Source: an uncultured virus (IMG/VR IMGVR_UViG_3300038393_001252) (lineage: Duplodnaviria; Heunggongvirae; Uroviricota; Caudoviricetes). From it: a DNA stretch of 64,000 bases. Position numbers and translations under genes: made by a program. Below are positions 1 through 64,000 of the stretch, piece after piece (the first letter of the stretch is position 1; the number at the start of each line of letters is the position of its first letter). The DNA lies in the IMG/VR virus record IMGVR_UViG_3300038393_001252; one strand, 5' to 3'. The notes below the pieces were generated by a model, which saw nothing but the letters and a program-made list of their open reading frames with translations, had not been told where the DNA came from and did not search any database.

Positions 1-3000
1 CCCCCTGCCACGCCTCCCCCGCCCGCAGCCAGCACCCTCGCATTCGGCCCCAACCTCAGCGGCGGCGAGTGGGCCAATGCTAGCGGCAACAGGCACCGCG
101 AGTGGCAGAGCTCACGGCCCAACATCCATTTCAGCTTCCCGCGCGCACAGGACATTGCGGTGCTGGCAGCGAGTGGGCTCAAGAAGTCCAGGCTGTGCAT
201 TAGCTGGGAAATGCTCCAACCGATCCGGAGCAGCAGCAACGCCAGCGCCACGGTGCGGAACGCTTACGGTGTGGCCACCAATGGCGCGTTCTATGAGGTG
301 TATGCGCAGTACATCGACAAGGTGCTGGACGCGCATGCCACCTACGGTATCAAGTGCATCATTGACCTGCACAATTACGGCCGCTATCGGGATTTCATTT
401 ATGACGGCAGCGGTAACGTCGCTGGGTTTGTGAACCCGGCGGATGAGCTGGTGCAGCCGTACACCACAGACCCCTCGCAGGTACGGACCTGCATTATGTC
501 CAAGGCTGTGGGCGCAACGCTCACCGTTAGCGACTTCACAGACTTCTGGACCCGCTGCGCAAACCGCTGGAAGAACCATGCGGGGTTTGGCGGGTACGGG
601 CTGATGAACGAAGTGCACGACATGCCCGCGGTGGGTGGGACGGTGGAGACGACGAACGGCAGTGAAGACTTCTCGATCTGGACCCACTTTGCCACTCAAG
701 CCTACAACGCCATCCGCGCCGTTGACCCCACGGGTACGGTGTACGTGGGCGGCAATAGCTGGTCCAGCGCCATGTCGTTTGGCACCAGCAACCCTGGCTT
801 CCCGATTGCAGGCGCCACAAACGTCATCTACGAATGCCACCTGTACCTGGACGCAGCGAGCAACGGCAATAACTTCGACTGGGACATCGAGTTCAACAAA
901 GGGTTCAGCGCCGGAGAACCAGCCGGAACGCGCATTAGCGTGGACACTGGCTGGAAGCGCCTTAAATACGCGGTCGACTGGGCTGCTGCGAACGGTGGAC
1001 AAAAGCTGTGCCTTGGTGAGGTGGGAATGCCCCTGCACCACGACAACTGGAACGAATGCTTCAAGCGCCTCATTGACTATGCTGTAAGCAACAATGTGGA
1101 GGTGCTGACGTGGATGGGTGGTAACTTCTGGGCTGGCCAGAGCTATCCTGTGAACATGACGAACGAGTGGTACCAGAACAAGACGTGCAACGCGCTTGTC
1201 ACGGGTCAGCTCCAGCGCGGTCTTGGTATCAACCAAGCTACCATCTTTGACGCTGGCCCCGGGTACGCCACCAGCGGTGCGATTACGATTGAGGTGTTTG
1301 CGCGGGGGAACCTTACCAGCCCCGTCACCCTCACAATGGCCAGCAGCAATGGTGGCACATTTAGCCCCACCAGCGTCACGCTCCCCGCCAACGTCGCTAA
1401 CCCGCGCGTCACCTACACCTTTACGCCAGGCGCGAATAGGGTGACCACAATTAGCTACAGCGGTGCAGCCCAGGTCCCGCCCGCACGCAAGGTGTATAGC
1501 TTGACGGACCCGGTGGGGTACGCCTCAACCAGCCTTAGTGACGCGGCGGCTGCCATTATTGCCAAGTACAGCGCTTGCAAATGGGAAGCGGCAGACGCAT
1601 ACGACGGGTACCTTGGCAGCGGTGCAGCGGCCGCGGCCAACGGAGGTGTGGTTAGGGCCATTGGTGATAGTGGATATGGCAGCAGCATGAATAACATCAT
1701 GGACATGCGCATCTTCCACAACTACGATACTAACATGGGTTGGTTCGTAGACACCAGGCTTGGCGTGGACACCGCTGGCAGGAAGTACGTGGACTTTAAC
1801 CAGTACGGGCGTCGGGGGTTGTGGGCTAAGAAGCGGAGGGTGGACGAGAACGGTGCTGGGTCACATCCCAACCCGCAAAGCATTGTGCCCTACTGGCTGC
1901 ACGAGCCGCACTTCACAATTGCCACCATCCGCATCCCCACTACCACGAGCATGACGGGTACTGTGTGCGCTGCAAGCGTGGCGGAAAGCACGGTGACCGA
2001 GGAGATCAACCTCAGCAACGGCGTGCCTAACGTCGTAATCCGGGGTGCCGCTGGGCAGTCCCTTAACCTCCAGGGTTCCACTCCCCTTGGCACCAATACC
2101 CCAATCGCGCTCACGCTCACCAACGTCCCCGGCACACAAGCGCTACGGGTTAATGGTACGCAGGTGGCGAGCGGGGCAGTGAATTTCAACTCCGCCCAGT
2201 TCGGTCAGCTGTTCTTTGGTGGCAACTTTTCCAACTTCTGGCCCGGTGACCCCTTCCCGGGTGGCATGTACAGCCTTATTACGGGGAAGGGAAACATTAC
2301 GACGGCAGAGCTGGCGGTGCTTGAGAACTACGCGCTGAGCGCGGCGGGGAGTGGAGCGGCGCCTGCGCCCACGCCAACACCCCCGGCACCGCCACCGAGT
2401 GGGCAAACGGCTGAGCAGTTGGCGGTGGCTGCGATTACCGCGGCTGGTGCGGGTGCGCTGTGGGACATTGGAACTAACAGCACGTTGCACGCGAACAGTG
2501 ACGGCACGGGGACGGTGAGCCCTGGAGGCCAAATTGGGCGGGTGGACGACCGGAGCGGACACGGTAACCACATGCTCTGGCCCGTGAACACAAACAGAAT
2601 GAACTACAATGTGGCGGGCGGGCTCGCTAGCGGTAGCTTCTGGATCGCTCCCAACACGTTCAACGCCCTTGGCGGTTCCACCAGCGGGTTCCTGTTCCAA
2701 ATCGCACTCAACCTGGGCGGTGGCTACTACAACGTCTTCTTCAGCGACGTCGGCGGTACCGCTAACTCTGGTCTTAAGCTGGAGTTTGACGGGGACTACG
2801 GGCAAATCTTCTTCAAGGCCGGTAAGGGCACCGGGTATATCACGGTGTCGCAGGCCTTTACGCCCGGTGTTGCTTGTGTGGTTAGCGCTTGGCACGATGG
2901 CAGCGATATCCACCTCGAGGTCAATAACGGCCCTGTTGCCAGTGCGACGGTGGGGAACATTACGGCGGGCGGTGGCCTGGTGTTTGGTTCCAACGGAGAT

Positions 3001-3123
3001 GGAAGCAGGCCGATGTACTCTGACTTCTACGGTGCGGCGCTGGTTAAGAACAGTGCGCTGACCTTGGCTGACCGCCGCAACATTATGACGTTCCTTGGAA
3101 GCCGTGCGGGGTTGAGTTTGTAG
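1..3123 (+). CDS. 5'-truncated modular glycoside hydrolase: Pro-rich linker, GH5 catalytic domain, then lectin/LamG-like beta domains; probable virion tail-tip protein
   Basis: Frame is open from base 1 (PPATPPPPAASTLAFGPNLSGGEW...). GH5 motifs IIDLHNYGRY, LMNEVH (acid/base E), YECHLY, LGEVG (nucleophile E). Second Pro linker APAPTPTPPAPPP. Confidence 0.85.
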   Translation, partial: PPATPPPPAASTLAFGPNLSGGEWANASGNRHREWQSSRPNIHFSFPRAQDIAVLAASGLKKSRLCISWEMLQPIRSSSNASATVRNAYGVATNGAFYEVYAQYIDKVLDAHATYGIKCIIDLHNYGRYRDFIYDGSGNVAGFVNPADELVQPYTTDPSQVRTCIMSKAVGATLTVSDFTDFWTRCANRWKNHAGFGGYGLMNEVHDMPAVGGTVETTNGSEDFSIWTHFATQAYNAIRAVDPTGTVYVGGNSWSSAMSFGTSNPGFPIAGATNVIYECHLYLDAASNGNNFDWDIEFNKGFSAGEPAGTRISVDTGWKRLKYAVDWAAANGGQKLCLGEVGMPLHHDNWNECFKRLIDYAVSNNVEVLTWMGGNFWAGQSYPVNMTNEWYQNKTCNALVTGQLQRGLGINQATIFDAGPGYATSGAITIEVFARGNLTSPVTLTMASSNGGTFSPTSVTLPANVANPRVTYTFTPGANRVTTISYSGAAQVPPARKVYSLTDPVGYASTSLSDAAAAIIAKYSACKWEAADAYDGYLGSGAAAAANGGVVRAIGDSGYGSSMNNIMDMRIFHNYDTNMGWFVDTRLGVDTAGRKYVDFNQYGRRGLWAKKRRVDENGAGSHPNPQSIVPYWLHEPHFTIATIRIPTTTSMTGTVCAASVAESTVTEEINLSNGVPNVVIRGAAGQSLNLQGSTPLGTNTPIALTLTNVPGTQALRVNGTQVASGAVNFNSAQFGQLFFGGNFSNFWPGDPFPGGMYSLITGKGNITTAELAVLENYALSAAGSGAAPAPTPTPPAPPPSGQTAEQLAVAAITAAGAGALWDIGTNSTLHANSDGTGTVSPGGQIGRVDDRSGHGNHMLWPVNTNRMNYNVAGGLASGSFWIAPNTFNALGGSTSGFLFQIALNLGGGYYNVFFSDVGGTANSGLKLEFDGDYGQIFFKAGKGTGYITVSQAFTPGVACVVSAWHDGSDIHLEVNNGPVASATVGNITAGGGLVFGSNGDGSRPMYSDFYGAALVKNSALTLADRRNIMTFLGSRAGLSL

Positions 3124-3253
3124 GTGGGGATGCTGGGTGCCCGTAGGTGCTTACCTACCGGCCCCAGCTTTAACAATGGGGTGGCTACCCGGCTACCGTG
3201 GGCACAGCGCTTTGAACTGTACTGGGCCAATGGTAAGGGTGCCACCCCTACTT

Positions 3254-3592
3254 TTAATGGCAGTTCGGGGAGCCTGTTCTGGGCGTCATGCCCTTGTTAA
3301 TGAACTTCACAATCTCCGCGAGTAGCTCCTGTGCTGCGCCAGCGCCAATTGCGGTTTCCACAATGTTCGCCATCAGCGCGTCGTGAACCTCCTTTAGGCG
3401 CACAAGTGCTTCTTTTTCATCTTCTGGCAAACCGACCACAGCAATGGCGTACAGGGTGTGACACCCGGTGTAGAAGCATTGGCGCAACGCACCAATGAGC
3501 TCCGGCGGGATATTCTTTTCCAGGCACGTCTCTTTAAACTTGAGCCATTCCTGTTCAATAACGCTAGGCTTTGTTGCGTCTTGCGTGTTCAT
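3254..3592 (-). CDS. hypothetical protein
   Basis: 112-aa ORF, last gene of the leftward operon. Confidence 0.7.
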   Translation of the reverse strand: MNTQDATKPSVIEQEWLKFKETCLEKNIPPELIGALRQCFYTGCHTLYAIAVVGLPEDEKEALVRLKEVHDALMANIVETAIGAGAAQELLAEIVKFINKGMTPRTGSPNCH

Positions 3593-3595
3593 TTC

Positions 3596-3898
3596 TTAGT
3601 CACACCTTTCCATTGGGGGTTTGCCATGGGCTTGGCCGCTCTCACTTGCGTGGGGCGGGCTGCACGTGCTCGTTCCAGGTTCGGTTTCGAGCTGTCCGGG
3701 AGTGCCGGTCGGGGTTTCTGGTTTCGGGACTGGCGAAGCGGGATTTTGCGCATTGTTGTAAGTGTTGTGGACCGTTGAGTTGGTGTGGTAATCGTCGTTG
3801 TCATCACCTCCGCCGCAGGCGCTAAGTACCAAGGTCATAGATGCGAGCAGTGCTGTCAGGGCGCAAAGCGTTGTCGAGTTGTGCTTTGAGATCTTCAT
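3596..3898 (-). CDS. putative lipoprotein
   Basis: Basic N-terminus, hydrophobic stretch, lipobox LSA-C followed by GGG, Pro/Thr-rich tail. Confidence 0.6.
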   Translation of the reverse strand: MKISKHNSTTLCALTALLASMTLVLSACGGGDDNDDYHTNSTVHNTYNNAQNPASPVPKPETPTGTPGQLETEPGTSTCSPPHASESGQAHGKPPMERCD

Positions 3899-4187
3899 TT
3901 TCCATCATCAGTTTCAAGTAACTGGATTTAGGCAGCACAACCATTTCCGGTTCTGCGCCCACGATGCGGAGTTCAACCGCCAAGCCACGGACGTCGACGT
4001 CAACCATCGACAACCGCTGCACTTGCATTTCTGTGAGCATGCGGACATGGACGCCGTGTTCCTGTACCTGCACACCTTCGATGACCCAGAGGCGGTTGCC
4101 AATGAGGTCTTCGTATTCCCTGGGCTTCGCGTCATACCGCCCGTCAGTAACGAGCTCCACGTAAAACCCTCTCTTTGATCTAGGCAC
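3822..4187 (-). CDS. hypothetical protein
   Basis: GTG start at 4187 with GGAG upstream, overlapping the previous stop. Confidence 0.6.
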   Translation of the reverse strand: MPRSKRGFYVELVTDGRYDAKPREYEDLIGNRLWVIEGVQVQEHGVHVRMLTEMQVQRLSMVDVDVRGLAVELRIVGAEPEMVVLPKSSYLKLMMENEDLKAQLDNALRPDSTARIYDLGT

Positions 4188-4500
4188 GGCTTCGTTCTCC
4201 CGTCTGTTGCAATTCAAAAAGTTTCTGGCAATTGTTCGCCAAGTACGCCTGTACAATGTGCTCCCGCAATTCGTCCAATTCCATTTTGCCTTGCAGCACC
4301 TGCGTAATCATTGGTACGAGGTCCAACCTCTTAGCCACATCGTCTACGATTTCGTTGACGTGGCCGCGAAGCGTGGTGCAGTTTGGGTCCAGTTTGCTGT
4401 AGACTGGAAGGGTGTTGGGCCCAGTTCTGGTTGGTGAAAATGCAAGCGTGGCCTCATCGTGCAGCTTGCAATAGAACTTCATAAACGGATCTGGCATCAC
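4180..4500 (-). CDS. hypothetical protein
   Basis: 106-aa ORF with AAGGAG RBS and an upstream TATAAT. Confidence 0.7.
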   Translation of the reverse strand: MMPDPFMKFYCKLHDEATLAFSPTRTGPNTLPVYSKLDPNCTTLRGHVNEIVDDVAKRLDLVPMITQVLQGKMELDELREHIVQAYLANNCQKLFELQQTGERSRA

Positions 4501-4536
4501 AACGTAGCTCCTTGCGGTTTGGTTGGTTGGTGCTTA

Positions 4537-4542
4537 ATTATA
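4537..4542 (-). promoter_or_regulatory. -10 box TATAAT (the same TATAATTA context occurs at 15572 and 22879)
   Basis: Perfect -10 hexamer in an intergenic gap upstream of an RBS. Confidence 0.5.
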
Positions 4543-4564
4543 ACGCACGTTGCTTTGGATGGCT

Positions 4565-6562
4565 CTAGGAGTAACCTACTAGTGTTAAAATTTCCTCAGC
4601 CTCTCTTACATACCATTCGTAATCAACATCGGCTGGGAATTCCGCTGGGAGCTCCATGCAGGGTTTCGCACCGTCTGTCTTCGGCACCTTATTCCCTGTC
4701 TTCGCACTCACAATTTCTGGTTGCTTCTCTGTGCTGTAGTACCACCGCGCAGCTTTAGCCAAATATTCACCACCGCAGACAGCACCACCACTGACGTTCC
4801 GAACAGAAACAAACTTGGTGAAATCTCTGCAGCCATAGATAGTAGTACGAACTGGAACACCAGCAGCCAGCAGCTCGTACACGGCGTCCACACATATGGT
4901 CCCAGCCGGATTTTTCTTGAGTCTGTCGCTCGGGTCCTTTGCGCTAGCATGCCACGGGTTTGCATACACTCCCTTTCCTTTCACACCGCCGTCCTTTTTC
5001 TTGACAGCAATGTAGTTGTTCACATCCTTCAGCGCCATCAACGCGTACTCAGTCTCTTCTGTCTTAAACTGTGTCACCGCCTCCCAATGCTTAACCACAG
5101 CTCTAAACGCCTCCAGTTTCGTTTCATGCACCTTCACCGCAATACCGTCCGTGTTGGCGCTAATGACTTCAAAGCCGTACATTTCCAGCATCTCGATTAG
5201 CATTAACAGGGAGAGCTGGCCGGAGATGGTGACCTGCATTAGGAGGTCTGGGGCGTAGAACAGGCTAAAGCAGTTACCCAGCTTGCCAAAGGTGCCGTTA
5301 ATGGTAATCTTGAGCGAGTCCGCCGTGGTCTTGTCCCCTGCGTGCTTTGCTTGCAGGCGCCGTTGCACAATGCGGTCAAACACCCGCAGAAACGCTTCAC
5401 CTAAGTGCTGCGGGAACAGGCGCTGGTTAAGCATAATGCGCGGGTAGTAGGACTCCACGTCCACGTCAAATATCTTGTACCCGCCTTCTGCCCGGTGGCA
5501 CACGCTCTTTTCATTGCTGTGCAACCCACCAATGCCCATTGTGTAGGTGGCTTTACCGATGCTGACCTTAAGACCCTTGAGCTCAGGAGGTGTGGTTATG
5601 TCCCCGCCACCGTCAATAACGAACATGCAGCGGCGCACCACGTCCAGGACTTCCCGCATATACGGAGTCTGGAACTGCATGTAGGAGGGGACCTTATAGT
5701 AGTGGACGTTCCCCGGTATAACCTCAGCGCGCCGTGCCCGCGTGCGGGTAAGGTTAAACAGCTCCTCGCTAATCACAGCCTCGGCAACCTGCGCGTCACT
5801 CTTGCTTCGCAAGTCCACGCCAATTTCTGCGCTCATTACCCGTCGCAACCGCTGCTGTTCCTCAAGCGCTGCGTCCAGCCACTTTGTCTGCACCAAGTCA
5901 TTCACGCAGTACCAGCGCACAATGTCCTTCTGGTCTTCGCTTAGCGGCATGTTCGGGTTTACCGGCAAGTCCTGCATGCGCGGTACATGGATGCGGCCAC
6001 CGTAGGCTTTAAGACCAGAGAACCCAGGAGAAACTTCCTTTAGGTCCACATGGTCAATCTTCAGCCTCTTCAGCTTGTGCGCCTTCAACAAGTCACTCGG
6101 GTTCTCGTCATAGACAACGATCGCGTCGCTCATGCGTTTTAGTTCCTGGTTAGGGAACCCGGCCATGAAAAACGACAGCATGGGCATGTCATACCACCAG
6201 CTATTGAACCCCTTGATACAGAAGTTCTGCAATATCCAGTTCAGCTGCCGCATATCTGGATACAGGTCAAAGTCTGGTGCGAGCTCGAAGTCAATGACCT
6301 TCCAGCTCCGCTTTGACATAAAGGCTACTTGGAAGTAATTCGAATAACACTCAATATCAAAAAGGAGCTCCCCGGTAGCTTCCGCCGCCAGGTCATGCCA
6401 CGTAAACTGGTCGACAGGGAAGCGCCGTGCCATCTCCAGCCCAGGCAGGTAATCTGGGCGCTCCCACACCCGCTCGGGCGGTGTGCGTTTAGGTGCTTCC
6501 AGCTTCGGTGGCTTGGGAACAGGAGCATCGTTCCAAAAGAAGCCTACTGCGTCACGCCTCAT
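4565..6562 (-). CDS. family B DNA polymerase
   Basis: Exonuclease FDIECY, motif A DVESYYP, motif B KITINGTFG, motif C SANTDG. Confidence 0.92.
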   Translation of the reverse strand: MRRDAVGFFWNDAPVPKPPKLEAPKRTPPERVWERPDYLPGLEMARRFPVDQFTWHDLAAEATGELLFDIECYSNYFQVAFMSKRSWKVIDFELAPDFDLYPDMRQLNWILQNFCIKGFNSWWYDMPMLSFFMAGFPNQELKRMSDAIVVYDENPSDLLKAHKLKRLKIDHVDLKEVSPGFSGLKAYGGRIHVPRMQDLPVNPNMPLSEDQKDIVRWYCVNDLVQTKWLDAALEEQQRLRRVMSAEIGVDLRSKSDAQVAEAVISEELFNLTRTRARRAEVIPGNVHYYKVPSYMQFQTPYMREVLDVVRRCMFVIDGGGDITTPPELKGLKVSIGKATYTMGIGGLHSNEKSVCHRAEGGYKIFDVDVESYYPRIMLNQRLFPQHLGEAFLRVFDRIVQRRLQAKHAGDKTTADSLKITINGTFGKLGNCFSLFYAPDLLMQVTISGQLSLLMLIEMLEMYGFEVISANTDGIAVKVHETKLEAFRAVVKHWEAVTQFKTEETEYALMALKDVNNYIAVKKKDGGVKGKGVYANPWHASAKDPSDRLKKNPAGTICVDAVYELLAAGVPVRTTIYGCRDFTKFVSVRNVSGGAVCGGEYLAKAARWYYSTEKQPEIVSAKTGNKVPKTDGAKPCMELPAEFPADVDYEWYVREAEEILTLVGYS

Positions 6563-6774
6563 GATTTGATATCCACCCTGCCACTATTAAGGTCGACGCC
6601 AATGTACGAAGCCTTGCGAGTTTCTTCCTGCCACACTGGCAAACCAATATTACGCAGGTATAGACGGTATTCAAGCTTTTCCGTGTCAATCATTGTGACC
6701 AGTTCAACACGAAAACCGTCAATATAGATTTCTTTAACCCCACTGCCTTCAACAGTTCCAACTTCGATTCTCAT
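6559..6774 (-). CDS. hypothetical protein
   Basis: 71-aa ORF with 4-nt overlaps on both sides. Confidence 0.7.
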   Translation of the reverse strand: MRIEVGTVEGSGVKEIYIDGFRVELVTMIDTEKLEYRLYLRNIGLPVWQEETRKASYIGVDLNSGRVDIKS

Positions 6775-7724
6775 ATGTGCATCCCCACAATAGCACCCCT
6801 CCAGCGTTCCCCCTGGAAGTAACAGGGTTTGGGCCAGTGCGTCATATCCGCATACGGCGCGAGCCCCTTAAGGCGCATGAACATATCATAATTGAACAGC
6901 CCCTGCATGTTCATGCCTGGGACCTCGATGCTGGTGCCTTCGCTTGGGTCAAATTCCGTATGCACCCGGTCACCAGTAAAGTACACCCGCCCAGCCTTGT
7001 CCACAAACCGCTTGAGCCCCTGCACAGCTTCAAACACCGTCTGGTCAAACTCCACCGCGTTCCATTGCTTTTCAATGATGCGGTCCAGGTCAGGCCAGTC
7101 AGCGGGTAGCAGTGTGGTTATAAGATAGCGGTGATTACCGTAATGGAAGGTGAGTGTGTTGTCTGCCAGCTGCGCAGAAGTTGGGGCTTCCCCGATCCGT
7201 AGCATCTCCCGCACAGCAGAACCGGGTACGTTAACCACATGCCCAAAGTCTTGCCCGAGCCAGTATTGCACGAGCACGACGTTACACGTCGCAAACGCGA
7301 ACCCTTGCTTAAGGAGAATACCTGCCTGCCAGGGCCTTGCTGCATCGTCGCCGATGACATCTTCTAGCCTCCTAAATGCTTCGAGTAGCGCTTCACCATC
7401 GATTTCAAACTCCACTCCGGTTGGTTCCGGGTGCAGTGTGGTCTCTTCAATGCACGGTACCAGCGCTCGAAATCTTCCTGATTTAACTCCCAGCTTTCCC
7501 CCGGGAGTCTGGTATAGCGAGACAGCTTCTTCGCAGCTCTCGATCGCGCGGAAGAGCGTCTCAGCTTGCGGATTGCAATCAATATCAAAAGCAACTGGAC
7601 TGCTAAGACAGAGATTGCCATTAAAAGCCCAAATTCTGCCATCTTTAATTTTGAAGTGTTTCATTTGCGGTACCAAGTCTTTCTTGGCCACCGCGCCCAT
7701 TACGAACTTTAACTCGGTTAGCAT
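6771..7724 (-). CDS. DNA polymerase sliding clamp (beta-subunit-like)
   Basis: 317 aa, three-domain clamp pattern (LLPADWPDLDRII), next to the polymerase. Confidence 0.75.
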   Translation of the reverse strand: MLTELKFVMGAVAKKDLVPQMKHFKIKDGRIWAFNGNLCLSSPVAFDIDCNPQAETLFRAIESCEEAVSLYQTPGGKLGVKSGRFRALVPCIEETTLHPEPTGVEFEIDGEALLEAFRRLEDVIGDDAARPWQAGILLKQGFAFATCNVVLVQYWLGQDFGHVVNVPGSAVREMLRIGEAPTSAQLADNTLTFHYGNHRYLITTLLPADWPDLDRIIEKQWNAVEFDQTVFEAVQGLKRFVDKAGRVYFTGDRVHTEFDPSEGTSIEVPGMNMQGLFNYDMFMRLKGLAPYADMTHWPKPCYFQGERWRGAIVGMHI

Positions 7725-7893
7725 TTCTTTTCTCCGCTCTGACCTTCTTCATTACCAACTGACGGAGTTGCAGTAGTTCCTCCTGCCGCACCGCACGCGT
7801 GCACCACTCGCACATCCCCTGCGTCATGTAATGTGGGTTGACGTTGGCGTTGCACCTAGAACAGCTCTTGAACTTGTCTTTGGAACATTTCAT
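7645..7893 (-). CDS. small CxxC-CxxC zinc-finger protein
   Basis: CSRC...CEWC; fills the gap between dpdA and the clamp but overlaps both. Confidence 0.4.
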   Translation of the reverse strand: MKCSKDKFKSCSRCNANVNPHYMTQGMCEWCTRAVRQEELLQLRQLVMKKVRAEKRNANRVKVRNGRGGQERLGTANETLQN

Positions 7894-8779
7894 AATTGCA
7901 CCTCGCGTTCAGCATTGCGTTTATGACTCCAAAAGCCCACAGGTTGTACGCCGCGCGACTCTCGTACACAGTGCTCAACCGTTCGTAAGAGAAGCCTTGC
8001 TTTTCCAACATCTGCAACACGTAGTCCTGCTCTATCTGGGTCAGAGTAGAAATATGCTGGCCGTAGTCGTGAATGCTGGGAGACTTCTCTGACACGGTAA
8101 GGGGGCCGTGCTCCGGTGTAACAATAGTCCCAAAGGCCGCTGACTGGATCCACGACGAAGAGTCGCAGGAATACCACGGGTACCGCTCCATAAGTGGAAT
8201 CGACGTAATGCCGAAGCCATGGACTTTGACACGTGGCCGCCCAGAACCATCCACGAGGTATCGGTCCCACACCCTGTCCAGCCACACCTGCAATTGCTTC
8301 GTCGAGCTCCCTACCATGCCACCGAGGGTGATGTAGTCGTAGCGCCGCACGTACCATTCTAAGTATCTTTCATCCTCCCCGGCGTGGAAACAAGGGAGTG
8401 GCTTCGCGCCAAGTTCTTCCATTATGTGTTGGTTCCGCCACGTCTCCAACGGGTCTCCGATTCCGTCAAGTACCGATGCCATGACGGTCCCATCCTCCAC
8501 GCGTATGATGTCGCGGTTCCGTTTGATATACTCACAATACTCGGCAATATCAATTTTGATACCAAGCGTGTAAGCCGAGAACGCACCGGAGTCCACAAAT
8601 ATCTGCGCAGCATTCGCCCGCATGTGGTCAACAAACACTTGCTTACCGACATAGTGATAGGACTCCAGAATATGCGGAATGCTGCGTACCAACGACTGCT
8701 CATGCTCGTTCAGCTTCACCCACCTGTTTTGACCGGGCATGTAGCTGTTAGAGAAAACGGCCGCGGTGAAGATGTTCAT
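7856..8779 (-). CDS. dpdA: DpdA, DNA 7-deazaguanine transglycosylase (TGT-like)
   Basis: FVDSGAFS, ITLGGMV, VHGFG, SCDSSSW; adjacent to folE/queD/queC/queE. Confidence 0.85.
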   Translation of the reverse strand: MNIFTAAVFSNSYMPGQNRWVKLNEHEQSLVRSIPHILESYHYVGKQVFVDHMRANAAQIFVDSGAFSAYTLGIKIDIAEYCEYIKRNRDIIRVEDGTVMASVLDGIGDPLETWRNQHIMEELGAKPLPCFHAGEDERYLEWYVRRYDYITLGGMVGSSTKQLQVWLDRVWDRYLVDGSGRPRVKVHGFGITSIPLMERYPWYSCDSSSWIQSAAFGTIVTPEHGPLTVSEKSPSIHDYGQHISTLTQIEQDYVLQMLEKQGFSYERLSTVYESRAAYNLWAFGVINAMLNARCNYEMFQRQVQELF

Positions 8780-8988
8780 TCTTCCTCCCAGATGCGTTTC
8801 CAGCCTTCCCCTTCAACGTAATAATGCGTAGCGCAAAATGTCGCAACGGAAAACAGACTGTCTCCCGGACAAGCAACAACCCATTCGTTATCTGATTTAT
8901 ACGCTACGGCACCAGAACGTCGAGGTGCGGGAGGTAAGTCCTGCTGTTCCATACCCTGTATTCTAAACGGTGGCCGCGGTGGTAGCAA
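8776..8988 (-). CDS. hypothetical protein (start may be ~8952)
   Basis: Stop overlaps the dpdA start (ATGA). Confidence 0.5.
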   Translation of the reverse strand: MLPPRPPFRIQGMEQQDLPPAPRRSGAVAYKSDNEWVVACPGDSLFSVATFCATHYYVEGEGWKRIWEEE

Positions 8989-9559
8989 GACGTAGAAACT
9001 CGCTACGTGTCTGGTGTTCGTCCTTGATGGCGCCCCGCAGTGCCACCGTTACGGTGTGGTGACCCTGTTGACAGATGCCTCGACTTTCCATGCACATATG
9101 GCGGGCTCGTACCAGCACTCCAACCCCAATTGGCTGCAGATGTTCGTTAATTGCGTCAGCAATTTGGTCCGTGAGGCGCTCCTGGACCTGGAGGCGTCTT
9201 GCAAACGCGTCTGCAACTCTCGACAACTTGCTAAGACCGACAATCTTTCCGTTCGGAATGTACGCAATCGTTGCCGTGCCAAAGATGTCCGCAAGGTGGT
9301 GCTCGCATTTAGAATAGATAGGGATGTCCTTGACGAGTACCATTTGGTCATAGCTCTTGCCTCCGTCTTCGAATTGCTTGAACAGCCCGGGGACATCCAC
9401 ATGGTACCCGCTGCACCAATGGCGCCAGGCTTTGACCACACGGGAGGGCGTTTCGTCTAGCCCCTCCCGCCCAAACGTCTCCGGCTCCACCATCTCAAGC
9501 AACTCCAGGATGGTGAGTTCGTGGTCGCTGTAAATGCGTTCAGCTTTTTCAATCGACAT
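8963..9559 (-). CDS. folE: GTP cyclohydrolase I
   Basis: REGLDETPSRV, CEHH, GLSKLSR, RRLQVQERLT, HMCMESRG; start re-set to MSIEK with GGAG RBS. Confidence 0.95.
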   Translation of the reverse strand: MSIEKAERIYSDHELTILELLEMVEPETFGREGLDETPSRVVKAWRHWCSGYHVDVPGLFKQFEDGGKSYDQMVLVKDIPIYSKCEHHLADIFGTATIAYIPNGKIVGLSKLSRVADAFARRLQVQERLTDQIADAINEHLQPIGVGVLVRARHMCMESRGICQQGHHTVTVALRGAIKDEHQTRSEFLRLATTAATV

Positions 9560-10013
9560 TCGTACGCTCCATGTAGACTGCACTATTGGCGCCGTGCTCC
9601 CTAACTTCAACGCTCACCAGCTTCACGCGGTCACCGTCCGGTGTGTACTCCAGCCAGTGTGCTACCCAATTGTTGATATGCTGCGCAAACGCCTCACAAC
9701 CAACACTGGGCAGAACGGTGAGCTGGATTAGCTTGCGCTGGCTAAGATCCAGAAACGTGTTAAGCTCCGGATCGTCCGCTGCTACTACAGTGTGGTGATC
9801 AAAGGTACGCTTGAGGAAGTCCTTAACCTCCCCCAGCGCGCCAAAGTCCATGACCCAATTGCGTGAGTCAAGTTTTTCCGCACCAAACACCAGTCTCACG
9901 CTAAGCGCATACCCGTGCAGGTACTGGCAGTGGCTATGCTTAGCGCGCCATTGGCGGAAGGCGCAGCTGAGGCCGACTTCATGGCCGTAGGTCTTTGTGC
10001 TGTAGTGTTTCAT
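9549..10013 (-). CDS. queD: 6-carboxy-5,6,7,8-tetrahydropterin synthase
   Basis: HCQYLHGY, VMDFG, FDH, VEVRE; start re-set to MKHYSTK (ATGA overlap). Confidence 0.92.
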   Translation of the reverse strand: MKHYSTKTYGHEVGLSCAFRQWRAKHSHCQYLHGYALSVRLVFGAEKLDSRNWVMDFGALGEVKDFLKRTFDHHTVVAADDPELNTFLDLSQRKLIQLTVLPSVGCEAFAQHINNWVAHWLEYTPDGDRVKLVSVEVREHGANSAVYMERTNVD

Positions 10014-10312
10014 GGGATAATGACCACATGGTGGCGGTTGAAGGCAAGGCGGACTTCCACTTGTTGCGCGTCCGGCCACAGCGCAAGAGCTTCTCGTGCG
10101 ACGTCTTCCATGAACATCGTTTTCCACATAAAGTGCCGCTTGAGCAGTTTGCGCACCCCGTACAGCTCGGGTACCGGGTCTGCGAAGCTAAGGCTGACCC
10201 AAATGAGGTCAGGGAGCTTGTTTACAGGACAGAAGGTGACGATGGGGGCCCAATGCCTGATAGTGGCAAAGAGGCCCGGAGTCACAGGTTCGTAGGCGCT
10301 ATCAGACCCCAT
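10010..10312 (-). CDS. QueF/QueF-like T-fold protein
   Basis: TFCPVNKLPD aligns by eye with QueF SLCPxTGQPD and FMED with FHED; the QueF ESKSLKLY motif is replaced by ELYGVRKL. Confidence 0.7.
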   Translation of the reverse strand: MGSDSAYEPVTPGLFATIRHWAPIVTFCPVNKLPDLIWVSLSFADPVPELYGVRKLLKRHFMWKTMFMEDVAREALALWPDAQQVEVRLAFNRHHVVIIP

Positions 10313-10710
10313 GCTGCAATCCAGTTAATTGACCAAAGAAGCCCCAGCCACCAGCTACCGTTAAACCATTCCCACTCCTTGCCAAAGCTAAAGCGGGTAG
10401 TTTCGAACGGGTACAGCAGCGGGGGAGCCCATTGCTTGCCATGCGTCACTGCGTCTAGGAATAAATGGCTAAGCAACGCCATGAACACGGTGAGAGAAGC
10501 AGCGGAATTAAGGCTGCTGAAAAACACACCAAGCGAGACAGCCGCAGTCCACAGAAGGGAGTGTGTGAAGTCATAGGAAGGCGTAGGCTCCGCTTTGCGC
10601 TTTAGCCCAAGCACGAGGTCTGGAACTACAGCGGTCGCAGCGCCCACCCACGGATACCCCAGCGGCGCACCCGTGCACGCACCTACAACGGCGTGAGTTA
10701 TGATGTCCAC
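10282..10710 (-). CDS. YdjM-family membrane-bound metal-dependent hydrolase
   Basis: MDIITH, VPD, THSLL, SHLFLD motifs with several hydrophobic helices. Confidence 0.8.
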   Translation of the reverse strand: MDIITHAVVGACTGAPLGYPWVGAATAVVPDLVLGLKRKAEPTPSYDFTHSLLWTAAVSLGVFFSSLNSAASLTVFMALLSHLFLDAVTHGKQWAPPLLYPFETTRFSFGKEWEWFNGSWWLGLLWSINWIAAWGLIAPTNL

Positions 10711-10713
10711 GGC

Positions 10714-11523
10714 TCACACCTGCACGTCTCTCAGCGGTTCCAACCCAGCAAGTTCCCAATACTTGCTAAGGTCCCCTTGGTAGTTCGGCGCCACTGGCAG
10801 TTCCATCAACCCTTCGCTGCACGCGCGCAGAATAAGCGGGTCCGGCACCCCAGCTTCTGCAAAGCCCTTTTCACGCAACAGCGTCGCATGGTCCTTGCCC
10901 TTGGGCGGGTACTGGCCGTCGTAGGCGGTGTGGCTATACGCTAGCGCCTGGTAGCAACCCTTGAGCGCGAGGGCCATTCCAACAGTCTGCGCCTTTGTCA
11001 AGTTCATTAGGGGCGTAAAGATCTCGAGGGCAGGCAACGTATCCTTCTCGCCTGTAAACGTCCCAGCGCTGCACGCGTCTTCCAGGTGGTTAATGAATTC
11101 ACGCCTGCAGTCCGGATACCCACCGTAGTCTTCTTCGCACACCCCTGTCACCAGCTTATGCGCCCCAAGGCAGTAGGCGCGGTTGGCGGCTACTGTAAGG
11201 AAGAGCTGGTTGCGCATAGGCACGAAGGTCTTTTCAAGACCTCCAGGGAGGCTTTGACTGTCGGCGTATTGCTCCAGTGCTGCACCGCTAACAAGGGGGC
11301 TGGTGCCCTTCAGGATGGGCCCAAGCTCCACGACTTCATGTTTGCACATGAGCCCCGCGATTGCAGCAATGCGGCGCGCAGCGTTAAGCTCCCGGCGGTG
11401 GCGTTGCTTGTAGTCGAAGGTAATTGCGTAGACATCCCAATCCGGGTTACTGAGTGCCCAATAGAGGCACGTTGTGGAATCCTGCCCGCCGGACAGTACG
11501 ACAAGAACTTTCTGTTTGCTCAT
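10714..11523 (-). CDS. queC: 7-cyano-7-deazaguanine synthase
   Basis: VLSGGQDST PP-loop, FDYKQRH, FVPMRN, GYPDCR, TPLMNLTKAQ; start re-set to MSKQK. Confidence 0.93.
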   Translation of the reverse strand: MSKQKVLVVLSGGQDSTTCLYWALSNPDWDVYAITFDYKQRHRRELNAARRIAAIAGLMCKHEVVELGPILKGTSPLVSGAALEQYADSQSLPGGLEKTFVPMRNQLFLTVAANRAYCLGAHKLVTGVCEEDYGGYPDCRREFINHLEDACSAGTFTGEKDTLPALEIFTPLMNLTKAQTVGMALALKGCYQALAYSHTAYDGQYPPKGKDHATLLREKGFAEAGVPDPLILRACSEGLMELPVAPNYQGDLSKYWELAGLEPLRDVQV

Positions 11524-11530
11524 AGTGTGG

Positions 11531-11830
11531 TCAACTCCAAACAACTGTTTTGCCCAGTTTGCACGCAAGCTCCGAACCGATCCTGGACTTTTCGGGGTAT
11601 CTCAATTGTGAAATCTGCAGAGGTGTATAACCATGGTTGTGCATGTATGCCAACCTCTCAGTGTCCGGTTTGAACACGGCCGGTTCAGCGGGCCGTTGTT
11701 CCATCTTGTACTCAGCCTTGTTCTCGTACTGCTGCACCAACGCATCCTCGTTGATGCCGAGGAGATCCTTAGCCAAGAGTTCCATAAACTGAGCGTGCAT
11801 GAGCACCTCTAGCGCTTGATAACGGTCCAT
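11531..11830 (-). CDS. hypothetical protein inside the que cluster
   Basis: 99-aa ORF filling the gap between queE and queC. Confidence 0.6.
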   Translation of the reverse strand: MDRYQALEVLMHAQFMELLAKDLLGINEDALVQQYENKAEYKMEQRPAEPAVFKPDTERLAYMHNHGYTPLQISQLRYPEKSRIGSELACKLGKTVVWS

Positions 11831-11834
11831 GATG

Positions 11835-12542
11835 TTACTCGATCCCAGCGATCTTGTGGGTCTGGATTTGGAGGATGTGCCCGTAGGCTTTACAGGCGTT
11901 GACCGCGGCGTTAAGGTTTGCGCGGTTCTTGAGAGACACCCCTTCGTCGAAGGGTTGGATGTAGATTGGGTAACGGAAGCCTTCTGGGGGCTTCGCCACC
12001 ACAGGTGCGCAGGGGTTGTCCAGCGCGCGTATTGGCAGCCCGTCTGCGCGGTCTATGCACCCCGCGCGCACCACGTACTTGAGCGCTACCATGCGCTTTT
12101 CCACGCTTTCCTGGATGCGACCAGTTTTGGGCGAGCACACGATAACCACATCCCTGTGCAGCCCCTCCGGGACCGGGAGCGTGCCGTTGGTTTCCACTTG
12201 CACCAAGTACCCGCGAACAACCATGTTGTTAGCGAAAGCGGAGATGTTTTGGCGGAAGGGTTCACCGCCCGTAATGACGATGAGCGGAGTTGGGGCGTTC
12301 GGGTATTCTTCCTCACGCAACTCCAACACCTTGTCTCGCAGCGCCAGCGCGCTGACACGTTGGCGGGTGCTGGTGTAGTCAGTGTCACAACCGGGGCAAG
12401 CGAGGTTGCAACCGGCGAGGCGAACAAAGATTGCGGGTTGACCCGTAAAAGGGCCCTCTCCTTGGATGGTATAGAAGATGCTGTGCACCTCCAGTGAGCC
12501 ATCCTGCCGTGTGTCCAGTTTTTCGATCGGTTGTTGGTTCAT
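11835..12542 (-). CDS. queE: 7-carboxy-7-deazaguanine synthase (radical SAM)
   Basis: IFYTIQGEG, CNLACPGCDT, ITGGEP, VETNG, CSPK, QTHK. Confidence 0.95.
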   Translation of the reverse strand: MNQQPIEKLDTRQDGSLEVHSIFYTIQGEGPFTGQPAIFVRLAGCNLACPGCDTDYTSTRQRVSALALRDKVLELREEEYPNAPTPLIVITGGEPFRQNISAFANNMVVRGYLVQVETNGTLPVPEGLHRDVVIVCSPKTGRIQESVEKRMVALKYVVRAGCIDRADGLPIRALDNPCAPVVAKPPEGFRYPIYIQPFDEGVSLKNRANLNAAVNACKAYGHILQIQTHKIAGIE

Positions 12543-12587
12543 TTCTGGTCCGGGGTAAGTTGCCCTATCGTAGGGCGGGTTTCCCAG

Positions 12588-12611
12588 AAAACAAACCGCC
12601 CCGAAGGGCGG
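12588..12611 (-). terminator. intrinsic terminator
   Basis: Minus strand reads CCGCCC-TTCG-GGGCGG-TTTGTTTT. Confidence 0.7.
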
Positions 12612-12658
12612 ACTTGTTTACGGTTGGTGCGTTATTGTACTGCGCACAAGCGCGACAA

Positions 12659-13246
12659 TTACGCGGCCGGGGGTTGCGGAGCGGCGTCGGATGCACCGGC
12701 GTTTTCGGCGGGAGCTTGCGCGGGAGCGTCCTTCTTCGCCAGCTGTTCCGGGGACATCACGCGGCCGGTAACGCCGTTGAACTTGCGCCACCGCGCGTAT
12801 TCCGCCTTCACGTTGCCTTCGTTGAGGCCCAGTGGACCGGTGGCGTCCAGCAGCGTGCGGATTGCGACGGGGCTGCCCTGGTTCATGCTCAACTGGTCCA
12901 TCACAGCCCAGGCCTTGCCGCACAGGGTTTCCGGGCGGGGGCGCCGCACACCGTTCTGTTCCGGTTGCTTGCTTGCCGCTTTGGCTTCCTCGGCAGCCTT
13001 TTTCTTGGCTTCCTTCTCGGCAGCCTTCGCAGCCTTCTCGTCTTCCTTGGCCTTGGCCTTGGCTTCCTTCTCGGCCTTGCGCGCTTCAGCCTTCGCGGCC
13101 TTGTCGGCTTCCTTCTGCTTGCGGTCAGCTTCCTTCTTGGCAGCCTTTTCGGCAGCCTTTTGCTGTGCTTCAACTTCCGCTTGCGCCGCGGCTTGCTTCT
13201 GCTCTTCGGTCAGTTCTTGCGGTTGCTCGTTGGTTTGCTCGCTCAT
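12659..13246 (-). CDS. Ala/Lys/Glu-rich protein with a C-terminal domain paralogous to 29090..29845
   Basis: PEQNGVRRP...LC..AW...EYARWRKFNGVTGR; GGAG RBS. Confidence 0.8.
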   Translation of the reverse strand: MSEQTNEQPQELTEEQKQAAAQAEVEAQQKAAEKAAKKEADRKQKEADKAAKAEARKAEKEAKAKAKEDEKAAKAAEKEAKKKAAEEAKAASKQPEQNGVRRPRPETLCGKAWAVMDQLSMNQGSPVAIRTLLDATGPLGLNEGNVKAEYARWRKFNGVTGRVMSPEQLAKKDAPAQAPAENAGASDAAPQPPAA

Positions 13247-13337
13247 TTCATCTCTCCAAGGTGGGTTAATTGGTAAATGCGTTCACCACTGAACACAGGC
13301 AAATAGTACCAAATCTATTCGGATACTGCAAATCCGT

Positions 13338-13703
13338 TTAGATTCGACTGAAGCGCGGTTGCACATGCTTACTCCGCTCGTCGGTCTCCTGGTGCAGCTC
13401 TTGTATCTCCTTATTCTGCTCTTTCCGGTTCGCAATCCGCGCAGCCTCCTTCTCAGCCCTACGGCCAACCGGATACGGGGCATTCGCGGGCACCTCAACC
13501 GCCCTGTACACAGCTTCGGGCGGGCTTCCAGGTTTTTGCTTCTTCCACAGCGCAATGTACACGTCAGGCATGTGGTTAAGCGTGTTGCGAACACCCTGCA
13601 CGGGGCGACCAGTGAGTACGCAGATTTGTTGAATAGTGAGCCCAGTGGGGTTTGCTGCCCGCAACAGCTTGCGGATTTGAGGCTTTGTAGATGGTTTACT
13701 CAT
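13338..13703 (-). CDS. putative HTH DNA-binding protein
   Basis: GLTIQQICVLTGRPVQGVRNTL. Confidence 0.6.
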   Translation of the reverse strand: MSKPSTKPQIRKLLRAANPTGLTIQQICVLTGRPVQGVRNTLNHMPDVYIALWKKQKPGSPPEAVYRAVEVPANAPYPVGRRAEKEAARIANRKEQNKEIQELHQETDERSKHVQPRFSRI

Positions 13704-14650
13704 CGTTCACCTCCTTGCTTGCTACTGGCGGATGGTGCTGCTGCGAGCAAGGCCTTCCATTTCTCGCGCCAGCCGGCAGCAGCAGGCGTGTCGCGGCGCA
13801 CGGCCAGCAGCATCCACGGGGTCGGCTCCACCGGCACAATCTGCCACCCCTCGGGCACGGCGAGATGCGCCCCCTGATGTGCTGCGGTGCTCTCGCCGTG
13901 ATGCCAGAGGAACGCGCAGTACGCGGCCACGTCTCGCGGATCACCCTTGGCGATGTGGTCCACCAGCTTTGCCCGGCACTCCTGCATCCAATCGGGCTCA
14001 GCCCATCCGTCGCTGTAGCCGTACTTCTTCTCCGCTGCGGCCAGCTTCCCCTTGAGGGCGGCGGCGAAGCGGTCCACGAGGTCCGCTGTGCGTGGGTGAA
14101 GGTCGGCGGGCTGCGCTCCCTGATGCGCTGCGGTGTAGAGAGGGCGAAGCTCGTAGCGGTGCCCCCGCGCGATGAAATCCCGCATCTCCTGAACGGCCTC
14201 GTCCAGAGTCTGAAGCCGGCCGCGCGGCTTCACCCGTTGCCACTCGCCCCAGCCCATAGGCTCGCCGCCGTCGCCATTCCACCACTGCCGCCACTGCCAC
14301 TCAGCAATAGAGGGCTCTTGCTGCGCCTTCACTGGCCCAAGAGCTGCGGCAACCAGCTCGGCGGCTGCGTGGCGGGCGTCACGGTGGCCGTCTAGATAGC
14401 TCATCGACACCATGCCGCTGGCGGGTAGCGTGAACGGCAGGTTCAGGACGGCCGCGTGCAGGTCGTCGGAGGGCTGAGACTGCATTTGCGCGAGTAGGGC
14501 TCGGCCTGCGGTGAGGGCCTTTTGAGCAACCATCCGGTCCAGTTGAATGCTGTCCCGTGGCATCTCCTGGGCCTGCACCATCCGAGCTGCTTCTTCCAGT
14601 TGCGCCAGCGCATCCACCAGCGCCTGCACGGTTTCTATTGGGTCAGTCAT
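13700..14650 (-). CDS. mosaic Ead/Ea22-like phage accessory protein
   Basis: Modules KLAAAEKKYGYSDGW...KGDPRDVAAYCAFLWHHG and VPEGWQIVPVEPT; ATGA overlaps. Confidence 0.7.
   Translation of the reverse strand: MTDPIETVQALVDALAQLEEAARMVQAQEMPRDSIQLDRMVAQKALTAGRALLAQMQSQPSDDLHAAVLNLPFTLPASGMVSMSYLDGHRDARHAAAELVAAALGPVKAQQEPSIAEWQWRQWWNGDGGEPMGWGEWQRVKPRGRLQTLDEAVQEMRDFIARGHRYELRPLYTAAHQGAQPADLHPRTADLVDRFAAALKGKLAAAEKKYGYSDGWAEPDWMQECRAKLVDHIAKGDPRDVAAYCAFLWHHGESTAAHQGAHLAVPEGWQIVPVEPTPWMLLAVRRDTPAAAGWREKWKALLAAAPSASSKQGGER
13867..14135. repeat. 23-nt direct repeat pair (13867-13889 and 14113-14135)
   Basis: gcgccccctgatgtgctgcggtg vs gcgctccctgatgcgctgcggtg, 21/23 identical, both encoding TAAHQGA. 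Confidence 0.8.
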
Positions 14651-15384
14651 CCCAGTCTCTCCTTCTGCCACGCGCCAAGCGTGGTGCTACTCGTAGTCCG
14701 TTTCACTTGGTGCTCAGCTTCCAGCTTCGTCATCATTTGCTTCCTAAGCTCAAGCACCGCCTTTAAGTCCGTGGGCTTCCCTGCCGCTTCCCACAGCGCG
14801 TCTGCCACCTTAAACACTACTTCACGCACACCACTTTGCCGCGGTGCCCCCGGTGCGCGCCCCGTTGCTGGCGCGTTGGGCGGCCGGTAGGTGTGGTTAA
14901 ACACTTCGCTCGCCCCCGTGCTAGATGCAGGCGCAGCGTGCGGAGCCGCTTCATACTTCCCAGCCGCAGCTTCTTCACTCATCAGCCTTTCAGCCTTCAG
15001 CGCAGGTGCTTCCCAGTCCTCGTCCATCTCTTCCGGTTCAAACGCCTCCGGGTTGTACCTGTAGCACTTCTTGCTCCCGTCCATCACTTTCTTGCGCTGT
15101 GCCAACACCCGCAACTCTTCGGCATTCGTTTCCGCCAACCTCATTGCCATGTCATGCACAGCCTTAGCCAAGCCATACCCGTACCCCACCACCTCAGCAC
15201 CCGTGCTAGCCTTGTAGATACGGCGCAACTGTGTCGGGTCAAATTCCAGGAAGTGCCTGGGGTCACCCAGCGGTATAACGCTTCCACGGTTCACGCACTC
15301 AATCCAAGCCAGGTTTGCAAGCACGTCCCGTCTGTGGTGCTTGTGCGTAATTGCCCATTGTGTCTTGTCAACTAGAACGTACAT
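14647..15384 (-). CDS. hypothetical protein
   Basis: 245-aa ORF in the operon. Confidence 0.75.
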   Translation of the reverse strand: MYVLVDKTQWAITHKHHRRDVLANLAWIECVNRGSVIPLGDPRHFLEFDPTQLRRIYKASTGAEVVGYGYGLAKAVHDMAMRLAETNAEELRVLAQRKKVMDGSKKCYRYNPEAFEPEEMDEDWEAPALKAERLMSEEAAAGKYEAAPHAAPASSTGASEVFNHTYRPPNAPATGRAPGAPRQSGVREVVFKVADALWEAAGKPTDLKAVLELRKQMMTKLEAEHQVKRTTSSTTLGAWQKERLG

Positions 15385-15386
15385 AA

Positions 15387-15545
15387 TTACATCCCTCTCG
15401 CTTTAGCACGTTCGTTCGCGTCATAAACGTACCTTTCAATGTAACCAAGATGGTAGGCGACTTGAGCGCAGTTATCCCCGATGCGGATTAACGCAACGAG
15501 AACAAAAACGAGAAGGATGCAGATGGCGATCAATGCGTACAGCAT
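15387..15545 (-). CDS. small membrane protein (52 aa, not in ORF track)
   Basis: MLYALIAICILLVFVLVALIRIG...; GGAG RBS; TG-C-TATAAT at 15572-15580. Confidence 0.65.
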   Translation of the reverse strand: MLYALIAICILLVFVLVALIRIGDNCAQVAYHLGYIERYVYDANERAKARGM

Positions 15546-15588
15546 GGTGACTCCGTTTAGTTGGTGAACTAATTATAGCACCAATAAC

Positions 15589-17388
15589 TCAGAAGGGAAT
15601 TTCATCGTCCTGCAAATTCACGCTCTGCGTAGGTGTATCCCACGGTATCTTGTCATCATCGAATTCCGGCAACGCATCCCGGCTACCGACTGTGACCACA
15701 GGTGGTTCCACCGCTTCACGCTTCCCGAATGCGGTGCCAGTGAAGTCCACGTCCATAATCTCCGGGTACCCAGCCTTATTAACCCACACCCGTAGGTGCG
15801 TAGGTTGCGCCACCTTATCTGTCTGCGTCAGTGCCATTGCCACGCTGTCTGGTACCGGCAAGTTTGTGCGTTTGCGCCACCAATCCCTCGCCTTCTTCCC
15901 AGCAAAGTTCACGTGCTCAAGGCATACGTATTCGTCAAACTTCCGCAACCCGCAAAAGTAGCTCACCCTCAACATCGGCGGTTTCCCCGCCCGGTGGTAT
16001 TGCTGGTACGTTATCTGGTGAACCTCGAACACTTCCACTACGGGAAGTTCTCCGCGCACCAGAGTCTCCGTACTAGACGCCTGCTTAATTTTAACTGCGA
16101 ACGTGAATTCCGCGCCACAGAGAAAGCAGAAACGAGCGCTGGCATGGTTATACGTGTCACAGTGATCGCAGCATTTGACCGGGGCAGTTCCGCTACCCTT
16201 ACCCTTCTTGTTAGGTATAACCGGGTCGTTGATCGGTCCAAGGCGTCGGGTATTCCCGGCATAGTCCAGGACCAAGCAATTCTGTTTTTGGCTCGCTGCA
16301 ATAGCTGCCAATCTGCCAACCTGCGTGCTAAGATCATATCCGTCCGCAAACACCGGACGCGTGCCTCTGCCAAGCATCTGGACCCAAAGGACCGACGACG
16401 CAGTTGGGCGAAGGACGAGGATAAGGTCAATTTCCGGGTCATCATAACCTGTGGTCAGTATGTTGTTGTTCGCAATGGCCGTGATGGTGCCGCTTTTATG
16501 GCTCGCAAGAATTGCGTCTCGTTCCTGGCCCGACATTTTGCTATGAACCGCGCCCGCAGGGACACCCAGCTCATTGAGTATCTCGGCAATATGGACAGCA
16601 TGTTCAACTCCAGATGCAAAGATAAGCCATTTGTGTCTGCCTTGCTCCTGTGCGATTGTAATCGCTTCTTGCAGTGCTTTAACAGTAATGTCGTGCTTGT
16701 CAACCGCATTCTGCAACTCCTGCTGTATGAACTCACCACCCCGCATATGGACGCCACTGACGTCCAGCTCAACCTTTGGTTTACGAGGTACGAGCGGTAA
16801 CAGATATCCCTGTGCGAACAGCCAGTTAAAGGCTTCGATTGTCGTCATGTCGAAGCAGACGTCCGTGAATAGCGGGTCATCCTCTTCCACCAGCTTCCCG
16901 CTACCCAGCCTCCAGTCCGTAGCCGTAAACCCAATCACCTTCAGCGCCGGGTTCACCTTCTTTAAGTCCGCGATGTACTTCCTGTACATCGTCTTCTCGT
17001 TTGGGCTTACCAGATGCGCTTCGTCGATCAGCATCAAGTCCACGTGCCCAAACGCATGCGCCTTTTTGGCCATGCTGGCAATACCGCCGAATACGATATT
17101 GTCGTGGATGTCCTTGCGCTTTAGACCAGCGCTGTAGATACCGACGGGGGCGGTTGGCCACGCATCCAACAGCTTCTTATAGTCCTGCTCAATTAGCTCC
17201 TTGACGTGCGTTACTATCTGGACCCGCTGGTACGGGAAATGGTATAGCACGCTCTTTAGGAACTCGGCTATAACGTGGCTCTTCCCCGTCCCCGTCGGCA
17301 TCACCACCAACGGGTTCCCCGTCTTGCCAGCCGTAAAGTAGTCCCAGATGGACTGGGCCGCTAGAACCTGATAGTCACGTGCGGGCAT
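15589..17388 (-). CDS. superfamily 2 DEAH helicase with zinc ribbon (RadD/YejH-like)
   Basis: MPTGTGKS, IDEAH, FTAT, QMLGRGTR, CDHC...CFLC. Confidence 0.92.
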   Translation of the reverse strand: MPARDYQVLAAQSIWDYFTAGKTGNPLVVMPTGTGKSHVIAEFLKSVLYHFPYQRVQIVTHVKELIEQDYKKLLDAWPTAPVGIYSAGLKRKDIHDNIVFGGIASMAKKAHAFGHVDLMLIDEAHLVSPNEKTMYRKYIADLKKVNPALKVIGFTATDWRLGSGKLVEEDDPLFTDVCFDMTTIEAFNWLFAQGYLLPLVPRKPKVELDVSGVHMRGGEFIQQELQNAVDKHDITVKALQEAITIAQEQGRHKWLIFASGVEHAVHIAEILNELGVPAGAVHSKMSGQERDAILASHKSGTITAIANNNILTTGYDDPEIDLILVLRPTASSVLWVQMLGRGTRPVFADGYDLSTQVGRLAAIAASQKQNCLVLDYAGNTRRLGPINDPVIPNKKGKGSGTAPVKCCDHCDTYNHASARFCFLCGAEFTFAVKIKQASSTETLVRGELPVVEVFEVHQITYQQYHRAGKPPMLRVSYFCGLRKFDEYVCLEHVNFAGKKARDWWRKRTNLPVPDSVAMALTQTDKVAQPTHLRVWVNKAGYPEIMDVDFTGTAFGKREAVEPPVVTVGSRDALPEFDDDKIPWDTPTQSVNLQDDEIPF

Positions 17389-17393
17389 ACGCC

Positions 17394-18332
17394 TTACACC
17401 ATTTGTTTAGCTTCGTAGAATTGGCAGCCTGTGAGCTGTATTTGCTTTGGGAGTACGACGTGCGAAGCCAACGGACCAGTGACAGCGGCGCAACCGCAAA
17501 CCCATTGACCCTCACCAGCCTCCGTAGGCCAGCTATACCTGCACGTCCTACAGTTGCGGTCGGGTGCTGCGCCCAGGTGGCACAATGGCCTGTGGTCACA
17601 AAACTTGCATGTGAACCAACCGGCGTTGGCCCCTTTCATGCGTTCTGGTACCGTGTGCATCCACACAATACGCTCCGCCCTATCAATCATCTGGTCAGCC
17701 AGTGCACTATCCAACTCCACCAGCTCCATGTACATCTCATCGTTGTTCTTGTTCACGGCCACGTACAGCGCCACCGGGATCTTCATCTTCCGCATGTACT
17801 GCTGCATCTGTACATAGTGCTCCCACTTGGCACTCCTGACCCCCTCCTCTTTCACCTTCGCAAACGACTTATCGTTGTGCGTCTTAAATTCTAGCACCAC
17901 CGCCTGCCCTGGCGCAAGATCCGGGACGCCGACACCAATCCCGTCCCCGCTACCACCATAATGCCCCGCGGCACCGCTGATGCGGAACTGTTTTCCGTTC
18001 TCGTCTTGCTGGAACACCTGCACGCCAAGCATCAGCAAGGCAGCAATGATTCGGCCTTCTTCCAAATGTCCCCGGTTAAAAAGGCGGAGCATACGTCCGT
18101 CAAACTTGGGACGGGTAGCCCAGCGGAAGCCGTACCAGATTGCACGACCACACTCGTGGCCCATAGTGCTAGCACCAAGGTGAGAACGAAACGCGTCATC
18201 TTCGCCCCTGTACGCATCGCCCAGGTGTGGTAATACCCGCTGGAGCCACTGGCGATAAGAGGCTCCTTGGTCCGCCGTCATGGCAGCGTCTATTGCCGCC
18301 ATGGTTTTGTGTGCCAGCCGTACCGTGTTCAT
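17394..18332 (-). CDS. Cas4-like PD-(D/E)XK exonuclease
   Basis: HLGAS..GHEC, RGHLEE, GDG, LEFKT, QMQQY, CKFC....C. Confidence 0.85.
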   Translation of the reverse strand: MNTVRLAHKTMAAIDAAMTADQGASYRQWLQRVLPHLGDAYRGEDDAFRSHLGASTMGHECGRAIWYGFRWATRPKFDGRMLRLFNRGHLEEGRIIAALLMLGVQVFQQDENGKQFRISGAAGHYGGSGDGIGVGVPDLAPGQAVVLEFKTHNDKSFAKVKEEGVRSAKWEHYVQMQQYMRKMKIPVALYVAVNKNNDEMYMELVELDSALADQMIDRAERIVWMHTVPERMKGANAGWFTCKFCDHRPLCHLGAAPDRNCRTCRYSWPTEAGEGQWVCGCAAVTGPLASHVVLPKQIQLTGCQFYEAKQMV

Positions 18333-18634
18333 TTGTTCTCTTTTTGGTGCATGTACAGTTCAACCGCGTCAAGCGCCTTGATAAAGATCTTGTCGTCCTT
18401 ACCCTCGACCAGCAATTGGTTCTGGTGCTTGTTCGCCATCTTGTCAACAATGACGTTGATGGTGTCCAGGTCCAGCGTGATGCCTTTGCGCTCAGGGTCT
18501 GCATAGTGCAGCAGAATCATGAACAGGCGCTGGAAACCCTTTTCCGTGTCAAGCCCAAGCTGCTGGATGATGCTGGCGTTTTTAAGCACCCGCGGCAGCA
18601 CCATGTTCTTCTTCATGTCAAATTCTTTAGCCAT
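18329..18634 (-). CDS. hypothetical protein
   Basis: 101-aa ORF, ATGA overlap. Confidence 0.65.
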   Translation of the reverse strand: MAKEFDMKKNMVLPRVLKNASIIQQLGLDTEKGFQRLFMILLHYADPERKGITLDLDTINVIVDKMANKHQNQLLVEGKDDKIFIKALDAVELYMHQKENK

Positions 18635-18637
18635 CTT

Positions 18638-18880
18638 CTACCCCAGCTTCAACCTATCTCTACACCTTGCACACGCCAGCCTGTTGTCGCGCATGACCAC
18701 ACGCGGGCTCTCTTCACCGCAGTAGTCACACTCACCAGCTTCGCCGGCTTCTATTTTGCTCGCCTTAGTTCGAGCTCGGTTAACAGCATCGTCACAGATT
18801 TCCTGGTAGGCGTCCGACGCCATTTCCTCGTCATCCCTGACGTCCGGCTGGACGTAATCCGCAGTAGTCTTGCGATCCAT
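18638..18880 (-). CDS. DksA/TraR-like C4 zinc-finger protein
   Basis: Acidic N-terminal helix, GECDYCGEE...ACARC; GGAGG RBS. Confidence 0.65.
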   Translation of the reverse strand: MDRKTTADYVQPDVRDDEEMASDAYQEICDDAVNRARTKASKIEAGEAGECDYCGEESPRVVMRDNRLACARCRDRLKLG

Positions 18881-18969
18881 GCTGCCTCCAAGAAAATGCC
18901 GGTCTTTCCCGGCTGTCATCCACACTGTACTTTAACGCCCGACTTTCTGTGGAATTCCAGGCGCGCTCC

Positions 18970-19968
18970 TTAGCCAGCGGGCTTCTGCATCCAGGGTGGA
19001 ACCAGCGTGGCGGCACCGGGCACGGGGCCCACAGGGGTCGCAGCAGCGGCGGGCACAGCAGGCGTAGCCGGGGCGGTAGGCAGGGTGACCGCGGCAGGGG
19101 TAGCCGGAGGCGTCGGGTTCACCATCTCCATGTACCCGTGCTCCAGCAGCAACGCGTCCGTCCAGCCTTGCTTAATGAAGTCGTCATACGGCAGGCCGTT
19201 AGCCTTAGCCGTCATCTGCTTCACCGGCGGAAGCGTGATTTGGGCGGGCGGGGTTGGGGCGGGCGGGGTGGGCGGCGGCGCGTTGACCACGGGTGCATTG
19301 TTGACCGCAGCGGGCTGAGCCGCCACAGGCTGTGCAGCCGGAGGTTGAGCAGGAGTTGCAGCGACCGCAGTTGCGGCTCCCGGAAAACCGGGAAACCCAG
19401 CAGGTGCACCCATGGGTTGGGCCGGTGCTGCTGTGCCTGCTGCGCCGCCCGCTGCCCAGGGTTGCGCGGGGAAACCAGCTGGCACAGCGGTAGCAGCGGC
19501 CGCCGCGGTTTGGTGCAGCGCAGGCATCCCCATCGCCGCAGGGGCGCCGGCCGTGGTGCCCGTGGGTTCGTTAATGTTCTTGTAGGCAGTGATGTCATTG
19601 GAGGCCTCGTAGTCACCATCCGCTTTCCGCACCTTCACTTTCACCTTCAAGGGTTTGCCGTGCAGCATCTGGCTGTCCGCAACCATGCCAACCATGCCCA
19701 CGGCGTGGCAGACGGCGGAGAGTTGCTTGTAGCCGATTTCCTGCGCCATGGGGTTGGCGTTGCGGATGTTGAACCGCGCAAACAGCTTGCGCCCAGCGAA
19801 CTGACCGTCGATGATGTTGAAGCGGCATTCCAGGTACATGCCCCCTTCTGCCTTCGTCGGCTTAACGTCCGACTCGTCCATCATCACGTTGTACCACCCC
19901 GCAGGAATGGGGTCGCCCACACCCGTATCGGGTGCGACTTGCGAGCTATCAAAGTTAAGCAATGCCAT
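18970..19968 (-). CDS. single-stranded DNA-binding protein (DUF669-type) with Pro/Ala-rich tail
   Basis: PIPAGWYNV, GQFAGRKLF, C-terminal PPW; downstream of Sak4. Confidence 0.8.
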   Translation of the reverse strand: MALLNFDSSQVAPDTGVGDPIPAGWYNVMMDESDVKPTKAEGGMYLECRFNIIDGQFAGRKLFARFNIRNANPMAQEIGYKQLSAVCHAVGMVGMVADSQMLHGKPLKVKVKVRKADGDYEASNDITAYKNINEPTGTTAGAPAAMGMPALHQTAAAAATAVPAGFPAQPWAAGGAAGTAAPAQPMGAPAGFPGFPGAATAVAATPAQPPAAQPVAAQPAAVNNAPVVNAPPPTPPAPTPPAQITLPPVKQMTAKANGLPYDDFIKQGWTDALLLEHGYMEMVNPTPPATPAAVTLPTAPATPAVPAAAATPVGPVPGAATLVPPWMQKPAG

Positions 19969-19972
19969 TCTA

Positions 19973-20695
19973 TTAGGCTCCTATTTTGGCAAAAATGTGG
20001 GCGAGGTGGGGAGGTTCCATAGGTGCCAAGGCGCCCGACCGATCCTTGGCTTGGAACTGCATATCAGGCTGCGTCTGCAAGAACCTGAAGGCGTTACCCT
20101 GCGGATCCTTATTCACACCCAGCCTAAAAACTTCGTCGTACATATACGGCAGCTTGACGCTGAGCTTAGCTCCAGGCATCATGGGACCGTACCTGACCAC
20201 ACCAGTGAGCTCATCCTTCATGGGCTCCATTTTGCTGGTCATAATCACATGCTTCCCGGGCAAGTTAACGAACGCCCGGATCAGCGTTTCCATCTTTTCA
20301 ATCAGTTCCCCGTAAGCCTGTCGCGGGTCCCTCACCGTCCGCTTAGCCGCGTTCAGCACCACTTCTGCAATCTCCGTTAAGCTGTCCAGGTACAGCGTTT
20401 GGATTGCACCCATGCTGGGATTGGTGGTGCAGAACGTGTAGGCCTCGTTCAGGTCTTCCAGGGAGCGGATGATAATTGCTGGTACATCATAGGTGATGCC
20501 CGGCGTACCGACTCCAAAAAGCCTCTCCAGGTTTGACCGGCGCAGCGAAAGCATACCAGCCTCCACGGCGAGGATGAGCGGAGAAGGTGCGGTGGCGGCA
20601 AGTGTGGTCTTGCCCGTACCAGCTTCACCATAGACGAGCCCCTTGATGCCGTGGTTGTCTGAGTGCTGGTTAGACGTAGTGAATTGAAGTGACAT
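19973..20695 (-). CDS. Sak4-like AAA ssDNA-annealing ATPase
   Basis: YGEAGTGKT, LDSLTEI, AKDRSG. Confidence 0.85.
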   Translation of the reverse strand: MSLQFTTSNQHSDNHGIKGLVYGEAGTGKTTLAATAPSPLILAVEAGMLSLRRSNLERLFGVGTPGITYDVPAIIIRSLEDLNEAYTFCTTNPSMGAIQTLYLDSLTEIAEVVLNAAKRTVRDPRQAYGELIEKMETLIRAFVNLPGKHVIMTSKMEPMKDELTGVVRYGPMMPGAKLSVKLPYMYDEVFRLGVNKDPQGNAFRFLQTQPDMQFQAKDRSGALAPMEPPHLAHIFAKIGA

Positions 20696-20769
20696 GCTTG
20701 TCCTGGGGTGAGCGGGTAACTATAGCGGAAACGTGGATTCATGCTGGATATTTTAATCCTTTAGATATT

Positions 20770-20964
20770 CTAGTAAATAATGACAGCTTGAGTGTCCACA
20801 CCGTCAACTTTGACAGTCTCCTGACGAAGGAACGGTACAGTACACTCCTCGAACACGTCGTTATCTGGGGGTACGAGCACCAGCATGTCTGGCGGGTACT
20901 TCATCAACTCCATAATGAGCCTTGTCACGTTCATTGGTTCAGGTGACTTCAGTTCCAATGCCAT
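20770..20964 (-). CDS. hypothetical protein
   Basis: Start re-set to MALELKS, just after the ligase stop. Confidence 0.55.
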   Translation of the reverse strand: MALELKSPEPMNVTRLIMELMKYPPDMLVLVPPDNDVFEECTVPFLRQETVKVDGVDTQAVIIY

Positions 20965-20968
20965 GATT

Positions 20969-21937
20969 TTAATCCTTTTCGATGGTGTCTGCCAGCGAGC
21001 GGAAAGACTGGAAGGTGGGGAAACGGGGCTTGTCCTTGACACCGTGAGGGAAGATTTGCCCCTTCATGCGTCGACCTTGGATGAGGTGTGGTTCGCGCAT
21101 AAACTTCTTGCGCTCGTCGTGCCCCATTTTACCAGGGCTGAACTCAATAAGCTCCCCGCGCCTGTGCACCACCTTACCCGTAAACGGGTGCTTGGCGTCT
21201 TCCAGCAACTCGGCGACAATGGTACCCACCATTCCGTTCGGTACCATGTTTGCCTGGTGCGTACTGCGCTCAGTGTGCCCATTGGCGTTGATCTTAGCCT
21301 CGTTCAGGTTCGTCCGCCCTTCACGCACATTGTGAATCTGGCAGTCGACCTCAATGAAGTTCTTAATGCGCAAGAGCCCGCGGTGCGTGGGGCTGCTGCG
21401 CCCGTTCTTGTGGATGCCATAGGGGTTGCGGATAATGGTACCCTCGTACCCCGCTTCGCCCCAGTCTTGGATGAGGCACTCCAGCGTTTCCATGTCTTCC
21501 ACATGGTTCATACTTGGCATCATTTGCAGGTGCGCGCCCAGGTTTGGGCGCTGCTCTTTAATCTCGTTCACGCGTTGTTCCGCCAGCTTATACCGCTCAT
21601 GGTACGGCAGCATGACAGTTTCTGGACGCAGGTAGTCAAACACCATCCACAGCAGCCACGGCGTCCCCTCGTGCGTATTAAGCGCGCTCGTCGTCAGGTG
21701 GCACAGGTTGGGATGTGTTTCCTTTTCGGCCGTCATCTCGCCGTCAAAGCCCAGGAACGCACCTTGCGAGAAGAACAGACCGGCGTGCAGGTTCCCAAAC
21801 GGTTTCAGGCTCCGCCCGCTCAGCCTGCCAAACAAGTTCCCCGCGCGCACCCCATCTACCTTCGGTTGCGCAATGACAGGGAACTCAACCCGCTCAGGAT
21901 CCCAATCTTCAGCCAGCTGGAATTTCGTCAGTTGCAT
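20969..21937 (-). CDS. ATP-dependent DNA ligase
   Basis: QPKVDGVR, FDGE, GYEGTIIR, LLRIK, PRFP. Confidence 0.92.
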   Translation of the reverse strand: MQLTKFQLAEDWDPERVEFPVIAQPKVDGVRAGNLFGRLSGRSLKPFGNLHAGLFFSQGAFLGFDGEMTAEKETHPNLCHLTTSALNTHEGTPWLLWMVFDYLRPETVMLPYHERYKLAEQRVNEIKEQRPNLGAHLQMMPSMNHVEDMETLECLIQDWGEAGYEGTIIRNPYGIHKNGRSSPTHRGLLRIKNFIEVDCQIHNVREGRTNLNEAKINANGHTERSTHQANMVPNGMVGTIVAELLEDAKHPFTGKVVHRRGELIEFSPGKMGHDERKKFMREPHLIQGRRMKGQIFPHGVKDKPRFPTFQSFRSLADTIEKD

Positions 21938-22277
21938 TTCTTGTTACTCCTGCCATCATGTGGTTAATCTTAATCGCCTTCTGCTTGCGCCTGTAGCGCC
22001 TTGCCAACTCCGCTCTTGTCAGCGCGCCACGCGCCGCGTCCACACCTTTGCCCCAGCGGAACGCGGGCTTGAGCGGGAACCCGCGCGAGTCCGGGTGCCA
22101 CTCGGCAATATGAACCAACTTGCGATCGTGCAGCGCATGGACCCAATCACGGATTGTGCGGTTGTGCAGACCAGTGAGATCTGCCATTTCGAAGTAATCT
22201 AGTGCCTCCTCCTGTAAGCCATCCACAAGCATGGCGAACAGGTGCGGGAGCACCCGGACCTGTTTCGGCATAGTCAT
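21909..22277 (-). CDS. putative HTH DNA-binding protein
   Basis: EMADLTGLHNRTIRDWVHAL. Confidence 0.65.
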   Translation of the reverse strand: MTMPKQVRVLPHLFAMLVDGLQEEALDYFEMADLTGLHNRTIRDWVHALHDRKLVHIAEWHPDSRGFPLKPAFRWGKGVDAARGALTRAELARRYRRKQKAIKINHMMAGVTRNATDEIPAG

Positions 22278-22840
22278 TTAACTGGCGGAGGCGGGACAAG
22301 GCTGGGAGCTTGCGGGGCTGCCGCAGCTTCCAGACGCGCTTTGAGTTCCTTGCCGGGTTCCAGCTTGCACTGCGGGGAGCCCGGCTTGGAGTCAATGAAC
22401 ATATTGACCACAGCAGTTTGTTCCGCCGTCAGCTTACGGTATTCCGCAACGCTGAGCTCGGGTTTGAACTTGATCAGCTTGTCCACGCTCAGCCCCAGCA
22501 CCGTGAACAGCATGGCGTCCGGGTCCATCTTGGCAATCTGGTCGTCCGGGTAGCCAGCGGCGCGTAGGATGTGCAAACCGTCACGCACCTTCGTCGTCTG
22601 CAGCACAGACATCTGCACTTGGTCAACAGTGCGCGTGATAACGTGCGTGGCCTTGAACACGTAACCGTCTGGAAGCGCGTACTCGTTCGCGCCCTCCTTC
22701 GGGTTCACAATCAGGGCGCCGAACAGCTTCTTGCGCAGTTCGGATTCCTGGAACTTGAGCACGTCAAGTTGCTTCTTGAGCTCACACCAGCGGTGGATAT
22801 CCGCGGTGGAGACCGTGGGCGGGGGAGGGATAAGAGTCAT
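22274..22840 (-). CDS. hypothetical phage protein
   Basis: 188-aa ORF, GGAG RBS, upstream TATAAT at 22879. Confidence 0.75.
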   Translation of the reverse strand: MTLIPPPPTVSTADIHRWCELKKQLDVLKFQESELRKKLFGALIVNPKEGANEYALPDGYVFKATHVITRTVDQVQMSVLQTTKVRDGLHILRAAGYPDDQIAKMDPDAMLFTVLGLSVDKLIKFKPELSVAEYRKLTAEQTAVVNMFIDSKPGSPQCKLEPGKELKARLEAAAAPQAPSLVPPPPVK

Positions 22841-22909
22841 TTGTTGTACTCCGGGTTAAAGGTTGTGGACGTGAGCTAATTATAACCCGCGTCCACTCGG
22901 CCAAGTAGA

Positions 22910-23509
22910 TTATTGCCTTTGACCCAGGAAACTACGTTTCGTTCCTTCTTCCTCAACCTTGTCCGCGCGCGCCAGCGCCTGCTCGTCGCTGTACTTCCCC
23001 GTCGCGTACCGGCCCGCGATCTTTTCGTTGCCCAGCAACTTGTCCTGATTGATCTGCAGGATTTGCTCGCGGGACGTCCCGATCAGCTCGTAGTAGTCCG
23101 CCAAGTGCGATTCCAGCGCCACGAGGTGCGGGATGATGTGCTCGTCACGGTTGCCGCTTCCGTACACCCACACCTTCTTGGCATGGTCCAGGATCTCGCA
23201 CGCTTCGATGTGGATATAGTCCAGCGCGCTACCAGCGTCAACGCCGACGCCAATGATGTACATGCCGTATTCCGCCTTCGCCGTCTCGCGCGTCATGTCC
23301 ACTTGCTGCCAAGCGGCTTCAAGGTAGAATTCGATGTCGCTCAGCTCCTCCAACTGGTTCTTGCGTGTGGTCGCCTGCCGCAGCTCACCCGTCTCGCCTG
23401 CGATACCGATGGCGGCGTGCAGCATAGCGGCACCGGGGCCTTCCATGACCTTGAACAGGTCCTTGACCATTTGTTCAAACGTGGGGCGCGCGATAATGGA
23501 TTGGTCCAT
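22910..23509 (-). CDS. MazG-like nucleotide pyrophosphohydrolase
   Basis: LHAAIGIAGETGEL...EELSDIEFY, second degenerate half EACEILDHAKK, NQDKL...RY. Confidence 0.75.
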   Translation of the reverse strand: MDQSIIARPTFEQMVKDLFKVMEGPGAAMLHAAIGIAGETGELRQATTRKNQLEELSDIEFYLEAAWQQVDMTRETAKAEYGMYIIGVGVDAGSALDYIHIEACEILDHAKKVWVYGSGNRDEHIIPHLVALESHLADYYELIGTSREQILQINQDKLLGNEKIAGRYATGKYSDEQALARADKVEEEGTKRSFLGQRQ

Positions 23510-23543
23510 GATATTCCTTTGTAGGTAGGTTGGGGAGGGGAAA

Positions 23544-25898
23544 TTACCCCCGAATAGGGGGAAGGGAAACTATACGGTATGCAACACCGTGATAGTCATG
23601 TTTCTCTGCTAGATGTACTTTGTCGACCTCGGACAAGTATCCGTTCTTCTGCATCGCGTTAATTGTCTGGTCAATGCTAAAGGTGCTGCCGTTTTTGGCG
23701 GTGAGAAAGCAACTGATTCTGCCCAAGCGAATCTGTAGGTACCTACGGGGCACAATGTGGGCCTTTTTCAGCGACTCCGGGCACCCGTAGGATTCGGACT
23801 TAGCGCCTTCTTGGATGTATTCCTTGAGCACCGCCGCCATTTTCCGTTCCCTGCTAACGTCGTCATTGCCAACGTCCCCGCTTCGGATCTTAACATCCAT
23901 GATGTAGATGTCCCGGCGGATAAGTCCCAGCGCCCATTCGGCGTGGGCTTTGGTGACCACAGGGTTAACGTGGTTGTCCGCACATGCCAGCAGGCTTGCA
24001 AAGCGGCAGACCTTGAGGTGGGCACGGTTCCACATCTGCCTCTTCGTCTCGTCCGTGGTGCTGTTAATTTCCGCGTCACACTCAACGTCAAACGCGTTAA
24101 GTATTGCCGCAGCCTCTGGGCTGTACAGCACTTGCTGCGTAGCGTGCCGGCCAATGAGCTGTATGGCGTGCTGGCACAAACCTTGCGTGGCCTGCGCCAC
24201 CAGGCCCGGGACTTGCTTGTCCGGGTTCGTGTTCAGCGCCGGTCGCTCCCCGTTATAGTCCACCACCGTAAAACGACTCAAGAACCCGTCTTCCATCATC
24301 GTCTGCGTCAACGAGTCATAGAACGTCCCCGGTGTGGTCTCGCCTATCATCGAGTACGCCACACCCTGCACCGTCTTAACGTCCTTCTCTTTGTCGCTAT
24401 ACCCCATGCCACCCACCAGACTCGCGGGCCCGCTCTTCTGGTACAGGTCCGTCATAGCAGTGCGCAGCGTAGCCATGGGGCCGTCAGCCCTATCGTCGTT
24501 CGACAGCCGCTTGAGCTTGCGCCCCCACTCACCGCTCACGTTCACAAAGCTGTTGTTGACGGCGCAGGCTTTGCGCAGTGCGGGGCCGCTGGCATAGTCC
24601 GTGAAGTCTACGAACCGGCACGCCGAAGGGACGCTAAGCTGCAAGCTCTGCAGCAACAGCGCCAACCCGCTGTGCATCGCCTCCTTGCCCACGCCACTGC
24701 GTGCAACAAGAATGATGTAGACGTTAAGCCCGGACTGCGGGATGCTGTAGGCTTTACCGCAGACGCCGGCGAGGAAACCGAGTGCGGCTACAATGGAGAC
24801 CTCCTTCACGGGTCTCGGGGAGCTCGAGTAAATGAACTGGGCAATGGAGCCCGCGTTACCAGGAGGCCAGGGGAGCGTCCCCTCTTCTTCAGGGTAAATC
24901 CGCTGCTGTCCCGCCAACTGCGCCGCCATCTGGTCTGCTTGCTGTTGTGTGGTCACACCACCCGTCAGCTCCTTAACCAGCTCCGCCGCCATTGCCACTT
25001 GGCTCTGCGTAACAATAGCCTCTCGCTTCTGCCTACCCCTAATAACTTCCAGGGTGTAGTTCAGATATCTATCGTTCTTTACCGCCTTTTCGCGCTGCCC
25101 CAACGCAGTGCACCTAAACAACTGCCTGCACTGCTCGTTGGACTTGGAGTAGAACGCGAACATGGACATCAGCGCTAGGTCCGCCTCACTCTGGCTCGTG
25201 AACCCCAGCTCCTTCCACTTCCCTTCACATAGCGCCAAAAACTTGTCCGCGTTGGCTGCTGTAGAGGCCTTCTCGAACACCTCCATGTCTGTGTCTTCGG
25301 GTTCAACCTCTTCCAGCTCTGTCCGAATGTCGCTGCCCTGGCTGCGGATCTCGTCAACGAGGAGGTCAATAACCTCCTGCCTGTCTTCGATTCCCTTGGG
25401 CCGTACGGAGTTACCTGTGCAGACAATGAACCGTTCCTGGGAATAAACCTCCACGCCCTGACGTCGCGCTCCTGCGCCGATGAAAGCGCGAACCCAGATA
25501 TGGACGCCGTAGCCACCGCTAGATACTTCAGTATACGAGTCGAGTTCGTTGATGATGCGGTTATAACGGCTGAGTTCAGAATCACTAGTCCACTTGAGCG
25601 GATCAATTGGTTTCCCCTTGCGCCGTTGCGTTTCCTCGTTGACCACATCCAGGTCAACGCACGCCCACGGGTCTTGTTGTGTAATCATGAAGCCTATTTC
25701 AGCGCCCTCCATTCTGGAGGCCCACTGTACGGCGGATTCGAAGTCCATCCACTGCTCAGGCTTGTGGAGGCTCGCGTGTGTGACTTGTTCGCCGCTGACT
25801 GCGTAGGGAGCACGGTCTGGACCCGCAATGCACCATTGCCGGACAGCTCGCATCTCCTCGGGCAGGTTGCGGATTCTCGCAGCCTGCTCCGGTGTCAT
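23544..25898 (-). CDS. AEP primase-polymerase fused to a DUF3987-type P-loop helicase domain
   Basis: CVDLD, TEVSSGGYGVH, VEVYSQERF, SEADLAL, ARSGVGKE, DGFLSRF; start re-set to MTPEQ. Confidence 0.85.
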   Translation of the reverse strand: MTPEQAARIRNLPEEMRAVRQWCIAGPDRAPYAVSGEQVTHASLHKPEQWMDFESAVQWASRMEGAEIGFMITQQDPWACVDLDVVNEETQRRKGKPIDPLKWTSDSELSRYNRIINELDSYTEVSSGGYGVHIWVRAFIGAGARRQGVEVYSQERFIVCTGNSVRPKGIEDRQEVIDLLVDEIRSQGSDIRTELEEVEPEDTDMEVFEKASTAANADKFLALCEGKWKELGFTSQSEADLALMSMFAFYSKSNEQCRQLFRCTALGQREKAVKNDRYLNYTLEVIRGRQKREAIVTQSQVAMAAELVKELTGGVTTQQQADQMAAQLAGQQRIYPEEEGTLPWPPGNAGSIAQFIYSSSPRPVKEVSIVAALGFLAGVCGKAYSIPQSGLNVYIILVARSGVGKEAMHSGLALLLQSLQLSVPSACRFVDFTDYASGPALRKACAVNNSFVNVSGEWGRKLKRLSNDDRADGPMATLRTAMTDLYQKSGPASLVGGMGYSDKEKDVKTVQGVAYSMIGETTPGTFYDSLTQTMMEDGFLSRFTVVDYNGERPALNTNPDKQVPGLVAQATQGLCQHAIQLIGRHATQQVLYSPEAAAILNAFDVECDAEINSTTDETKRQMWNRAHLKVCRFASLLACADNHVNPVVTKAHAEWALGLIRRDIYIMDVKIRSGDVGNDDVSRERKMAAVLKEYIQEGAKSESYGCPESLKKAHIVPRRYLQIRLGRISCFLTAKNGSTFSIDQTINAMQKNGYLSEVDKVHLAEKHDYHGVAYRIVSLPPIRG

Positions 25899-26164
25899 TC
25901 GTTGACGCCCCCTTGCTTGCGGCAGCCCACGGTGAGCTTCCACGCTTCAAGGTGCTTGCGGATGATTTCGCGCTCCCACACTGTAACAACAGTGTCGCCA
26001 ACGGAAATGGGTTCAGGTAGGAACCCGCGTTGCTTAGCTCGCAACACAGCCGGTCTGCTCACACCAACCTCCTCCGCAATCTGGGTCGCCGTAATGTATT
26101 TTTCGTCAAACCGCTCTTGCGCCGTTTTAGGCGGTGCGGCGGCGGGCGTCTCGGTATTAGTCAT
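25895..26164 (-). CDS. AlpA/excisionase-like HTH protein
   Basis: ITATQIAEEVGVSRPAV...GFLPEPISVG...W. Confidence 0.7.
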   Translation of the reverse strand: MTNTETPAAAPPKTAQERFDEKYITATQIAEEVGVSRPAVLRAKQRGFLPEPISVGDTVVTVWEREIIRKHLEAWKLTVGCRKQGGVNE

Positions 26165-26225
26165 CGTTTGTCCTAAGCGCAAGCTGCGCAGTATATGCGT
26201 TGCCGCTGCGTTACAACAACGATTG

Positions 26226-26792
26226 TTAACCGCTGCCGTCCCGCAGTTTTTCGTATTCCGCTCGCGCCTCGTTAACGAGAACTTGGCGCGCGTCTACCTG
26301 CTCCTGTATCTGTGCCTTCATAGCGTTAATCTGGCTCATAAGCCATGCGTTGCACTCGCGCGCAAAGTCGTTGAGCTCGACCCTTCTTTTATTCCACAGG
26401 TCGTGAGCTTCCTTGAGAGCCTTTCTGTCCGTTCCAGGTGCAATGCGCGGGCGCCCCCTTCCACGGGGTTCGCTGGGGTCGCGTGGCACATGCACCTCCA
26501 CGTCCTTTAGCGGGTTCGGCGGTCGGCCCCTGCGCTTCTGCACCGCCTGGTCCTCCTGCCGTATCTCCGCCATCTGCCTGTCAAACTCTGCCTGGTCGTT
26601 GTCCATGAACTCCTGCCACAGGCGCCAGTGCTCCACCGCCCGGTGGTACGTTTTTGGGCAGCCTACGAACTGGCTGGGCTTACCCAGCACACTTCGCAAC
26701 TGTTCCACACGAGCCGCAGGCAGGTTCTTGGTGAGCTCGTAGAACTCCTGCTGAGCCTCATAAGACTCGAACATCTGATCGTTGAAGATCAT
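26226..26792 (-). CDS. coiled-coil protein with two AT-hook-like motifs
   Basis: KRRGRPP and RGRGRPR. Confidence 0.7.
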   Translation of the reverse strand: MIFNDQMFESYEAQQEFYELTKNLPAARVEQLRSVLGKPSQFVGCPKTYHRAVEHWRLWQEFMDNDQAEFDRQMAEIRQEDQAVQKRRGRPPNPLKDVEVHVPRDPSEPRGRGRPRIAPGTDRKALKEAHDLWNKRRVELNDFARECNAWLMSQINAMKAQIQEQVDARQVLVNEARAEYEKLRDGSG

Positions 26793-26971
26793 TTGTGCTT
26801 CCGTTTCTTAAACAAGTCAGCCTCCGTAAGCCCGTGCTCTGCAATAAGGGTGCGACACTGCGCAATCGCTTCTTGCAACAGCTGGGCACGCAGCTCAGCG
26901 ATTCGCTCTTCGAGCTTCTCGCGCTGCCGCACCAGCGTTGCCAAGGTGTGGTTACAGCTATTTCGCTTCAT
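26789..26971 (-). CDS. H-NS N-terminal (oligomerisation) domain-only protein
   Basis: LVRQREKLEERIAELR...AIAQCRTLIAEHGLTEADLF; no C-terminal DNA-binding domain. Confidence 0.7.
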   Translation of the reverse strand: MKRNSCNHTLATLVRQREKLEERIAELRAQLLQEAIAQCRTLIAEHGLTEADLFKKRKHK

Positions 26972-27218
26972 GGGTTTCCCCAATGAGCCTGATGCTGTGC
27001 TCCGTCCGTTTCAGCACCAGCAGGTCGTGGCCACTGTTGCGGTTGCAGATAACGGCGGCGCCGTATTGCTCCACGATGAGGCGCATGGCGCTGTTCCGCT
27101 TCGCATTGTCAAAGCTCGCAGCGTAGCCGTATTTATGCACGGGCTTGCTGCTGTACCCTTCGGATTCGATGTAGTAGCGCGTCTGGTACGGACGCGCATG
27201 CTTGCCAAGTTTGGCCAC
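26958..27218 (-). CDS. hypothetical protein
   Basis: GTG start with GGAG RBS. Confidence 0.55.
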   Translation of the reverse strand: MAKLGKHARPYQTRYYIESEGYSSKPVHKYGYAASFDNAKRNSAMRLIVEQYGAAVICNRNSGHDLLVLKRTEHSIRLIGETHEAK

Positions 27219-27302
27219 TTGAGACTCCGGTCTGGTTAGTTGGTGCGTACAGTTTACACCCGTTAAGCAGACAAAGGCGACTGTACGTTGCAAGGGGTTG
27301 TT

Positions 27303-27650
27303 TTATTTGCAACTATTCTTAACTGCCTCCCAGGCTCGCGTCCAATCAACAGGACGGTCCTGGTAGACTTCCAGGGGACAGCCGGGGCGCCCCTTTGGCC
27401 ACAGCAGCCGTTCAACTGCCTGGTCAATCATAACTTGGCTGGGCCACATCACAAAGCCTGCCTCGTCATCGTCCACCGTTTCGTGCGCCACGATAACAGT
27501 GTCGTCGAAGTGCTGGTGGTAGGAATCCAGCGCCTCCTGTTCAGTCGCACCGCCCACGAGGGGGATGGTTAGGCACCCGTACTTCCAACCATCGGGGCTC
27601 GCGATGAAACGAGGTTTCGAGTAGATACGGATGCGCTTCGTCATAACCAC
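27303..27650 (-). CDS. hypothetical protein
   Basis: AGGAGG RBS, operon position. Confidence 0.7.
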   Translation of the reverse strand: MVMTKRIRIYSKPRFIASPDGWKYGCLTIPLVGGATEQEALDSYHQHFDDTVIVAHETVDDDEAGFVMWPSQVMIDQAVERLLWPKGRPGCPLEVYQDRPVDWTRAWEAVKNSCK

Positions 27651-27655
27651 ACCTC

Positions 27656-28066
27656 CTAGCAGAAGACCTCGGTGTCGAACAACCCGAGCTGAACAATAAG
27701 GTCCGAAATGTTGGCGTCAATGTTGCACGCGTCATTTTCAACGAGCGCCCGAGTCACGTATTCCTTTGTTTGCGGGTTGATGTTGGGCAGCATCAGAAGG
27801 CGCTGAATGCCGCGGTGGATGACCTCCGGGGTGACAACTGTGCGAGCCGGAAAGTCGTCCGGTTCATCGCGCGGGCTAATAACCAGCGTCGGGAAGGGCT
27901 TGGGCCTCCACTCCATTACAGGCTTCCCCTTGTCTTCGTCGCGCGCCCAAACGTATTCGTCAGCCACTGCCCAGTAACCAATGCCGCCCTCAGCAGCCGT
28001 GGTCGCAATGTCGCCCAGCAGTTCCAGCGTTGGCGTAATGGAAAGGGAGATAGGAAGGATGTGCAT
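27656..28066 (-). CDS. hypothetical phage protein
   Basis: EGGIGYWA...DLIVQLGLF; GAGG RBS. Confidence 0.75.
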   Translation of the reverse strand: MHILPISLSITPTLELLGDIATTAAEGGIGYWAVADEYVWARDEDKGKPVMEWRPKPFPTLVISPRDEPDDFPARTVVTPEVIHRGIQRLLMLPNINPQTKEYVTRALVENDACNIDANISDLIVQLGLFDTEVFC

Positions 28067-28078
28067 TTTGTTGTACCT

Positions 28079-28369
28079 CTATTGAATCATGAGGGGTATT
28101 GTACACAGTTGGACGTATCCGTCAATGACGGTTTCGACTTCTTCCTCCGTGGGTGTAACCATGTTCCAATGGTCAATGTGGAGCTTGAAGCCACCGGCAG
28201 CGATACCGTGGAGGAAGACGGCGGCATTGCTGCGCTTGTCTACGATTTCGTAGGCAGGGATGCCAAGCGTCTGGTGCCCGACAACGACGAACGTGTCATT
28301 GTCAAATAGGAGGCTGCACTGGAACGTGTCAGATGACAGCGTGCGGGCGAATGGAATGGCGGTGTCCAT
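28079..28369 (-). CDS. DUF3567-family protein
   Basis: LLFDNDTFVVV...YEIVDKRSN..VFL.G...W...TPTEEEVE..IDGY. Confidence 0.7.
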   Translation of the reverse strand: MDTAIPFARTLSSDTFQCSLLFDNDTFVVVGHQTLGIPAYEIVDKRSNAAVFLHGIAAGGFKLHIDHWNMVTPTEEEVETVIDGYVQLCTIPLMIQ

Positions 28370-28823
28370 TTTCGTATGCCTCCATAACAAGGTCAACACT
28401 GCGGTACGTGTGGTAACGCGCCTCGCTCGGGCTGGTAATGCTGAACGAGAAGGGACCATCGGCCCACTCCGCGACGTCATTGTACAGCTTGTCATACGCC
28501 TCGATTGTGGCATTGATAAGGTGCTGGCGCCCATCGTACTGCACACAGTCGCAGTCCATGCCGGATTCGATAACCAGGACCTTCCCATCCTGCGCACATT
28601 CGCGCAGCAACACATGCAGGTCCTTTCGCGCCTGGTAGCGCCTATGCAAGGCCTGTGCGCGGTCGTTGCGGTCGCTGAACTGGATAAGGGTTTTCAGCTT
28701 CAGGATGTCGAAGCGATAGTAAAGCTCCATTGGGCAGCGCGCATCCTTGTACAGCACCGCCAAGCTCTGGCTCCACTCTCGTTGCGCTTGCGCAGTCGTG
28801 TGGACAACGTGTTGAGAAGACAT
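28329..28823 (-). CDS. hypothetical protein
   Basis: AAGGAG RBS, start MSSQH; GMDCDC...EWADGP. Confidence 0.7.
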   Translation of the reverse strand: MSSQHVVHTTAQAQREWSQSLAVLYKDARCPMELYYRFDILKLKTLIQFSDRNDRAQALHRRYQARKDLHVLLRECAQDGKVLVIESGMDCDCVQYDGRQHLINATIEAYDKLYNDVAEWADGPFSFSITSPSEARYHTYRSVDLVMEAYENGHRHSIRPHAVI

Positions 28824-28937
28824 GATAGCATTCTCCTTCTGTGCAGGGTTGGTTGTTAAGGTCTGCACTGTTACAGTGCTCGCATTATGCAAGCACTGCC
28901 CACTGGAGACCGGATGTGGATGTTACTGAGTCGCGTC

Positions 28938-29093
28938 CTACAGCAGCCCAAGGGGAGTCCCCTTGTAGGCTTCTATAACAGCGCGGTCATGCACCCTGCG
29001 GTGCGACCACGTTGGATGCTGAACGAGCAGCCAGTTATAGAGCGTCTGGATGCGTTCTTTAAGCGCATCCGTTCCGCAACACCCTCGCTTCAT
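28938..29093 (-). CDS. small hypothetical protein
   Basis: ATGA overlap with the upstream gene (MKRGCCG...). Confidence 0.45.
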   Translation of the reverse strand: MKRGCCGTDALKERIQTLYNWLLVQHPTWSHRRVHDRAVIEAYKGTPLGLL

Positions 29094-29845
29094 GCCTGCT
29101 GCTCCTGCTGTGGTTGTTGCTGGGTCGCGGCCTTGGGTGCACGACCCGTGATACCGTTGTACTTGCGCCATTGGTAGAACTCGATCATTGCGTTGTTCAA
29201 GTTCCACCCACGTTCTGCAGCAAGTGCACGAGCCTGCTGCGAGGTGGGGACCACGCCCTCTTGTGCTTCGCGCAGCGCGTCCATCGCGTCCCACACCTGC
29301 CTGCACAGCCCACCCACGCTGGGGCGCTTGATGCCGTTTTGTTCCGGGCGGTTCTTTTCGATCTTGTACGCGCCCCGCGCGCTGTTGCGTTGCTGGGGAG
29401 CCGAAGCGGTGGGCGCCTGCGGAACGTTCTGCAGCGTGTGGTTCATAGCACCGAACACGCCAGCGCCCGCAATGTGGTCTGCGTCCTGGGGGCCTTGTGC
29501 ATCGTCGCTCGTCGTAAACCCAGCACCAGGCACAGGTTGGTCGCCGTTGCTAGGCGCTTCTTCTTGTTGCTGCACAGTTTCCTCCATGGGCAGGTCGCAC
29601 TCGCCAGGCTGGGGATCCTCCTGGCTCGCGGCGCTGGTGTGGTTAGCACCAGCTTCCAGGTCACGCACGTACTTCAGCGCCTGGTCCTCCTCAAAGCACC
29701 ACCGCTCGCCACACTGGTACACCAGCGCATGCGCAGCGTCGTCCAGCGCAGCACCCTCGAGCTTCGTGAACACCTTGAGCCCGCGCTTGGCCTTGCTCTT
29801 TTCCGCATAGCTGCGGACGTTATCGTCCTCGGTTTGGTCGGTCAT
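29090..29845 (-). CDS. early protein with a C-terminal domain paralogous to 12659..13246
   Basis: PEQNGIKRP...LC..VW...EFYQWRKYNGITGR. Confidence 0.8.
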   Translation of the reverse strand: MTDQTEDDNVRSYAEKSKAKRGLKVFTKLEGAALDDAAHALVYQCGERWCFEEDQALKYVRDLEAGANHTSAASQEDPQPGECDLPMEETVQQQEEAPSNGDQPVPGAGFTTSDDAQGPQDADHIAGAGVFGAMNHTLQNVPQAPTASAPQQRNSARGAYKIEKNRPEQNGIKRPSVGGLCRQVWDAMDALREAQEGVVPTSQQARALAAERGWNLNNAMIEFYQWRKYNGITGRAPKAATQQQPQQEQQA

Positions 29846-29918
29846 GATGTAAACTCCGGTTGAGTCTAGCTGCTGACTCGCGGCAGCAGCGTCCGCTTAT
29901 TTATTGCAACGTGCGTTA

Positions 29919-29947
29919 ACTATAGGGGAAGCTGACACCCGATGCAA
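29919..29947 (-). promoter_or_regulatory. sigma70-type promoter
   Basis: TTGCAT-17 nt-TATAGT on the minus strand. Confidence 0.7.
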
Positions 29948-30016
29948 CAGAAATTTAGATAGGGAAAACACTGACGAGCCTGTGCTGGTGGAAGTTCCAG
30001 GCTCGTCGCTGTTCTC

Positions 30017-30295
30017 TTACTCGGTTCGCACGGAAAGGGTATCCCAGCGGATGGCGTAATAACCGTACACCTTCGTTAACCACACCTGGGCGTCTCGCAA
30101 GTTGCCGCATGCACGCAGTTCCTGCAGCAGCTCAGCCTGCTCCTCCGGGTCAATGCCCTGTGTGCGGGGTAAGCGGCTCGCGAACTCCGCCTTAAAGTCC
30201 TCCAGCGCCAGTGCAATGCTGGTGCCCGCAAACACCTTTGGCTCTTCACAGCCATGCACGTCGGCCCGCATGACTGTCAATGTGCAAATAACCAT
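30017..30295 (-). CDS. early hypothetical protein
   Basis: AAGGAG RBS, start MVICT. Confidence 0.65.
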   Translation of the reverse strand: MVICTLTVMRADVHGCEEPKVFAGTSIALALEDFKAEFASRLPRTQGIDPEEQAELLQELRACGNLRDAQVWLTKVYGYYAIRWDTLSVRTE

Positions 30296-30375
30296 TTCGT
30301 GCTCCTTGTTGACATGGACATATTGTACGCCCATTCCATTGCAACCAGGATGCCTAGTTGCAACAGGATGGAAGT

Positions 30376-30648
30376 TCACGAGTCGCCGTAGTTCAGCTCG
30401 GCGCTTGCGTACCATTGGTCCGCACGCTCCACAAACGCCCATTCCTGGAACTCGGAAACTGAGTGCATATCAATTTCCTCTTCAATAAACATGCAACGGG
30501 TGACGCCGATTTCATAGCCTGGGCCGTCCTCGCCGTAATGCATGAGGTTGACTGTTTGGTTCCACGCCAAGCTGGACGTGCCAAGGCTGTGCTGTAGGAA
30601 ACCCTGCGTCAACTCGCGAGGTTCAACCTCACGTATAAATCTAGCCAT
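30376..30648 (-). CDS. early hypothetical protein
   Basis: AAGGAG RBS. Confidence 0.7.
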   Translation of the reverse strand: MARFIREVEPRELTQGFLQHSLGTSSLAWNQTVNLMHYGEDGPGYEIGVTRCMFIEEEIDMHSVSEFQEWAFVERADQWYASAELNYGDS

Positions 30649-30814
30649 GGTTACGCTCCTTCAAGTTGACGTAAAAATCCCAACGCCCAGCAGCTGGCAG
30701 GCACCGCACGGTTCCGCCACAAATGCGGTTCCAACGGCTGTGGCCCGGGTCAAGGCGCAGCTTGGGCTCAGACGCCAGCAAGCGCATGGCGTGGATGTAT
30801 TTGAGTCGCGGCAT
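30641..30814 (-). CDS. small early protein (57 aa, not in ORF track)
   Basis: MPRLKYIHAMRLL...; fills the gap between two genes. Confidence 0.4.
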   Translation of the reverse strand: MPRLKYIHAMRLLASEPKLRLDPGHSRWNRICGGTVRCLPAAGRWDFYVNLKERNHG

Positions 30815-30818
30815 GTGG

Positions 30819-31112
30819 TTAACCCCAAAAGTTGGGCGCTGCGTGGACCTTGGAATGTTGCGCGAGCCTACCCGCTGCCGTCACTTTGCCGCACACGGGG
30901 CATTGCGCCATAAGGCGTAGGTGGAAGCGCTGGTTTGGGCGCGTGTTGCGGGTAGCTTGTAAGGGCATAGCCCAGATTTTGATACCCTGAAGCTTTTGCG
31001 TGAGCAGACCGCTGACCGGTAACTTCGCCTTGCGGTTGCCGAACAGCATTTCGGCAATGTCCGCGCTGTGCGCTGGAAGGTTGGTACCAGGCACCTTAAT
31101 GTAGAGGTTCAT
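30819..31112 (-). CDS. early protein with C-terminal C2H2-like zinc finger
   Basis: CPVC-x11-H-x3-H; AGGAG RBS, start MNLYI. Confidence 0.7.
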   Translation of the reverse strand: MNLYIKVPGTNLPAHSADIAEMLFGNRKAKLPVSGLLTQKLQGIKIWAMPLQATRNTRPNQRFHLRLMAQCPVCGKVTAAGRLAQHSKVHAAPNFWG

Positions 31113-31184
31113 GGTTGGGCTCCTAATGGATGGTAGCAAGTCGCCACCAGCTAACCCGCAGAACGGGCTAGCGGCTGACAGGAC

Positions 31185-31388
31185 TTAAAACTCAGTTTCT
31201 TTGCCGTCATGGAATCTAGCAACGGTTGAGTCGCCGTCATACCAATCAGTTGCGTAAAACGTGCCAGCTATTACGCTGAAGTTGACAAATACGGTGCAGC
31301 GGCGCTCTCGGCTGCGTTGCTGAGCCTTTTGCTTGGCAGCAATGAGCCGGATATTCAACACTTTGTTGTCGAAGTTACAGGTGAACAT
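31185..31388 (-). CDS. early hypothetical protein
   Basis: AGGAGCCCAACCATG leader. Confidence 0.7.
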   Translation of the reverse strand: MFTCNFDNKVLNIRLIAAKQKAQQRSRERRCTVFVNFSVIAGTFYATDWYDGDSTVARFHDGKETEF

Positions 31389-31470
31389 GGTTGGGCTCCT
31401 AGGGTTGAGGTGGATGGTAACGAGTCGCTACCCTCATGCCCACTTTATAGATGGGCATGCAGTTAGTTAC

Positions 31471-31722
31471 TCAGACTTCCAATTCGTTATAGGCAAGCTG
31501 GTACTGGTCCAGCCATGTGGCAAACCAATTCTCCAGCTCCTTAAACGTGGTCGCGTTGCCCAGGTCATACAGGCACTTGGGCGGCTGCGTTTCGTGGTCC
31601 GTTAAAGGTGTACCGTCAAGGTACGCCTTTACCTTCTCCACAACAGCGGCTTCCGTTGCACCTGCAAACTGTTGCATATTGCCTGTGTACGCAATGTCGA
31701 GCGCAATGACGTGAACTTGCAT
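31471..31722 (-). CDS. early hypothetical protein
   Basis: AAGGAGTAACACCATG leader, start MQVHV. Confidence 0.7.
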   Translation of the reverse strand: MQVHVIALDIAYTGNMQQFAGATEAAVVEKVKAYLDGTPLTDHETQPPKCLYDLGNATTFKELENWFATWLDQYQLAYNELEV

Positions 31723-31820
31723 GGTGTTACTCCTTGGTTGGGCTGTGGATGTTAGTGACTCGCAACTGTCACCCGCATGCACACCCGGTGGATGTGCTAG
31801 CGGCTGGCTGAGCTGTGTGG

Positions 31821-32243
31821 TTAACCAGCAATCATGTGGTCTTTGGTTACAAGCAGACGCACGGTGCACTTTTCCGGCTCGTATTCCGGGTGCACCCGCT
31901 TTTCCATTTCATGCAACACTTTGCAAATTTGCGGCGCTTTTAGTTCCACGCTGGACTGCAGAGGCAGGTGGTCCCCGCCCGCATTAAGCGCGTCCAGTTG
32001 CATGTAAAGGAACAGCTTGCGGTTACGGCTGGCAGCAACGGTTGAGCAGGCTTTTTTGAAGCTGAGCTTTGCCGCTACGGTCCAGTCCGCGCCCTTAATG
32101 CCGTGCGCTTCCATTTCGCAATAATTGCAAGCTTCCGTAAGCGTTTCGAATTCCTGGGTTGCAATTTGCACCATTTTATCGGTGTAATCGCCGTTTTCCA
32201 GTTGTTCCAGACCCTTAACGGTTGCAACAAATTTGTCGGACAT
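31821..32243 (-). CDS. early hypothetical protein
   Basis: AAGGAG RBS, 140 aa. Confidence 0.75.
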   Translation of the reverse strand: MSDKFVATVKGLEQLENGDYTDKMVQIATQEFETLTEACNYCEMEAHGIKGADWTVAAKLSFKKACSTVAASRNRKLFLYMQLDALNAGGDHLPLQSSVELKAPQICKVLHEMEKRVHPEYEPEKCTVRLLVTKDHMIAG

Positions 32244-32323
32244 GGTAGGTTCTCCTTCGGTTGGGTTGGGCAGTGTTAGTAAACACTAGCTAGCACACGT
32301 ATGGATGTGCTAGGTGGTGTTTG

Positions 32324-32518
32324 CTAGTCGAGGTTAAGCGTGACAAGCAACTCGGGGTCCAGGTGGTCCCAAAAGTGTGGCGCAATGCGCACAACTAGCG
32401 GGTTGCTGTCCAGCTGCCCGAACTCCAGCGTTTGTATGCACTGGTTTTCAAGCTCTTGCATAAAATCCGTAACAGCTTCCGCATGCTCGCAACGGATTTC
32501 GATTGCAGCGACTTTCAT
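32324..32518 (-). CDS. early hypothetical protein
   Basis: CCGGAGTAATACACCATG leader. Confidence 0.7.
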   Translation of the reverse strand: MKVAAIEIRCEHAEAVTDFMQELENQCIQTLEFGQLDSNPLVVRIAPHFWDHLDPELLVTLNLD

Positions 32519-32604
32519 GGTGTATTACTCCGGTTGGGTTGCGTGGTAGTGCAAATGCACTGCAGAGCACACCCTACGGATGTGCAATGCGGTGAATTCG
32601 AAAT

Positions 32605-32766
32605 TCAGCTTCGGGATTCTGGTTGTTGCTGCTGTTGTGGTTTGATGACCACACATGGGCTGGGTGCCCGCTGTGCCACCTTCCAGCTGGGCTGGCGGGT
32701 GGCTTTACGCATGAGCTGGCGGACCTTAACTGGACCGTTGAGGAATGCGGTTGAGGTAGCGTGCAT
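32605..32766 (-). CDS. small early protein (53 aa, not in ORF track)
   Basis: MHATSTAFLNGPVKVRQ...; GGAGCCCAACCATG leader. Confidence 0.55.
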   Translation of the reverse strand: MHATSTAFLNGPVKVRQLMRKATRQPSWKVAQRAPSPCVVIKPQQQQQPESRS

Positions 32767-32790
32767 GGTTGGGCTCCGGTTGGTGGTTGG

Positions 32791-32913
32791 TTACGGTTGT
32801 GCTTCTGCGTGGTTTTCGACCCAGCAATACGGTGCATGCGTTACATGCGCCTCTTGCAACATCTTCCACAGCAGTTGGACACACTTAAGGTGTATGTGGT
32901 AAAAGTGTGACAT
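32791..32913 (-). CDS. small early protein (40 aa, not in ORF track)
   Basis: MSHFYHIHLKC...; GGAGG RBS. Confidence 0.5.
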   Translation of the reverse strand: MSHFYHIHLKCVQLLWKMLQEAHVTHAPYCWVENHAEAQP

Positions 32914-32999
32914 AATACCTCCGGTTTAGTACGTTTGGTGCGTACTGCACAGCTAACGTTGAAGTTGAGCTGTGCGCTACGCACTGTAGCGCTTGAGGT

Positions 33000-33263
33000 T
33001 TACGCTTTGTAGGTGGTGCTGATGGTTTGAAGCACAGCGGGTGCTGTGTTGTATGTACACCACACCCACATGCGGTAATGCAGCTCATCGTTACCAGCGT
33101 CTGCAAGCTCGTACTCAACTTCTGTTGGGTCGACCTTATGCAACAGCTTAAGCGCCAGCTTAAGCTCATCAAGCTGCTGTTCCGCTTGCTTCTCATCAGT
33201 ACCGTTAAACACAAACTGCACAAATAGCTGCACAGTGTAGGTACGGGTGAGGTTGTTTGACAT
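33000..33263 (-). CDS. early hypothetical protein
   Basis: AGGAGCTCAACCATG leader, start MSNNL. Confidence 0.7.
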   Translation of the reverse strand: MSNNLTRTYTVQLFVQFVFNGTDEKQAEQQLDELKLALKLLHKVDPTEVEYELADAGNDELHYRMWVWCTYNTAPAVLQTISTTYKA

Positions 33264-33355
33264 GGTTGAGCTCCTAGTATGGTTGAGGTGCATATGCACC
33301 GCACAGCTACCAGAACGGTTGAGCTGTGCGCTACATACGCGGTAGCGCTTGATGT

Positions 33356-33625
33356 TTAGACCTTTTTGAGTGTAAGTTTTACTTGCCCATCAAACATCTC
33401 GTAAACAAATGGCGCAAGCTCTTCAAATGCTGTTAGCTGGTCAAAGCTAATAACACTTTCGTACACAACACCGTTTACTGCGTTTGTGTACGTACCCTTC
33501 TGCACCTTTGCAATGAGCTGTGCGTTGAGCAACGTAACGTAAACGATGCACGCGTTAGCTGGTGTGCTGCCAACCGCCCGGATGGGTTGAAGCTGGTCAG
33601 TACCATTGCTAGAGACTACAAACAT
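33356..33625 (-). CDS. early hypothetical protein
   Basis: CCGGAGTAACACCATG leader. Confidence 0.7.
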   Translation of the reverse strand: MFVVSSNGTDQLQPIRAVGSTPANACIVYVTLLNAQLIAKVQKGTYTNAVNGVVYESVISFDQLTAFEELAPFVYEMFDGQVKLTLKKV

Positions 33626-34455
33626 GGTGTTACTCCGGTTGGGTTACTACTGGTGCAACTTGCACCGCACAGCACACCAGCGCGTAGCTGATGTGCTGTA
33701 AGGTTGAGCTGCGATGCGCGGTGCTTACACAGCAAGCGCAAAGGTTGAGTTACCCAAAATATAGTAGAGCTAACCTAGTGTGTGAATTGTTAAAGTAGCG
33801 CTAGCGCTTTGATGTGGTAAGCGGTTGAGCACCGCACGGGTGCTGTACAGCACCAGCACCACACCGTTGAGCTACCCTGTGTGCGCGGGGTGGGTACCCC
33901 TCGCTTCAGGTGGGTTGGTGCAATAACCAACCATGACTACATTGTGCGCTTGCTACGCCGGTTGTGGGCTACGTGGTAGTTAACATGGTAACTGGTGGCG
34001 TTAACACGCGTTAAACACAGCAGTAGCTACTGTCGTGCTGCGTTTTAAGCTCATGCATAAGCACCAAGCGCAGCAGTAGCACCCACGCTGTAGTAAGCTC
34101 AGCAGTGTTTGTAGTACCCTCGTTTGCAAATGTGCTATGCAAAGCATAGTGCAAGTAATACCCAAGTGCGCAAAACGTCAGCGCAACAGCAAAAAACTTT
34201 TGAGGGTTGGTACTAGGGTAGCGGGTACCCTTAAAAAAGCGCTTAAAACGCGTTTGTACGACTGGTTACGCAAAAACCATAGCACGCTGCAAACCGAAGC
34301 ACTAAGTTAGCTGGTACGCAAATTGCGTCATAATACTAAAACACCCTGCAAGCGGTGTGCGCTGTTGCAGGGTGTGCGTACTACTTTGAGGTGAATGGTA
34401 CGGTGCTTGCTACGTGGTGCGCAAGCAACTCATGAATTGTGCTGCTGTGTTAGCA

Positions 34456-35049
34456 CTAGGTGTTAGCTGCTGCTACCTCAACAGTTGCAGCTTCGATTAG
34501 CTCAACAAATATGGTTATTGTCGGGCTGTACTGCACCGCAGCAAAGCGCTTACCCAGCAGGCGCGGGTGGGCGTGGGCGTACTGCTGTAGAGCTAGGGTG
34601 TGGTTAGCGGCGGTGCTGAGCTGTGGGCTGTACGCAAAGCGGCTACCGTCCAGTTGCTTCCCCCGCACTTGGCGCTTAACCACACCAGCACTAAGGTCTC
34701 TGTCATTGTGCCCCAACCGTATAGCTACCCAGCGCTTGGGCCCACCCTGCGCGTCTACTGTAGCGGTGGTGGTTGCGTACACCAACAGCCCAGGTTCCGT
34801 GCTGTTGTGCTGCTGCGCCACAGCTTCGTACTGCTGTGCTTCCTGTGCTAGGTGGTTGGGGTACTGCTGGGGTGGTAGCGGTTGGGCTATAGGTGGAGGT
34901 GGTGGAGGGGGTACGGATGCGTTGTCCGTGTGCCACGGTGCACGCACAGTGTAAACGTGCTGCTGTGGTACGGGTGGAACAGTTGGGCTTACGGCGGGCT
35001 GTGTTGGGCTAGGTGGCTCAACAATAATGGGTTGTGGTAGCTGTGCCAT
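34456..35049 (-). CDS. hypothetical protein with Pro/Gln-rich N-terminus
   Basis: Long ORF in an otherwise non-coding region; weak RBS. Confidence 0.45.
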   Translation of the reverse strand: MAQLPQPIIVEPPSPTQPAVSPTVPPVPQQHVYTVRAPWHTDNASVPPPPPPPIAQPLPPQQYPNHLAQEAQQYEAVAQQHNSTEPGLLVYATTTATVDAQGGPKRWVAIRLGHNDRDLSAGVVKRQVRGKQLDGSRFAYSPQLSTAANHTLALQQYAHAHPRLLGKRFAAVQYSPTITIFVELIEAATVEVAAANT

Positions 35050-35099
35050 ATGCGGGTGTGCGTTATAGATGGGTAAGGGTGTTATTGTGCAGTTGGAGT

Positions 35100-36060
35100 A
35101 CAAGGAAGAGTTGGATATTTACGCATTGTTGCTAGTAGTGTAGTGGTAACAACTGTTAGGGGTAGACTACTAGTAGTGTAACTATCGGGTGGGGGGTGCA
35201 CTAATACACCACTACTAACATATACGCGCTATACGTACACACATAACAACGCATAACGTGTACATAACGCGCGCCGCCATTTATACGTGCTACACTCCTA
35301 GTTATAACATATAAAAATATATATAATTAACATAACACACAAAACACTATAGTACCGTTTGCACACTAATCGTTCTAAACAGGCATTTGGAACTACATTT
35401 AATTAACTGCGTAATACCTTGTAGCCCAATTCGCTTTTGCTCCCACGGGTAACACGCATAACGTTACCACCCCTAGTAACACGCAGTAGTCTAAGTTCCA
35501 ATTAGACACACGCTGTACCGTACAGCACATCTGTACTTCCTGCTGCGCTAGCACTACCCTGCTGTTGCTGCTAGCACGTCCATTCCATACAGTCCAGCTG
35601 CTACTGCACAGCTACCCTATTGCTGTGCTGTCTACTGCCCAGCTGGAACTGCAGAGCATGTAATCTGTTACCTCACCGGCTACCATCTTTACTGCTGGGC
35701 TGACCGGGCGGAGGTACCATCAACACATGATTCTCAATTTAAATCGATATTCGTTATGGAATGCTTACCTTTATTTCTTCGTAATAGCCTTTTCTGCCCA
35801 TAACACGCCTGTACGCATAACGCATACGCGCGTAAGGGCAGGATCCACATCAGAGCCTTCCAGCACTTATACTGCCCACCACTATGTTCACATTCTTCTT
35901 CACAACCCTCCTCGTTGCCCTGCTCAGCCTACTATTCACTGTGGTTACCAACAATAAAGTTCCACCACACTACTCAGGCTTTGCACTCATGCTCTTCACC
36001 TTCTTCCTCGCCTTTGCCCTGGGCGGCGCCTACGTCAGGTATCTGCTTTAAGAATCTGGC
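35100..36060. other. AT-rich divergent intergenic region (candidate origin or packaging/terminus site)
   Basis: Strand switch, AT tract 35302-35336, CATAAC repeats. Confidence 0.5.
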
Positions 36061-36067
36061 CTCGGGC

Positions 36068-36096
36068 TTGCAAATCGGGTTAACCTGCGTTAAGCT
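36068..36096 (+). promoter_or_regulatory. sigma70-type promoter
   Basis: TTGCAA-17 nt-TAAGCT followed by AGGAGG and ATG 36121. Confidence 0.6.
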
Positions 36097-36120
36097 GTGT
36101 GTTTTGCAGGAGGTAAACCC

Positions 36121-36492
36121 ATGGCAACGGCACGAGCGGAAATCCTATATGAAGTCTGGCGCAGGGCTATTTGGCTGACGCCTGCGAACCACAAAAAGAC
36201 TGCGCCGCCGCATTGGCACGAGTTACAGGAAGAAGTGAAAGCGGCTTGGGACGCGGTGGCGTACACGGCGGGTCACGTTCCACCTAAGCACATTCGCAGC
36301 GGTGGGTACTGCGTTAGCTGCGGGGCGCACGAGAGCGAGATGCACCTTGAGCGGTGCCCTTACTCTCCACAGCCACAGCACCTCCAAGGTGAATTCAGCA
36401 CCGTGCACATCTGCACCTGCGGTGGTTCCAGCAGCATTGGGCACGCAAAGAGCTGTGCTACCCGGACGCCAATCCGCTATGAGGACCTCTAA
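36121..36492 (+). CDS. Cys/His-rich hypothetical protein
   Basis: AGGAGG RBS; CVSC, CTC...H..SC. Confidence 0.7.
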   Translation: MATARAEILYEVWRRAIWLTPANHKKTAPPHWHELQEEVKAAWDAVAYTAGHVPPKHIRSGGYCVSCGAHESEMHLERCPYSPQPQHLQGEFSTVHICTCGGSSSIGHAKSCATRTPIRYEDL

Positions 36493-36494
36493 TC

Positions 36495-36698
36495 ATGCTG
36501 TACGACCCATTCGTGCTCACGGTGCTCATTTTTGTCACCATCGTGGTCGGAACCATGAACCTGTGCTGGTACGTGCTCTGCGGCGTTCGCTTCACAGTCA
36601 AAACTGTCCCCTTTGCTTTCATTCCCGTCCTTAACATTCCCATTCTCATAGGCCTCATGTGGCTTGAAAGGGCTGAAAATGCACCGGATCGCGCATGA
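36495..36698 (+). CDS. small membrane protein
   Basis: Two hydrophobic segments, GAGG RBS. Confidence 0.6.
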   Translation: MLYDPFVLTVLIFVTIVVGTMNLCWYVLCGVRFTVKTVPFAFIPVLNIPILIGLMWLERAENAPDRA

Positions 36699-36814
36699 TT
36701 GGAGGCTGGCAATGGAGATTTCGGGCAAAAAGCCGGAATTAGCCAGCAAAATCTTCAACGTGCCACTGTTTAAGGTGGCGAGTGAGGGCATGAAAAGAGC
36801 TTGGAGTAAGCGAA

Positions 36815-37189
36815 ATGCAGACAATTTGTCCAAAATGCCACAGGAAACCGGAGCTGTGCGTGTGTGAAAAGCCTACTGTGGTCATACACGACGTGCAGGA
36901 ACAGGCACCGGAGCCGGCAAAGCATGTACCGCACACTCTGGCCTCGATGTTTAAGAAGGCTTTGCAGGACAACAAGGACTTCTACATTGAAGGCTCAAAA
37001 TGGTTCGCTCGTTTCGACAAAATCATCGTTTACAAGCACCCTGAGCACGGCGTAATCATTGAATATTCGCATGAAGGGAAGGTTTTGCACGTTGACCCTG
37101 TGCCTAACTGCCCCTTTGAGGGTGAAATTACGATCACGGATATCAAGGGGTCGATCCTGCTTCCTATCGGAGATCCGAGTTCAACATAG
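36815..37189 (+). CDS. hypothetical protein
   Basis: GGAG RBS, N-terminal CPKC. Confidence 0.65.
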   Translation: MQTICPKCHRKPELCVCEKPTVVIHDVQEQAPEPAKHVPHTLASMFKKALQDNKDFYIEGSKWFARFDKIIVYKHPEHGVIIEYSHEGKVLHVDPVPNCPFEGEITITDIKGSILLPIGDPSST

Positions 37190-37237
37190 ACGCAATATCC
37201 GTTTACAATTTCGCCCACTGCTCATCCGTGCAACCCG

Positions 37238-37246
37238 TGTTATAGT
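37238..37246 (+). promoter_or_regulatory. extended -10 promoter (TG-T-TATAGT)
   Basis: Directly upstream of the structured segment. Confidence 0.55.
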
Positions 37247-37251
37247 GCATG

Positions 37252-38270
37252 CACCACGCAGCAAACGGGTGTTGGTAGGTCCGCAAGGGCTTACCGACTG
37301 GGCTCTCAGCCTCCAAGCCAGGAGCCTCTGTCCCGCCCGTTTGTGGCACAAAGACGAACCTGCCAGTCGGGAGATGCCGCGTGGGACTGTGCCGTATATT
37401 GGGCCTCAGCGGGGCGCAATTCAAAGAAGTACCGCTGCGCAGGAATGTGTTTCTGCCGCTATCCGGGTGTAGATCGCAGACGGACTTGTCCGTTTAAGAC
37501 TGTGAGGTTGGTCCCAATACCAGTCTGAATGCAATCAGACCATGCAGTCGGGTAGCGCCAAAAACACATTCCAGGAGTGTCTTTTAGAGGTTGGGTACTG
37601 TGCGAGTGTGAGTCGGAGGATGACCGGCCCCCGTTTGGTCCATGTGAAGGTAGTTTCTACTGAATAGGACGCGTTGGGAGCCCTCTGTTTCCCGAGAGGA
37701 TCCACGCACACCCTGCCCAACCCCTAAAACACACTCCATTGTGGAGGAGACCCCCGGTGCTTGGGTCGAATCAAAAAGAATGTGCGCCGCCAGCTGGGAT
37801 TTTGCAACCCAGCATCCTTTGCGTATCGCTGTGAAGCGACGGCAAAGGCCCGCCGGTTAGTGGAGGACGACTGCCATGTTCGCCATGGGGTTCCTGCTGC
37901 AACACCGCTAGCCGGCGGACCTTTGCTGTCACGCAAACAAGAGGTCGATGATCTGTCAGTCCTCGGTTGGGGTACCGCTCCAACGTAAAAAGCTCAGGTC
38001 CCCTTGTGCCAGTCCGCAAGGGAGAGTTGATTCAGGTAGTCAGCTCCCCTTTGCGGGTCGGTGGTTTATAGGTTCGCGCCCTTTCCGGTTGGGCGAATTC
38101 CGGTTTGGTTGGGCTACCGACCCGCATCCTTGCACCTCCACGCAGTTGCCACTGTTAGGTGTGATCCAACGTCTGTGCGCTAGTCCCCTCTGCAACCTAC
38201 GCCTTTCTCCGTCAGCGTAAGTTGGCATGGATTTGGATCTTAATCCCCGCCTGTGTGCGGGGATTTTTTT
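37252..38270 (+). ncRNA. candidate large (~1 kb) structured non-coding RNA
   Basis: No credible ORF; nested long helices with G-U pairs on the + strand (37574-597/37714-737, 37838-863/37905-930, 38014-056, 37442-452/37562-572); GNRA loops; own promoter and terminator. Confidence 0.75.
38242..38270 (+). terminator. intrinsic terminator
   Basis: AATCCCCGC-ctgtgt-GCGGGGATT-TTTTT. Confidence 0.85.
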
Positions 38271-38339
38271 GACTTTACATCCCCGCACACTTGCTATCCT
38301 GTTGGCTGTACCTGTACACTGCGCGGACCCCACAAACAA

Positions 38340-38702
38340 ATGACCATGGCTGATAAGAGCTTTACGACAGAGTGGACCGGGGGACCGGTCAACTACTACA
38401 TTGTTGAAGTTAAGCACCCGAACCAATTGGGTGAGCCTTACCAGGCTGAGTGCAGCGATATCATTGAGGCGCTCGGCATGGACTTCAATGAGGGCGAGGC
38501 GTTCAAGGCGCTGTGGCGAACGGCTGCGGCACGGACGTTGGGTAAGGCCAAGCGTGGTCACGAGGCGCTGTACAACTACGAGAAGGTGGCGCATTACGGC
38601 AAGCGTAAGGTCATTCTCGAAAAAGCACGCCTCGAATCCCAATCCCTTCCGCAAGCTCTGCGGGACCTCAATCTTCCATCAAGCAAAGGAATAGTAGCAT
38701 GA
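38340..38702 (+). CDS. DUF3310-like protein
   Basis: GGPVNYY...ECSDIIEALGMDFNEGEAFKALWR...KVAHY. Confidence 0.7.
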   Translation: MTMADKSFTTEWTGGPVNYYIVEVKHPNQLGEPYQAECSDIIEALGMDFNEGEAFKALWRTAAARTLGKAKRGHEALYNYEKVAHYGKRKVILEKARLESQSLPQALRDLNLPSSKGIVA

Positions 38703-38914
38703 GAATCTTCAAAGTCAAACGCGGTGACCGCCTCGTTACCACCGGCCCCTTCATTGCCCCGCTGCCCGAGGGTACGAAGGTGTACGAGCTGGACCCTGTG
38801 GAGAACAACATCGAGATGTCCGTGCCCCACGTCCGCGTAACGCTGGACGGGGCGCGTGACCCGGAAGCAATGGCGTTCTTCATCCCCGAAGAAGACGTCG
38901 AAGAACAGGTGTAA
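38699..38914 (+). CDS. hypothetical protein
   Basis: ATGA overlap, 71 aa. Confidence 0.65.
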   Translation: MRIFKVKRGDRLVTTGPFIAPLPEGTKVYELDPVENNIEMSVPHVRVTLDGARDPEAMAFFIPEEDVEEQV

Positions 38915-38921
38915 CCACATC

Positions 38922-39440
38922 ATGGGCATCAACATACGTGCCAAGGGCCAGGTGGGTGAGCGGGAAATCGCTGACGACCTTAACGCCATCATCACTGTGG
39001 TCAGGGCCCAGCTAGGCCTACCCGCGCTCACAAAGCCGCAGGTCCAGCGCAACCAGCAACAGACGGCTGTAGGCGGATGTGACTTGGTTGGTACGTATGG
39101 TTTTGCTATTGAAGTGAAGAGGCAGGAAACCCTCTCGATCAACACTTGGTGGAAGCAGTGCGTTAAGAGCGCTCATGAGGTGCACGGGATTCCTGTGCTC
39201 CTGTTCCGTCAAAACGCTAAGCCCGGGCAGCGCACGAAGTGGCGCTGCGTTACGGTTGCTGAGTTCCAGGGCGCGACGGCGCAAAGCGGAATACCATTTC
39301 GAGCGGAGATGGACTATGACGACTTCAAGGAATGGTTCCGGTGGCACGTCAAAGACAACCTTCGTGCAGAGCATCCTGAACTGGATACGCGGAATCCCGC
39401 CGTCCCCCTCCCGCCAGTCCAATTTGCCATGGGTGGCTAA
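38922..39440 (+). CDS. Holliday junction resolvase-like PD-(D/E)XK nuclease
   Basis: RAKGQVGEREIA, GGCDL, AIEVKRQE. Confidence 0.8.
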   Translation: MGINIRAKGQVGEREIADDLNAIITVVRAQLGLPALTKPQVQRNQQQTAVGGCDLVGTYGFAIEVKRQETLSINTWWKQCVKSAHEVHGIPVLLFRQNAKPGQRTKWRCVTVAEFQGATAQSGIPFRAEMDYDDFKEWFRWHVKDNLRAEHPELDTRNPAVPLPPVQFAMGG

Positions 39441-39441
39441 A

Positions 39442-39684
39442 ATGGAAGACGCAGAGCGCAGGCAGAAGCAGGCTGTACTGGACAAGATCCTGTACGAAGT
39501 CAACGTCATTACGCTCAAAGCCAAAGCGAATATCGAAATGTACGTGCTGGCTTGTAAGCAAGGCGACAAGGAAGAAATGGAACGGCTGCGTGAATCCAGC
39601 CTCGAGCTCCAGGGTGTGTTGCTTGATAAACTAGCCCTACAGGTCCAGCTCTTCCGTGAGCTCGGGCTCAACATTAGCATCTAA
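39442..39684 (+). CDS. hypothetical protein
   Basis: Start MEDAE, 1 nt after the previous stop. Confidence 0.6.
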   Translation: MEDAERRQKQAVLDKILYEVNVITLKAKANIEMYVLACKQGDKEEMERLRESSLELQGVLLDKLALQVQLFRELGLNISI

Positions 39685-39829
39685 CCCACACCCGGTTTCG
39701 CCCGGTCAGCGCGAATTATCCTAGGCGCCTGCCTTTTCTCAAACCCGCAAAGTCGTATGCTTGGGCCAAAGCAATAACAAGGCCTGACCTCCCTCTGTTA
39801 CGGCCTTTTCACTAAGTAGGAGCAGTGAA

Positions 39830-39988
39830 ATGACCGAAGCAGAAGAATACGCCAAGTGGTGCATGCGTAAGAGCATGGACATGAACGGGGATGTGCGCAA
39901 GCTGCCCCGCGATGAGAGGCAATATGACGCGAAACCTTCTGAAGTGCCTTGCACAGAACCCAAGGAGGCATCAGATGTTCAAGAGTGA
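39830..39988 (+). CDS. small hypothetical protein (52 aa, not in ORF track)
   Basis: AGGAG RBS, MTEAEEYAKW... Confidence 0.5.
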   Translation: MTEAEEYAKWCMRKSMDMNGDVRKLPRDERQYDAKPSEVPCTEPKEASDVQE

Positions 39989-40178
39989 ATTCTTTTCTCA
40001 AGCAGCACAGGGGACTCCTGCTGTTGGCGGGACCTGGCTGTATTGGGCCACTAGCTTGAACTGGATTGGCTTCCTGACGGGCTGCTATGTGGTTATCCAG
40101 GCTGCGTACCTGCTGCGGAAATGGTGGCGGGAAGAGAAAGACTGGATGCGCGGTAGGCGCAAAGGACCTAAGCAATGA
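39975..40178 (+). CDS. holin
   Basis: AGGAGG RBS, hydrophobic core, highly basic C-terminus, overlaps the endolysin start. Confidence 0.75.
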   Translation: MFKSEFFSQAAQGTPAVGGTWLYWATSLNWIGFLTGCYVVIQAAYLLRKWWREEKDWMRGRRKGPKQ

Positions 40179-40735
40179 ACTTTGAAGATGTGATTGACGA
40201 TGTCATTGCCAGGGAGAAGGGTTTTGTCGATCATCCGAATGACCGCGGCGGTCCAACCAATTGGGGCATCACACAAGCCACCGCCGCCAAATGGGGTTAC
40301 ACGGGTGCAATGCAGAACCTACCTGTGTCCGTCGCGCGTGAAATCTACAGGGACCGCTACATCGCGGCGCCTAAGTTTGATAAGGTGGCAGAGATCGATG
40401 AAGGCGTCGGACGAAGGCTTGTGGACGCAGGGGTGCTTATGGGCCCGGCGCGCGTTTCCCCGATGTTCCAAGAGTGGCTCAATGCGTTTAACATGCAAGG
40501 AAGCCGCTATGCAGATGTGTTTGTGGACGGTCGGATTGGCTCTGTTACTCTTAGCGCTTTTCGTGCTTATCGTAGGTGGAGAGGTGCTGAAGGTGCTGAG
40601 GTCATGCGGTACGCGATTGCGTGTAGCCAGGGTGGACACTTCTTGCAACTTGCTAAGTCGCAAGTGACGCAGGAGGATTTCATTTACGGCTGGATGCTAC
40701 AGCGTGTGGTCACGACCTTGAAAGAGGGCGCGTGA
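40175..40735 (+). CDS. endolysin, GH108 with peptidoglycan-binding domain
   Basis: REKGFVDHPNDRGGPTNWGIT, VDGRIG, FIYGW. Confidence 0.92.
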   Translation: MNFEDVIDDVIAREKGFVDHPNDRGGPTNWGITQATAAKWGYTGAMQNLPVSVAREIYRDRYIAAPKFDKVAEIDEGVGRRLVDAGVLMGPARVSPMFQEWLNAFNMQGSRYADVFVDGRIGSVTLSAFRAYRRWRGAEGAEVMRYAIACSQGGHFLQLAKSQVTQEDFIYGWMLQRVVTTLKEGA

Positions 40736-40765
40736 AATATTAACCCACTGTGAGGAGTAGATGAT

Positions 40766-41041
40766 ATGTTTGGTCTTTCGAAAATCTTTGTCCTTTTGGA
40801 CCTTTTGCGTAAGGGTGAGTCCCTTACGAACGCGGCAACCTGGAAGAACGTCTCGACGCTCACCATGGTGCTCAGCGGCATGTTCGTTGCCATTGTGCAG
40901 TACCTTGCCGCGCAGGGCGTCCAGCTCCCCTTCGGCGAAGCTGAGGCTACTACGGTGGCTAGCGCCATTGCTATCGTTGTCGGCGTGTTCCTCAACTACG
41001 CCACTTCCGATAAGGTTGGAATCTTGCCGCCCAAAGATTGA
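40766..41041 (+). CDS. lysis-cassette membrane protein
   Basis: Two hydrophobic helices, GAGGAG RBS, follows the endolysin. Confidence 0.7.
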   Translation: MFGLSKIFVLLDLLRKGESLTNAATWKNVSTLTMVLSGMFVAIVQYLAAQGVQLPFGEAEATTVASAIAIVVGVFLNYATSDKVGILPPKD

Positions 41042-41153
41042 GGTGACGAAGGCGGAACCTGGGCCGCCTCCCCTCTACTGCACTAAAGCCGGTCCTTCGC
41101 AGCCTGCAATTTGTATTGCTGCTGTAAAGGCCGGCTTTAGTTGCGAGTTTTAG
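40893..41153 (+). CDS. overlapping lipoprotein (o-spanin-like); start uncertain
   Basis: Alternative frame RLLRWLAPLLSLSA-C (Cys codon 40986), Pro/Cys-rich mature part. Confidence 0.5.
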   Translation: MCSTLPRRASSSPSAKLRLLRWLAPLLSLSACSSTTPLPIRLESCRPKIEVTKAEPGPPPLYCTKAGPSQPAICIAAVKAGFSCEF

Positions 41154-41211
41154 TATCTGACCTCGCGGATCAGCTATACTCCAGGAAAGCGACCTCCGAT
41201 AGGAGATCAAA

Positions 41212-41727
41212 ATGGCCGCAATTCCAGATCCTCCAAGGGAAGAAGATTACATCAGGGCAGACACGATGACCGAGCGTGAAAAGGCGCTCCGGGATATGTT
41301 CGTGGCTGAGTATTTGATTGACTACAACCAAGTCAACGCCGCCATGCGTTGCGGGTTCCCGCGCGAGTTCGCAGTGCGCTACGCCAGCCAGTTCATGGAC
41401 GAGGCGTATGTGCAACGGAAGATTAAGAGTGTTGAATACACTGGAAACGACGAGGTTGCAGAAGCTGAGTACAACCGCAAGCGGATTAAGAACCAGCTGA
41501 TGCGTGAGGCGCACTACAGGGGCCCCGGTAGTAGCCACGCTGCCCGTGTCAGTGCGCTTGCCGCGCTGGCGAAGCTGGAAAACATGGAACCGGCGTCGCA
41601 GCATAAGCACGATGTGAACATGCAGGGTGGCGTGATGCGTATCCCTGCGCCTCCCAATAGCACGGAAGCATGGGAAGCCACAGCGGTGCAAAGCCAGGCG
41701 GACCTGGCCAATGGCAAGATTAGTTGA
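41212..41727 (+). CDS. terS: terminase small subunit
   Basis: FVAEYLIDYNQVNAAMRCGF, ARVSAL; precedes terL. Confidence 0.88.
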   Translation: MAAIPDPPREEDYIRADTMTEREKALRDMFVAEYLIDYNQVNAAMRCGFPREFAVRYASQFMDEAYVQRKIKSVEYTGNDEVAEAEYNRKRIKNQLMREAHYRGPGSSHAARVSALAALAKLENMEPASQHKHDVNMQGGVMRIPAPPNSTEAWEATAVQSQADLANGKIS

Positions 41728-43252
41728 CGGCGTCAAAGTAGTCTGGGAACCCCTGCCCGGGTCCCAGACTCTCATGATGACGTGCCCTGCGCACGTCTTA
41801 CTCGTGCACGGCACACGGGGTCCAGGGAAGACAGATGGGCAGCTCATGCGCTTCCGCCAATGGGTGGGGCAGGGGTTTGGGCGGCACTGGCGCGGCGTCA
41901 TATTTGACCGCGAGTACAAGAACCTGGACGACTTGGTGAGCAAGAGCTTGAGGTGGTTCCCAGAGTTCAAGGACGGGTGCCGCTTCCTTAGCAGCAAAAG
42001 CGATTACAGGTGGGTGTGGAAGACAGGTGAAGAACTGTTGTTCCGGACCATCGAGCGCCCCCAGGATTACTGGAACTACCACGGGCAAGAATTCCCCTTC
42101 ATTGGCTGGAACGAGCTAACGAAGTACCCGACCGATGAGTTGTTTGAAATGATGATGAGCTGCAACCGCAGTTCATTTAGACCTGAGGACTACCCGATTT
42201 ATGACCGCGCTGGGCGTGTTATTGGGTACCCACCCAAGATGCCGCTGGAGGTGGTGGCAACGACAAACCCATTTGGACCTGGGCACAATTGGGTGAAAAA
42301 GAAGTTTATTAAGGCTGGGCGCCCTGGACAGATTGTGCGGAAGACTGTGCGGGTGTTTAACCCACAGACGCGCAAGGAAGAAGACTTTGTAACGACGCAG
42401 ACGCATCTGTTTGGTACGTACAAAGAGAACAAGTATCTGGACCCGAAGTACGTGGCAGAGCTTGTGAGCATGACGGACATTAATAAGAAGAAGGCTTGGC
42501 TGGAGGGGAGCTGGGACATTGTGAGCGGAGGTATGTTTGACGATGTGTGGTCAGCAGACCATAACTTGGTTGGCGCCTTTAAGATTCCCCACACCTGGAA
42601 AATCAACCGCAGCTTTGACTGGGGCAGCACCAAACCGTTTAGCGTGGGCTGGTGGGCCGAGAGCGACGGGAGTGATGTGCTGCTGCCGGACGGGCGGTAT
42701 AGGAGCACGGTGAAGGGAGACTTGTTCCGAATCCGCGAATGGTACGGCACCACGGGTAAGGCCAACCAAGGCCTCCAGATGCTCGCATCCGATGTCGCAA
42801 AAGGTATAATCGAGCGCGAACTCGCATGGGGCATCCATGGGCGCGTGGTACCTGGACCTGCTGACGGTAGCATATTTGACGTCGAGAACGGCGGAAGTAT
42901 TGCTGCCGATATGTCTAAACCACAGCGTCTGGATGACGGCAAGATGTATCCGGGTGTTATGTGGACGCGTGCTGATAAGAGTCCTGGTTCCAGAAGGAAC
43001 GGGTGGGAGCGTTGCAGAACGTATATCCAGCATGCACAGCCTCCAGGTCCCGGGCAGCCGCGGGAAAAGCCTGGCTTGTTTGTATTTGGAGAATACTGCG
43101 AACACTTTGTTGAACTCGTCCCGATATTGCCACGCGACGAGAAAGACCCGGAAGACGTGGATACAGATAGTGAAGACCACATTGGCGACGAATTTCGCTA
43201 CCGCGTGCTGGATGCGGGCGGTGCGAAGAGCGGAACGACGAAGGGAACGTGA
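41711..43252 (+). CDS. terL: terminase large subunit
   Basis: GTRGPGKT, GWNEL, TTNP, FDWG, EDHIGDEFRY. Confidence 0.95.
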   Translation: MARLVDGVKVVWEPLPGSQTLMMTCPAHVLLVHGTRGPGKTDGQLMRFRQWVGQGFGRHWRGVIFDREYKNLDDLVSKSLRWFPEFKDGCRFLSSKSDYRWVWKTGEELLFRTIERPQDYWNYHGQEFPFIGWNELTKYPTDELFEMMMSCNRSSFRPEDYPIYDRAGRVIGYPPKMPLEVVATTNPFGPGHNWVKKKFIKAGRPGQIVRKTVRVFNPQTRKEEDFVTTQTHLFGTYKENKYLDPKYVAELVSMTDINKKKAWLEGSWDIVSGGMFDDVWSADHNLVGAFKIPHTWKINRSFDWGSTKPFSVGWWAESDGSDVLLPDGRYRSTVKGDLFRIREWYGTTGKANQGLQMLASDVAKGIIERELAWGIHGRVVPGPADGSIFDVENGGSIAADMSKPQRLDDGKMYPGVMWTRADKSPGSRRNGWERCRTYIQHAQPPGPGQPREKPGLFVFGEYCEHFVELVPILPRDEKDPEDVDTDSEDHIGDEFRYRVLDAGGAKSGTTKGT

Positions 43253-43254
43253 GC

Positions 43255-44781
43255 ATGAGCATTAGAGATGTACATCCGTTGTACGCAGATAGCAAACCTG
43301 ATTGGGACATGCTGCGTGACGCGTTCAAGGGTGAAAGGCATGTAAAGGGGAAGGGGTCGGTGTACCTGCCCCCGCTTGTTAGCCATGTGCTGGACGGCAT
43401 GAACAAGCCGACGGACAAGGGCAAGATCGCGTATGAGTCCTACCTGATGCGGGCGGTGTTCCCTGACTACGTACAGGTGGGCGTGGAGACGTTGGTGGGG
43501 GTGCTGAATGCGCAACCAGCGAAGTTCCAGCTCCCGGCCAAGATGGAGTACCTGCTGAAGAAGGCGACGAACAAGGGCGAGAGCCTGGATGCGTTGCTGC
43601 GGCGGATACATGAACAGGTTCTGATTACCGGGCGGGTTGGGTTGCTTGGAGATTTGCCAGCGCGACCGGACCCGAAGAACCCGCTGCCGTACATGGCGCT
43701 TTACACCGCGGAATCGATCCTGAACTGGGACGACGGTGAAGCGGAGGACATGGCCGAGACCTTGAACTTGGTGGTGCTGGACGAGACCACGAACAAGCGC
43801 ACGGGTGCTTCCTGGGAGCGGAAGGAGATTTACCGCGCACTGATCCTTGGCACCGCAGACGCGAACGAAACCAAGGGCGTCTACAAGTTCGGGGTCTTTG
43901 ACGGCGAACAAGACTTCGTGGAAGACCAAATGACAACGGCAATGCTGCGGGGCAAACCGTTGGACGAGATTCCCTTTGTATTCATTAACGCAAAGGACAA
44001 CTTGACTGAACCGGATGTGCCCCCGCTCCTTGGCCTGGGCCGCCTCTGCTACACCATCTACCGCGCGGAAGCAGACTACCGCTTCACGTTGTTCATGCAG
44101 GGCCAGGACACCCTTGTGGTTATCGGCGGCGTGCTGGATACGAACGTGAACGCTGGGGAGAGCCTGCGGGTTGGTGCTGGTGCGCGCATTGACGTGAACC
44201 TTGGCGGGGACGCTAAATACATTGGCGTTAGCAGTGACGGGTTGAGCGAACAGAAGGAAGCCATCCAGAACGACAAGATGGCTGCGGCTGTGCGGACGGG
44301 ACAGTTGCTGGCACCAGGCAAGATGTCGATGGAGAGCGGTGAGGCGCTCAAGACGCGTGTTGCGGCGCAGACTGCTACACTTACCAGCGTTGCGCTCAGC
44401 AGCGCCTGGGGCCTCGAGCGGTTGCTGCGCACGCTTGCTAAGTGGATGGGCGAGAAGCCAGAAGAAGTGAAGGTTGTACCTAACCTCGACTTCACCAACG
44501 TGGCAATTGAAGGCCAGGACATCGTGCAGCTCATTACGGCTAAGAACCTGGGCTACCCCATTAGCTATGAGAGCCTGCACAAGATTGCGAAGGCGCGTGG
44601 ACTGGTGGACACCACGTTCGCGGAAGAAATGGCGCTCATTGAAAAAGACCCGACGCTGCTGATGGACAGGGCGGAAAAGATGGCCGTTGGCTTGAAGGGG
44701 AACAATGCATTGGAAGCGGCGGGTGGGCCTAAGAAGACTCCGACGCAAAGTAACAAGACTGGGAACAAGCCCAAGAAGTAA
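43255..44781 (+). CDS. portal protein
   Basis: ~510 aa after terL; YLPP, YESYLMRAVF, PPLLGL, ESGEAL. Confidence 0.9.
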   Translation: MSIRDVHPLYADSKPDWDMLRDAFKGERHVKGKGSVYLPPLVSHVLDGMNKPTDKGKIAYESYLMRAVFPDYVQVGVETLVGVLNAQPAKFQLPAKMEYLLKKATNKGESLDALLRRIHEQVLITGRVGLLGDLPARPDPKNPLPYMALYTAESILNWDDGEAEDMAETLNLVVLDETTNKRTGASWERKEIYRALILGTADANETKGVYKFGVFDGEQDFVEDQMTTAMLRGKPLDEIPFVFINAKDNLTEPDVPPLLGLGRLCYTIYRAEADYRFTLFMQGQDTLVVIGGVLDTNVNAGESLRVGAGARIDVNLGGDAKYIGVSSDGLSEQKEAIQNDKMAAAVRTGQLLAPGKMSMESGEALKTRVAAQTATLTSVALSSAWGLERLLRTLAKWMGEKPEEVKVVPNLDFTNVAIEGQDIVQLITAKNLGYPISYESLHKIAKARGLVDTTFAEEMALIEKDPTLLMDRAEKMAVGLKGNNALEAAGGPKKTPTQSNKTGNKPKK

Positions 44782-44837
44782 AGAATTGGCGGAATGGTCC
44801 GCTAATAAACGCAGAGTGATTCTGCAGGAGTAGGTAG

Positions 44838-45665
44838 ATGAAAGAGCTGGAGCTCGTCGTTGACGACATTAGCACGGTGGATAGCGAATACCAGGGCCTC
44901 TATGAAGAGCGCGAGGGTAAGCACCACCTGACGATTGCTGTGAAGGGCATGAAGCCCGAAGCAGAGTTCACGCGCGTGCATGAGGCACTGCGCAAAGAAC
45001 GCACTGACCACAACAAGACGCGTGAGCAGTTGAAGCCGTTTGCGGGATTGAACATCGAAGAGGTGCAAAGCCAACTGGCTCGCATCCCTGAGCTGGAGAT
45101 TGCCGCGGAAGGGAAGATCGACGACAAGAAGGTTGACAAGATTGTGGAGCAACGCATTGCCGGTAGGCTGGGCCCGGTGCAACGCGAACGCGACACCTTG
45201 AAAGCCCAAAACGAAGAACTGACCAAGGTGGTGGACGGCTACAAGTCCAAAGACAAGACGCGCACGATCCATGACGCCGTGCGTACCGCTGCCCAAAAGG
45301 CAAAGGTGCGGGATACGGCGGTGGAAGACGCGTTGCTGTACGCGGAACGCACGTTTGAAGTCGACGAAAGCACCGGACAGGTGATTGCGAAGGACGGTGT
45401 TGGGGTTACGCCTGGCATTGACCCCGTGACCTGGCTGACCGAAATGACCAACAAGCGTCCGCACTGGTTTGCCGAAAGCGTTGGTGGTGGGGCTGGCGGA
45501 AACCGCGGCGCAGGTGGCGGCGGAACCACCAACCCCTTCACCAACGAACACTGGAACTTGACTGAGCAGGGCAGGCTGGTGCGTGAGAACCGGGCGCAGG
45601 CCGAGAACATGGCCAAGGCGGCTGGTACGAGCATTGGCGGAGGTAAGCCCCCGCCGCGCAAGTAA
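44838..45665 (+). CDS. capsid scaffolding protein
   Basis: Coiled coil, PHWF, GGGAGG, NPF...WNLTEQ; precedes the MCP. Confidence 0.8.
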   Translation: MKELELVVDDISTVDSEYQGLYEEREGKHHLTIAVKGMKPEAEFTRVHEALRKERTDHNKTREQLKPFAGLNIEEVQSQLARIPELEIAAEGKIDDKKVDKIVEQRIAGRLGPVQRERDTLKAQNEELTKVVDGYKSKDKTRTIHDAVRTAAQKAKVRDTAVEDALLYAERTFEVDESTGQVIAKDGVGVTPGIDPVTWLTEMTNKRPHWFAESVGGGAGGNRGAGGGGTTNPFTNEHWNLTEQGRLVRENRAQAENMAKAAGTSIGGGKPPPRK

Positions 45666-45679
45666 GATATTTATCTAAC

Positions 45680-45708
45680 TTGTCGGATCTGGAACCCCAT
45701 GCTACATT
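45680..45708 (+). promoter_or_regulatory. sigma70-type promoter of the major capsid gene
   Basis: TTGTCG-17 nt-TACATT with TG extension. Confidence 0.6.
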
Positions 45709-45816
45709 ACGACGCAATGAAGCATGGGCTTCAGTAATTTCCCTTTCGAATGCCTTCCATGGGGACCGGCTTCGAGTTTAGCAACTTGAGCCATAACCCT
45801 TACGAAGGAGCTAGAA

Positions 45817-46839
45817 ATGGCAATTGTGAAAGTTTCAGATGTTGTTGTGCCAGAGGTCTTCACGGGCTACAGCCAACAACTCACCATGGAGCTCTCCGCC
45901 CTGGTGCAATCCGGTGCCGCTGTTAGCGACCCTGTGCTGAATGCGGACCTGGCTGGTGCCGGTCTCACGTTCAACGAACCCAGCTTCAAGGACGTGGACA
46001 ACGTGGCGGAAAACGTCGCTACGGACGACGAGACCCAAAAGAGCACCCCGCAGAAGATCGGTTCCCTGACCGAAATCCAGGTGCGCCTGTCTCGCAACCA
46101 ATCCTGGTCCAGCATGGACCTGGCGGGCGACCTGATTGCCCGTGACCCGATGGATGCGATGGCACGCCGCGTCGGCCACTACTGGGCTCTGCGTCTGCAG
46201 GCCGCGTTCATTGCTACCATGAAGGGCGTGTTTGCGGACAACGACGCGGCCCCGACTGGCACGGAGCACGTGCAGTACGACCTGACCAAGGACGTCTCTG
46301 GCGCCTCCTACGCAGCTGGCGTGACCAACTTCACCGCGGAAAACTTCATCGACACCACCGTCCTGCTGGGCGATGCGATGGGTGGCCTGGCGATGATCGC
46401 TGTGCATAGCATTACCTATGCCCGGATGCAGAAGAACAACCTGATCGACTTCATCCCGGACAGCGAAGGTCGCGTGAACATCCCGACGTTCCTGGGCCGC
46501 CGCGTCATTATTGATGATGCGATGCCCAACAGCGGTGGCGTGTTCGAAAGCTGGCTCTTTGGCCCCGGTGTGGTCAGGCTAGGCATGGGTTCGCCCAAGG
46601 TGCCCACGGAAGTTTGGCGTGACCCCGCTGCCGGTAACGGCTCCGGTCAGGAAGTGCTGCACTCCCGCATCGAGCTGTGCCTGCACCCCGTCGGCCACGC
46701 CTACGTCGGTACCCCGGCGAACGGCGGCCCCAGCAACGCCGCTACCACCAACAACCTGGCCCACCAGGACAGCTGGAAGCGCGTGTTCCCTGAGCGCAAG
46801 CAAATCAAGATTGCGCGCCTCAAGACCCGCGAATTCTAA
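45817..46839 (+). CDS. major capsid protein
   Basis: 340 aa, DVVVPEVF, VHS, FLGRRVIIDDAMP, LHPVG; AAGGAG RBS. Confidence 0.92.
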   Translation: MAIVKVSDVVVPEVFTGYSQQLTMELSALVQSGAAVSDPVLNADLAGAGLTFNEPSFKDVDNVAENVATDDETQKSTPQKIGSLTEIQVRLSRNQSWSSMDLAGDLIARDPMDAMARRVGHYWALRLQAAFIATMKGVFADNDAAPTGTEHVQYDLTKDVSGASYAAGVTNFTAENFIDTTVLLGDAMGGLAMIAVHSITYARMQKNNLIDFIPDSEGRVNIPTFLGRRVIIDDAMPNSGGVFESWLFGPGVVRLGMGSPKVPTEVWRDPAAGNGSGQEVLHSRIELCLHPVGHAYVGTPANGGPSNAATTNNLAHQDSWKRVFPERKQIKIARLKTREF

Positions 46840-46852
46840 TTCGCCAATGCAT

Positions 46853-46880
46853 GAGGAAAGGCCCTTCGGGGTCTTTTCTC
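46853..46880 (+). terminator. intrinsic terminator after the MCP
   Basis: GAGGAAAGGCCC-TTCG-GGGTCTTTTCTC. Confidence 0.75.
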
Positions 46881-46903
46881 GTCAGTAAATCCTGGAGCCA
46901 CAA

Positions 46904-47413
46904 ATGACCAAAGGCCTCGCTCGCTCTCTTGCCAACGCCCCGAAGGACCAACCGTCGGTGCGACGCGTTTCCATTCCCATGCGGGCCCTCGCTGTGGCCA
47001 TTACGGACCCGGGCGCCGCGGTGGGTTACGGTACGGCGGTGATTGCGGGCTTGCCGGAAGGAAACATCCTTCTGCTGGGTGCTGTTGCAAACGTCATGCT
47101 TAGTTCCGCCTCCGCCGGAATCACTGCCACGTTCACTGCTAACTTTGCAGTGGGAACCGCAGCGACGGCGGATGCGACCCTTAGCGGTAACGAGGTCAAC
47201 GTCATTCCCAGCACCGCCACCAGCGCTGCCACCGCCAAGGTGTCCCCCGTTACCCGCGGCGCGCAGGCGACGGCTGTGATGCTGGACAACACGGACAGCA
47301 GCTTGAAGCTGAACATGAACATCACGGTGCCGGACGCCAGCCTGTCCGCCAACTCCAGCATCAGCGTGGACGGTGTGCTGCACCTTGCCTACGTCCTGCT
47401 GGGTGACGATTAA
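46904..47413 (+). CDS. virion structural protein (head decoration candidate)
   Basis: Ala/Thr-rich beta protein directly after the MCP. Confidence 0.7.
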   Translation: MTKGLARSLANAPKDQPSVRRVSIPMRALAVAITDPGAAVGYGTAVIAGLPEGNILLLGAVANVMLSSASAGITATFTANFAVGTAATADATLSGNEVNVIPSTATSAATAKVSPVTRGAQATAVMLDNTDSSLKLNMNITVPDASLSANSSISVDGVLHLAYVLLGDD

Positions 47414-47431
47414 ACCACGGAGTAACGCGCA

Positions 47432-48043
47432 ATGACGCTTGCACTTAAAGCTGCCCTTTCGCAGCTTGACCCTGGAAACGACAACCATTGGACCGCTGAA
47501 GGTCTGCCCCGTATCGAAACGGTGCGTCTGCTTTCCCAAACCCCTTCGCTGACCCGCGAACAGTTGGTGGAAGCTGACCCAGCGTTCAACCGCGAGGCTG
47601 CCAAGGCTGCCAAAGCGGGTGCAGCCCCCGCGGCGGTTCCAGCGGTGCCCGCAGCTCCTGTGGATCCGGTTCTGGCTCCGAAAGAAGCCACTCAGGACGC
47701 TGCTCCTGCTAAAGCGGCCTCCATGCAGGAAGAGATGGAAGCGGCGTTGCGTGTAGCTGTGCAGAAACGTGATGACCTGGCTGCGAAGAAGGCGAAGCTG
47801 GACAACGAGTACGCAGACGCGAACTTCGTTGTGGACAAGCTGAGCACGGAGCTGGACAAGTTCAAGGAACCTCCGCACCAGACCGCAATGCACACCATCA
47901 TGGCTTACCAGCGTGCGCAGGAACGCGATGCGGCTGAGCGGGCTGCCCGTGTGGCCAAGATCAAGGACCTGGGCATTACCCGCCAAGACCTTGCCAGCGG
48001 TTCTGCGCTTGACCAAGCGATGGCGGCGAAGCGTAAGAAGTAA
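47432..48043 (+). CDS. hypothetical protein of the head module
   Basis: LDPGNDNHWTAEGLP, coiled coil. Confidence 0.7.
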   Translation: MTLALKAALSQLDPGNDNHWTAEGLPRIETVRLLSQTPSLTREQLVEADPAFNREAAKAAKAGAAPAAVPAVPAAPVDPVLAPKEATQDAAPAKAASMQEEMEAALRVAVQKRDDLAAKKAKLDNEYADANFVVDKLSTELDKFKEPPHQTAMHTIMAYQRAQERDAAERAARVAKIKDLGITRQDLASGSALDQAMAAKRKK

Positions 48044-48048
48044 AGGCC

Positions 48049-48417
48049 ATGGGCGTCACGTCTTCGCAGCAAATGCTGGAGCTGTTTAGGCAGCGCCAGC
48101 GTAAGGAACGGCAGGCGTTGAAGCTGTTCGATGACCTAGTGAAGACGCCTGCTGACTTCTCCTCCCCTCTCACCCTTCCCGGTAGCGGCAAGCTGTATGC
48201 CAGCATCAACGCCACTGCCGCGTCTCCTACCGTCTTGTGCTCCGTTAACGGTGTCAACCGCAGCATACCCGCTGTGGCAGCAGGCGAGATAGTACCGCTT
48301 GGTTATTTCGAAAAGGGTGCTACCCTTACTGCTGTGTACAATGCGAGTACGATTAACCTCTACGTCGGCACTCCGCTGGGGGAAAGGTTAAAGATTGCGA
48401 CTAAGACCGTCCCTTAG
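48049..48417 (+). CDS. hypothetical structural protein
   Basis: 122-aa ORF in the operon. Confidence 0.65.
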   Translation: MGVTSSQQMLELFRQRQRKERQALKLFDDLVKTPADFSSPLTLPGSGKLYASINATAASPTVLCSVNGVNRSIPAVAAGEIVPLGYFEKGATLTAVYNASTINLYVGTPLGERLKIATKTVP

Positions 48418-48432
48418 AGGTAGGAGCCGAAG

Positions 48433-48804
48433 ATGTCCGTCACTTATACCACTCCCGTCAAGAACGCGCGACTGGATGCCGTTGCAACGCAGATTGGCAA
48501 CGCCGGCAAGCTGGAAATTGGCACCAGCGGCATGGCAAGCGTGTTGGCAACGATTACGCTGAACAGCCCGGCGGCACCCGCTGCGAGCGGCGGCGTGCTC
48601 ACGTTGTTCAACTCGGCGAAGACCGCAACGGCGGCGGCTGGTGGTACCGCTGCCGCGGCCCGCATCCGCACCAGCGCCAACGTGGACATCGTCACCGGGC
48701 TCACGGTCGGTTCCCCATCCGGGTTCGACGTCAACCTGGACAGCACCAGCATCAGCTCTGGTCAGACGGTCCAAATCAACAGCGCTACCATCACGCACGC
48801 CTAA
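48433..48804 (+). CDS. virion structural protein (fibre-associated)
   Basis: KNARLDA...GTAAAARI...ITHA; AGGAG RBS. Confidence 0.7.
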   Translation: MSVTYTTPVKNARLDAVATQIGNAGKLEIGTSGMASVLATITLNSPAAPAASGGVLTLFNSAKTATAAAGGTAAAARIRTSANVDIVTGLTVGSPSGFDVNLDSTSISSGQTVQINSATITHA

Positions 48805-48845
48805 GCCCTAGCGGCTTTGTGCGTGCGCGCTCCTAAAGGACAGCC

Positions 48846-50558
48846 ATGGCCCAGCTAAATATCACGAACTATCCCATCTCCCCGCTCAAGTACATTACGG
48901 GGCTTGACGCAAGCGGGAACGTGAAGCATGCGCTGGCGCCTAAGGTCAGTGTCAAGGACTACGGCGCAAAGGGTGACGGGACGACAGACGACACCTCTGC
49001 AATCAAGGCTGCGTTTGACGCGTGCATGGCGGCAGGTGTTGCCGTGCAGTTCGAAGAAGGCACCTACCTCGTCACCGGTCCCATTACCACGCTGGCTGAC
49101 TCCACGAACTCCTTGCACATCGTTTGCAAGGGGCAGGTCAACATCAACGTCTCTGGCAGCGCCACAGCGTTCAATTACCTGCTGTACGTTTCGTCCACAG
49201 TCGCCAACAACGCCTCTATCACCGGCGGCCAACTGCGCATTGACCTCAACAACAAGTGCGGTTCCGGCATTTGGATCCAGCACGCCGTGACCGGACCTAC
49301 AGGTGTGGTTAACATCCAAACGCCTGTGACGGTGTTGAATGCGAAGCAGAACAACAGTTCGTTTACGCAGGAGAACTACGGGATTGGCGTAATTGGTGAC
49401 TACGAAAAAGTCATCATGCAGCAGCCCACAGTGGTCGGCGTCAATCGCACGAACACAACGGGCGGTGCATGCAAGGGCATTGTCGTTACGCAATGTGGCG
49501 GTGAAGTAGTTCTTAACCAACCTCACGTCGAAAACATCCTTACGCCTGGTACGGCTGACGCGGACGGCATTGCTACGTTCGGAAAGTTGAATGGCGGAAG
49601 TTCTTCGTTGCGCACAGCTGGCAGGGTGACGATTAACCAGCCCGTGTTCATTGACTGCCAGGGCCGTAGCTTCAAGAGCCAGTGCAGTGATACCACCATT
49701 ATCCGCCCGCGTGTGTACCGCAAGAGCGTGGTGGCGATTGCGCAAGCTGTGGAGTTTGACTTCCAGCTTGGCGGCAACCATTTGCTGATTGAACCTGATT
49801 ATGAGTACAGGCTGAATGGTGCAACGAGCCCCATTGGCTCTTCGCACTCCTGTGTCGCGTTCCAGAACATGATTACGGACACGCCCATGCACTCCCGTTC
49901 CGTTGGGGGTTACATGCGGACGGAAGTTCAGATTCCGAACTACTGCGTTCTCGGTCGAGCCACTAGCGCAGCATTCTGCGAAGTTGTGGTCGAGGGCTTG
50001 CGCATCATTCCTCTGGGCTCCTTTACAAGCGCCACTTTCAGCAGATCGTTGCTTGAGTTCATTGCTTCTGACCTGATTGCCGCTACCGGCAAGACCATGA
50101 TCCGGGTTGACAACTGCTCTGGCCCGCTCCAGTGCACAGCAATTGGATACAACAGTTATAGCTCCGGCACTACGAACACCAAGCTGGACATCGAAGTCAC
50201 AAACATGCGCAACACGATGGGCCCAGCCAGTGCAGCGCAGCTCTTCAACGCTCTCAGTGGAAGCTTCATTAACGACGTTGATACTTTCCTGTTCCGTTCC
50301 AACACTGGCTATCGAGATCTTAACCAAATTGGTACGTTCAACTTTAACAAGTTGCGCCCTGGTTGCATCTTCACAGTTGACCCCGCCACCGTCACCGCCA
50401 CTGGTGCCCCGCCCTGGAGCACGGCGAGCTACGCCACGGTTGAGTGTTTGACCGCTTATTTCGGCACAACGGACAGGACCGTGCGCGTGACTCAAAGCAA
50501 CGGCTCTGGTGTCTGGTTTACCCAAAACGGTGGCACCAATTGGGGCACGACCGCTTAA
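48846..50558 (+). CDS. tailspike/depolymerase-like beta-helix protein (pectate-lyase-3 type N-terminus)
   Basis: VSVKDYGAKGDGTTDDTSAIKAAFDA, GTYLV. Confidence 0.8.
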   Translation: MAQLNITNYPISPLKYITGLDASGNVKHALAPKVSVKDYGAKGDGTTDDTSAIKAAFDACMAAGVAVQFEEGTYLVTGPITTLADSTNSLHIVCKGQVNINVSGSATAFNYLLYVSSTVANNASITGGQLRIDLNNKCGSGIWIQHAVTGPTGVVNIQTPVTVLNAKQNNSSFTQENYGIGVIGDYEKVIMQQPTVVGVNRTNTTGGACKGIVVTQCGGEVVLNQPHVENILTPGTADADGIATFGKLNGGSSSLRTAGRVTINQPVFIDCQGRSFKSQCSDTTIIRPRVYRKSVVAIAQAVEFDFQLGGNHLLIEPDYEYRLNGATSPIGSSHSCVAFQNMITDTPMHSRSVGGYMRTEVQIPNYCVLGRATSAAFCEVVVEGLRIIPLGSFTSATFSRSLLEFIASDLIAATGKTMIRVDNCSGPLQCTAIGYNSYSSGTTNTKLDIEVTNMRNTMGPASAAQLFNALSGSFINDVDTFLFRSNTGYRDLNQIGTFNFNKLRPGCIFTVDPATVTATGAPPWSTASYATVECLTAYFGTTDRTVRVTQSNGSGVWFTQNGGTNWGTTA

Positions 50559-50577
50559 TTAACATCGTGAGGCCAAC

Positions 50578-52491
50578 ATCGCTCTCCAATTTGTCGGCAG
50601 TGCGTCTGGTTCGGGCACAGGTGCTTCGTATAGCGTATCGCTAACGGCGCTGACCGGGGGCCTTGCTAGCGCCGCGGCAGCTGGAGACTTTGTAATTGTC
50701 GTTTCGGGGTGGTCGAGCACAACGGATGACAACCCGGGCGTAACGACGGCTGGGTACACGGAGGTTGCTGACCTCTACTCCAACGACACCAACGACACCA
50801 ACCTCTCCATAGCCTATAAGCTAATGGGAGGGACGCCGGACACAAGTGTCACGGTCAGCGGTCCCAATGCGGCAACGAACGGTGGTTCCTGTGTTGTTCA
50901 CGTCTGGCGCGGTGTAGACCCAACAAACCCGCTTGACGTTACCTCCACGGTTTCGCAGGCCAACCTCAACAGCGCAAACGCGAACGCACCAGCCATTACT
51001 CCCGTCACGCCCGGTGCTGTGGTTATCGCTTGCGGCGGTGGCACCGGGGGAACAACACAGACAGCGCCCAGTGCTACACCCAGCGGGTTCAGCAACCAAA
51101 AGGCGCAGAACGGAGACGGTAGCACCCGCGACTTCTATACCGTCATTGCTTCCGCTGCCTGGTCTGGTAGCGGCGCGCTTGACCCGGCGACATGGACTGC
51201 GGGCAGCACCGCCAATAGTGAGTCCTGGGCTGCTGCTACCCTCGCACTCCGCCCTGGTCGTTTTGGTACGGCGGACGTTGTTGAAAGTGACGGGGACTAC
51301 GTAGTCGAGGGTATAACGGACGGGAGCGGTGACCCGCTAACGGACCAGAGCGGTGACCCGCTTGTTGGAACTGGCTGGTTCGGAACTGTAACCACACCAG
51401 ACATTGGCACTCCTGTTACTGGTACGCTGGCGGCGACGGAGACGGGCGGCGATACGCTGGCGGCGCCTGGCGCAGTGATTGTCCAGGGTACGCTGGCGGT
51501 AACAGAAACGGCTACGGCAGACACCTTTGCTTCTACCGGCAAAGTGATTGTGGCTGGTGCGCTTGCTGCGACCGAAAGCGCTGACAGCTTTGCGGCACCG
51601 GGCAGCGTGCTGGTGCAGGGTACGGTAACCGCTTCGGAAGCACCGGACACCTTTGCAGCGCCTGGCACTGTGCTCGTGCAGGGCACTTTGGCAGCCAGCG
51701 AAACAGGCAGCGACACCATTGCCGCACCCGGCAAAGTCTTTGTAACTGGTTCCCTTGCGGCTGCAGAAACTGGCAACGATTCGTTAGACGCTTCTGGTGG
51801 CAACACCGTAAGCGGTATTCTTAACACGCAGGAAAGTGGCGCAGACGCGTTTGCAGCGAACGGGGCCGTGCTGGTTGCTGGGTCGCTTGCAGGCAACGAG
51901 AGCGTCGGCGACGGGTTCGCTGTTACGGGTACAGTGCTTGTGCAGGGTAGCGCAGCGCTGGGTGAAAGTGGCGGCGACACTTTTGCTTCTACTGGCGTTG
52001 GGTTTATACCGGGTACGTTGGCAGCAACGGAGAGCGAACCGGATACCTTCACCGCCCCGGGTTCTGTGCTTGTGCAAGGGGCGCTGGCTGGAACAGAAGA
52101 CGCGGATACGTTTAGCGCGGACGTTGTGCACTTGACACAGGGTACGCTGGACGCGGTGGAAGATGCGGTGGAAGACACCGTTGCATCCGACGGCAACGTG
52201 TTCGTCACTGGTACAGTTACGGCAGTAGACGATTTCCCGGACACCTTTGCGGCAGATGGGTTTGCGTTTATTACGGGAACGGCGGCCCTTGTAGAAGCGG
52301 CAGATACGGCCCAGATAGACGGAGCTGTTACTGTTGCCGGTTCTATGAGTGCAGTGGAAACAGTGCTAGACACGTTCACCTGCATTGGCTTCCAGTTTAG
52401 CCTGCTAGCCAGCCTGTACCCGCTGCGTGGCAAGGCGCAGGTGTTCCCGAATAAGGACAAACCCCAAACGTACCCGCTGGAGGATTTATGA
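50578..52491 (+). CDS. fibre protein with ~22-aa tandem repeats; probable ATC start
   Basis: Frame open from 50563; GAGG then ATC-GCT-CTC-CAA (ALQFVG); repeats GTLAATExxDTFAAPGxVLVQ. Confidence 0.8.
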   Translation: MALQFVGSASGSGTGASYSVSLTALTGGLASAAAAGDFVIVVSGWSSTTDDNPGVTTAGYTEVADLYSNDTNDTNLSIAYKLMGGTPDTSVTVSGPNAATNGGSCVVHVWRGVDPTNPLDVTSTVSQANLNSANANAPAITPVTPGAVVIACGGGTGGTTQTAPSATPSGFSNQKAQNGDGSTRDFYTVIASAAWSGSGALDPATWTAGSTANSESWAAATLALRPGRFGTADVVESDGDYVVEGITDGSGDPLTDQSGDPLVGTGWFGTVTTPDIGTPVTGTLAATETGGDTLAAPGAVIVQGTLAVTETATADTFASTGKVIVAGALAATESADSFAAPGSVLVQGTVTASEAPDTFAAPGTVLVQGTLAASETGSDTIAAPGKVFVTGSLAAAETGNDSLDASGGNTVSGILNTQESGADAFAANGAVLVAGSLAGNESVGDGFAVTGTVLVQGSAALGESGGDTFASTGVGFIPGTLAATESEPDTFTAPGSVLVQGALAGTEDADTFSADVVHLTQGTLDAVEDAVEDTVASDGNVFVTGTVTAVDDFPDTFAADGFAFITGTAALVEAADTAQIDGAVTVAGSMSAVETVLDTFTCIGFQFSLLASLYPLRGKAQVFPNKDKPQTYPLEDL

Positions 52492-53018
52492 CAATTGTAG
52501 TTGAGGACGGAACGGGACTGCCGAACGCTGTCTCCTACGCTGATGCAAACTATGCGGACGTGTACATGCAGGCGCGCGGGTTTACGACGTGGGTTGCGCT
52601 GCAGACCACTGAGAAGGAACAGGCGCTTGTGCGCGCGACAGACTACATGGGGCTCATGTTTAAGTGGGCGGGTGACCGCTTTACGACGACACAGGCACTG
52701 GACTGGCCACGGAGCGGTGCGGAGCTGTACGGCACGGATGTTGGCACGGACGAGATTCCGATTCTGATCAAGAACGCGTGCGTGGAACTGGCGTACCGCG
52801 CTGCACAGGGGCCTCTGATCCTTGACCCGACCCAGGACGACAGTGGGCGTCTGGTGGGTAAGGTAGTTGAACGCGCTGGACCAATTGACGAAGAAACGAC
52901 GTACATTGCCAAGGGCCAAATGTCCATCCCAACGCTCTACAAGCGCTACCCGTTTGTGGACGCAATGCTGCGCCCGCTGGTTGAAAACGGCGGGACTGGC
53001 GGAGGGGTGTACAGGTGA
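52488..53018 (+). CDS. head-tail adaptor (DnaT-like)
   Basis: VEDGTGLPNAVSY, ALVRATDY, QALDWPR, NACVELA. Confidence 0.85.
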   Translation: MTIVVEDGTGLPNAVSYADANYADVYMQARGFTTWVALQTTEKEQALVRATDYMGLMFKWAGDRFTTTQALDWPRSGAELYGTDVGTDEIPILIKNACVELAYRAAQGPLILDPTQDDSGRLVGKVVERAGPIDEETTYIAKGQMSIPTLYKRYPFVDAMLRPLVENGGTGGGVYR

Positions 53019-53410
53019 ACTACGACAAGATTGCACAGATGGTGAAGCGCCAGATTACGGATAAGGGGCGCGGAATTGTGCTGAGCAAGTTGGCCACGGC
53101 GCCAGATGCGAACAAACCCTGGCGCGGCCCATCCGCCCCGTTCAAGGTTGAGCAGTTCAGCACATTCGGCCTGTTCGCTGTCCCCAATACGAGTATCCCA
53201 ACGGAGTCTCGCGGGTTGGGCCTGGACTGGATTGACCAGGACCTGCTCAGCCGCTCACGCCGTGTGGTCATTGTCGCAGCGCTGGACGCACCGGATCTAG
53301 AGCAACACAAAGTCTTAACCCTCGGGTCAGAAGACTATGTGTTAATATGGGGTCAATGCTTTCAGCCTGGCTCCGTCAAACTTTTCTACGTCTTTGGGTT
53401 GGCCCAATGA
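53015..53410 (+). CDS. head closure protein
   Basis: Position and size after the adaptor. Confidence 0.7.
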   Translation: MNYDKIAQMVKRQITDKGRGIVLSKLATAPDANKPWRGPSAPFKVEQFSTFGLFAVPNTSIPTESRGLGLDWIDQDLLSRSRRVVIVAALDAPDLEQHKVLTLGSEDYVLIWGQCFQPGSVKLFYVFGLAQ

Positions 53411-53814
53411 ATATCACAGAAGCTCGTGATGCGATGCTGGCTGACCTCACGGCAGCGCTACCCCAGGAGTTTCCTGTTTCCTACACGGACGCAGCACCAG
53501 TGGAAGCGCTTGACGGGCGCACGGCGTGGGCGCGTTGCACAGTGAAACACATTGACGGGAAGCAACGTGGCTTCGGCGGTGACGGAACCAAGAAGTACGA
53601 AAGCATTGGAATTGTTTGTATCGAAATCTTTGCTCCGGTTGGAACTGGGCTGACCACAGGGGACGCGCTGGCTAGTGACGCCAAGCGATACCTAGAAGGA
53701 TTGCGATCGTCTCAGGTTTGGTATCGTAATATACGGGCTGCGGACGTCGGCATGGATGGTGGTTATCAGAAGATCAACATTTATGCTGATTTTAGTTACG
53801 AAGACCACCATTGA
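53407..53814 (+). CDS. tail terminator protein
   Basis: IEIFAPVGTG; precedes the tail tube; ATGA overlap. Confidence 0.75.
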   Translation: MNITEARDAMLADLTAALPQEFPVSYTDAAPVEALDGRTAWARCTVKHIDGKQRGFGGDGTKKYESIGIVCIEIFAPVGTGLTTGDALASDAKRYLEGLRSSQVWYRNIRAADVGMDGGYQKINIYADFSYEDHH

Positions 53815-53829
53815 CCTCTGAGGTGATCC

Positions 53830-55341
53830 ATGGCAAATAAGCAAGACTCGAACCTGACAGGCCTTCGGTACTGCACCGAAGCAAGCCTGAAGACCCTGCC
53901 GGGCAGCCCGGTCTTTAAGCAGTTCGAACCGAACAGCTACGGCGACTTTGGCGGTTCCACGGCCAAGACGGCACGGAACCCGATTACCAACTCCCGCCAG
54001 CGCAAGAAGGGTGTGACGGTTGACCTGGACGCTTCCGGCAGCTTCAACCAAGACCTGACACTGGACAACACGCTGGACGTACTCCAGGGGTTCATGTTCG
54101 CTGACGCCCGCTGCAAGCCTTCCACCCAGCCCATCAACGCAAGCGCCAGCGTTGCGATGACGGCGACCACCACGACGACCTACACCGCTGCCTCCGGGCT
54201 CTCCGGGTTCAAGGTTGGTGCCAAGGTGCTTGCCTCCGGGTTCACCCTCACCGCCAACAACGGCGTCAAGGACATTAGCGCTGTTGCCTCCGGTTCGCTG
54301 ACCACGACGGGTCTGGCGGTTGAGACCCCGCCCGCTGCGGCGAAGCTGGAAACCGTGGGCCACAAGTTTGCTAGCGCAGACTGCAACATTGCGATGAACG
54401 GCAGCCTGGTGCGCCTGACGACCGCGGCGGCTGACTTCACCACCTTCGGGTTCGTTGAAGGCGAGTGGGTGTACCTGGGCAGCGACACTTCCAGCTGCCG
54501 CTTTGCCAACAACGTTGGTTTTGCCCGCATTGGCAAGGGTGGCATTACCAGCGGCTACCTCCAGTTCGACAAGGTGAGCTGGACCCCGCAAGCGGAAACC
54601 GGCACGGGTAAGACCATTGAGCTGTACTTCGGCACTGTGGTCAAGAACGAGCTGGTGGGTTCCGGGTTCAAGCGCCGCAGCTACCACCTGGAGCGCCAGG
54701 TGGGCACGGACGCTGACGGTACGATGTCGGAATACTTGGTGGGTGCTGTGCCCAACGAGTTCACGCTCACGGTGCCCCGCGCGGAAAAGATCACCTGCGA
54801 CCTGGGCTTCATGGCCATGGACCACGAACCCCGCACCGGCCTGCAGGGACTCAAGTCCGGTACTCGCCCCAACCTGGCAGCGACGGACGCCTACAACACG
54901 TCCAATGACGTTGCTCGCATTAAGCTGTCTCTTGCGGACAGCACGAATGCAAGCACGACCCCGCTGTTCGCGTATGCCGAGGACCTGAACCTGACGGTGA
55001 ACAACAACTGCTCGGTGGACAAGGCGATTGGCGTGCTGGGAGGCTTCGACATCACCGCAGGTACCTTCGAGGTTGGCGGTAGCATGACGGTGTTCTTTGC
55101 CGACAACGTGGCGGTGACTGCGGTGCGTAACAACAGCGACGTCACCCTGGACATCGTTCTGGTGCAGAACAACGCCGGTATCGCAATCGACGTCCCGCTG
55201 ATCACGCTGGGTGACGGCCGCTTGAACATCGAGCAGAACCAGTCCATCAAGCTGCCGCTGGAAACGAACGCTGCCGAATCCACGTTCGGACACACGATCC
55301 TGTTCAACGCGTTCTCTTACTTGCCTACCCTGGCTGGCTAA
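53830..55341 (+). CDS. major tail tube protein
   Basis: 503 aa, EPNSYGDFGG, RNPI, GTFEVGGSMTVFF; followed by a terminator and chaperone. Confidence 0.85.
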   Translation: MANKQDSNLTGLRYCTEASLKTLPGSPVFKQFEPNSYGDFGGSTAKTARNPITNSRQRKKGVTVDLDASGSFNQDLTLDNTLDVLQGFMFADARCKPSTQPINASASVAMTATTTTTYTAASGLSGFKVGAKVLASGFTLTANNGVKDISAVASGSLTTTGLAVETPPAAAKLETVGHKFASADCNIAMNGSLVRLTTAAADFTTFGFVEGEWVYLGSDTSSCRFANNVGFARIGKGGITSGYLQFDKVSWTPQAETGTGKTIELYFGTVVKNELVGSGFKRRSYHLERQVGTDADGTMSEYLVGAVPNEFTLTVPRAEKITCDLGFMAMDHEPRTGLQGLKSGTRPNLAATDAYNTSNDVARIKLSLADSTNASTTPLFAYAEDLNLTVNNNCSVDKAIGVLGGFDITAGTFEVGGSMTVFFADNVAVTAVRNNSDVTLDIVLVQNNAGIAIDVPLITLGDGRLNIEQNQSIKLPLETNAAESTFGHTILFNAFSYLPTLAG

Positions 55342-55344
55342 GCT

Positions 55345-55381
55345 AAACTGCGCGGGCGGAGTAATCCTACCCGCGCAGTTT
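55345..55381 (+). terminator. hairpin terminator
   Basis: AAACTGCGCGGG...CCCGCGCAGTTT. Confidence 0.65.
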
Positions 55382-55406
55382 CGTCTTTAAAGAAAGCCCC
55401 ACTCAA

Positions 55407-55844
55407 ATGTCTCTCTACAAGCAATTCTCCACCGACAAGGCCATGGAGACCTCGGGCATCGAACTCGAGTACCCCAACGAGGACGGCGCCCCCTCCACCA
55501 TCATTCGCATCGCCCGTGCCGGTGGCGCGAACGAGCGGTATGGCAAGGTGCTGGCGCACAAGTGCAAACCCTTCCGCCGCCAGATCCAGACTGAGACCAT
55601 CTCCCCCGAGAAGATGGACCAGATCATGATGGAGACCTATGCGGAAACCGTGATGCTTGGCTGGGAGAACCTGGACTTTGAAAAGACCGAGAACGGCGAA
55701 GCTGAAAAGAACGTCGAGTTCACGCACGGCAACTGCATCCGCCTGTTCAAGGACCTGCCTGAGCTCTGGGCGGACATCCAATCGCAAGCGACCAAGGTTG
55801 CTCTGTTCCGCAAGGAAGACCTGGAAGCTGACGGAAAAAACTAA
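55407..55844 (+). CDS. tail assembly chaperone (G)
   Basis: IARAGGAN, MLGWE, LFKDLPEL, ends DGKN. Confidence 0.85.
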   Translation: MSLYKQFSTDKAMETSGIELEYPNEDGAPSTIIRIARAGGANERYGKVLAHKCKPFRRQIQTETISPEKMDQIMMETYAETVMLGWENLDFEKTENGEAEKNVEFTHGNCIRLFKDLPELWADIQSQATKVALFRKEDLEADGKN

Positions 55845-56224
55845 AAGAGGTTCTTCTCTACGCCCTAAGGTACGGGAAGTCAGAGAAGACCCTAATCCGC
55901 AGAGCTAAAGAGCAGCGGGGGCCGTTACCGGAACCAATCCTTAACGCCCCCGAGTTGTGTGTTGGTTTGGAGTGGTATTACGAGGCGTTTGGAAAGCTGA
56001 CCACATGCAGGAGCGTTGGCATGGGTCCGGGTCCAATACCGTGGACAGCGGTGCGTGAGTATTGTGCGTACCACGGGCTGGACGAAGATGACCAGGCGGA
56101 GTTCGAATACCTGATTAGTGTAATGGACGACGCGTATTTAGAGTATGCGGCGGAACAGGCTAAGAAGGACCAAGAGGGCTCCAGCCCTCGTAAGCCTCTA
56201 ACGGCGAATAGCAAACGGAGGTAA
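55835..56224 (+). CDS. tail assembly chaperone -1 frameshift extension (GT)
   Basis: Slippery A-AAA-AAC at 55835-55841; -1 frame open to 56224 (LTTCRSVGMGPGPIPW...MDDAYL). Confidence 0.8.
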   Translation, partial: KKLKEVLLYALRYGKSEKTLIRRAKEQRGPLPEPILNAPELCVGLEWYYEAFGKLTTCRSVGMGPGPIPWTAVREYCAYHGLDEDDQAEFEYLISVMDDAYLEYAAEQAKKDQEGSSPRKPLTANSKRR

Positions 56225-56229
56225 CTGCT

Positions 56230-56643
56230 ATGGCTCAGGACCTAGGGCAGTTCGCAAAGAAGATGCGAGCGTATGCCAAGCGGGCGGAGCCTGCGGTTGC
56301 TGGTGTGGTTAAGAAGCTGGTGACGCAGATAGTTGAGGAAGTTGCCACCTCCACGCCTATCGACACCGGACAGGCCAGGGCCAACTGGCTCACTTCAATT
56401 GGCACTCCCATTACTTACTACAAGGCTAACGCTGGCTCCAACAGCGCAGCCAATGAGTCCATAGACATGGCCGCTAAGGTTATGGCTTCATGGAACGGGC
56501 AGGGTGACATTCATATCGCGAACAACTTGCCGTATATTGCCAAGCTAAATGCGGGTAGCTCCCAGCAAGCGCCGAAGCTCTTCGTTCAGGCCGCGGTGCT
56601 CAGAGCTAGGTACACACTGCAATCAATGAAGCTGAGGTTATAG
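56230..56643 (+). CDS. HK97 gp10-like tail completion/neck protein
   Basis: TPIDTGQARANW, NNLPYIAKLNAGSSQQAP. Confidence 0.85.
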   Translation: MAQDLGQFAKKMRAYAKRAEPAVAGVVKKLVTQIVEEVATSTPIDTGQARANWLTSIGTPITYYKANAGSNSAANESIDMAAKVMASWNGQGDIHIANNLPYIAKLNAGSSQQAPKLFVQAAVLRARYTLQSMKLRL

Positions 56644-56646
56644 CGC

Positions 56647-59600
56647 ATGGCTACGGAAACAATCGACATTGTAGTCCGCTCGGATACACGTCGAGTTGTC
56701 CGTGACCTCAACAGCATTGGTGATGCGGCGGACCGCGCTAACCGGCAGATCCAGGCGCTGCAGGCTGGACTGAACCGGGTAAGCACCGCGAACTTCACAC
56801 GTCAGGTCAACGCTGCCCAGTCCGCAGTCACAGGACTTGGCGCAGGGCACCAGCTCACGCAGCTCCAGCAGGCGATCCAACAGACCGTCACCCAGCTCCA
56901 AGCCCTCAACCAGCAACTGGGCAATACCGCCCAAGCCTCCCAGCGCATGTCCAACACGTTTGGCGGTAGCGTGCGGGCGCTGATGGGACCGCTGCAGGCT
57001 GTGATTGGATACCTGAGCGTCAAGCAAGTGCTCGAGTGGGCAGATGCGTGGATTGCGGCAGCGGGTAAGATTAAGGTCTTTACCTCCAGTCAAGCAGAAG
57101 CGAATGCTGTGCTTTCAGAGGTGTTCAAGATTGCGCAGACCACACGGCAGCCGCTGGATGAAGTGGCGCAGCTCTACAACCTGCTCACCATCCAGGCCAA
57201 GGAGCTTGGTAAGAGCCAGGCGGACATGCTCCGGTTCACAGAGCTCGTGGGTAAGGTGCTCGCTATCCAGGGCACCAGTGCACAGCAGGCGCGCGGGGCG
57301 CTGCTCCAGTTGGCACAGGCGCTGGGCACGGGTACGGTTCGCGCACAGGAATTCAACTCCCTGATGCAGAACGCGCCGTTCCTGCTGAAGGTGGCTGCGG
57401 ACAACATGAAGGGCGTCAACGGTAGCGTGGCTACGTTGCGCGCCATGATGAAGGACGGGAAGCTAAAGAGCCAAGAGTTCTTCGACGCTATTATGAAGGG
57501 CGCTGGGGAAATTGACACAGCGTTTGCCAAGACGAACGCGACGTTCGCCCAGTCCTTCACGGTCATCACCAACGCCATTACAAAGTACATTGGACAGCTG
57601 AATGAGGCCACTGGCGCCTCGAATAAGTTCTTTGAACTGGCGAACTACATTGCTGCCAACATGGACGGGATTGCTAAGGCGATCCTCGTTATCGGCGCCG
57701 CGGCTGCGGTAGCGTTTGCCCCTGCATTGCTGGTTGCGTTTGGGGGCGCGCTAGGGGTGGTTGCTGCTGGGCTAGGTACCATTACTGCTGTGCTACTTGC
57801 GAACCCGTTTGTGTTGCTTGCGGCGGGTGCAGCGTATGCAGCGCTATTTGGCGACAAGGTCCTTATTGGCGCGGACAACATGACCACGCTGGCGGACGTC
57901 ATTAACGTGGTTAAGCCAAAGGCGGAAGCGCTGTGGACAACCTCCGTTGCCAAGGTGCAGGAGTTTGGCTCCGAGCTTCTGAAGATTGACGACAAGCTGG
58001 GCGGAGTCGGTTCCACGATCGACGACGAGCTTTCCAAGTGGCAGAAAAAGTTTGCGGGGTTCACGGATGGGTTACAGTTTAACTTTGTTGGTGTGGTCAC
58101 AGGCTTGGCGCGCGTATTTGACACCATTGGAGGTGTCATTAGAGGCGTGGCGTTCGCTATCGCCAACGGTCTGGGTTCCCTTCCCACTGTAGTAGACCAA
58201 GTCGGCGTTGACATGCGGAACGCGTTGCGCGACCGCATGGAAGAACTGGTGAACGCGGTCGTGTCCGGCATCAACAAGCTGCGGGCGCTGATTGGAAAGG
58301 ACCCGCTGGGGTTTGTCCAGCTCGCACGCGAACAGGGGAATGCGAACGCGTATAAGGACTATGGCGCGCAGGTTGCGAGCGCGTTCGAAGAAGGGTTTAA
58401 GAGCCAGGGCAAGGCGCTGGAAGGTGTGGTTAACGGCATCATTGCTGACGCGCAGAAATCTGCGCAGGAACGCATCTTCCGTCAAATGCGTGCGGACGAA
58501 AAGACTGTTCCGAACCTGAACCTGCATGGCGCACCCACTCCCGGTATCGTTGACCCGAAGGCGGCAAAGAAAGCGGCTGCGGAGGCGCTTAAGATTGCGC
58601 GGCAACAGGTCGAGGATGCTAAGAGTCAGATCCAAGAGTTGCTGGACAAGTACAGGCAGGGGTTTGCGGAACAGACGGAACTGGAGCGCCATAAGCAAGT
58701 CATGCTCAAGGCACAGTATGACCAAGGGTTGCTGAATTACAGGGACTACAACCAGCAGCTTGAGGAGATGCAGAGCAATGAGTTCACGCGTCTGCAAAGC
58801 GCGTTGCTGGGTGCACAGACGGACATTACCACAAAGCTCGCAGAGCTGAAGGTGAAGCTGAAGCGAGCTGGCGCAAGCGACCAAGAGGTTGCGAACGTAA
58901 CGCAGGACCTGACTACGAAGCTGGCACAGTTGAACGCGCAGCTTGAGAAGGTGCAGAATGCGCGGAGCGAGAAGCTGGCGGCGGGCTTGACGGAGGCGTT
59001 GAAACCGGCTGTGGAGCTGGTGCGGAATGAAGAGAAGACGCTTGCGATACTCGACAACAACTACGACCAGCGCGTGCGGCAAATGCAGGCGCAGGCGAAC
59101 ATTAACCAGCTGAGCGAGCGTGAGCAGTTCATCCTCACCAATACGAACCAGTTGCTGAACAGTTATGAAGATAAGCTGAAGCAAGTGGAAGCGGTGCGGG
59201 ACCGCATGCTGGAACAGGGGGTGTTTGATGACCTCACGAATCCTGCAACGCTTAACGCGTTCGTCCAACTCAATAAGCTCATTGACGAGCTCCGACAGCG
59301 GATTGAGCAGATCAAGGGTGAAGCTCCAAACCTTTTGGGACAGGTCTTCGACGCCAAGAAAACGCAGGAGCTTGCCAACGAACTGGAAAAGTCGCTTCGC
59401 GAAGGAATCCTTAATGCGGGCAAGGATGGCTCTAAGGGCCTCCGTGGTTTTATTGAAGCGGAGCTGATTAAGAAGCCCTTCCGCATTGCTGTGGAGGCGG
59501 CGCTGAAGCCTGTGACGCAGAGCTTGGCGAACGGGATGGCGAGTGCGCTGCAACCTGTGATTGGCGGGTTGACTGGGATTATGCAGAACATTCTGCAGGG

Positions 59601-61827
59601 TAGCGGCAGCCCTGCGCAAGGGGCTGGCGGGAACTTTGGTAGCAGACCGGCTGGAGGCGGGTTGATTGGAAACGCGCTGAACATTGCTGGTGTGGCTGGA
59701 AGCATGTTTGGTGCAGGCGGGTTGACTGGAGCGCTGACGGCTGGTGCTGGTTGGATGACAGGAGCGACGACGTTTGGTGGCGCAATGACCGCCGCCGGTT
59801 CGCTCATTGGTACAGGTACCGCAGCGGGCGCCATGAGCGGTATCGCAATGGGCCTCGGCGCTGTTGCACCTTGGCTCCTTGCCGCTTACGCCATCTACAG
59901 CATCTTTGCCAAGGACGGTGGCGGCCCCAAGCAAGACGGTGTGTTTGGCATGATTGGTAGCGGCATCGGGCAGGGGCAGCGCACGCTGGACCCGCAGATG
60001 CAGAGCGCGGTGAGCGGGTTGCAGCGCAGCTTTAACCAGATTGCGAGTTCGTTGGGCGGCAGCGGCGTTGGTATCCGGTTCGGCATGGGCGTTAGCAGCG
60101 ACCCGAAGGGCGACAGCCCCACGTTCCTGAACACGAGCGTGAGCCGCAACGGGGTCATTATCAACGACCAGCTTGACAAGAACGTGGGCAGGAGCCAAGA
60201 GGCGCTGCAGGCTGCAATTGCTGAGCAGACCACGAACGCGATTGTTGCGGCGCTTAAAGAGAGTGGCATCAAGCAAGAGTACCTGGACTACTTCGAAAGC
60301 ATCCGCAGCACGATTGACAGTGAGTCACAGATTGCAGAGCTGGAGAACCTGGCGAAGTTGGAGAACTTGACGCGCAGCATGAAGGACATGGGCGCTGCGT
60401 TTGTGAACTTTACGCAAGCGACCGTGGCTGCGAGGGATAGGATTGCGCAGCTGAGCGGAGGTATTGACCAGCTGGCGCAGAACACGGCCACTTACATCCA
60501 GAACTTCTTTAGCGAGAGCGAGCAGCGCGCCCAACAGATCCAGCAGATTACGCGGGTGCTGCAACAAAGCGGGCTGGGCGTTACGGCTGAAATGATTGGC
60601 AGCATGAGCCGCGAGAACTTCCGGCAGATTGTGGAAGGGCTGGACCTGACCACAGAGGCGGGGCAGAACGTGTACGCGGCGATGCTGGGCGTGAGCGGGG
60701 CGTTTGCGCAGCTGACGGACAATAGCAAGGCGGTGCAGGACGCGGCGGAGAAGCAGGCGCAGCGCGAGCAAGATATTGCGAACGCGAAAGCGAAGGTGCA
60801 GGACGCGTACGACAGGGAAAAGACGGCGCTGGAGAATACGAAGGAGAAGCTGCAGAGCACCATCAGCAGCCTCCAGGACTTCCAGCGTTCGCTGGGCACC
60901 AGCTCCCTCTCCCCGCTTACCCCTGGACAGCAGTACGCGAACTCCAAGTCGCAGCTCCTGGATGCGATTGCGAACAACGGCGGTAAGATCCCCGACGGGT
61001 TCCAGGACCTTGCGAAGACGTTCCTGGACGCCTCCCATCAGATGTTTGCAAGCGGTGACCAGTACGCTTCTGACTTCAAGATGATCCAGGACCTGACGGC
61101 CCAGGGCATCCGTGAAGCGCAGGACCAGCTGAGTGCGGCACAGCAACAGATCCAGCGTTTGGACCTGATGGTGGCGGGCATCCTTAGCACCCAGCAAGCA
61201 ACGCTGACGGTGGCGGAGGCGATTAACCAGCTGAACCAATTGACGGCACAGGGCACCGCTGCTGTGGTCAGCGCCATCAACTCCGGTAGCAACTTTAACC
61301 CAACGGTGAACGCGAACAAGTTCGGCACTCACCCTGAGCTCGCTACCTACAACGGTATCCCCGCCTCTAGCACGGACAACTTCAACGTCAACATCCCGCC
61401 GCAGCTCTACGCGCAGTTTGGCGGGAACAGCAACCCTCTTGCCGCTGTGCAGGCGGTGGCGTACATGCTGCAACACCCCAACGAGTTCCCGGCGCACGCC
61501 GGCGGCATCAGCAACATCCCGTATAACGGGTACCTGATGACGGCGCACAGGGGTGAAGCGGTGCTGAACGCGACGGATGCGGCTATTTGGAGAAGTGGGC
61601 AGGCGGGCGGCGGAATTGATATGAGCGGTCTGATTGATTGCATTAACCGCCTGGAAGATGAAGTGGCTGAGCTGCGGAAGCAACAAGCTGACGCGACACG
61701 AGTGCAAATCGCAGCGCAGCAACAAGCGTTGCAGCATAATGCACAGGCCGTTGTTGAAGGCCTTGGTGGTACCATCTCCAAAGACAACTGGCGTCAAGAT
61801 CAACGCGCCAAGACCACCCTCGAATGA
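56647..61827 (+). CDS. tape measure protein
   Basis: 1726 aa, helical; LLQLAQALGTGTVRAQEFNSL; C-terminal AHRGEAVL. Confidence 0.92.
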   Translation: MATETIDIVVRSDTRRVVRDLNSIGDAADRANRQIQALQAGLNRVSTANFTRQVNAAQSAVTGLGAGHQLTQLQQAIQQTVTQLQALNQQLGNTAQASQRMSNTFGGSVRALMGPLQAVIGYLSVKQVLEWADAWIAAAGKIKVFTSSQAEANAVLSEVFKIAQTTRQPLDEVAQLYNLLTIQAKELGKSQADMLRFTELVGKVLAIQGTSAQQARGALLQLAQALGTGTVRAQEFNSLMQNAPFLLKVAADNMKGVNGSVATLRAMMKDGKLKSQEFFDAIMKGAGEIDTAFAKTNATFAQSFTVITNAITKYIGQLNEATGASNKFFELANYIAANMDGIAKAILVIGAAAAVAFAPALLVAFGGALGVVAAGLGTITAVLLANPFVLLAAGAAYAALFGDKVLIGADNMTTLADVINVVKPKAEALWTTSVAKVQEFGSELLKIDDKLGGVGSTIDDELSKWQKKFAGFTDGLQFNFVGVVTGLARVFDTIGGVIRGVAFAIANGLGSLPTVVDQVGVDMRNALRDRMEELVNAVVSGINKLRALIGKDPLGFVQLAREQGNANAYKDYGAQVASAFEEGFKSQGKALEGVVNGIIADAQKSAQERIFRQMRADEKTVPNLNLHGAPTPGIVDPKAAKKAAAEALKIARQQVEDAKSQIQELLDKYRQGFAEQTELERHKQVMLKAQYDQGLLNYRDYNQQLEEMQSNEFTRLQSALLGAQTDITTKLAELKVKLKRAGASDQEVANVTQDLTTKLAQLNAQLEKVQNARSEKLAAGLTEALKPAVELVRNEEKTLAILDNNYDQRVRQMQAQANINQLSEREQFILTNTNQLLNSYEDKLKQVEAVRDRMLEQGVFDDLTNPATLNAFVQLNKLIDELRQRIEQIKGEAPNLLGQVFDAKKTQELANELEKSLREGILNAGKDGSKGLRGFIEAELIKKPFRIAVEAALKPVTQSLANGMASALQPVIGGLTGIMQNILQGSGSPAQGAGGNFGSRPAGGGLIGNALNIAGVAGSMFGAGGLTGALTAGAGWMTGATTFGGAMTAAGSLIGTGTAAGAMSGIAMGLGAVAPWLLAAYAIYSIFAKDGGGPKQDGVFGMIGSGIGQGQRTLDPQMQSAVSGLQRSFNQIASSLGGSGVGIRFGMGVSSDPKGDSPTFLNTSVSRNGVIINDQLDKNVGRSQEALQAAIAEQTTNAIVAALKESGIKQEYLDYFESIRSTIDSESQIAELENLAKLENLTRSMKDMGAAFVNFTQATVAARDRIAQLSGGIDQLAQNTATYIQNFFSESEQRAQQIQQITRVLQQSGLGVTAEMIGSMSRENFRQIVEGLDLTTEAGQNVYAAMLGVSGAFAQLTDNSKAVQDAAEKQAQREQDIANAKAKVQDAYDREKTALENTKEKLQSTISSLQDFQRSLGTSSLSPLTPGQQYANSKSQLLDAIANNGGKIPDGFQDLAKTFLDASHQMFASGDQYASDFKMIQDLTAQGIREAQDQLSAAQQQIQRLDLMVAGILSTQQATLTVAEAINQLNQLTAQGTAAVVSAINSGSNFNPTVNANKFGTHPELATYNGIPASSTDNFNVNIPPQLYAQFGGNSNPLAAVQAVAYMLQHPNEFPAHAGGISNIPYNGYLMTAHRGEAVLNATDAAIWRSGQAGGGIDMSGLIDCINRLEDEVAELRKQQADATRVQIAAQQQALQHNAQAVVEGLGGTISKDNWRQDQRAKTTLE

Positions 61828-64000
61828 CCGACCAACAGTTCATTGACTGGCTAGCAGACCCGCTAGCTATTCGCTGCGTTCTTGTTGAAGCCGTCGTTAA
61901 TTCCGGTGGCATTGAGCAAACCCGCTACCTCTCTAACCTGGGCTATGTGTGCTCCAATCCGCAGAACCCGACGGTGCTGCTGGACTACGAAGCGCTCATT
62001 GTTGGCGGTTGTGAAATTGAAGAGACGTTGAACCTGGATGGTGGCTTCAGCTTCACCATCGGGGACGTGGAGATTAACAACACTGGCGGAGAGCGGGACA
62101 GCTGGCTGAGCGACATTTGGCGCAACAGGAGCTTGCTGATGTACGTGGGGGACGTGCGGTGGCCCCGCACGGACTTCAGGCTGGTGTTCCGCGGCATCAT
62201 TGCAGACATTGGCAGCAGAAGCCGGAACGTGCTGAACCTTACGATGCGGGATAACCTGCAGAGGTTGAACACGGCGATTACGGAAGCGAAGCTGGGCGGA
62301 GATGGGAACCTGGCGGATAAGCTGCTGCCGTTGTGCTTTGGAGAGGTGCACAATATTGAGCCGGTACTGGTTGACAAGGCGCTGCTCAAGTATCAAGTCC
62401 ACCAAGGCACGATCGAATCCATTATTGAGGTCCGTGACAACGGAATCCCCGTCACAGCACAGTCAACCCTTACGGACGGGAAGTTTACGCTGGCCAAGGC
62501 GCCCTATGGACAGCTGACGTGCAGTGTGCAGGGGGATGCGACTGGTGGGTACACGAACCAAGTCGCGCCTCTTATCCAACGTATCATTACCAGTTACGGG
62601 CCATACGACACCCGCTTTGCGCCCACGGAAGTTGACACCACCAGCTTCAACACCTTCACATTCGTTAACCCACAGGCGGTTGGCGTTTACATTACGGACC
62701 GTGCCAACATCCTTGAAGTGTGCAACGCGCTAGCGTCGAGCATCGGTGCGCAGTTAACCTGCACACCTACGGGGTTGGCAAGGCTGATTAAGATTGAGCT
62801 TCCGGTGAGCGGTAAGTCACCTACGTTGGTGAACGGAAGTAACATTAAAGAAAAGACGTTGCAGTTGGTGGAACGAGTCCCTGTAAAGGGTTCGGTGAAG
62901 CTGGGGTACTGCAAGAACTGGACGGTGCAAGACGGCATGCAGAGCGGTGTGGTCACAGACCATAAGGCTATGTATGCGGAGGAGTGGTTGACCACGACGC
63001 TGCAGAACAGTGCGGTGTTGAACGCGTATAAGATTACGGGGGAACCGGAACAGGAAGACACGCTGTTGCTGACGAAGGCGCATGCGGATGCGGAAACGAG
63101 CAGGCGGTTAACGCTGTGGAAGACCCCGCGGGCGGTTTACCAATATGAAGGCTTCCCTGAGCTCATGTTGGAGGAGCTTGGCGGTGCGCAGTCCATTTCG
63201 AATGGACGGTTTGGCTTTGGGCTGCCCACGGACGCACAGATCATTGGCGTGAAGCGGAACTGGCTGACCTGTACGCCCACGTTCCAGATCCTGACCACAG
63301 TAGCGATCAATGTGGCGCAGGCACCAAACGCACCTCCCGCCCCGCTCCCGCCTCCTGCACCTCAGGTCCCTGTTCCCCCGCCTCCGTCCCCAATCCCGGC
63401 ACCTCCACCACCTGCGCCTATTCCCGCACCTCCCCCACCTGTCACCGCAGACGGGTGGCCTACGAAGGTGCTGGCGGCGTACTATGTGGGCTGGGACCAG
63501 ACGGTTAACATCCGGAATATTACGCAGGACTTTAACGTCCTGTACCTGTTCAACGCTCACTTTGACGCTGGCAACGGTGCTGCCAACTGGCCCTGGCCTG
63601 GGTTCCCCGCGAACAGTGATATCCAGGCTTGCAGGCAGCGTGGCCAAAAGGTCATCCTCTCCGTTGGCGGTTCCGGGTTTGCATTCCCGTTCCAGAACCG
63701 GACGCAGAGCCAGAACTTCGTTAACTCTATCGTAACCATCTGCAGCACCTTTGGCGGTCTTGACGGCGTAGACTTCAACAACTACGAAGGCCAGACCACG
63801 ATGGTGATCAGTGAGCTGGTCTGGATCTGCGGTGAGCTGCGGCGGTTGTTGGGTGCTGGGTTCGGGTTCACCTCCCCGCCTGGCGGTAACAACACGGGTG
63901 GCGGTAACGTGAACGGGATTAGCGGCAGCACAGGATATGACCTGAACCTGGCAGCGGCGCTGAATGATGCTGGGTTGCTAACGTATGTGGCGCCGCAGTA
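61824..64000 (+). CDS. 3'-truncated tail-tip hub protein fused through a Pro-rich linker to a GH18 (chitinase-like) domain; not in ORF track
   Basis: ATGA overlap with the tape measure stop; no stop to the window end; LPLCFGEVHNIEP, Pro linker ~63320-63440, KVILSVGG, LDGVDFNNYE. Confidence 0.85.
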   Translation, partial: MTDQQFIDWLADPLAIRCVLVEAVVNSGGIEQTRYLSNLGYVCSNPQNPTVLLDYEALIVGGCEIEETLNLDGGFSFTIGDVEINNTGGERDSWLSDIWRNRSLLMYVGDVRWPRTDFRLVFRGIIADIGSRSRNVLNLTMRDNLQRLNTAITEAKLGGDGNLADKLLPLCFGEVHNIEPVLVDKALLKYQVHQGTIESIIEVRDNGIPVTAQSTLTDGKFTLAKAPYGQLTCSVQGDATGGYTNQVAPLIQRIITSYGPYDTRFAPTEVDTTSFNTFTFVNPQAVGVYITDRANILEVCNALASSIGAQLTCTPTGLARLIKIELPVSGKSPTLVNGSNIKEKTLQLVERVPVKGSVKLGYCKNWTVQDGMQSGVVTDHKAMYAEEWLTTTLQNSAVLNAYKITGEPEQEDTLLLTKAHADAETSRRLTLWKTPRAVYQYEGFPELMLEELGGAQSISNGRFGFGLPTDAQIIGVKRNWLTCTPTFQILTTVAINVAQAPNAPPAPLPPPAPQVPVPPPPSPIPAPPPPAPIPAPPPPVTADGWPTKVLAAYYVGWDQTVNIRNITQDFNVLYLFNAHFDAGNGAANWPWPGFPANSDIQACRQRGQKVILSVGGSGFAFPFQNRTQSQNFVNSIVTICSTFGGLDGVDFNNYEGQTTMVISELVWICGELRRLLGAGFGFTSPPGGNNTGGGNVNGISGSTGYDLNLAAALNDAGLLTYVAPQ

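What the first reader, a model, noticed from the sequence alone, without database searches (positions are those of the whole stretch)
37252..38270. Candidate ~1-kb highly structured non-coding RNA with its own promoter and terminator
Seen: a >1 kb stretch with no credible ORF in an otherwise densely packed genome, bounded by TG-T-TATAGT (37238-46) and an intrinsic terminator (38242-70). It is packed with nested helices: 37262-71/37334-43 closing a junction with a 12-bp GCAA-capped stem (37271-98); 37442-52/37562-72 (11 bp, perfect); 37574-97/37714-37 (22/24) enclosing several hairpins; 37838-63/37905-30 (25/26, three G-U); TCGCT-GTGA-AGCGA; 38014-56 (18/19, three G-U). Non-Watson-Crick positions are mostly G-U on the + strand, as expected for selected RNA structure rather than DNA repeats. 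Known: phages carry large ncRNAs of unknown function (GOLLD, ROOL). Inference: a divergent member of such a class or a new class.
Basis: partly seen in the sequence, partly recalled or inferred. Interest (0 to 1): 0.92.

Follow-up and report, generated by a model that had tools for sequence, protein, structure and literature searches.

The report
New 1-kb folded phage RNA gene
An uncultivated soil phage carries a gene-free stretch of about 1 kb that very probably makes a large, densely folded RNA of no known family, but it occurs in only one phage lineage and its job is unknown.

Summary
Window 37190-38339 (1150 nt) has no credible ORF. It starts with promoter-like sites and ends in a strong intrinsic terminator (38242-38265 plus a T-run). 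The listed helices are all recovered by folding.

- **Folding:** the + strand folds at z = -7.3 against dinucleotide shuffles. Five coding controls of equal length give +1.3 to -2.9. Five sub-domains each give z of -4.8 to -6.9.
- **Database matches:** no Rfam family matches, and no Pfam or PHROG family matches any of the 16 six-frame fragments. No homologue turned up in phage genomes, plasmids, IMG/VR, one JGI metagenome scan or one GTDB scan.
- **Natural variants:** the only relative is a near-identical phage contig. In it, two hairpins of the 5' three-way junction have different sequences that still form hairpins, and GCAA becomes GAAA. Indels there break the two longest spurious ORFs. A third variant lacks exactly one 132-nt helical domain.
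- **Expression:** two root metatranscriptome libraries from one study hold contigs only inside this region.

I read it as a real gene for a new, modular, roughly 1.0-kb non-coding RNA. It sits where a lambda-type late leader would sit. It is not GOLLD or ROOL. There is no statistical covariation, no strand-specific expression data and no known function. Interest is moderate to high.

The parts
37181..37209 (+). Sigma-70-like promoter candidate P1 (TCAACA-17-TACAAT). It overlaps the stop codon of the upstream gene. The expected start is near 37216.
   Evidence: 9 of 12 matches. The RNA-library contig of run X8 reaches back to 37239. That fits a start at or upstream of that point.
37238..37246 (+). 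The expected start is near 37253.
   Evidence: The motif is present but not enriched: 3 found against 2.04 expected.
37256..37348 (+). Domain D1, a three-way junction. Closing helix 37261-71/37334-44. Hairpin A 37274-95 with a GNRA loop. Hairpin B 37296-37332. Both hairpins are hypervariable between variants.
   Evidence: z = -4.8 and MFE frequency 0.47. The G001 variant folds to the same junction.
37349..37441 (+). Linker L1. It is not structured on its own. Its 3' part may pair with 37740-37788 to close off D2 and D3.
   Evidence: z = +0.8; cofold gain z = -2.55, 8 of 300 shuffles as good.
37442..37572 (+). Domain D2. An 11-bp perfect closing helix, then a 10-bp helix, then a three-hairpin junction that includes a CUUG loop. 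The domain is optional: one natural variant lacks it.
   Evidence: z = -6.8; the X8 contig joins 37439 to 37572.
37574..37737 (+). Domain D3. A long rod of 7+6+9+6 bp with 1x1 mismatches and an irregular tip. Its closing helix is a paralogue of D2's.
   Evidence: z = -5.5; repeat CCAAAAACACATTCCA / CCTAAAACACACTCCA.
37738..37817 (+). Linker L2, A-rich. It holds hairpin 37793-37813, whose 9-nt loop carries the palindrome UUGCAA.
   Evidence: z = +0.2; loop list. A palindrome in a loop is within chance expectation.
37818..37937 (+). Domain D4. A 7-bp base, then a 25-pair rod (37838-63/37905-30, one C-A mismatch, 3 G-U), then an apical hairpin. Alternative pairings in the 37827-37841 stretch give small hairpins with loop GUGA or GAAG.
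   Evidence: z = -5.9 for 37836-37932.
37941..37984 (+). Two small hairpins. The G-run at 37969-72 carries a 1-nt indel between variants.
   Evidence: The same insertion is seen in RNA run X7.
38016..38054 (+). Domain D5, a 16-pair hairpin with 3 G-U.
   Evidence: z = -6.9 on the + strand against -5.2 on the - strand.
38055..38123 (+). Domain D6. A 14-bp helix with 4 G-U in the whole-molecule fold, enclosing a small hairpin. Weakly supported.
   Evidence: The local fold of 38058-38140 is no better than shuffles (z = -0.75).
38163..38239 (+). Domain D7, the 3' branched hairpin.
   Evidence: z = -3.2, 0 of 200 shuffles as good.
38242..38272 (+). Intrinsic terminator: AAUCCCCGC / GCGGGGAUU plus U7. 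This is the 3' end of the RNA.
   Evidence: sRNA-terminator look-alike matches are the only Rfam signals.
38253..38290 (.). A second, 12-nt perfect inverted repeat (GTGTGCGGGGAT / ATCCCCGCACAC). It shares the terminator's right arm and spans TTGACT at 38269-74. It could be an alternative hairpin in read-through RNA or an operator at a downstream promoter.
   Evidence: z = -7.5 for 38236-38300.

Best explanation
Window roughly 37216/37253 to 38272 (+) is a separate gene for a non-coding RNA of about 1.0 kb, in an uncultivated soil siphophage that has 7-deazaguanine genes.

**Shown:**
- There is no coding signal.
- The stretch contains a chain of independently and very stably folding domains (D1-D5 and D7), joined by A-rich unstructured linkers.
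- It ends in a strong + strand terminator.
- Natural variants keep the hairpins while the sequence changes, or lose one whole domain.
- The stretch is present in RNA libraries.

**Inferred:**
- Host RNA polymerase transcribes it from a sigma-70-type promoter just behind the upstream small gene.
- Most transcripts stop at the terminator and accumulate as a stable RNA.
- The product acts as RNA in trans. Its long, rod-like helices, interrupted by mismatches and G-U pairs, would serve as a multi-site platform that binds or sequesters a host or phage protein. The fast-changing 5' hairpins would be the exposed, least constrained part, or the part that sets specificity.
- Transcripts that pass the terminator continue into the late genes (lysis, terminase, structural). 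The locus may therefore also gate late expression, as the lambda PR'-tR' leader does.

I put the odds that it is a real structured RNA gene at about 0.8. I put the odds that the trans-acting protein-platform mechanism is right at about 0.3-0.35.
For: - **No coding signal.** The gap is 1150 nt. None of 16 six-frame fragments matches PHROGs or Pfam. Codon-phase GC signal is weak.
- **Folding.** Whole-region z = -7.3, against +1.3 to -2.9 for 5 of 5 coding controls. Domain z values run -4.8 to -6.9, with 0 of 200 shuffles as good and high MFE frequencies of 0.12-0.47.
- **Strand.** The terminator T-run is on the + strand only. The + MFE is 38 kcal/mol lower than the - MFE. There are 42 G-U pairs on + against 21 on -. 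All neighbouring genes are on +.
- **Variant G001.** It is identical over the RNA except for hairpins A and B of D1 and two homopolymer indels. Both versions fold to the same three-way junction. The changes are GCAA to GAAA, one C-G to A-U exchange, one U-G to C-G change, one whole pair deleted, and a swapped distal stem in hairpin B. A net +2 nt in D1 and a +1 G at 37969-72 shift the frames of the 137-aa and 90-aa ORFs.
- **Variant X8.** A contig joins 37439 to 37572. That removes exactly the domain closed by the 11-bp helix.
- **Expression.** Two RNA-seq libraries from one root metatranscriptome study hold high-identity contigs at 37239-37641 and 37760-38016. Nothing else of the 6-kb stretch laid is covered, apart from 37-42-nt chance pieces.
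- **Context.** The genes that follow on the same strand are holin, endolysin, terS, terL and portal. The scan found no consensus promoter between 38270 and 38340.
Against: - **No diverged homologue, so no statistical covariation.** The hairpin-preserving changes come from a single second sequence.
- **Conservation is uninformative.** The two genomes are a roughly 99% identical mosaic in which 39 of 106 250-nt bins have no difference.
- **Strand evidence is not clean.** The - strand also folds well (z = -6.2), and D3 folds equally well on both strands.
- **No single global fold is supported.** Only one closing helix has modest support (z = -2.55). The other long-range helices score z of -1.9, -0.5 and +0.17. 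The linkers and D6 are no better than shuffles.
- **The RNA-library evidence is thin.** The contigs have depth about 2, carry no strand information and come from one study. The runs were found with a query that was half RNA region, so DNA carry-over is not excluded.
- **Promoters are predictions only.** The X8 contig starts 14 nt upstream of the transcription start that motif implies.
- **Related phages manage without it.** The related contigs examined, including one complete 64.5-kb relative, have no match.
- **The proposed partner is pure inference.**
Confidence: 0.6

Rival explanations
1. The element is a cis-acting leader and terminator gate for the late operon, like lambda PR'-6S-tR'. Under this reading the promoter at 37181-37246 is the late promoter. 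The terminator stops most transcripts until a phage factor makes the polymerase terminator-resistant; the 124-aa zinc-ribbon protein encoded just upstream is one candidate. The 1-kb structured stretch would then be leader RNA with a role in pausing, processing or stability, and not a free-standing product.
For: - The order is small gene, promoter, terminated transcript, then holin, endolysin, terS, terL and portal, all on the + strand.
- Only 70 nt separate the terminator from the next gene, and no consensus promoter was found there.
- The upstream protein starts with a CxxC...CxC motif.
- A 12-nt perfect inverted repeat shares the terminator's right arm.
Against: - Known leaders of this kind are about 200 nt, not 1 kb (recalled, not tested).
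- Seven stably folded domains are far more than a gate needs.
- The upstream protein matches no family, and its model is of low confidence.
- Related phages with the same late genes have no such leader.
- The alternative hairpin lies downstream of the U-run, so it cannot prevent termination in the classical way.
- This reading is compatible with the best explanation and does not exclude it.
Confidence: 0.2
2. The element is an array of independent hairpin modules and not one RNA machine. The modules could be templates for a reverse transcriptase, as in the phage UG27 ncRNA arrays, or double-stranded decoys or processing sites for RNase III or a host RNA sensor.
For: - D2 (131 nt) and D3 (164 nt) are tandem and have paralogous closing helices.
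- One variant lacks exactly one unit.
- The long-range helices are mostly not significant.
- Rods of 22-26 bp are long enough for double-strand-specific proteins.
- UG27 arrays are phage-borne. They have units of about 135, 149 and 167 nt, units that are diverse in sequence, and gain or loss of units between close relatives (bioRxiv 10.64898/2026.09.22.753630; I read passages).
Against: - No reverse transcriptase was found. None of the ORF translations scanned matches PF00078 (57, 56, 12, 16).
- The domains do not share one common architecture: D1 is a three-way junction, D2 a rod plus junction, D4 a rod.
- The UG27 covariance model is not in Rfam 15 and could not be run.
- Roughly 6 kb of a contig of about 70 kb lies outside the window (contig length).
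Confidence: 0.12
3. The element is not a functional RNA. It would be either a DNA-level feature (a palindrome cluster for replication, recombination or packaging) or a decaying remnant whose structure has no function.
For: - Both strands fold far better than shuffles.
- There is no homologue and no covariation.
- Distribution is limited to one lineage.
- The element is dispensable in relatives.
Against: - G-U pairs favour one strand, 42 against 21.
- A + strand terminator sits exactly at the end.
- Hairpins are preserved through replacement of their sequence, and the GNRA loop is kept.
- No iterons, tandem repeats or AT-rich core are present.
- Contigs are present in RNA libraries.
- The likelier replication or regulatory region is the AT-rich switch in GC skew at about 35.1-35.5 kb.
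Confidence: 0.08

Closest known systems
GOLLD and ROOL RNAs (large 'ornate' RNAs of phages and prophages)
   Same: All are large (about 0.6-0.8 kb against about 1.0 kb here), non-coding, multi-domain and phage-borne. All form a stand-alone unit and have unknown function. Background is from PMC12286853 (abstract seen in the listings) and from my own knowledge.
   Different: - No match to any Rfam model, even at E = 10.
- No tRNA genes nearby; there are 0 in the window.
- The helices here are unusually long rods (22-26 bp) joined by unstructured linkers, and no global fold is supported.
- It is known from one lineage only.
Lambda late leader (PR' - 6S RNA - tR')
   Same: The position is the same: behind a small gene, in front of the lysis and terminase genes, on the same strand, with a promoter followed by a strong terminator.
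   Different: It is about five times longer and richly structured. No Q-like protein was recognised. Antitermination is not shown. The lambda details are recalled, not tested.
UG27 reverse-transcriptase ncRNA arrays of phages (bioRxiv 10.64898/2026.09.22.753630)
   Same: Both have tandem long-hairpin units of about 130-165 nt, little sequence similarity between units, and loss or gain of single units between close relatives.
   Different: No reverse transcriptase or accessory genes are in the window. Only D2 and D3 look like sister units. The covariance model was not available.
phi29 pRNA
   Same: Both are phage-encoded structured RNAs. One loop here is self-complementary (UUGCAA) and could in principle make loop-loop contacts.
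   Different: No Rfam match. This element is about six times longer. The palindromic loop is within chance. No link to the packaging motor is shown.

Membership tests
GOLLD / ROOL / OLE / HEARO / raiA (large structured RNAs in Rfam) | Match to the family's covariance model | tested here: not met
   Scanning all 4227 Rfam 15 families gave 0 matches at gathering score in the whole window. At E <= 10 on 37100-38400 there were 10 matches. Of these, 8 lie on the terminator stretch 38186-38296, 1 at 38294-38333 and 1 at 37324-37392 on the - strand. None is to these families and all are far below their gathering scores. That these families are in Rfam is recalled.
GOLLD / ROOL | Frequent neighbourhood of tRNA genes in phages and prophages (recalled) | tested here: not met
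   ARAGORN found 0 tRNA genes in the 64-kb window.
Group I / group II introns, RNase P, tmRNA, ribozymes | Covariance-model match, or interruption of a host gene | tested here: not met
   No Rfam match. Both flanking genes are complete. The downstream protein aligns over its full length with homologues.
UG27-type RT-templating ncRNA array | Reverse transcriptase and two accessory genes in the locus | tested here: not met
   No PF00078 match among the ORF translations scanned. Roughly 6 kb of the phage, probably tail genes, lies outside the window and was not seen.
UG27-type RT-templating ncRNA array | Tandem units of about 135-167 nt with one shared secondary structure | tested here: inconclusive
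   D2 (131 nt) and D3 (164 nt) are tandem and share closing-helix sequence. D1, D4, D5 and D7 have other shapes.
UG27-type RT-templating ncRNA array | Match to the published covariance models | not testable with these tools
   The models are described in the preprint. They are not in Rfam 15 and are not held here.
Lambda-type late leader with Q antitermination | Promoter plus terminator directly upstream of the late genes on the same strand | tested here: met
Lambda-type late leader with Q antitermination | Q-family antiterminator encoded just upstream | tested here: inconclusive
   The 124-aa upstream protein has no Pfam or PHROG match. Its only database relative is itself. Its model has pLDDT 65 and was not searched.
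Protein-coding gene or pseudogene | Open frame, codon periodicity, family match, frame kept among variants | tested here: not met
   The indels of +2, +1 and -11 nt between variants shift reading frames; the 132-nt deletion of D2 is a multiple of 3.

The most novel reading that the evidence does not exclude
This would be a new class of roughly 1-kb modular phage RNA. It would be built from rod-like domains that are gained and lost as units, with a 5' three-way junction whose two hairpins are rewritten between otherwise near-identical phages. That pattern would fit an RNA whose peripheral hairpins set or evade a specificity, such as a decoy or sponge for a host RNA-binding defence or nuclease. 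It would be expressed from the slot just ahead of the late genes.
Probability: 0.4. Interest if true: 0.75.

Novelty: new variant of a known kind. Interest (0 to 1): 0.62.

Why it matters
Large structured RNAs with no known function are rare, and each new class has brought surprises. GOLLD, ROOL and OLE turned out to form RNA-only multimers (PMC12286853, abstract seen). This would add one from a soil phage with modified DNA, and its build is unusual: long rods, optional domains and a hypervariable junction.

It is short enough to synthesise, transcribe and probe, or to image, without culturing the phage. Its position ahead of the late genes gives a concrete regulatory hypothesis to test.

Its weakness is that it is known from one lineage only. 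Its generality and its function are both open.

Tried and rejected
**Homologue searches that led nowhere**
- blastn against 50,697 phage genomes: no match at E 1e-5 or at E 5.
- Megablast of 16 kb against the phage genomes: none.
- Plasmids: two terminator-like 31-nt matches only.
- IMG/VR DNA patterns: nothing or only the near-identical contig.
- One JGI metagenome scan: one chance 20-mer.
- One GTDB genome scan: six chance 19-mers.
- Loci around relatives of TerL and of the downstream protein: no blastn or nhmmer similarity in 28 loci.
- Five whole related virus records: 0 of 5 match.

**Flanking proteins**
- The upstream protein is an orphan.
- The downstream protein belongs to a wide phage family of unknown function, with 205 hits.
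- That family has no Pfam match at E <= 0.01, no PDB sequence match and no fold match at E <= 0.001.

**Leads examined and dropped**
- ORF-poor stretches upstream of that gene in relatives L028 and L035 looked promising (z -2.5 and -3.9). They are small protein genes whose differences are mostly scattered single-base substitutions. Rejected.
- L004's ORF-poor stretch holds a tRNA-Pro.
- Antisense targets of the variable hairpins in the two genomes: only chance 10-11-mers. Antisense 13-mers of the whole RNA: 5 scattered hits.
- A palindromic loop and loop-loop complementarity are within chance.
- Conservation of the RNA relative to its flanks was dropped as an argument, because the genome pair is a mosaic with many identical bins.
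- Sliding 300-nt z-scores cut the domains and were less informative than domain-wise folds.

**Earlier notes and papers**
- This scan's earlier notes hold nothing for this genome or this sequence.
- Viral structured-RNA candidates in PMC10690425 are 29-151 nt long (passages read), so they are not comparable.

**RNA-library coverage**
- Parts of the stretch without cover in the RNA runs are not counted as evidence of absence.
Full report
**What is in the sequence.** The window is most of an uncultivated siphophage.
- Its large terminase is 66% identical to those of Pseudomonas Iggy-like and enterobacterial Seuratvirus (Queuovirinae) phages of about 60 kb.
- It carries FolE, QueD, QueC and a radical-SAM QueE-like gene, which is the 7-deazaguanine set.
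- Genes from 3.2 to 33.6 kb run leftwards. From 36.1 kb on they run rightwards.
- Gene 36815..37189 (+) encodes 124 aa with an N-terminal CxxC...CxC motif. Gene 38340..38702 (+) follows 1150 nt later. No credible ORF lies between them.
- The genes that follow on the same strand are a 71-aa ORF, a PDDEXK nuclease, a holin, a GH108 endolysin, terS, terL, portal, capsid and tail genes.

**Checking the observation.**
The one exception is the GCAA-capped stem, which is 9 bp and not 12.
- The terminator is strong: 38242-38265, 9 bp with 6 G-C pairs, then a T-run.
The consensus scan prefers TCAACA-17-TACAAT at 37181-37209. Both are predictions.
- The 1023-nt stretch folds at -457.4 kcal/mol on the + strand. 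That is z = -7.3 against 60 dinucleotide shuffles. The - strand gives -419.4 and z = -6.2.
- Five coding segments of the same length, folded on their sense strand, give z between +1.3 and -2.9.
- GC content equals that of the window, 57.0 against 56.8%.
- The structure is concentrated in separate domains. With 200 shuffles each, and none as good: D1 37256-37348 z -4.8, D2 37440-37574 z -6.8, D3 37572-37740 z -5.5, D4 37836-37932 z -5.9, D5 38010-38060 z -6.9, D7 38160-38241 z -3.2.
- The linkers 37349-37441 and 37738-37835, and the stretch 38058-38140, are no better than shuffles.
- Of the long-range helices in the whole-molecule fold, only the one closing D2 and D3 has modest support: cofold gain z = -2.55, 8 of 300 shuffles as good. 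The others score z of -1.9, -0.5 and +0.17.
- What is supported is therefore a chain of stably folded domains on flexible linkers. A single global fold is not supported.

**Coding or not.**
- None of 16 stop-to-stop fragments from the six frames matches PHROGs or Pfam.
- Codon-phase GC differences are 0.01-0.15 inside the gap and 0.2-0.33 in the neighbouring genes.
- The indels seen between natural variants (see 'Natural variants' below) shift the frames of the two longest spurious ORFs.

**Which strand.**
- The terminator's T-run exists on the + strand only.
- The + fold has 42 G-U pairs, 27 of them inside helices. The - fold has 21, with 17 inside helices.
- D1, D2, D4 and D5 are more stable on the + strand. 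D3 is equal on both strands.
- All neighbouring genes are on the + strand.
- The strand call is good but rests on several moderate arguments.

**Known families.** cmscan against all 4227 Rfam 15 families gives nothing at gathering score in the whole window. At E <= 10 on 37100-38400 it gives ten weak matches.
- Eight lie on the terminator stretch 38186-38296 and resemble sRNA terminators.
- One lies at 38294-38333.
- One lies on the - strand at 37324-37392.

None is to GOLLD, ROOL, OLE, HEARO, introns, RNase P or tmRNA. There are no tRNA genes in the window.

**Search for relatives.**
- The only relative found is IMG/VR contig G001 (26.9 kb), 98% identical over the region.
- No other similarity was found in 50,697 phage genomes, in plasmids, or in IMG/VR by three DNA patterns.
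- One JGI metagenome scan gave one chance hit. One GTDB scan gave six chance hits.
- Loci around relatives of TerL (6 loci) and of the downstream protein (15 loci) show no similarity by blastn or nhmmer. That is 0 of 28 loci not belonging to G001.
- Five related virus records searched whole have no match. One of them is a complete 64.5-kb genome.
- Phage Iggy and Salmonella phage STP-SP5 have no comparable gap.
- The upstream protein is an orphan. The downstream protein belongs to a wide phage family (205 hits) that occurs without the RNA.
- The element is therefore an accessory insert of one narrow lineage. Proper covariation analysis was not possible.

**Natural variants.** Against G001, the 1150 nt are identical except for two things.
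- Two homopolymer indels: the G-run at 37969-72 and the terminator T-run.
- A patch of about 45 nt covering the two hairpins of D1.

Both versions of D1 fold into the same three-way junction.
- **Hairpin A:** the GNRA loop is kept (GCAA to GAAA). One pair changes on both sides (C-G to A-U), one on one side (U-G to C-G), one pair is deleted whole, and one G-U becomes a G-A mismatch.
- **Hairpin B:** it keeps its base, and its irregular tip is replaced by an unrelated 7-bp stem with a UCAA loop.

The net +2 nt in D1 and the +1 nt in the G-run shift the frames of the 137-aa ORF (37059..37472) and the 90-aa ORF (37948..38220).

I do not use the perfect identity of the rest as an argument. The two genomes are a mosaic that is about 99% identical, and 39 of 106 250-nt bins have no difference. 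The patch is nevertheless the most divergent short stretch of that comparison relative to its size.

Laying public runs on the region gave a third version.
- A 260-nt contig from RNA run X8 shares the hairpin A changes.
- Over 37239-37439 it has 15 other letters and 11 gaps.
- It joins 37439 directly to 37572. That removes exactly domain D2, which is closed by the 11-bp perfect helix.
- The junction lies in a 5-nt direct repeat, CAGGA, that begins both D2 and D3.
- The closing helices of D2 and D3 are paralogous: CCAAAAACACATTCCA against CCTAAAACACACTCCA. They include one A-U to G-C exchange between the two. D2 and D3 look like sister units.

**Expression.** A search of public runs found six soil or rhizosphere DNA runs and two RNA-seq runs, both from one root metatranscriptome study. 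On the 6 kb laid (35000-41000), the RNA runs gave the following.
- The X8 contig described above, covering 37239-37439 plus 37572-37641.
- A 258-nt contig in X7 at 37760-38016, with 1 other letter and 1 gap.
- Two 37-42-nt low-identity pieces belonging to long foreign contigs.
- No cover of the flanking genes.

This fits an RNA far more abundant than the phage's mRNAs. It is weak evidence, however. Depth is about 2, there is no strand information, only one study is involved, and the runs were selected with a query that was half RNA region. That favours the upstream promoter candidate, or read-through from upstream.

**How it most likely works.**

*Shown:*
- It is a non-coding unit that ends in a + strand terminator.
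- It is made of independently stable domains.
- Its hairpins are kept through sequence turnover.
- One of its domains is optional.
- It is present in RNA libraries.

*Inferred:*
- It is transcribed by host polymerase from 37181-37246 and mostly terminated at 38270. It accumulates as an RNA of about 1.0 kb.
- It acts in trans as a multi-site binding platform. The basis is the unusually long rods of 22-26 bp, regularly interrupted by 1x1 mismatches and G-U pairs, strung on A-rich linkers.
- The rapidly changing D1 hairpins are the exposed element, or the element that sets specificity.

Its place makes a second role likely. It sits behind a small zinc-ribbon gene and directly ahead of the lysis and terminase genes. 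Only 70 nt remain before the next gene, and no consensus promoter was found in that space. This mirrors the lambda PR'-6S-tR' arrangement (recalled), so the terminator may also gate late transcription. A 12-nt perfect inverted repeat (38253-64/38279-90) shares the terminator's right arm and spans a TTGACT. Its role is open.

**Rivals.**
- **(a) A purely cis-acting late leader.** It fits the position, but it does not explain 1 kb of ornate structure or the absence of the element from relatives.
- **(b) An array of independent hairpin modules.** These could be reverse-transcriptase templates like the phage UG27 arrays (bioRxiv 10.64898/2026.09.22.753630, passages read), or double-strand decoys or RNase III sites. 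It fits the tandem sister units, the loss of one unit and the lack of a global fold. However, no reverse transcriptase is found among the ORF translations scanned, and the domains differ in shape.
- **(c) A DNA-level or functionless element.** It fits the - strand z-score and the narrow distribution. The strand-biased G-U pairs, the terminator, the kept GNRA loop and the RNA contigs all argue against it.

**Novelty and verdict.**
- The element belongs to no described family that I could test.
- My paper searches found no description of such an RNA in Queuovirinae-like or soil phages. The viral candidates of PMC10690425 are 29-151 nt.
- In kind it resembles the large ornate phage RNAs. This scan's earlier notes list several other promoter-to-terminator large RNAs in other phages (unchecked leads), and none shares sequence with this one.
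- I rate it a new variant of a known kind.
- Odds are about 0.8 that it is a real structured RNA gene.
- The function is unknown.
- Interest is 0.62.

Noticed in passing
window 38253-38290: A 12-nt perfect inverted repeat (GTGTGCGGGGAT / ATCCCCGCACAC, 14 nt apart) shares the right arm of the terminator and spans TTGACT at 38269-74. It folds at z = -7.5. It could be an alternative hairpin in read-through RNA, or an operator over a weak downstream promoter.
   Followed up: partly
window 33626-36096: A second ORF-poor stretch of about 2.4 kb lies between the leftward and rightward gene blocks. GC skew flips from +0.43 to -0.37 near 35.1-35.3 kb, with an AT-rich dip (GC 0.39 at 35200-35499). Against contig G001, 34437-35477 does not align and 35750-36250 has 101 differences. 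It is probably the divergent promoter or replication-origin region and a recombination hotspot.
   Followed up: partly
window 37440-37740: Domains D2 and D3 are tandem and begin with the same CAGGA. Their closing helices are 88% alike on the 3' strand, with one A-U to G-C exchange. They look like an old tandem duplication. The natural variant lacking D2 is joined exactly at this repeat.
   Followed up: partly
window 8963-12542 (-): There is a cluster of GTP cyclohydrolase I, 6-pyruvoyl-tetrahydropterin synthase (QueD-like), QueC and a radical-SAM (QueE-like) gene. This is the 7-deazaguanine pathway, so the phage DNA is probably modified, as in Queuovirinae.
   Followed up: no
window 38340-38702 (+): The protein just downstream belongs to a wide phage family of unknown function. 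It has 205 database hits and a core of AECSDIIEALGMDFNEGEAFKALWR. The domain also occurs at the C-terminus of longer phage proteins, including a PHROG annotated as 3'-phosphatase/5'-polynucleotide kinase. One database variant carries a 13-aa internal duplication. It has no Pfam match at E <= 0.01, no PDB sequence match and no fold match at E <= 0.001.
   Followed up: partly
window 160-3123, 48846-50558, 61824-63998 (+): Structural-module proteins carry glycoside hydrolase family 5 (cellulase), pectate-lyase-like and GH18 domains. These are probably polysaccharide-degrading tail fibres or spikes.
   Followed up: no
window 37799-37807: The 9-nt loop AUUUUGCAA of hairpin 37793-37813 contains the self-complementary UUGCAA. 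It is also complementary over 5 nt to the D2 loop AUGCAA (37529-34). A palindrome of this size in the loops is within chance expectation.
   Followed up: partly
L004 519-595: The complete related phage, a 64.5-kb IMG/VR contig that lacks the RNA, carries a tRNA-Pro (UGG) about 2.4 kb upstream of its copy of the downstream gene.
   Followed up: no
window 16801-17100, 22201-22500, 1501-1800 (+): Three 300-nt bins inside coding regions gave folding z-scores of -4.1 to -4.5. Only 20 shuffles were used and only the + strand was folded. These may be noise or local mRNA structure.
   Followed up: no
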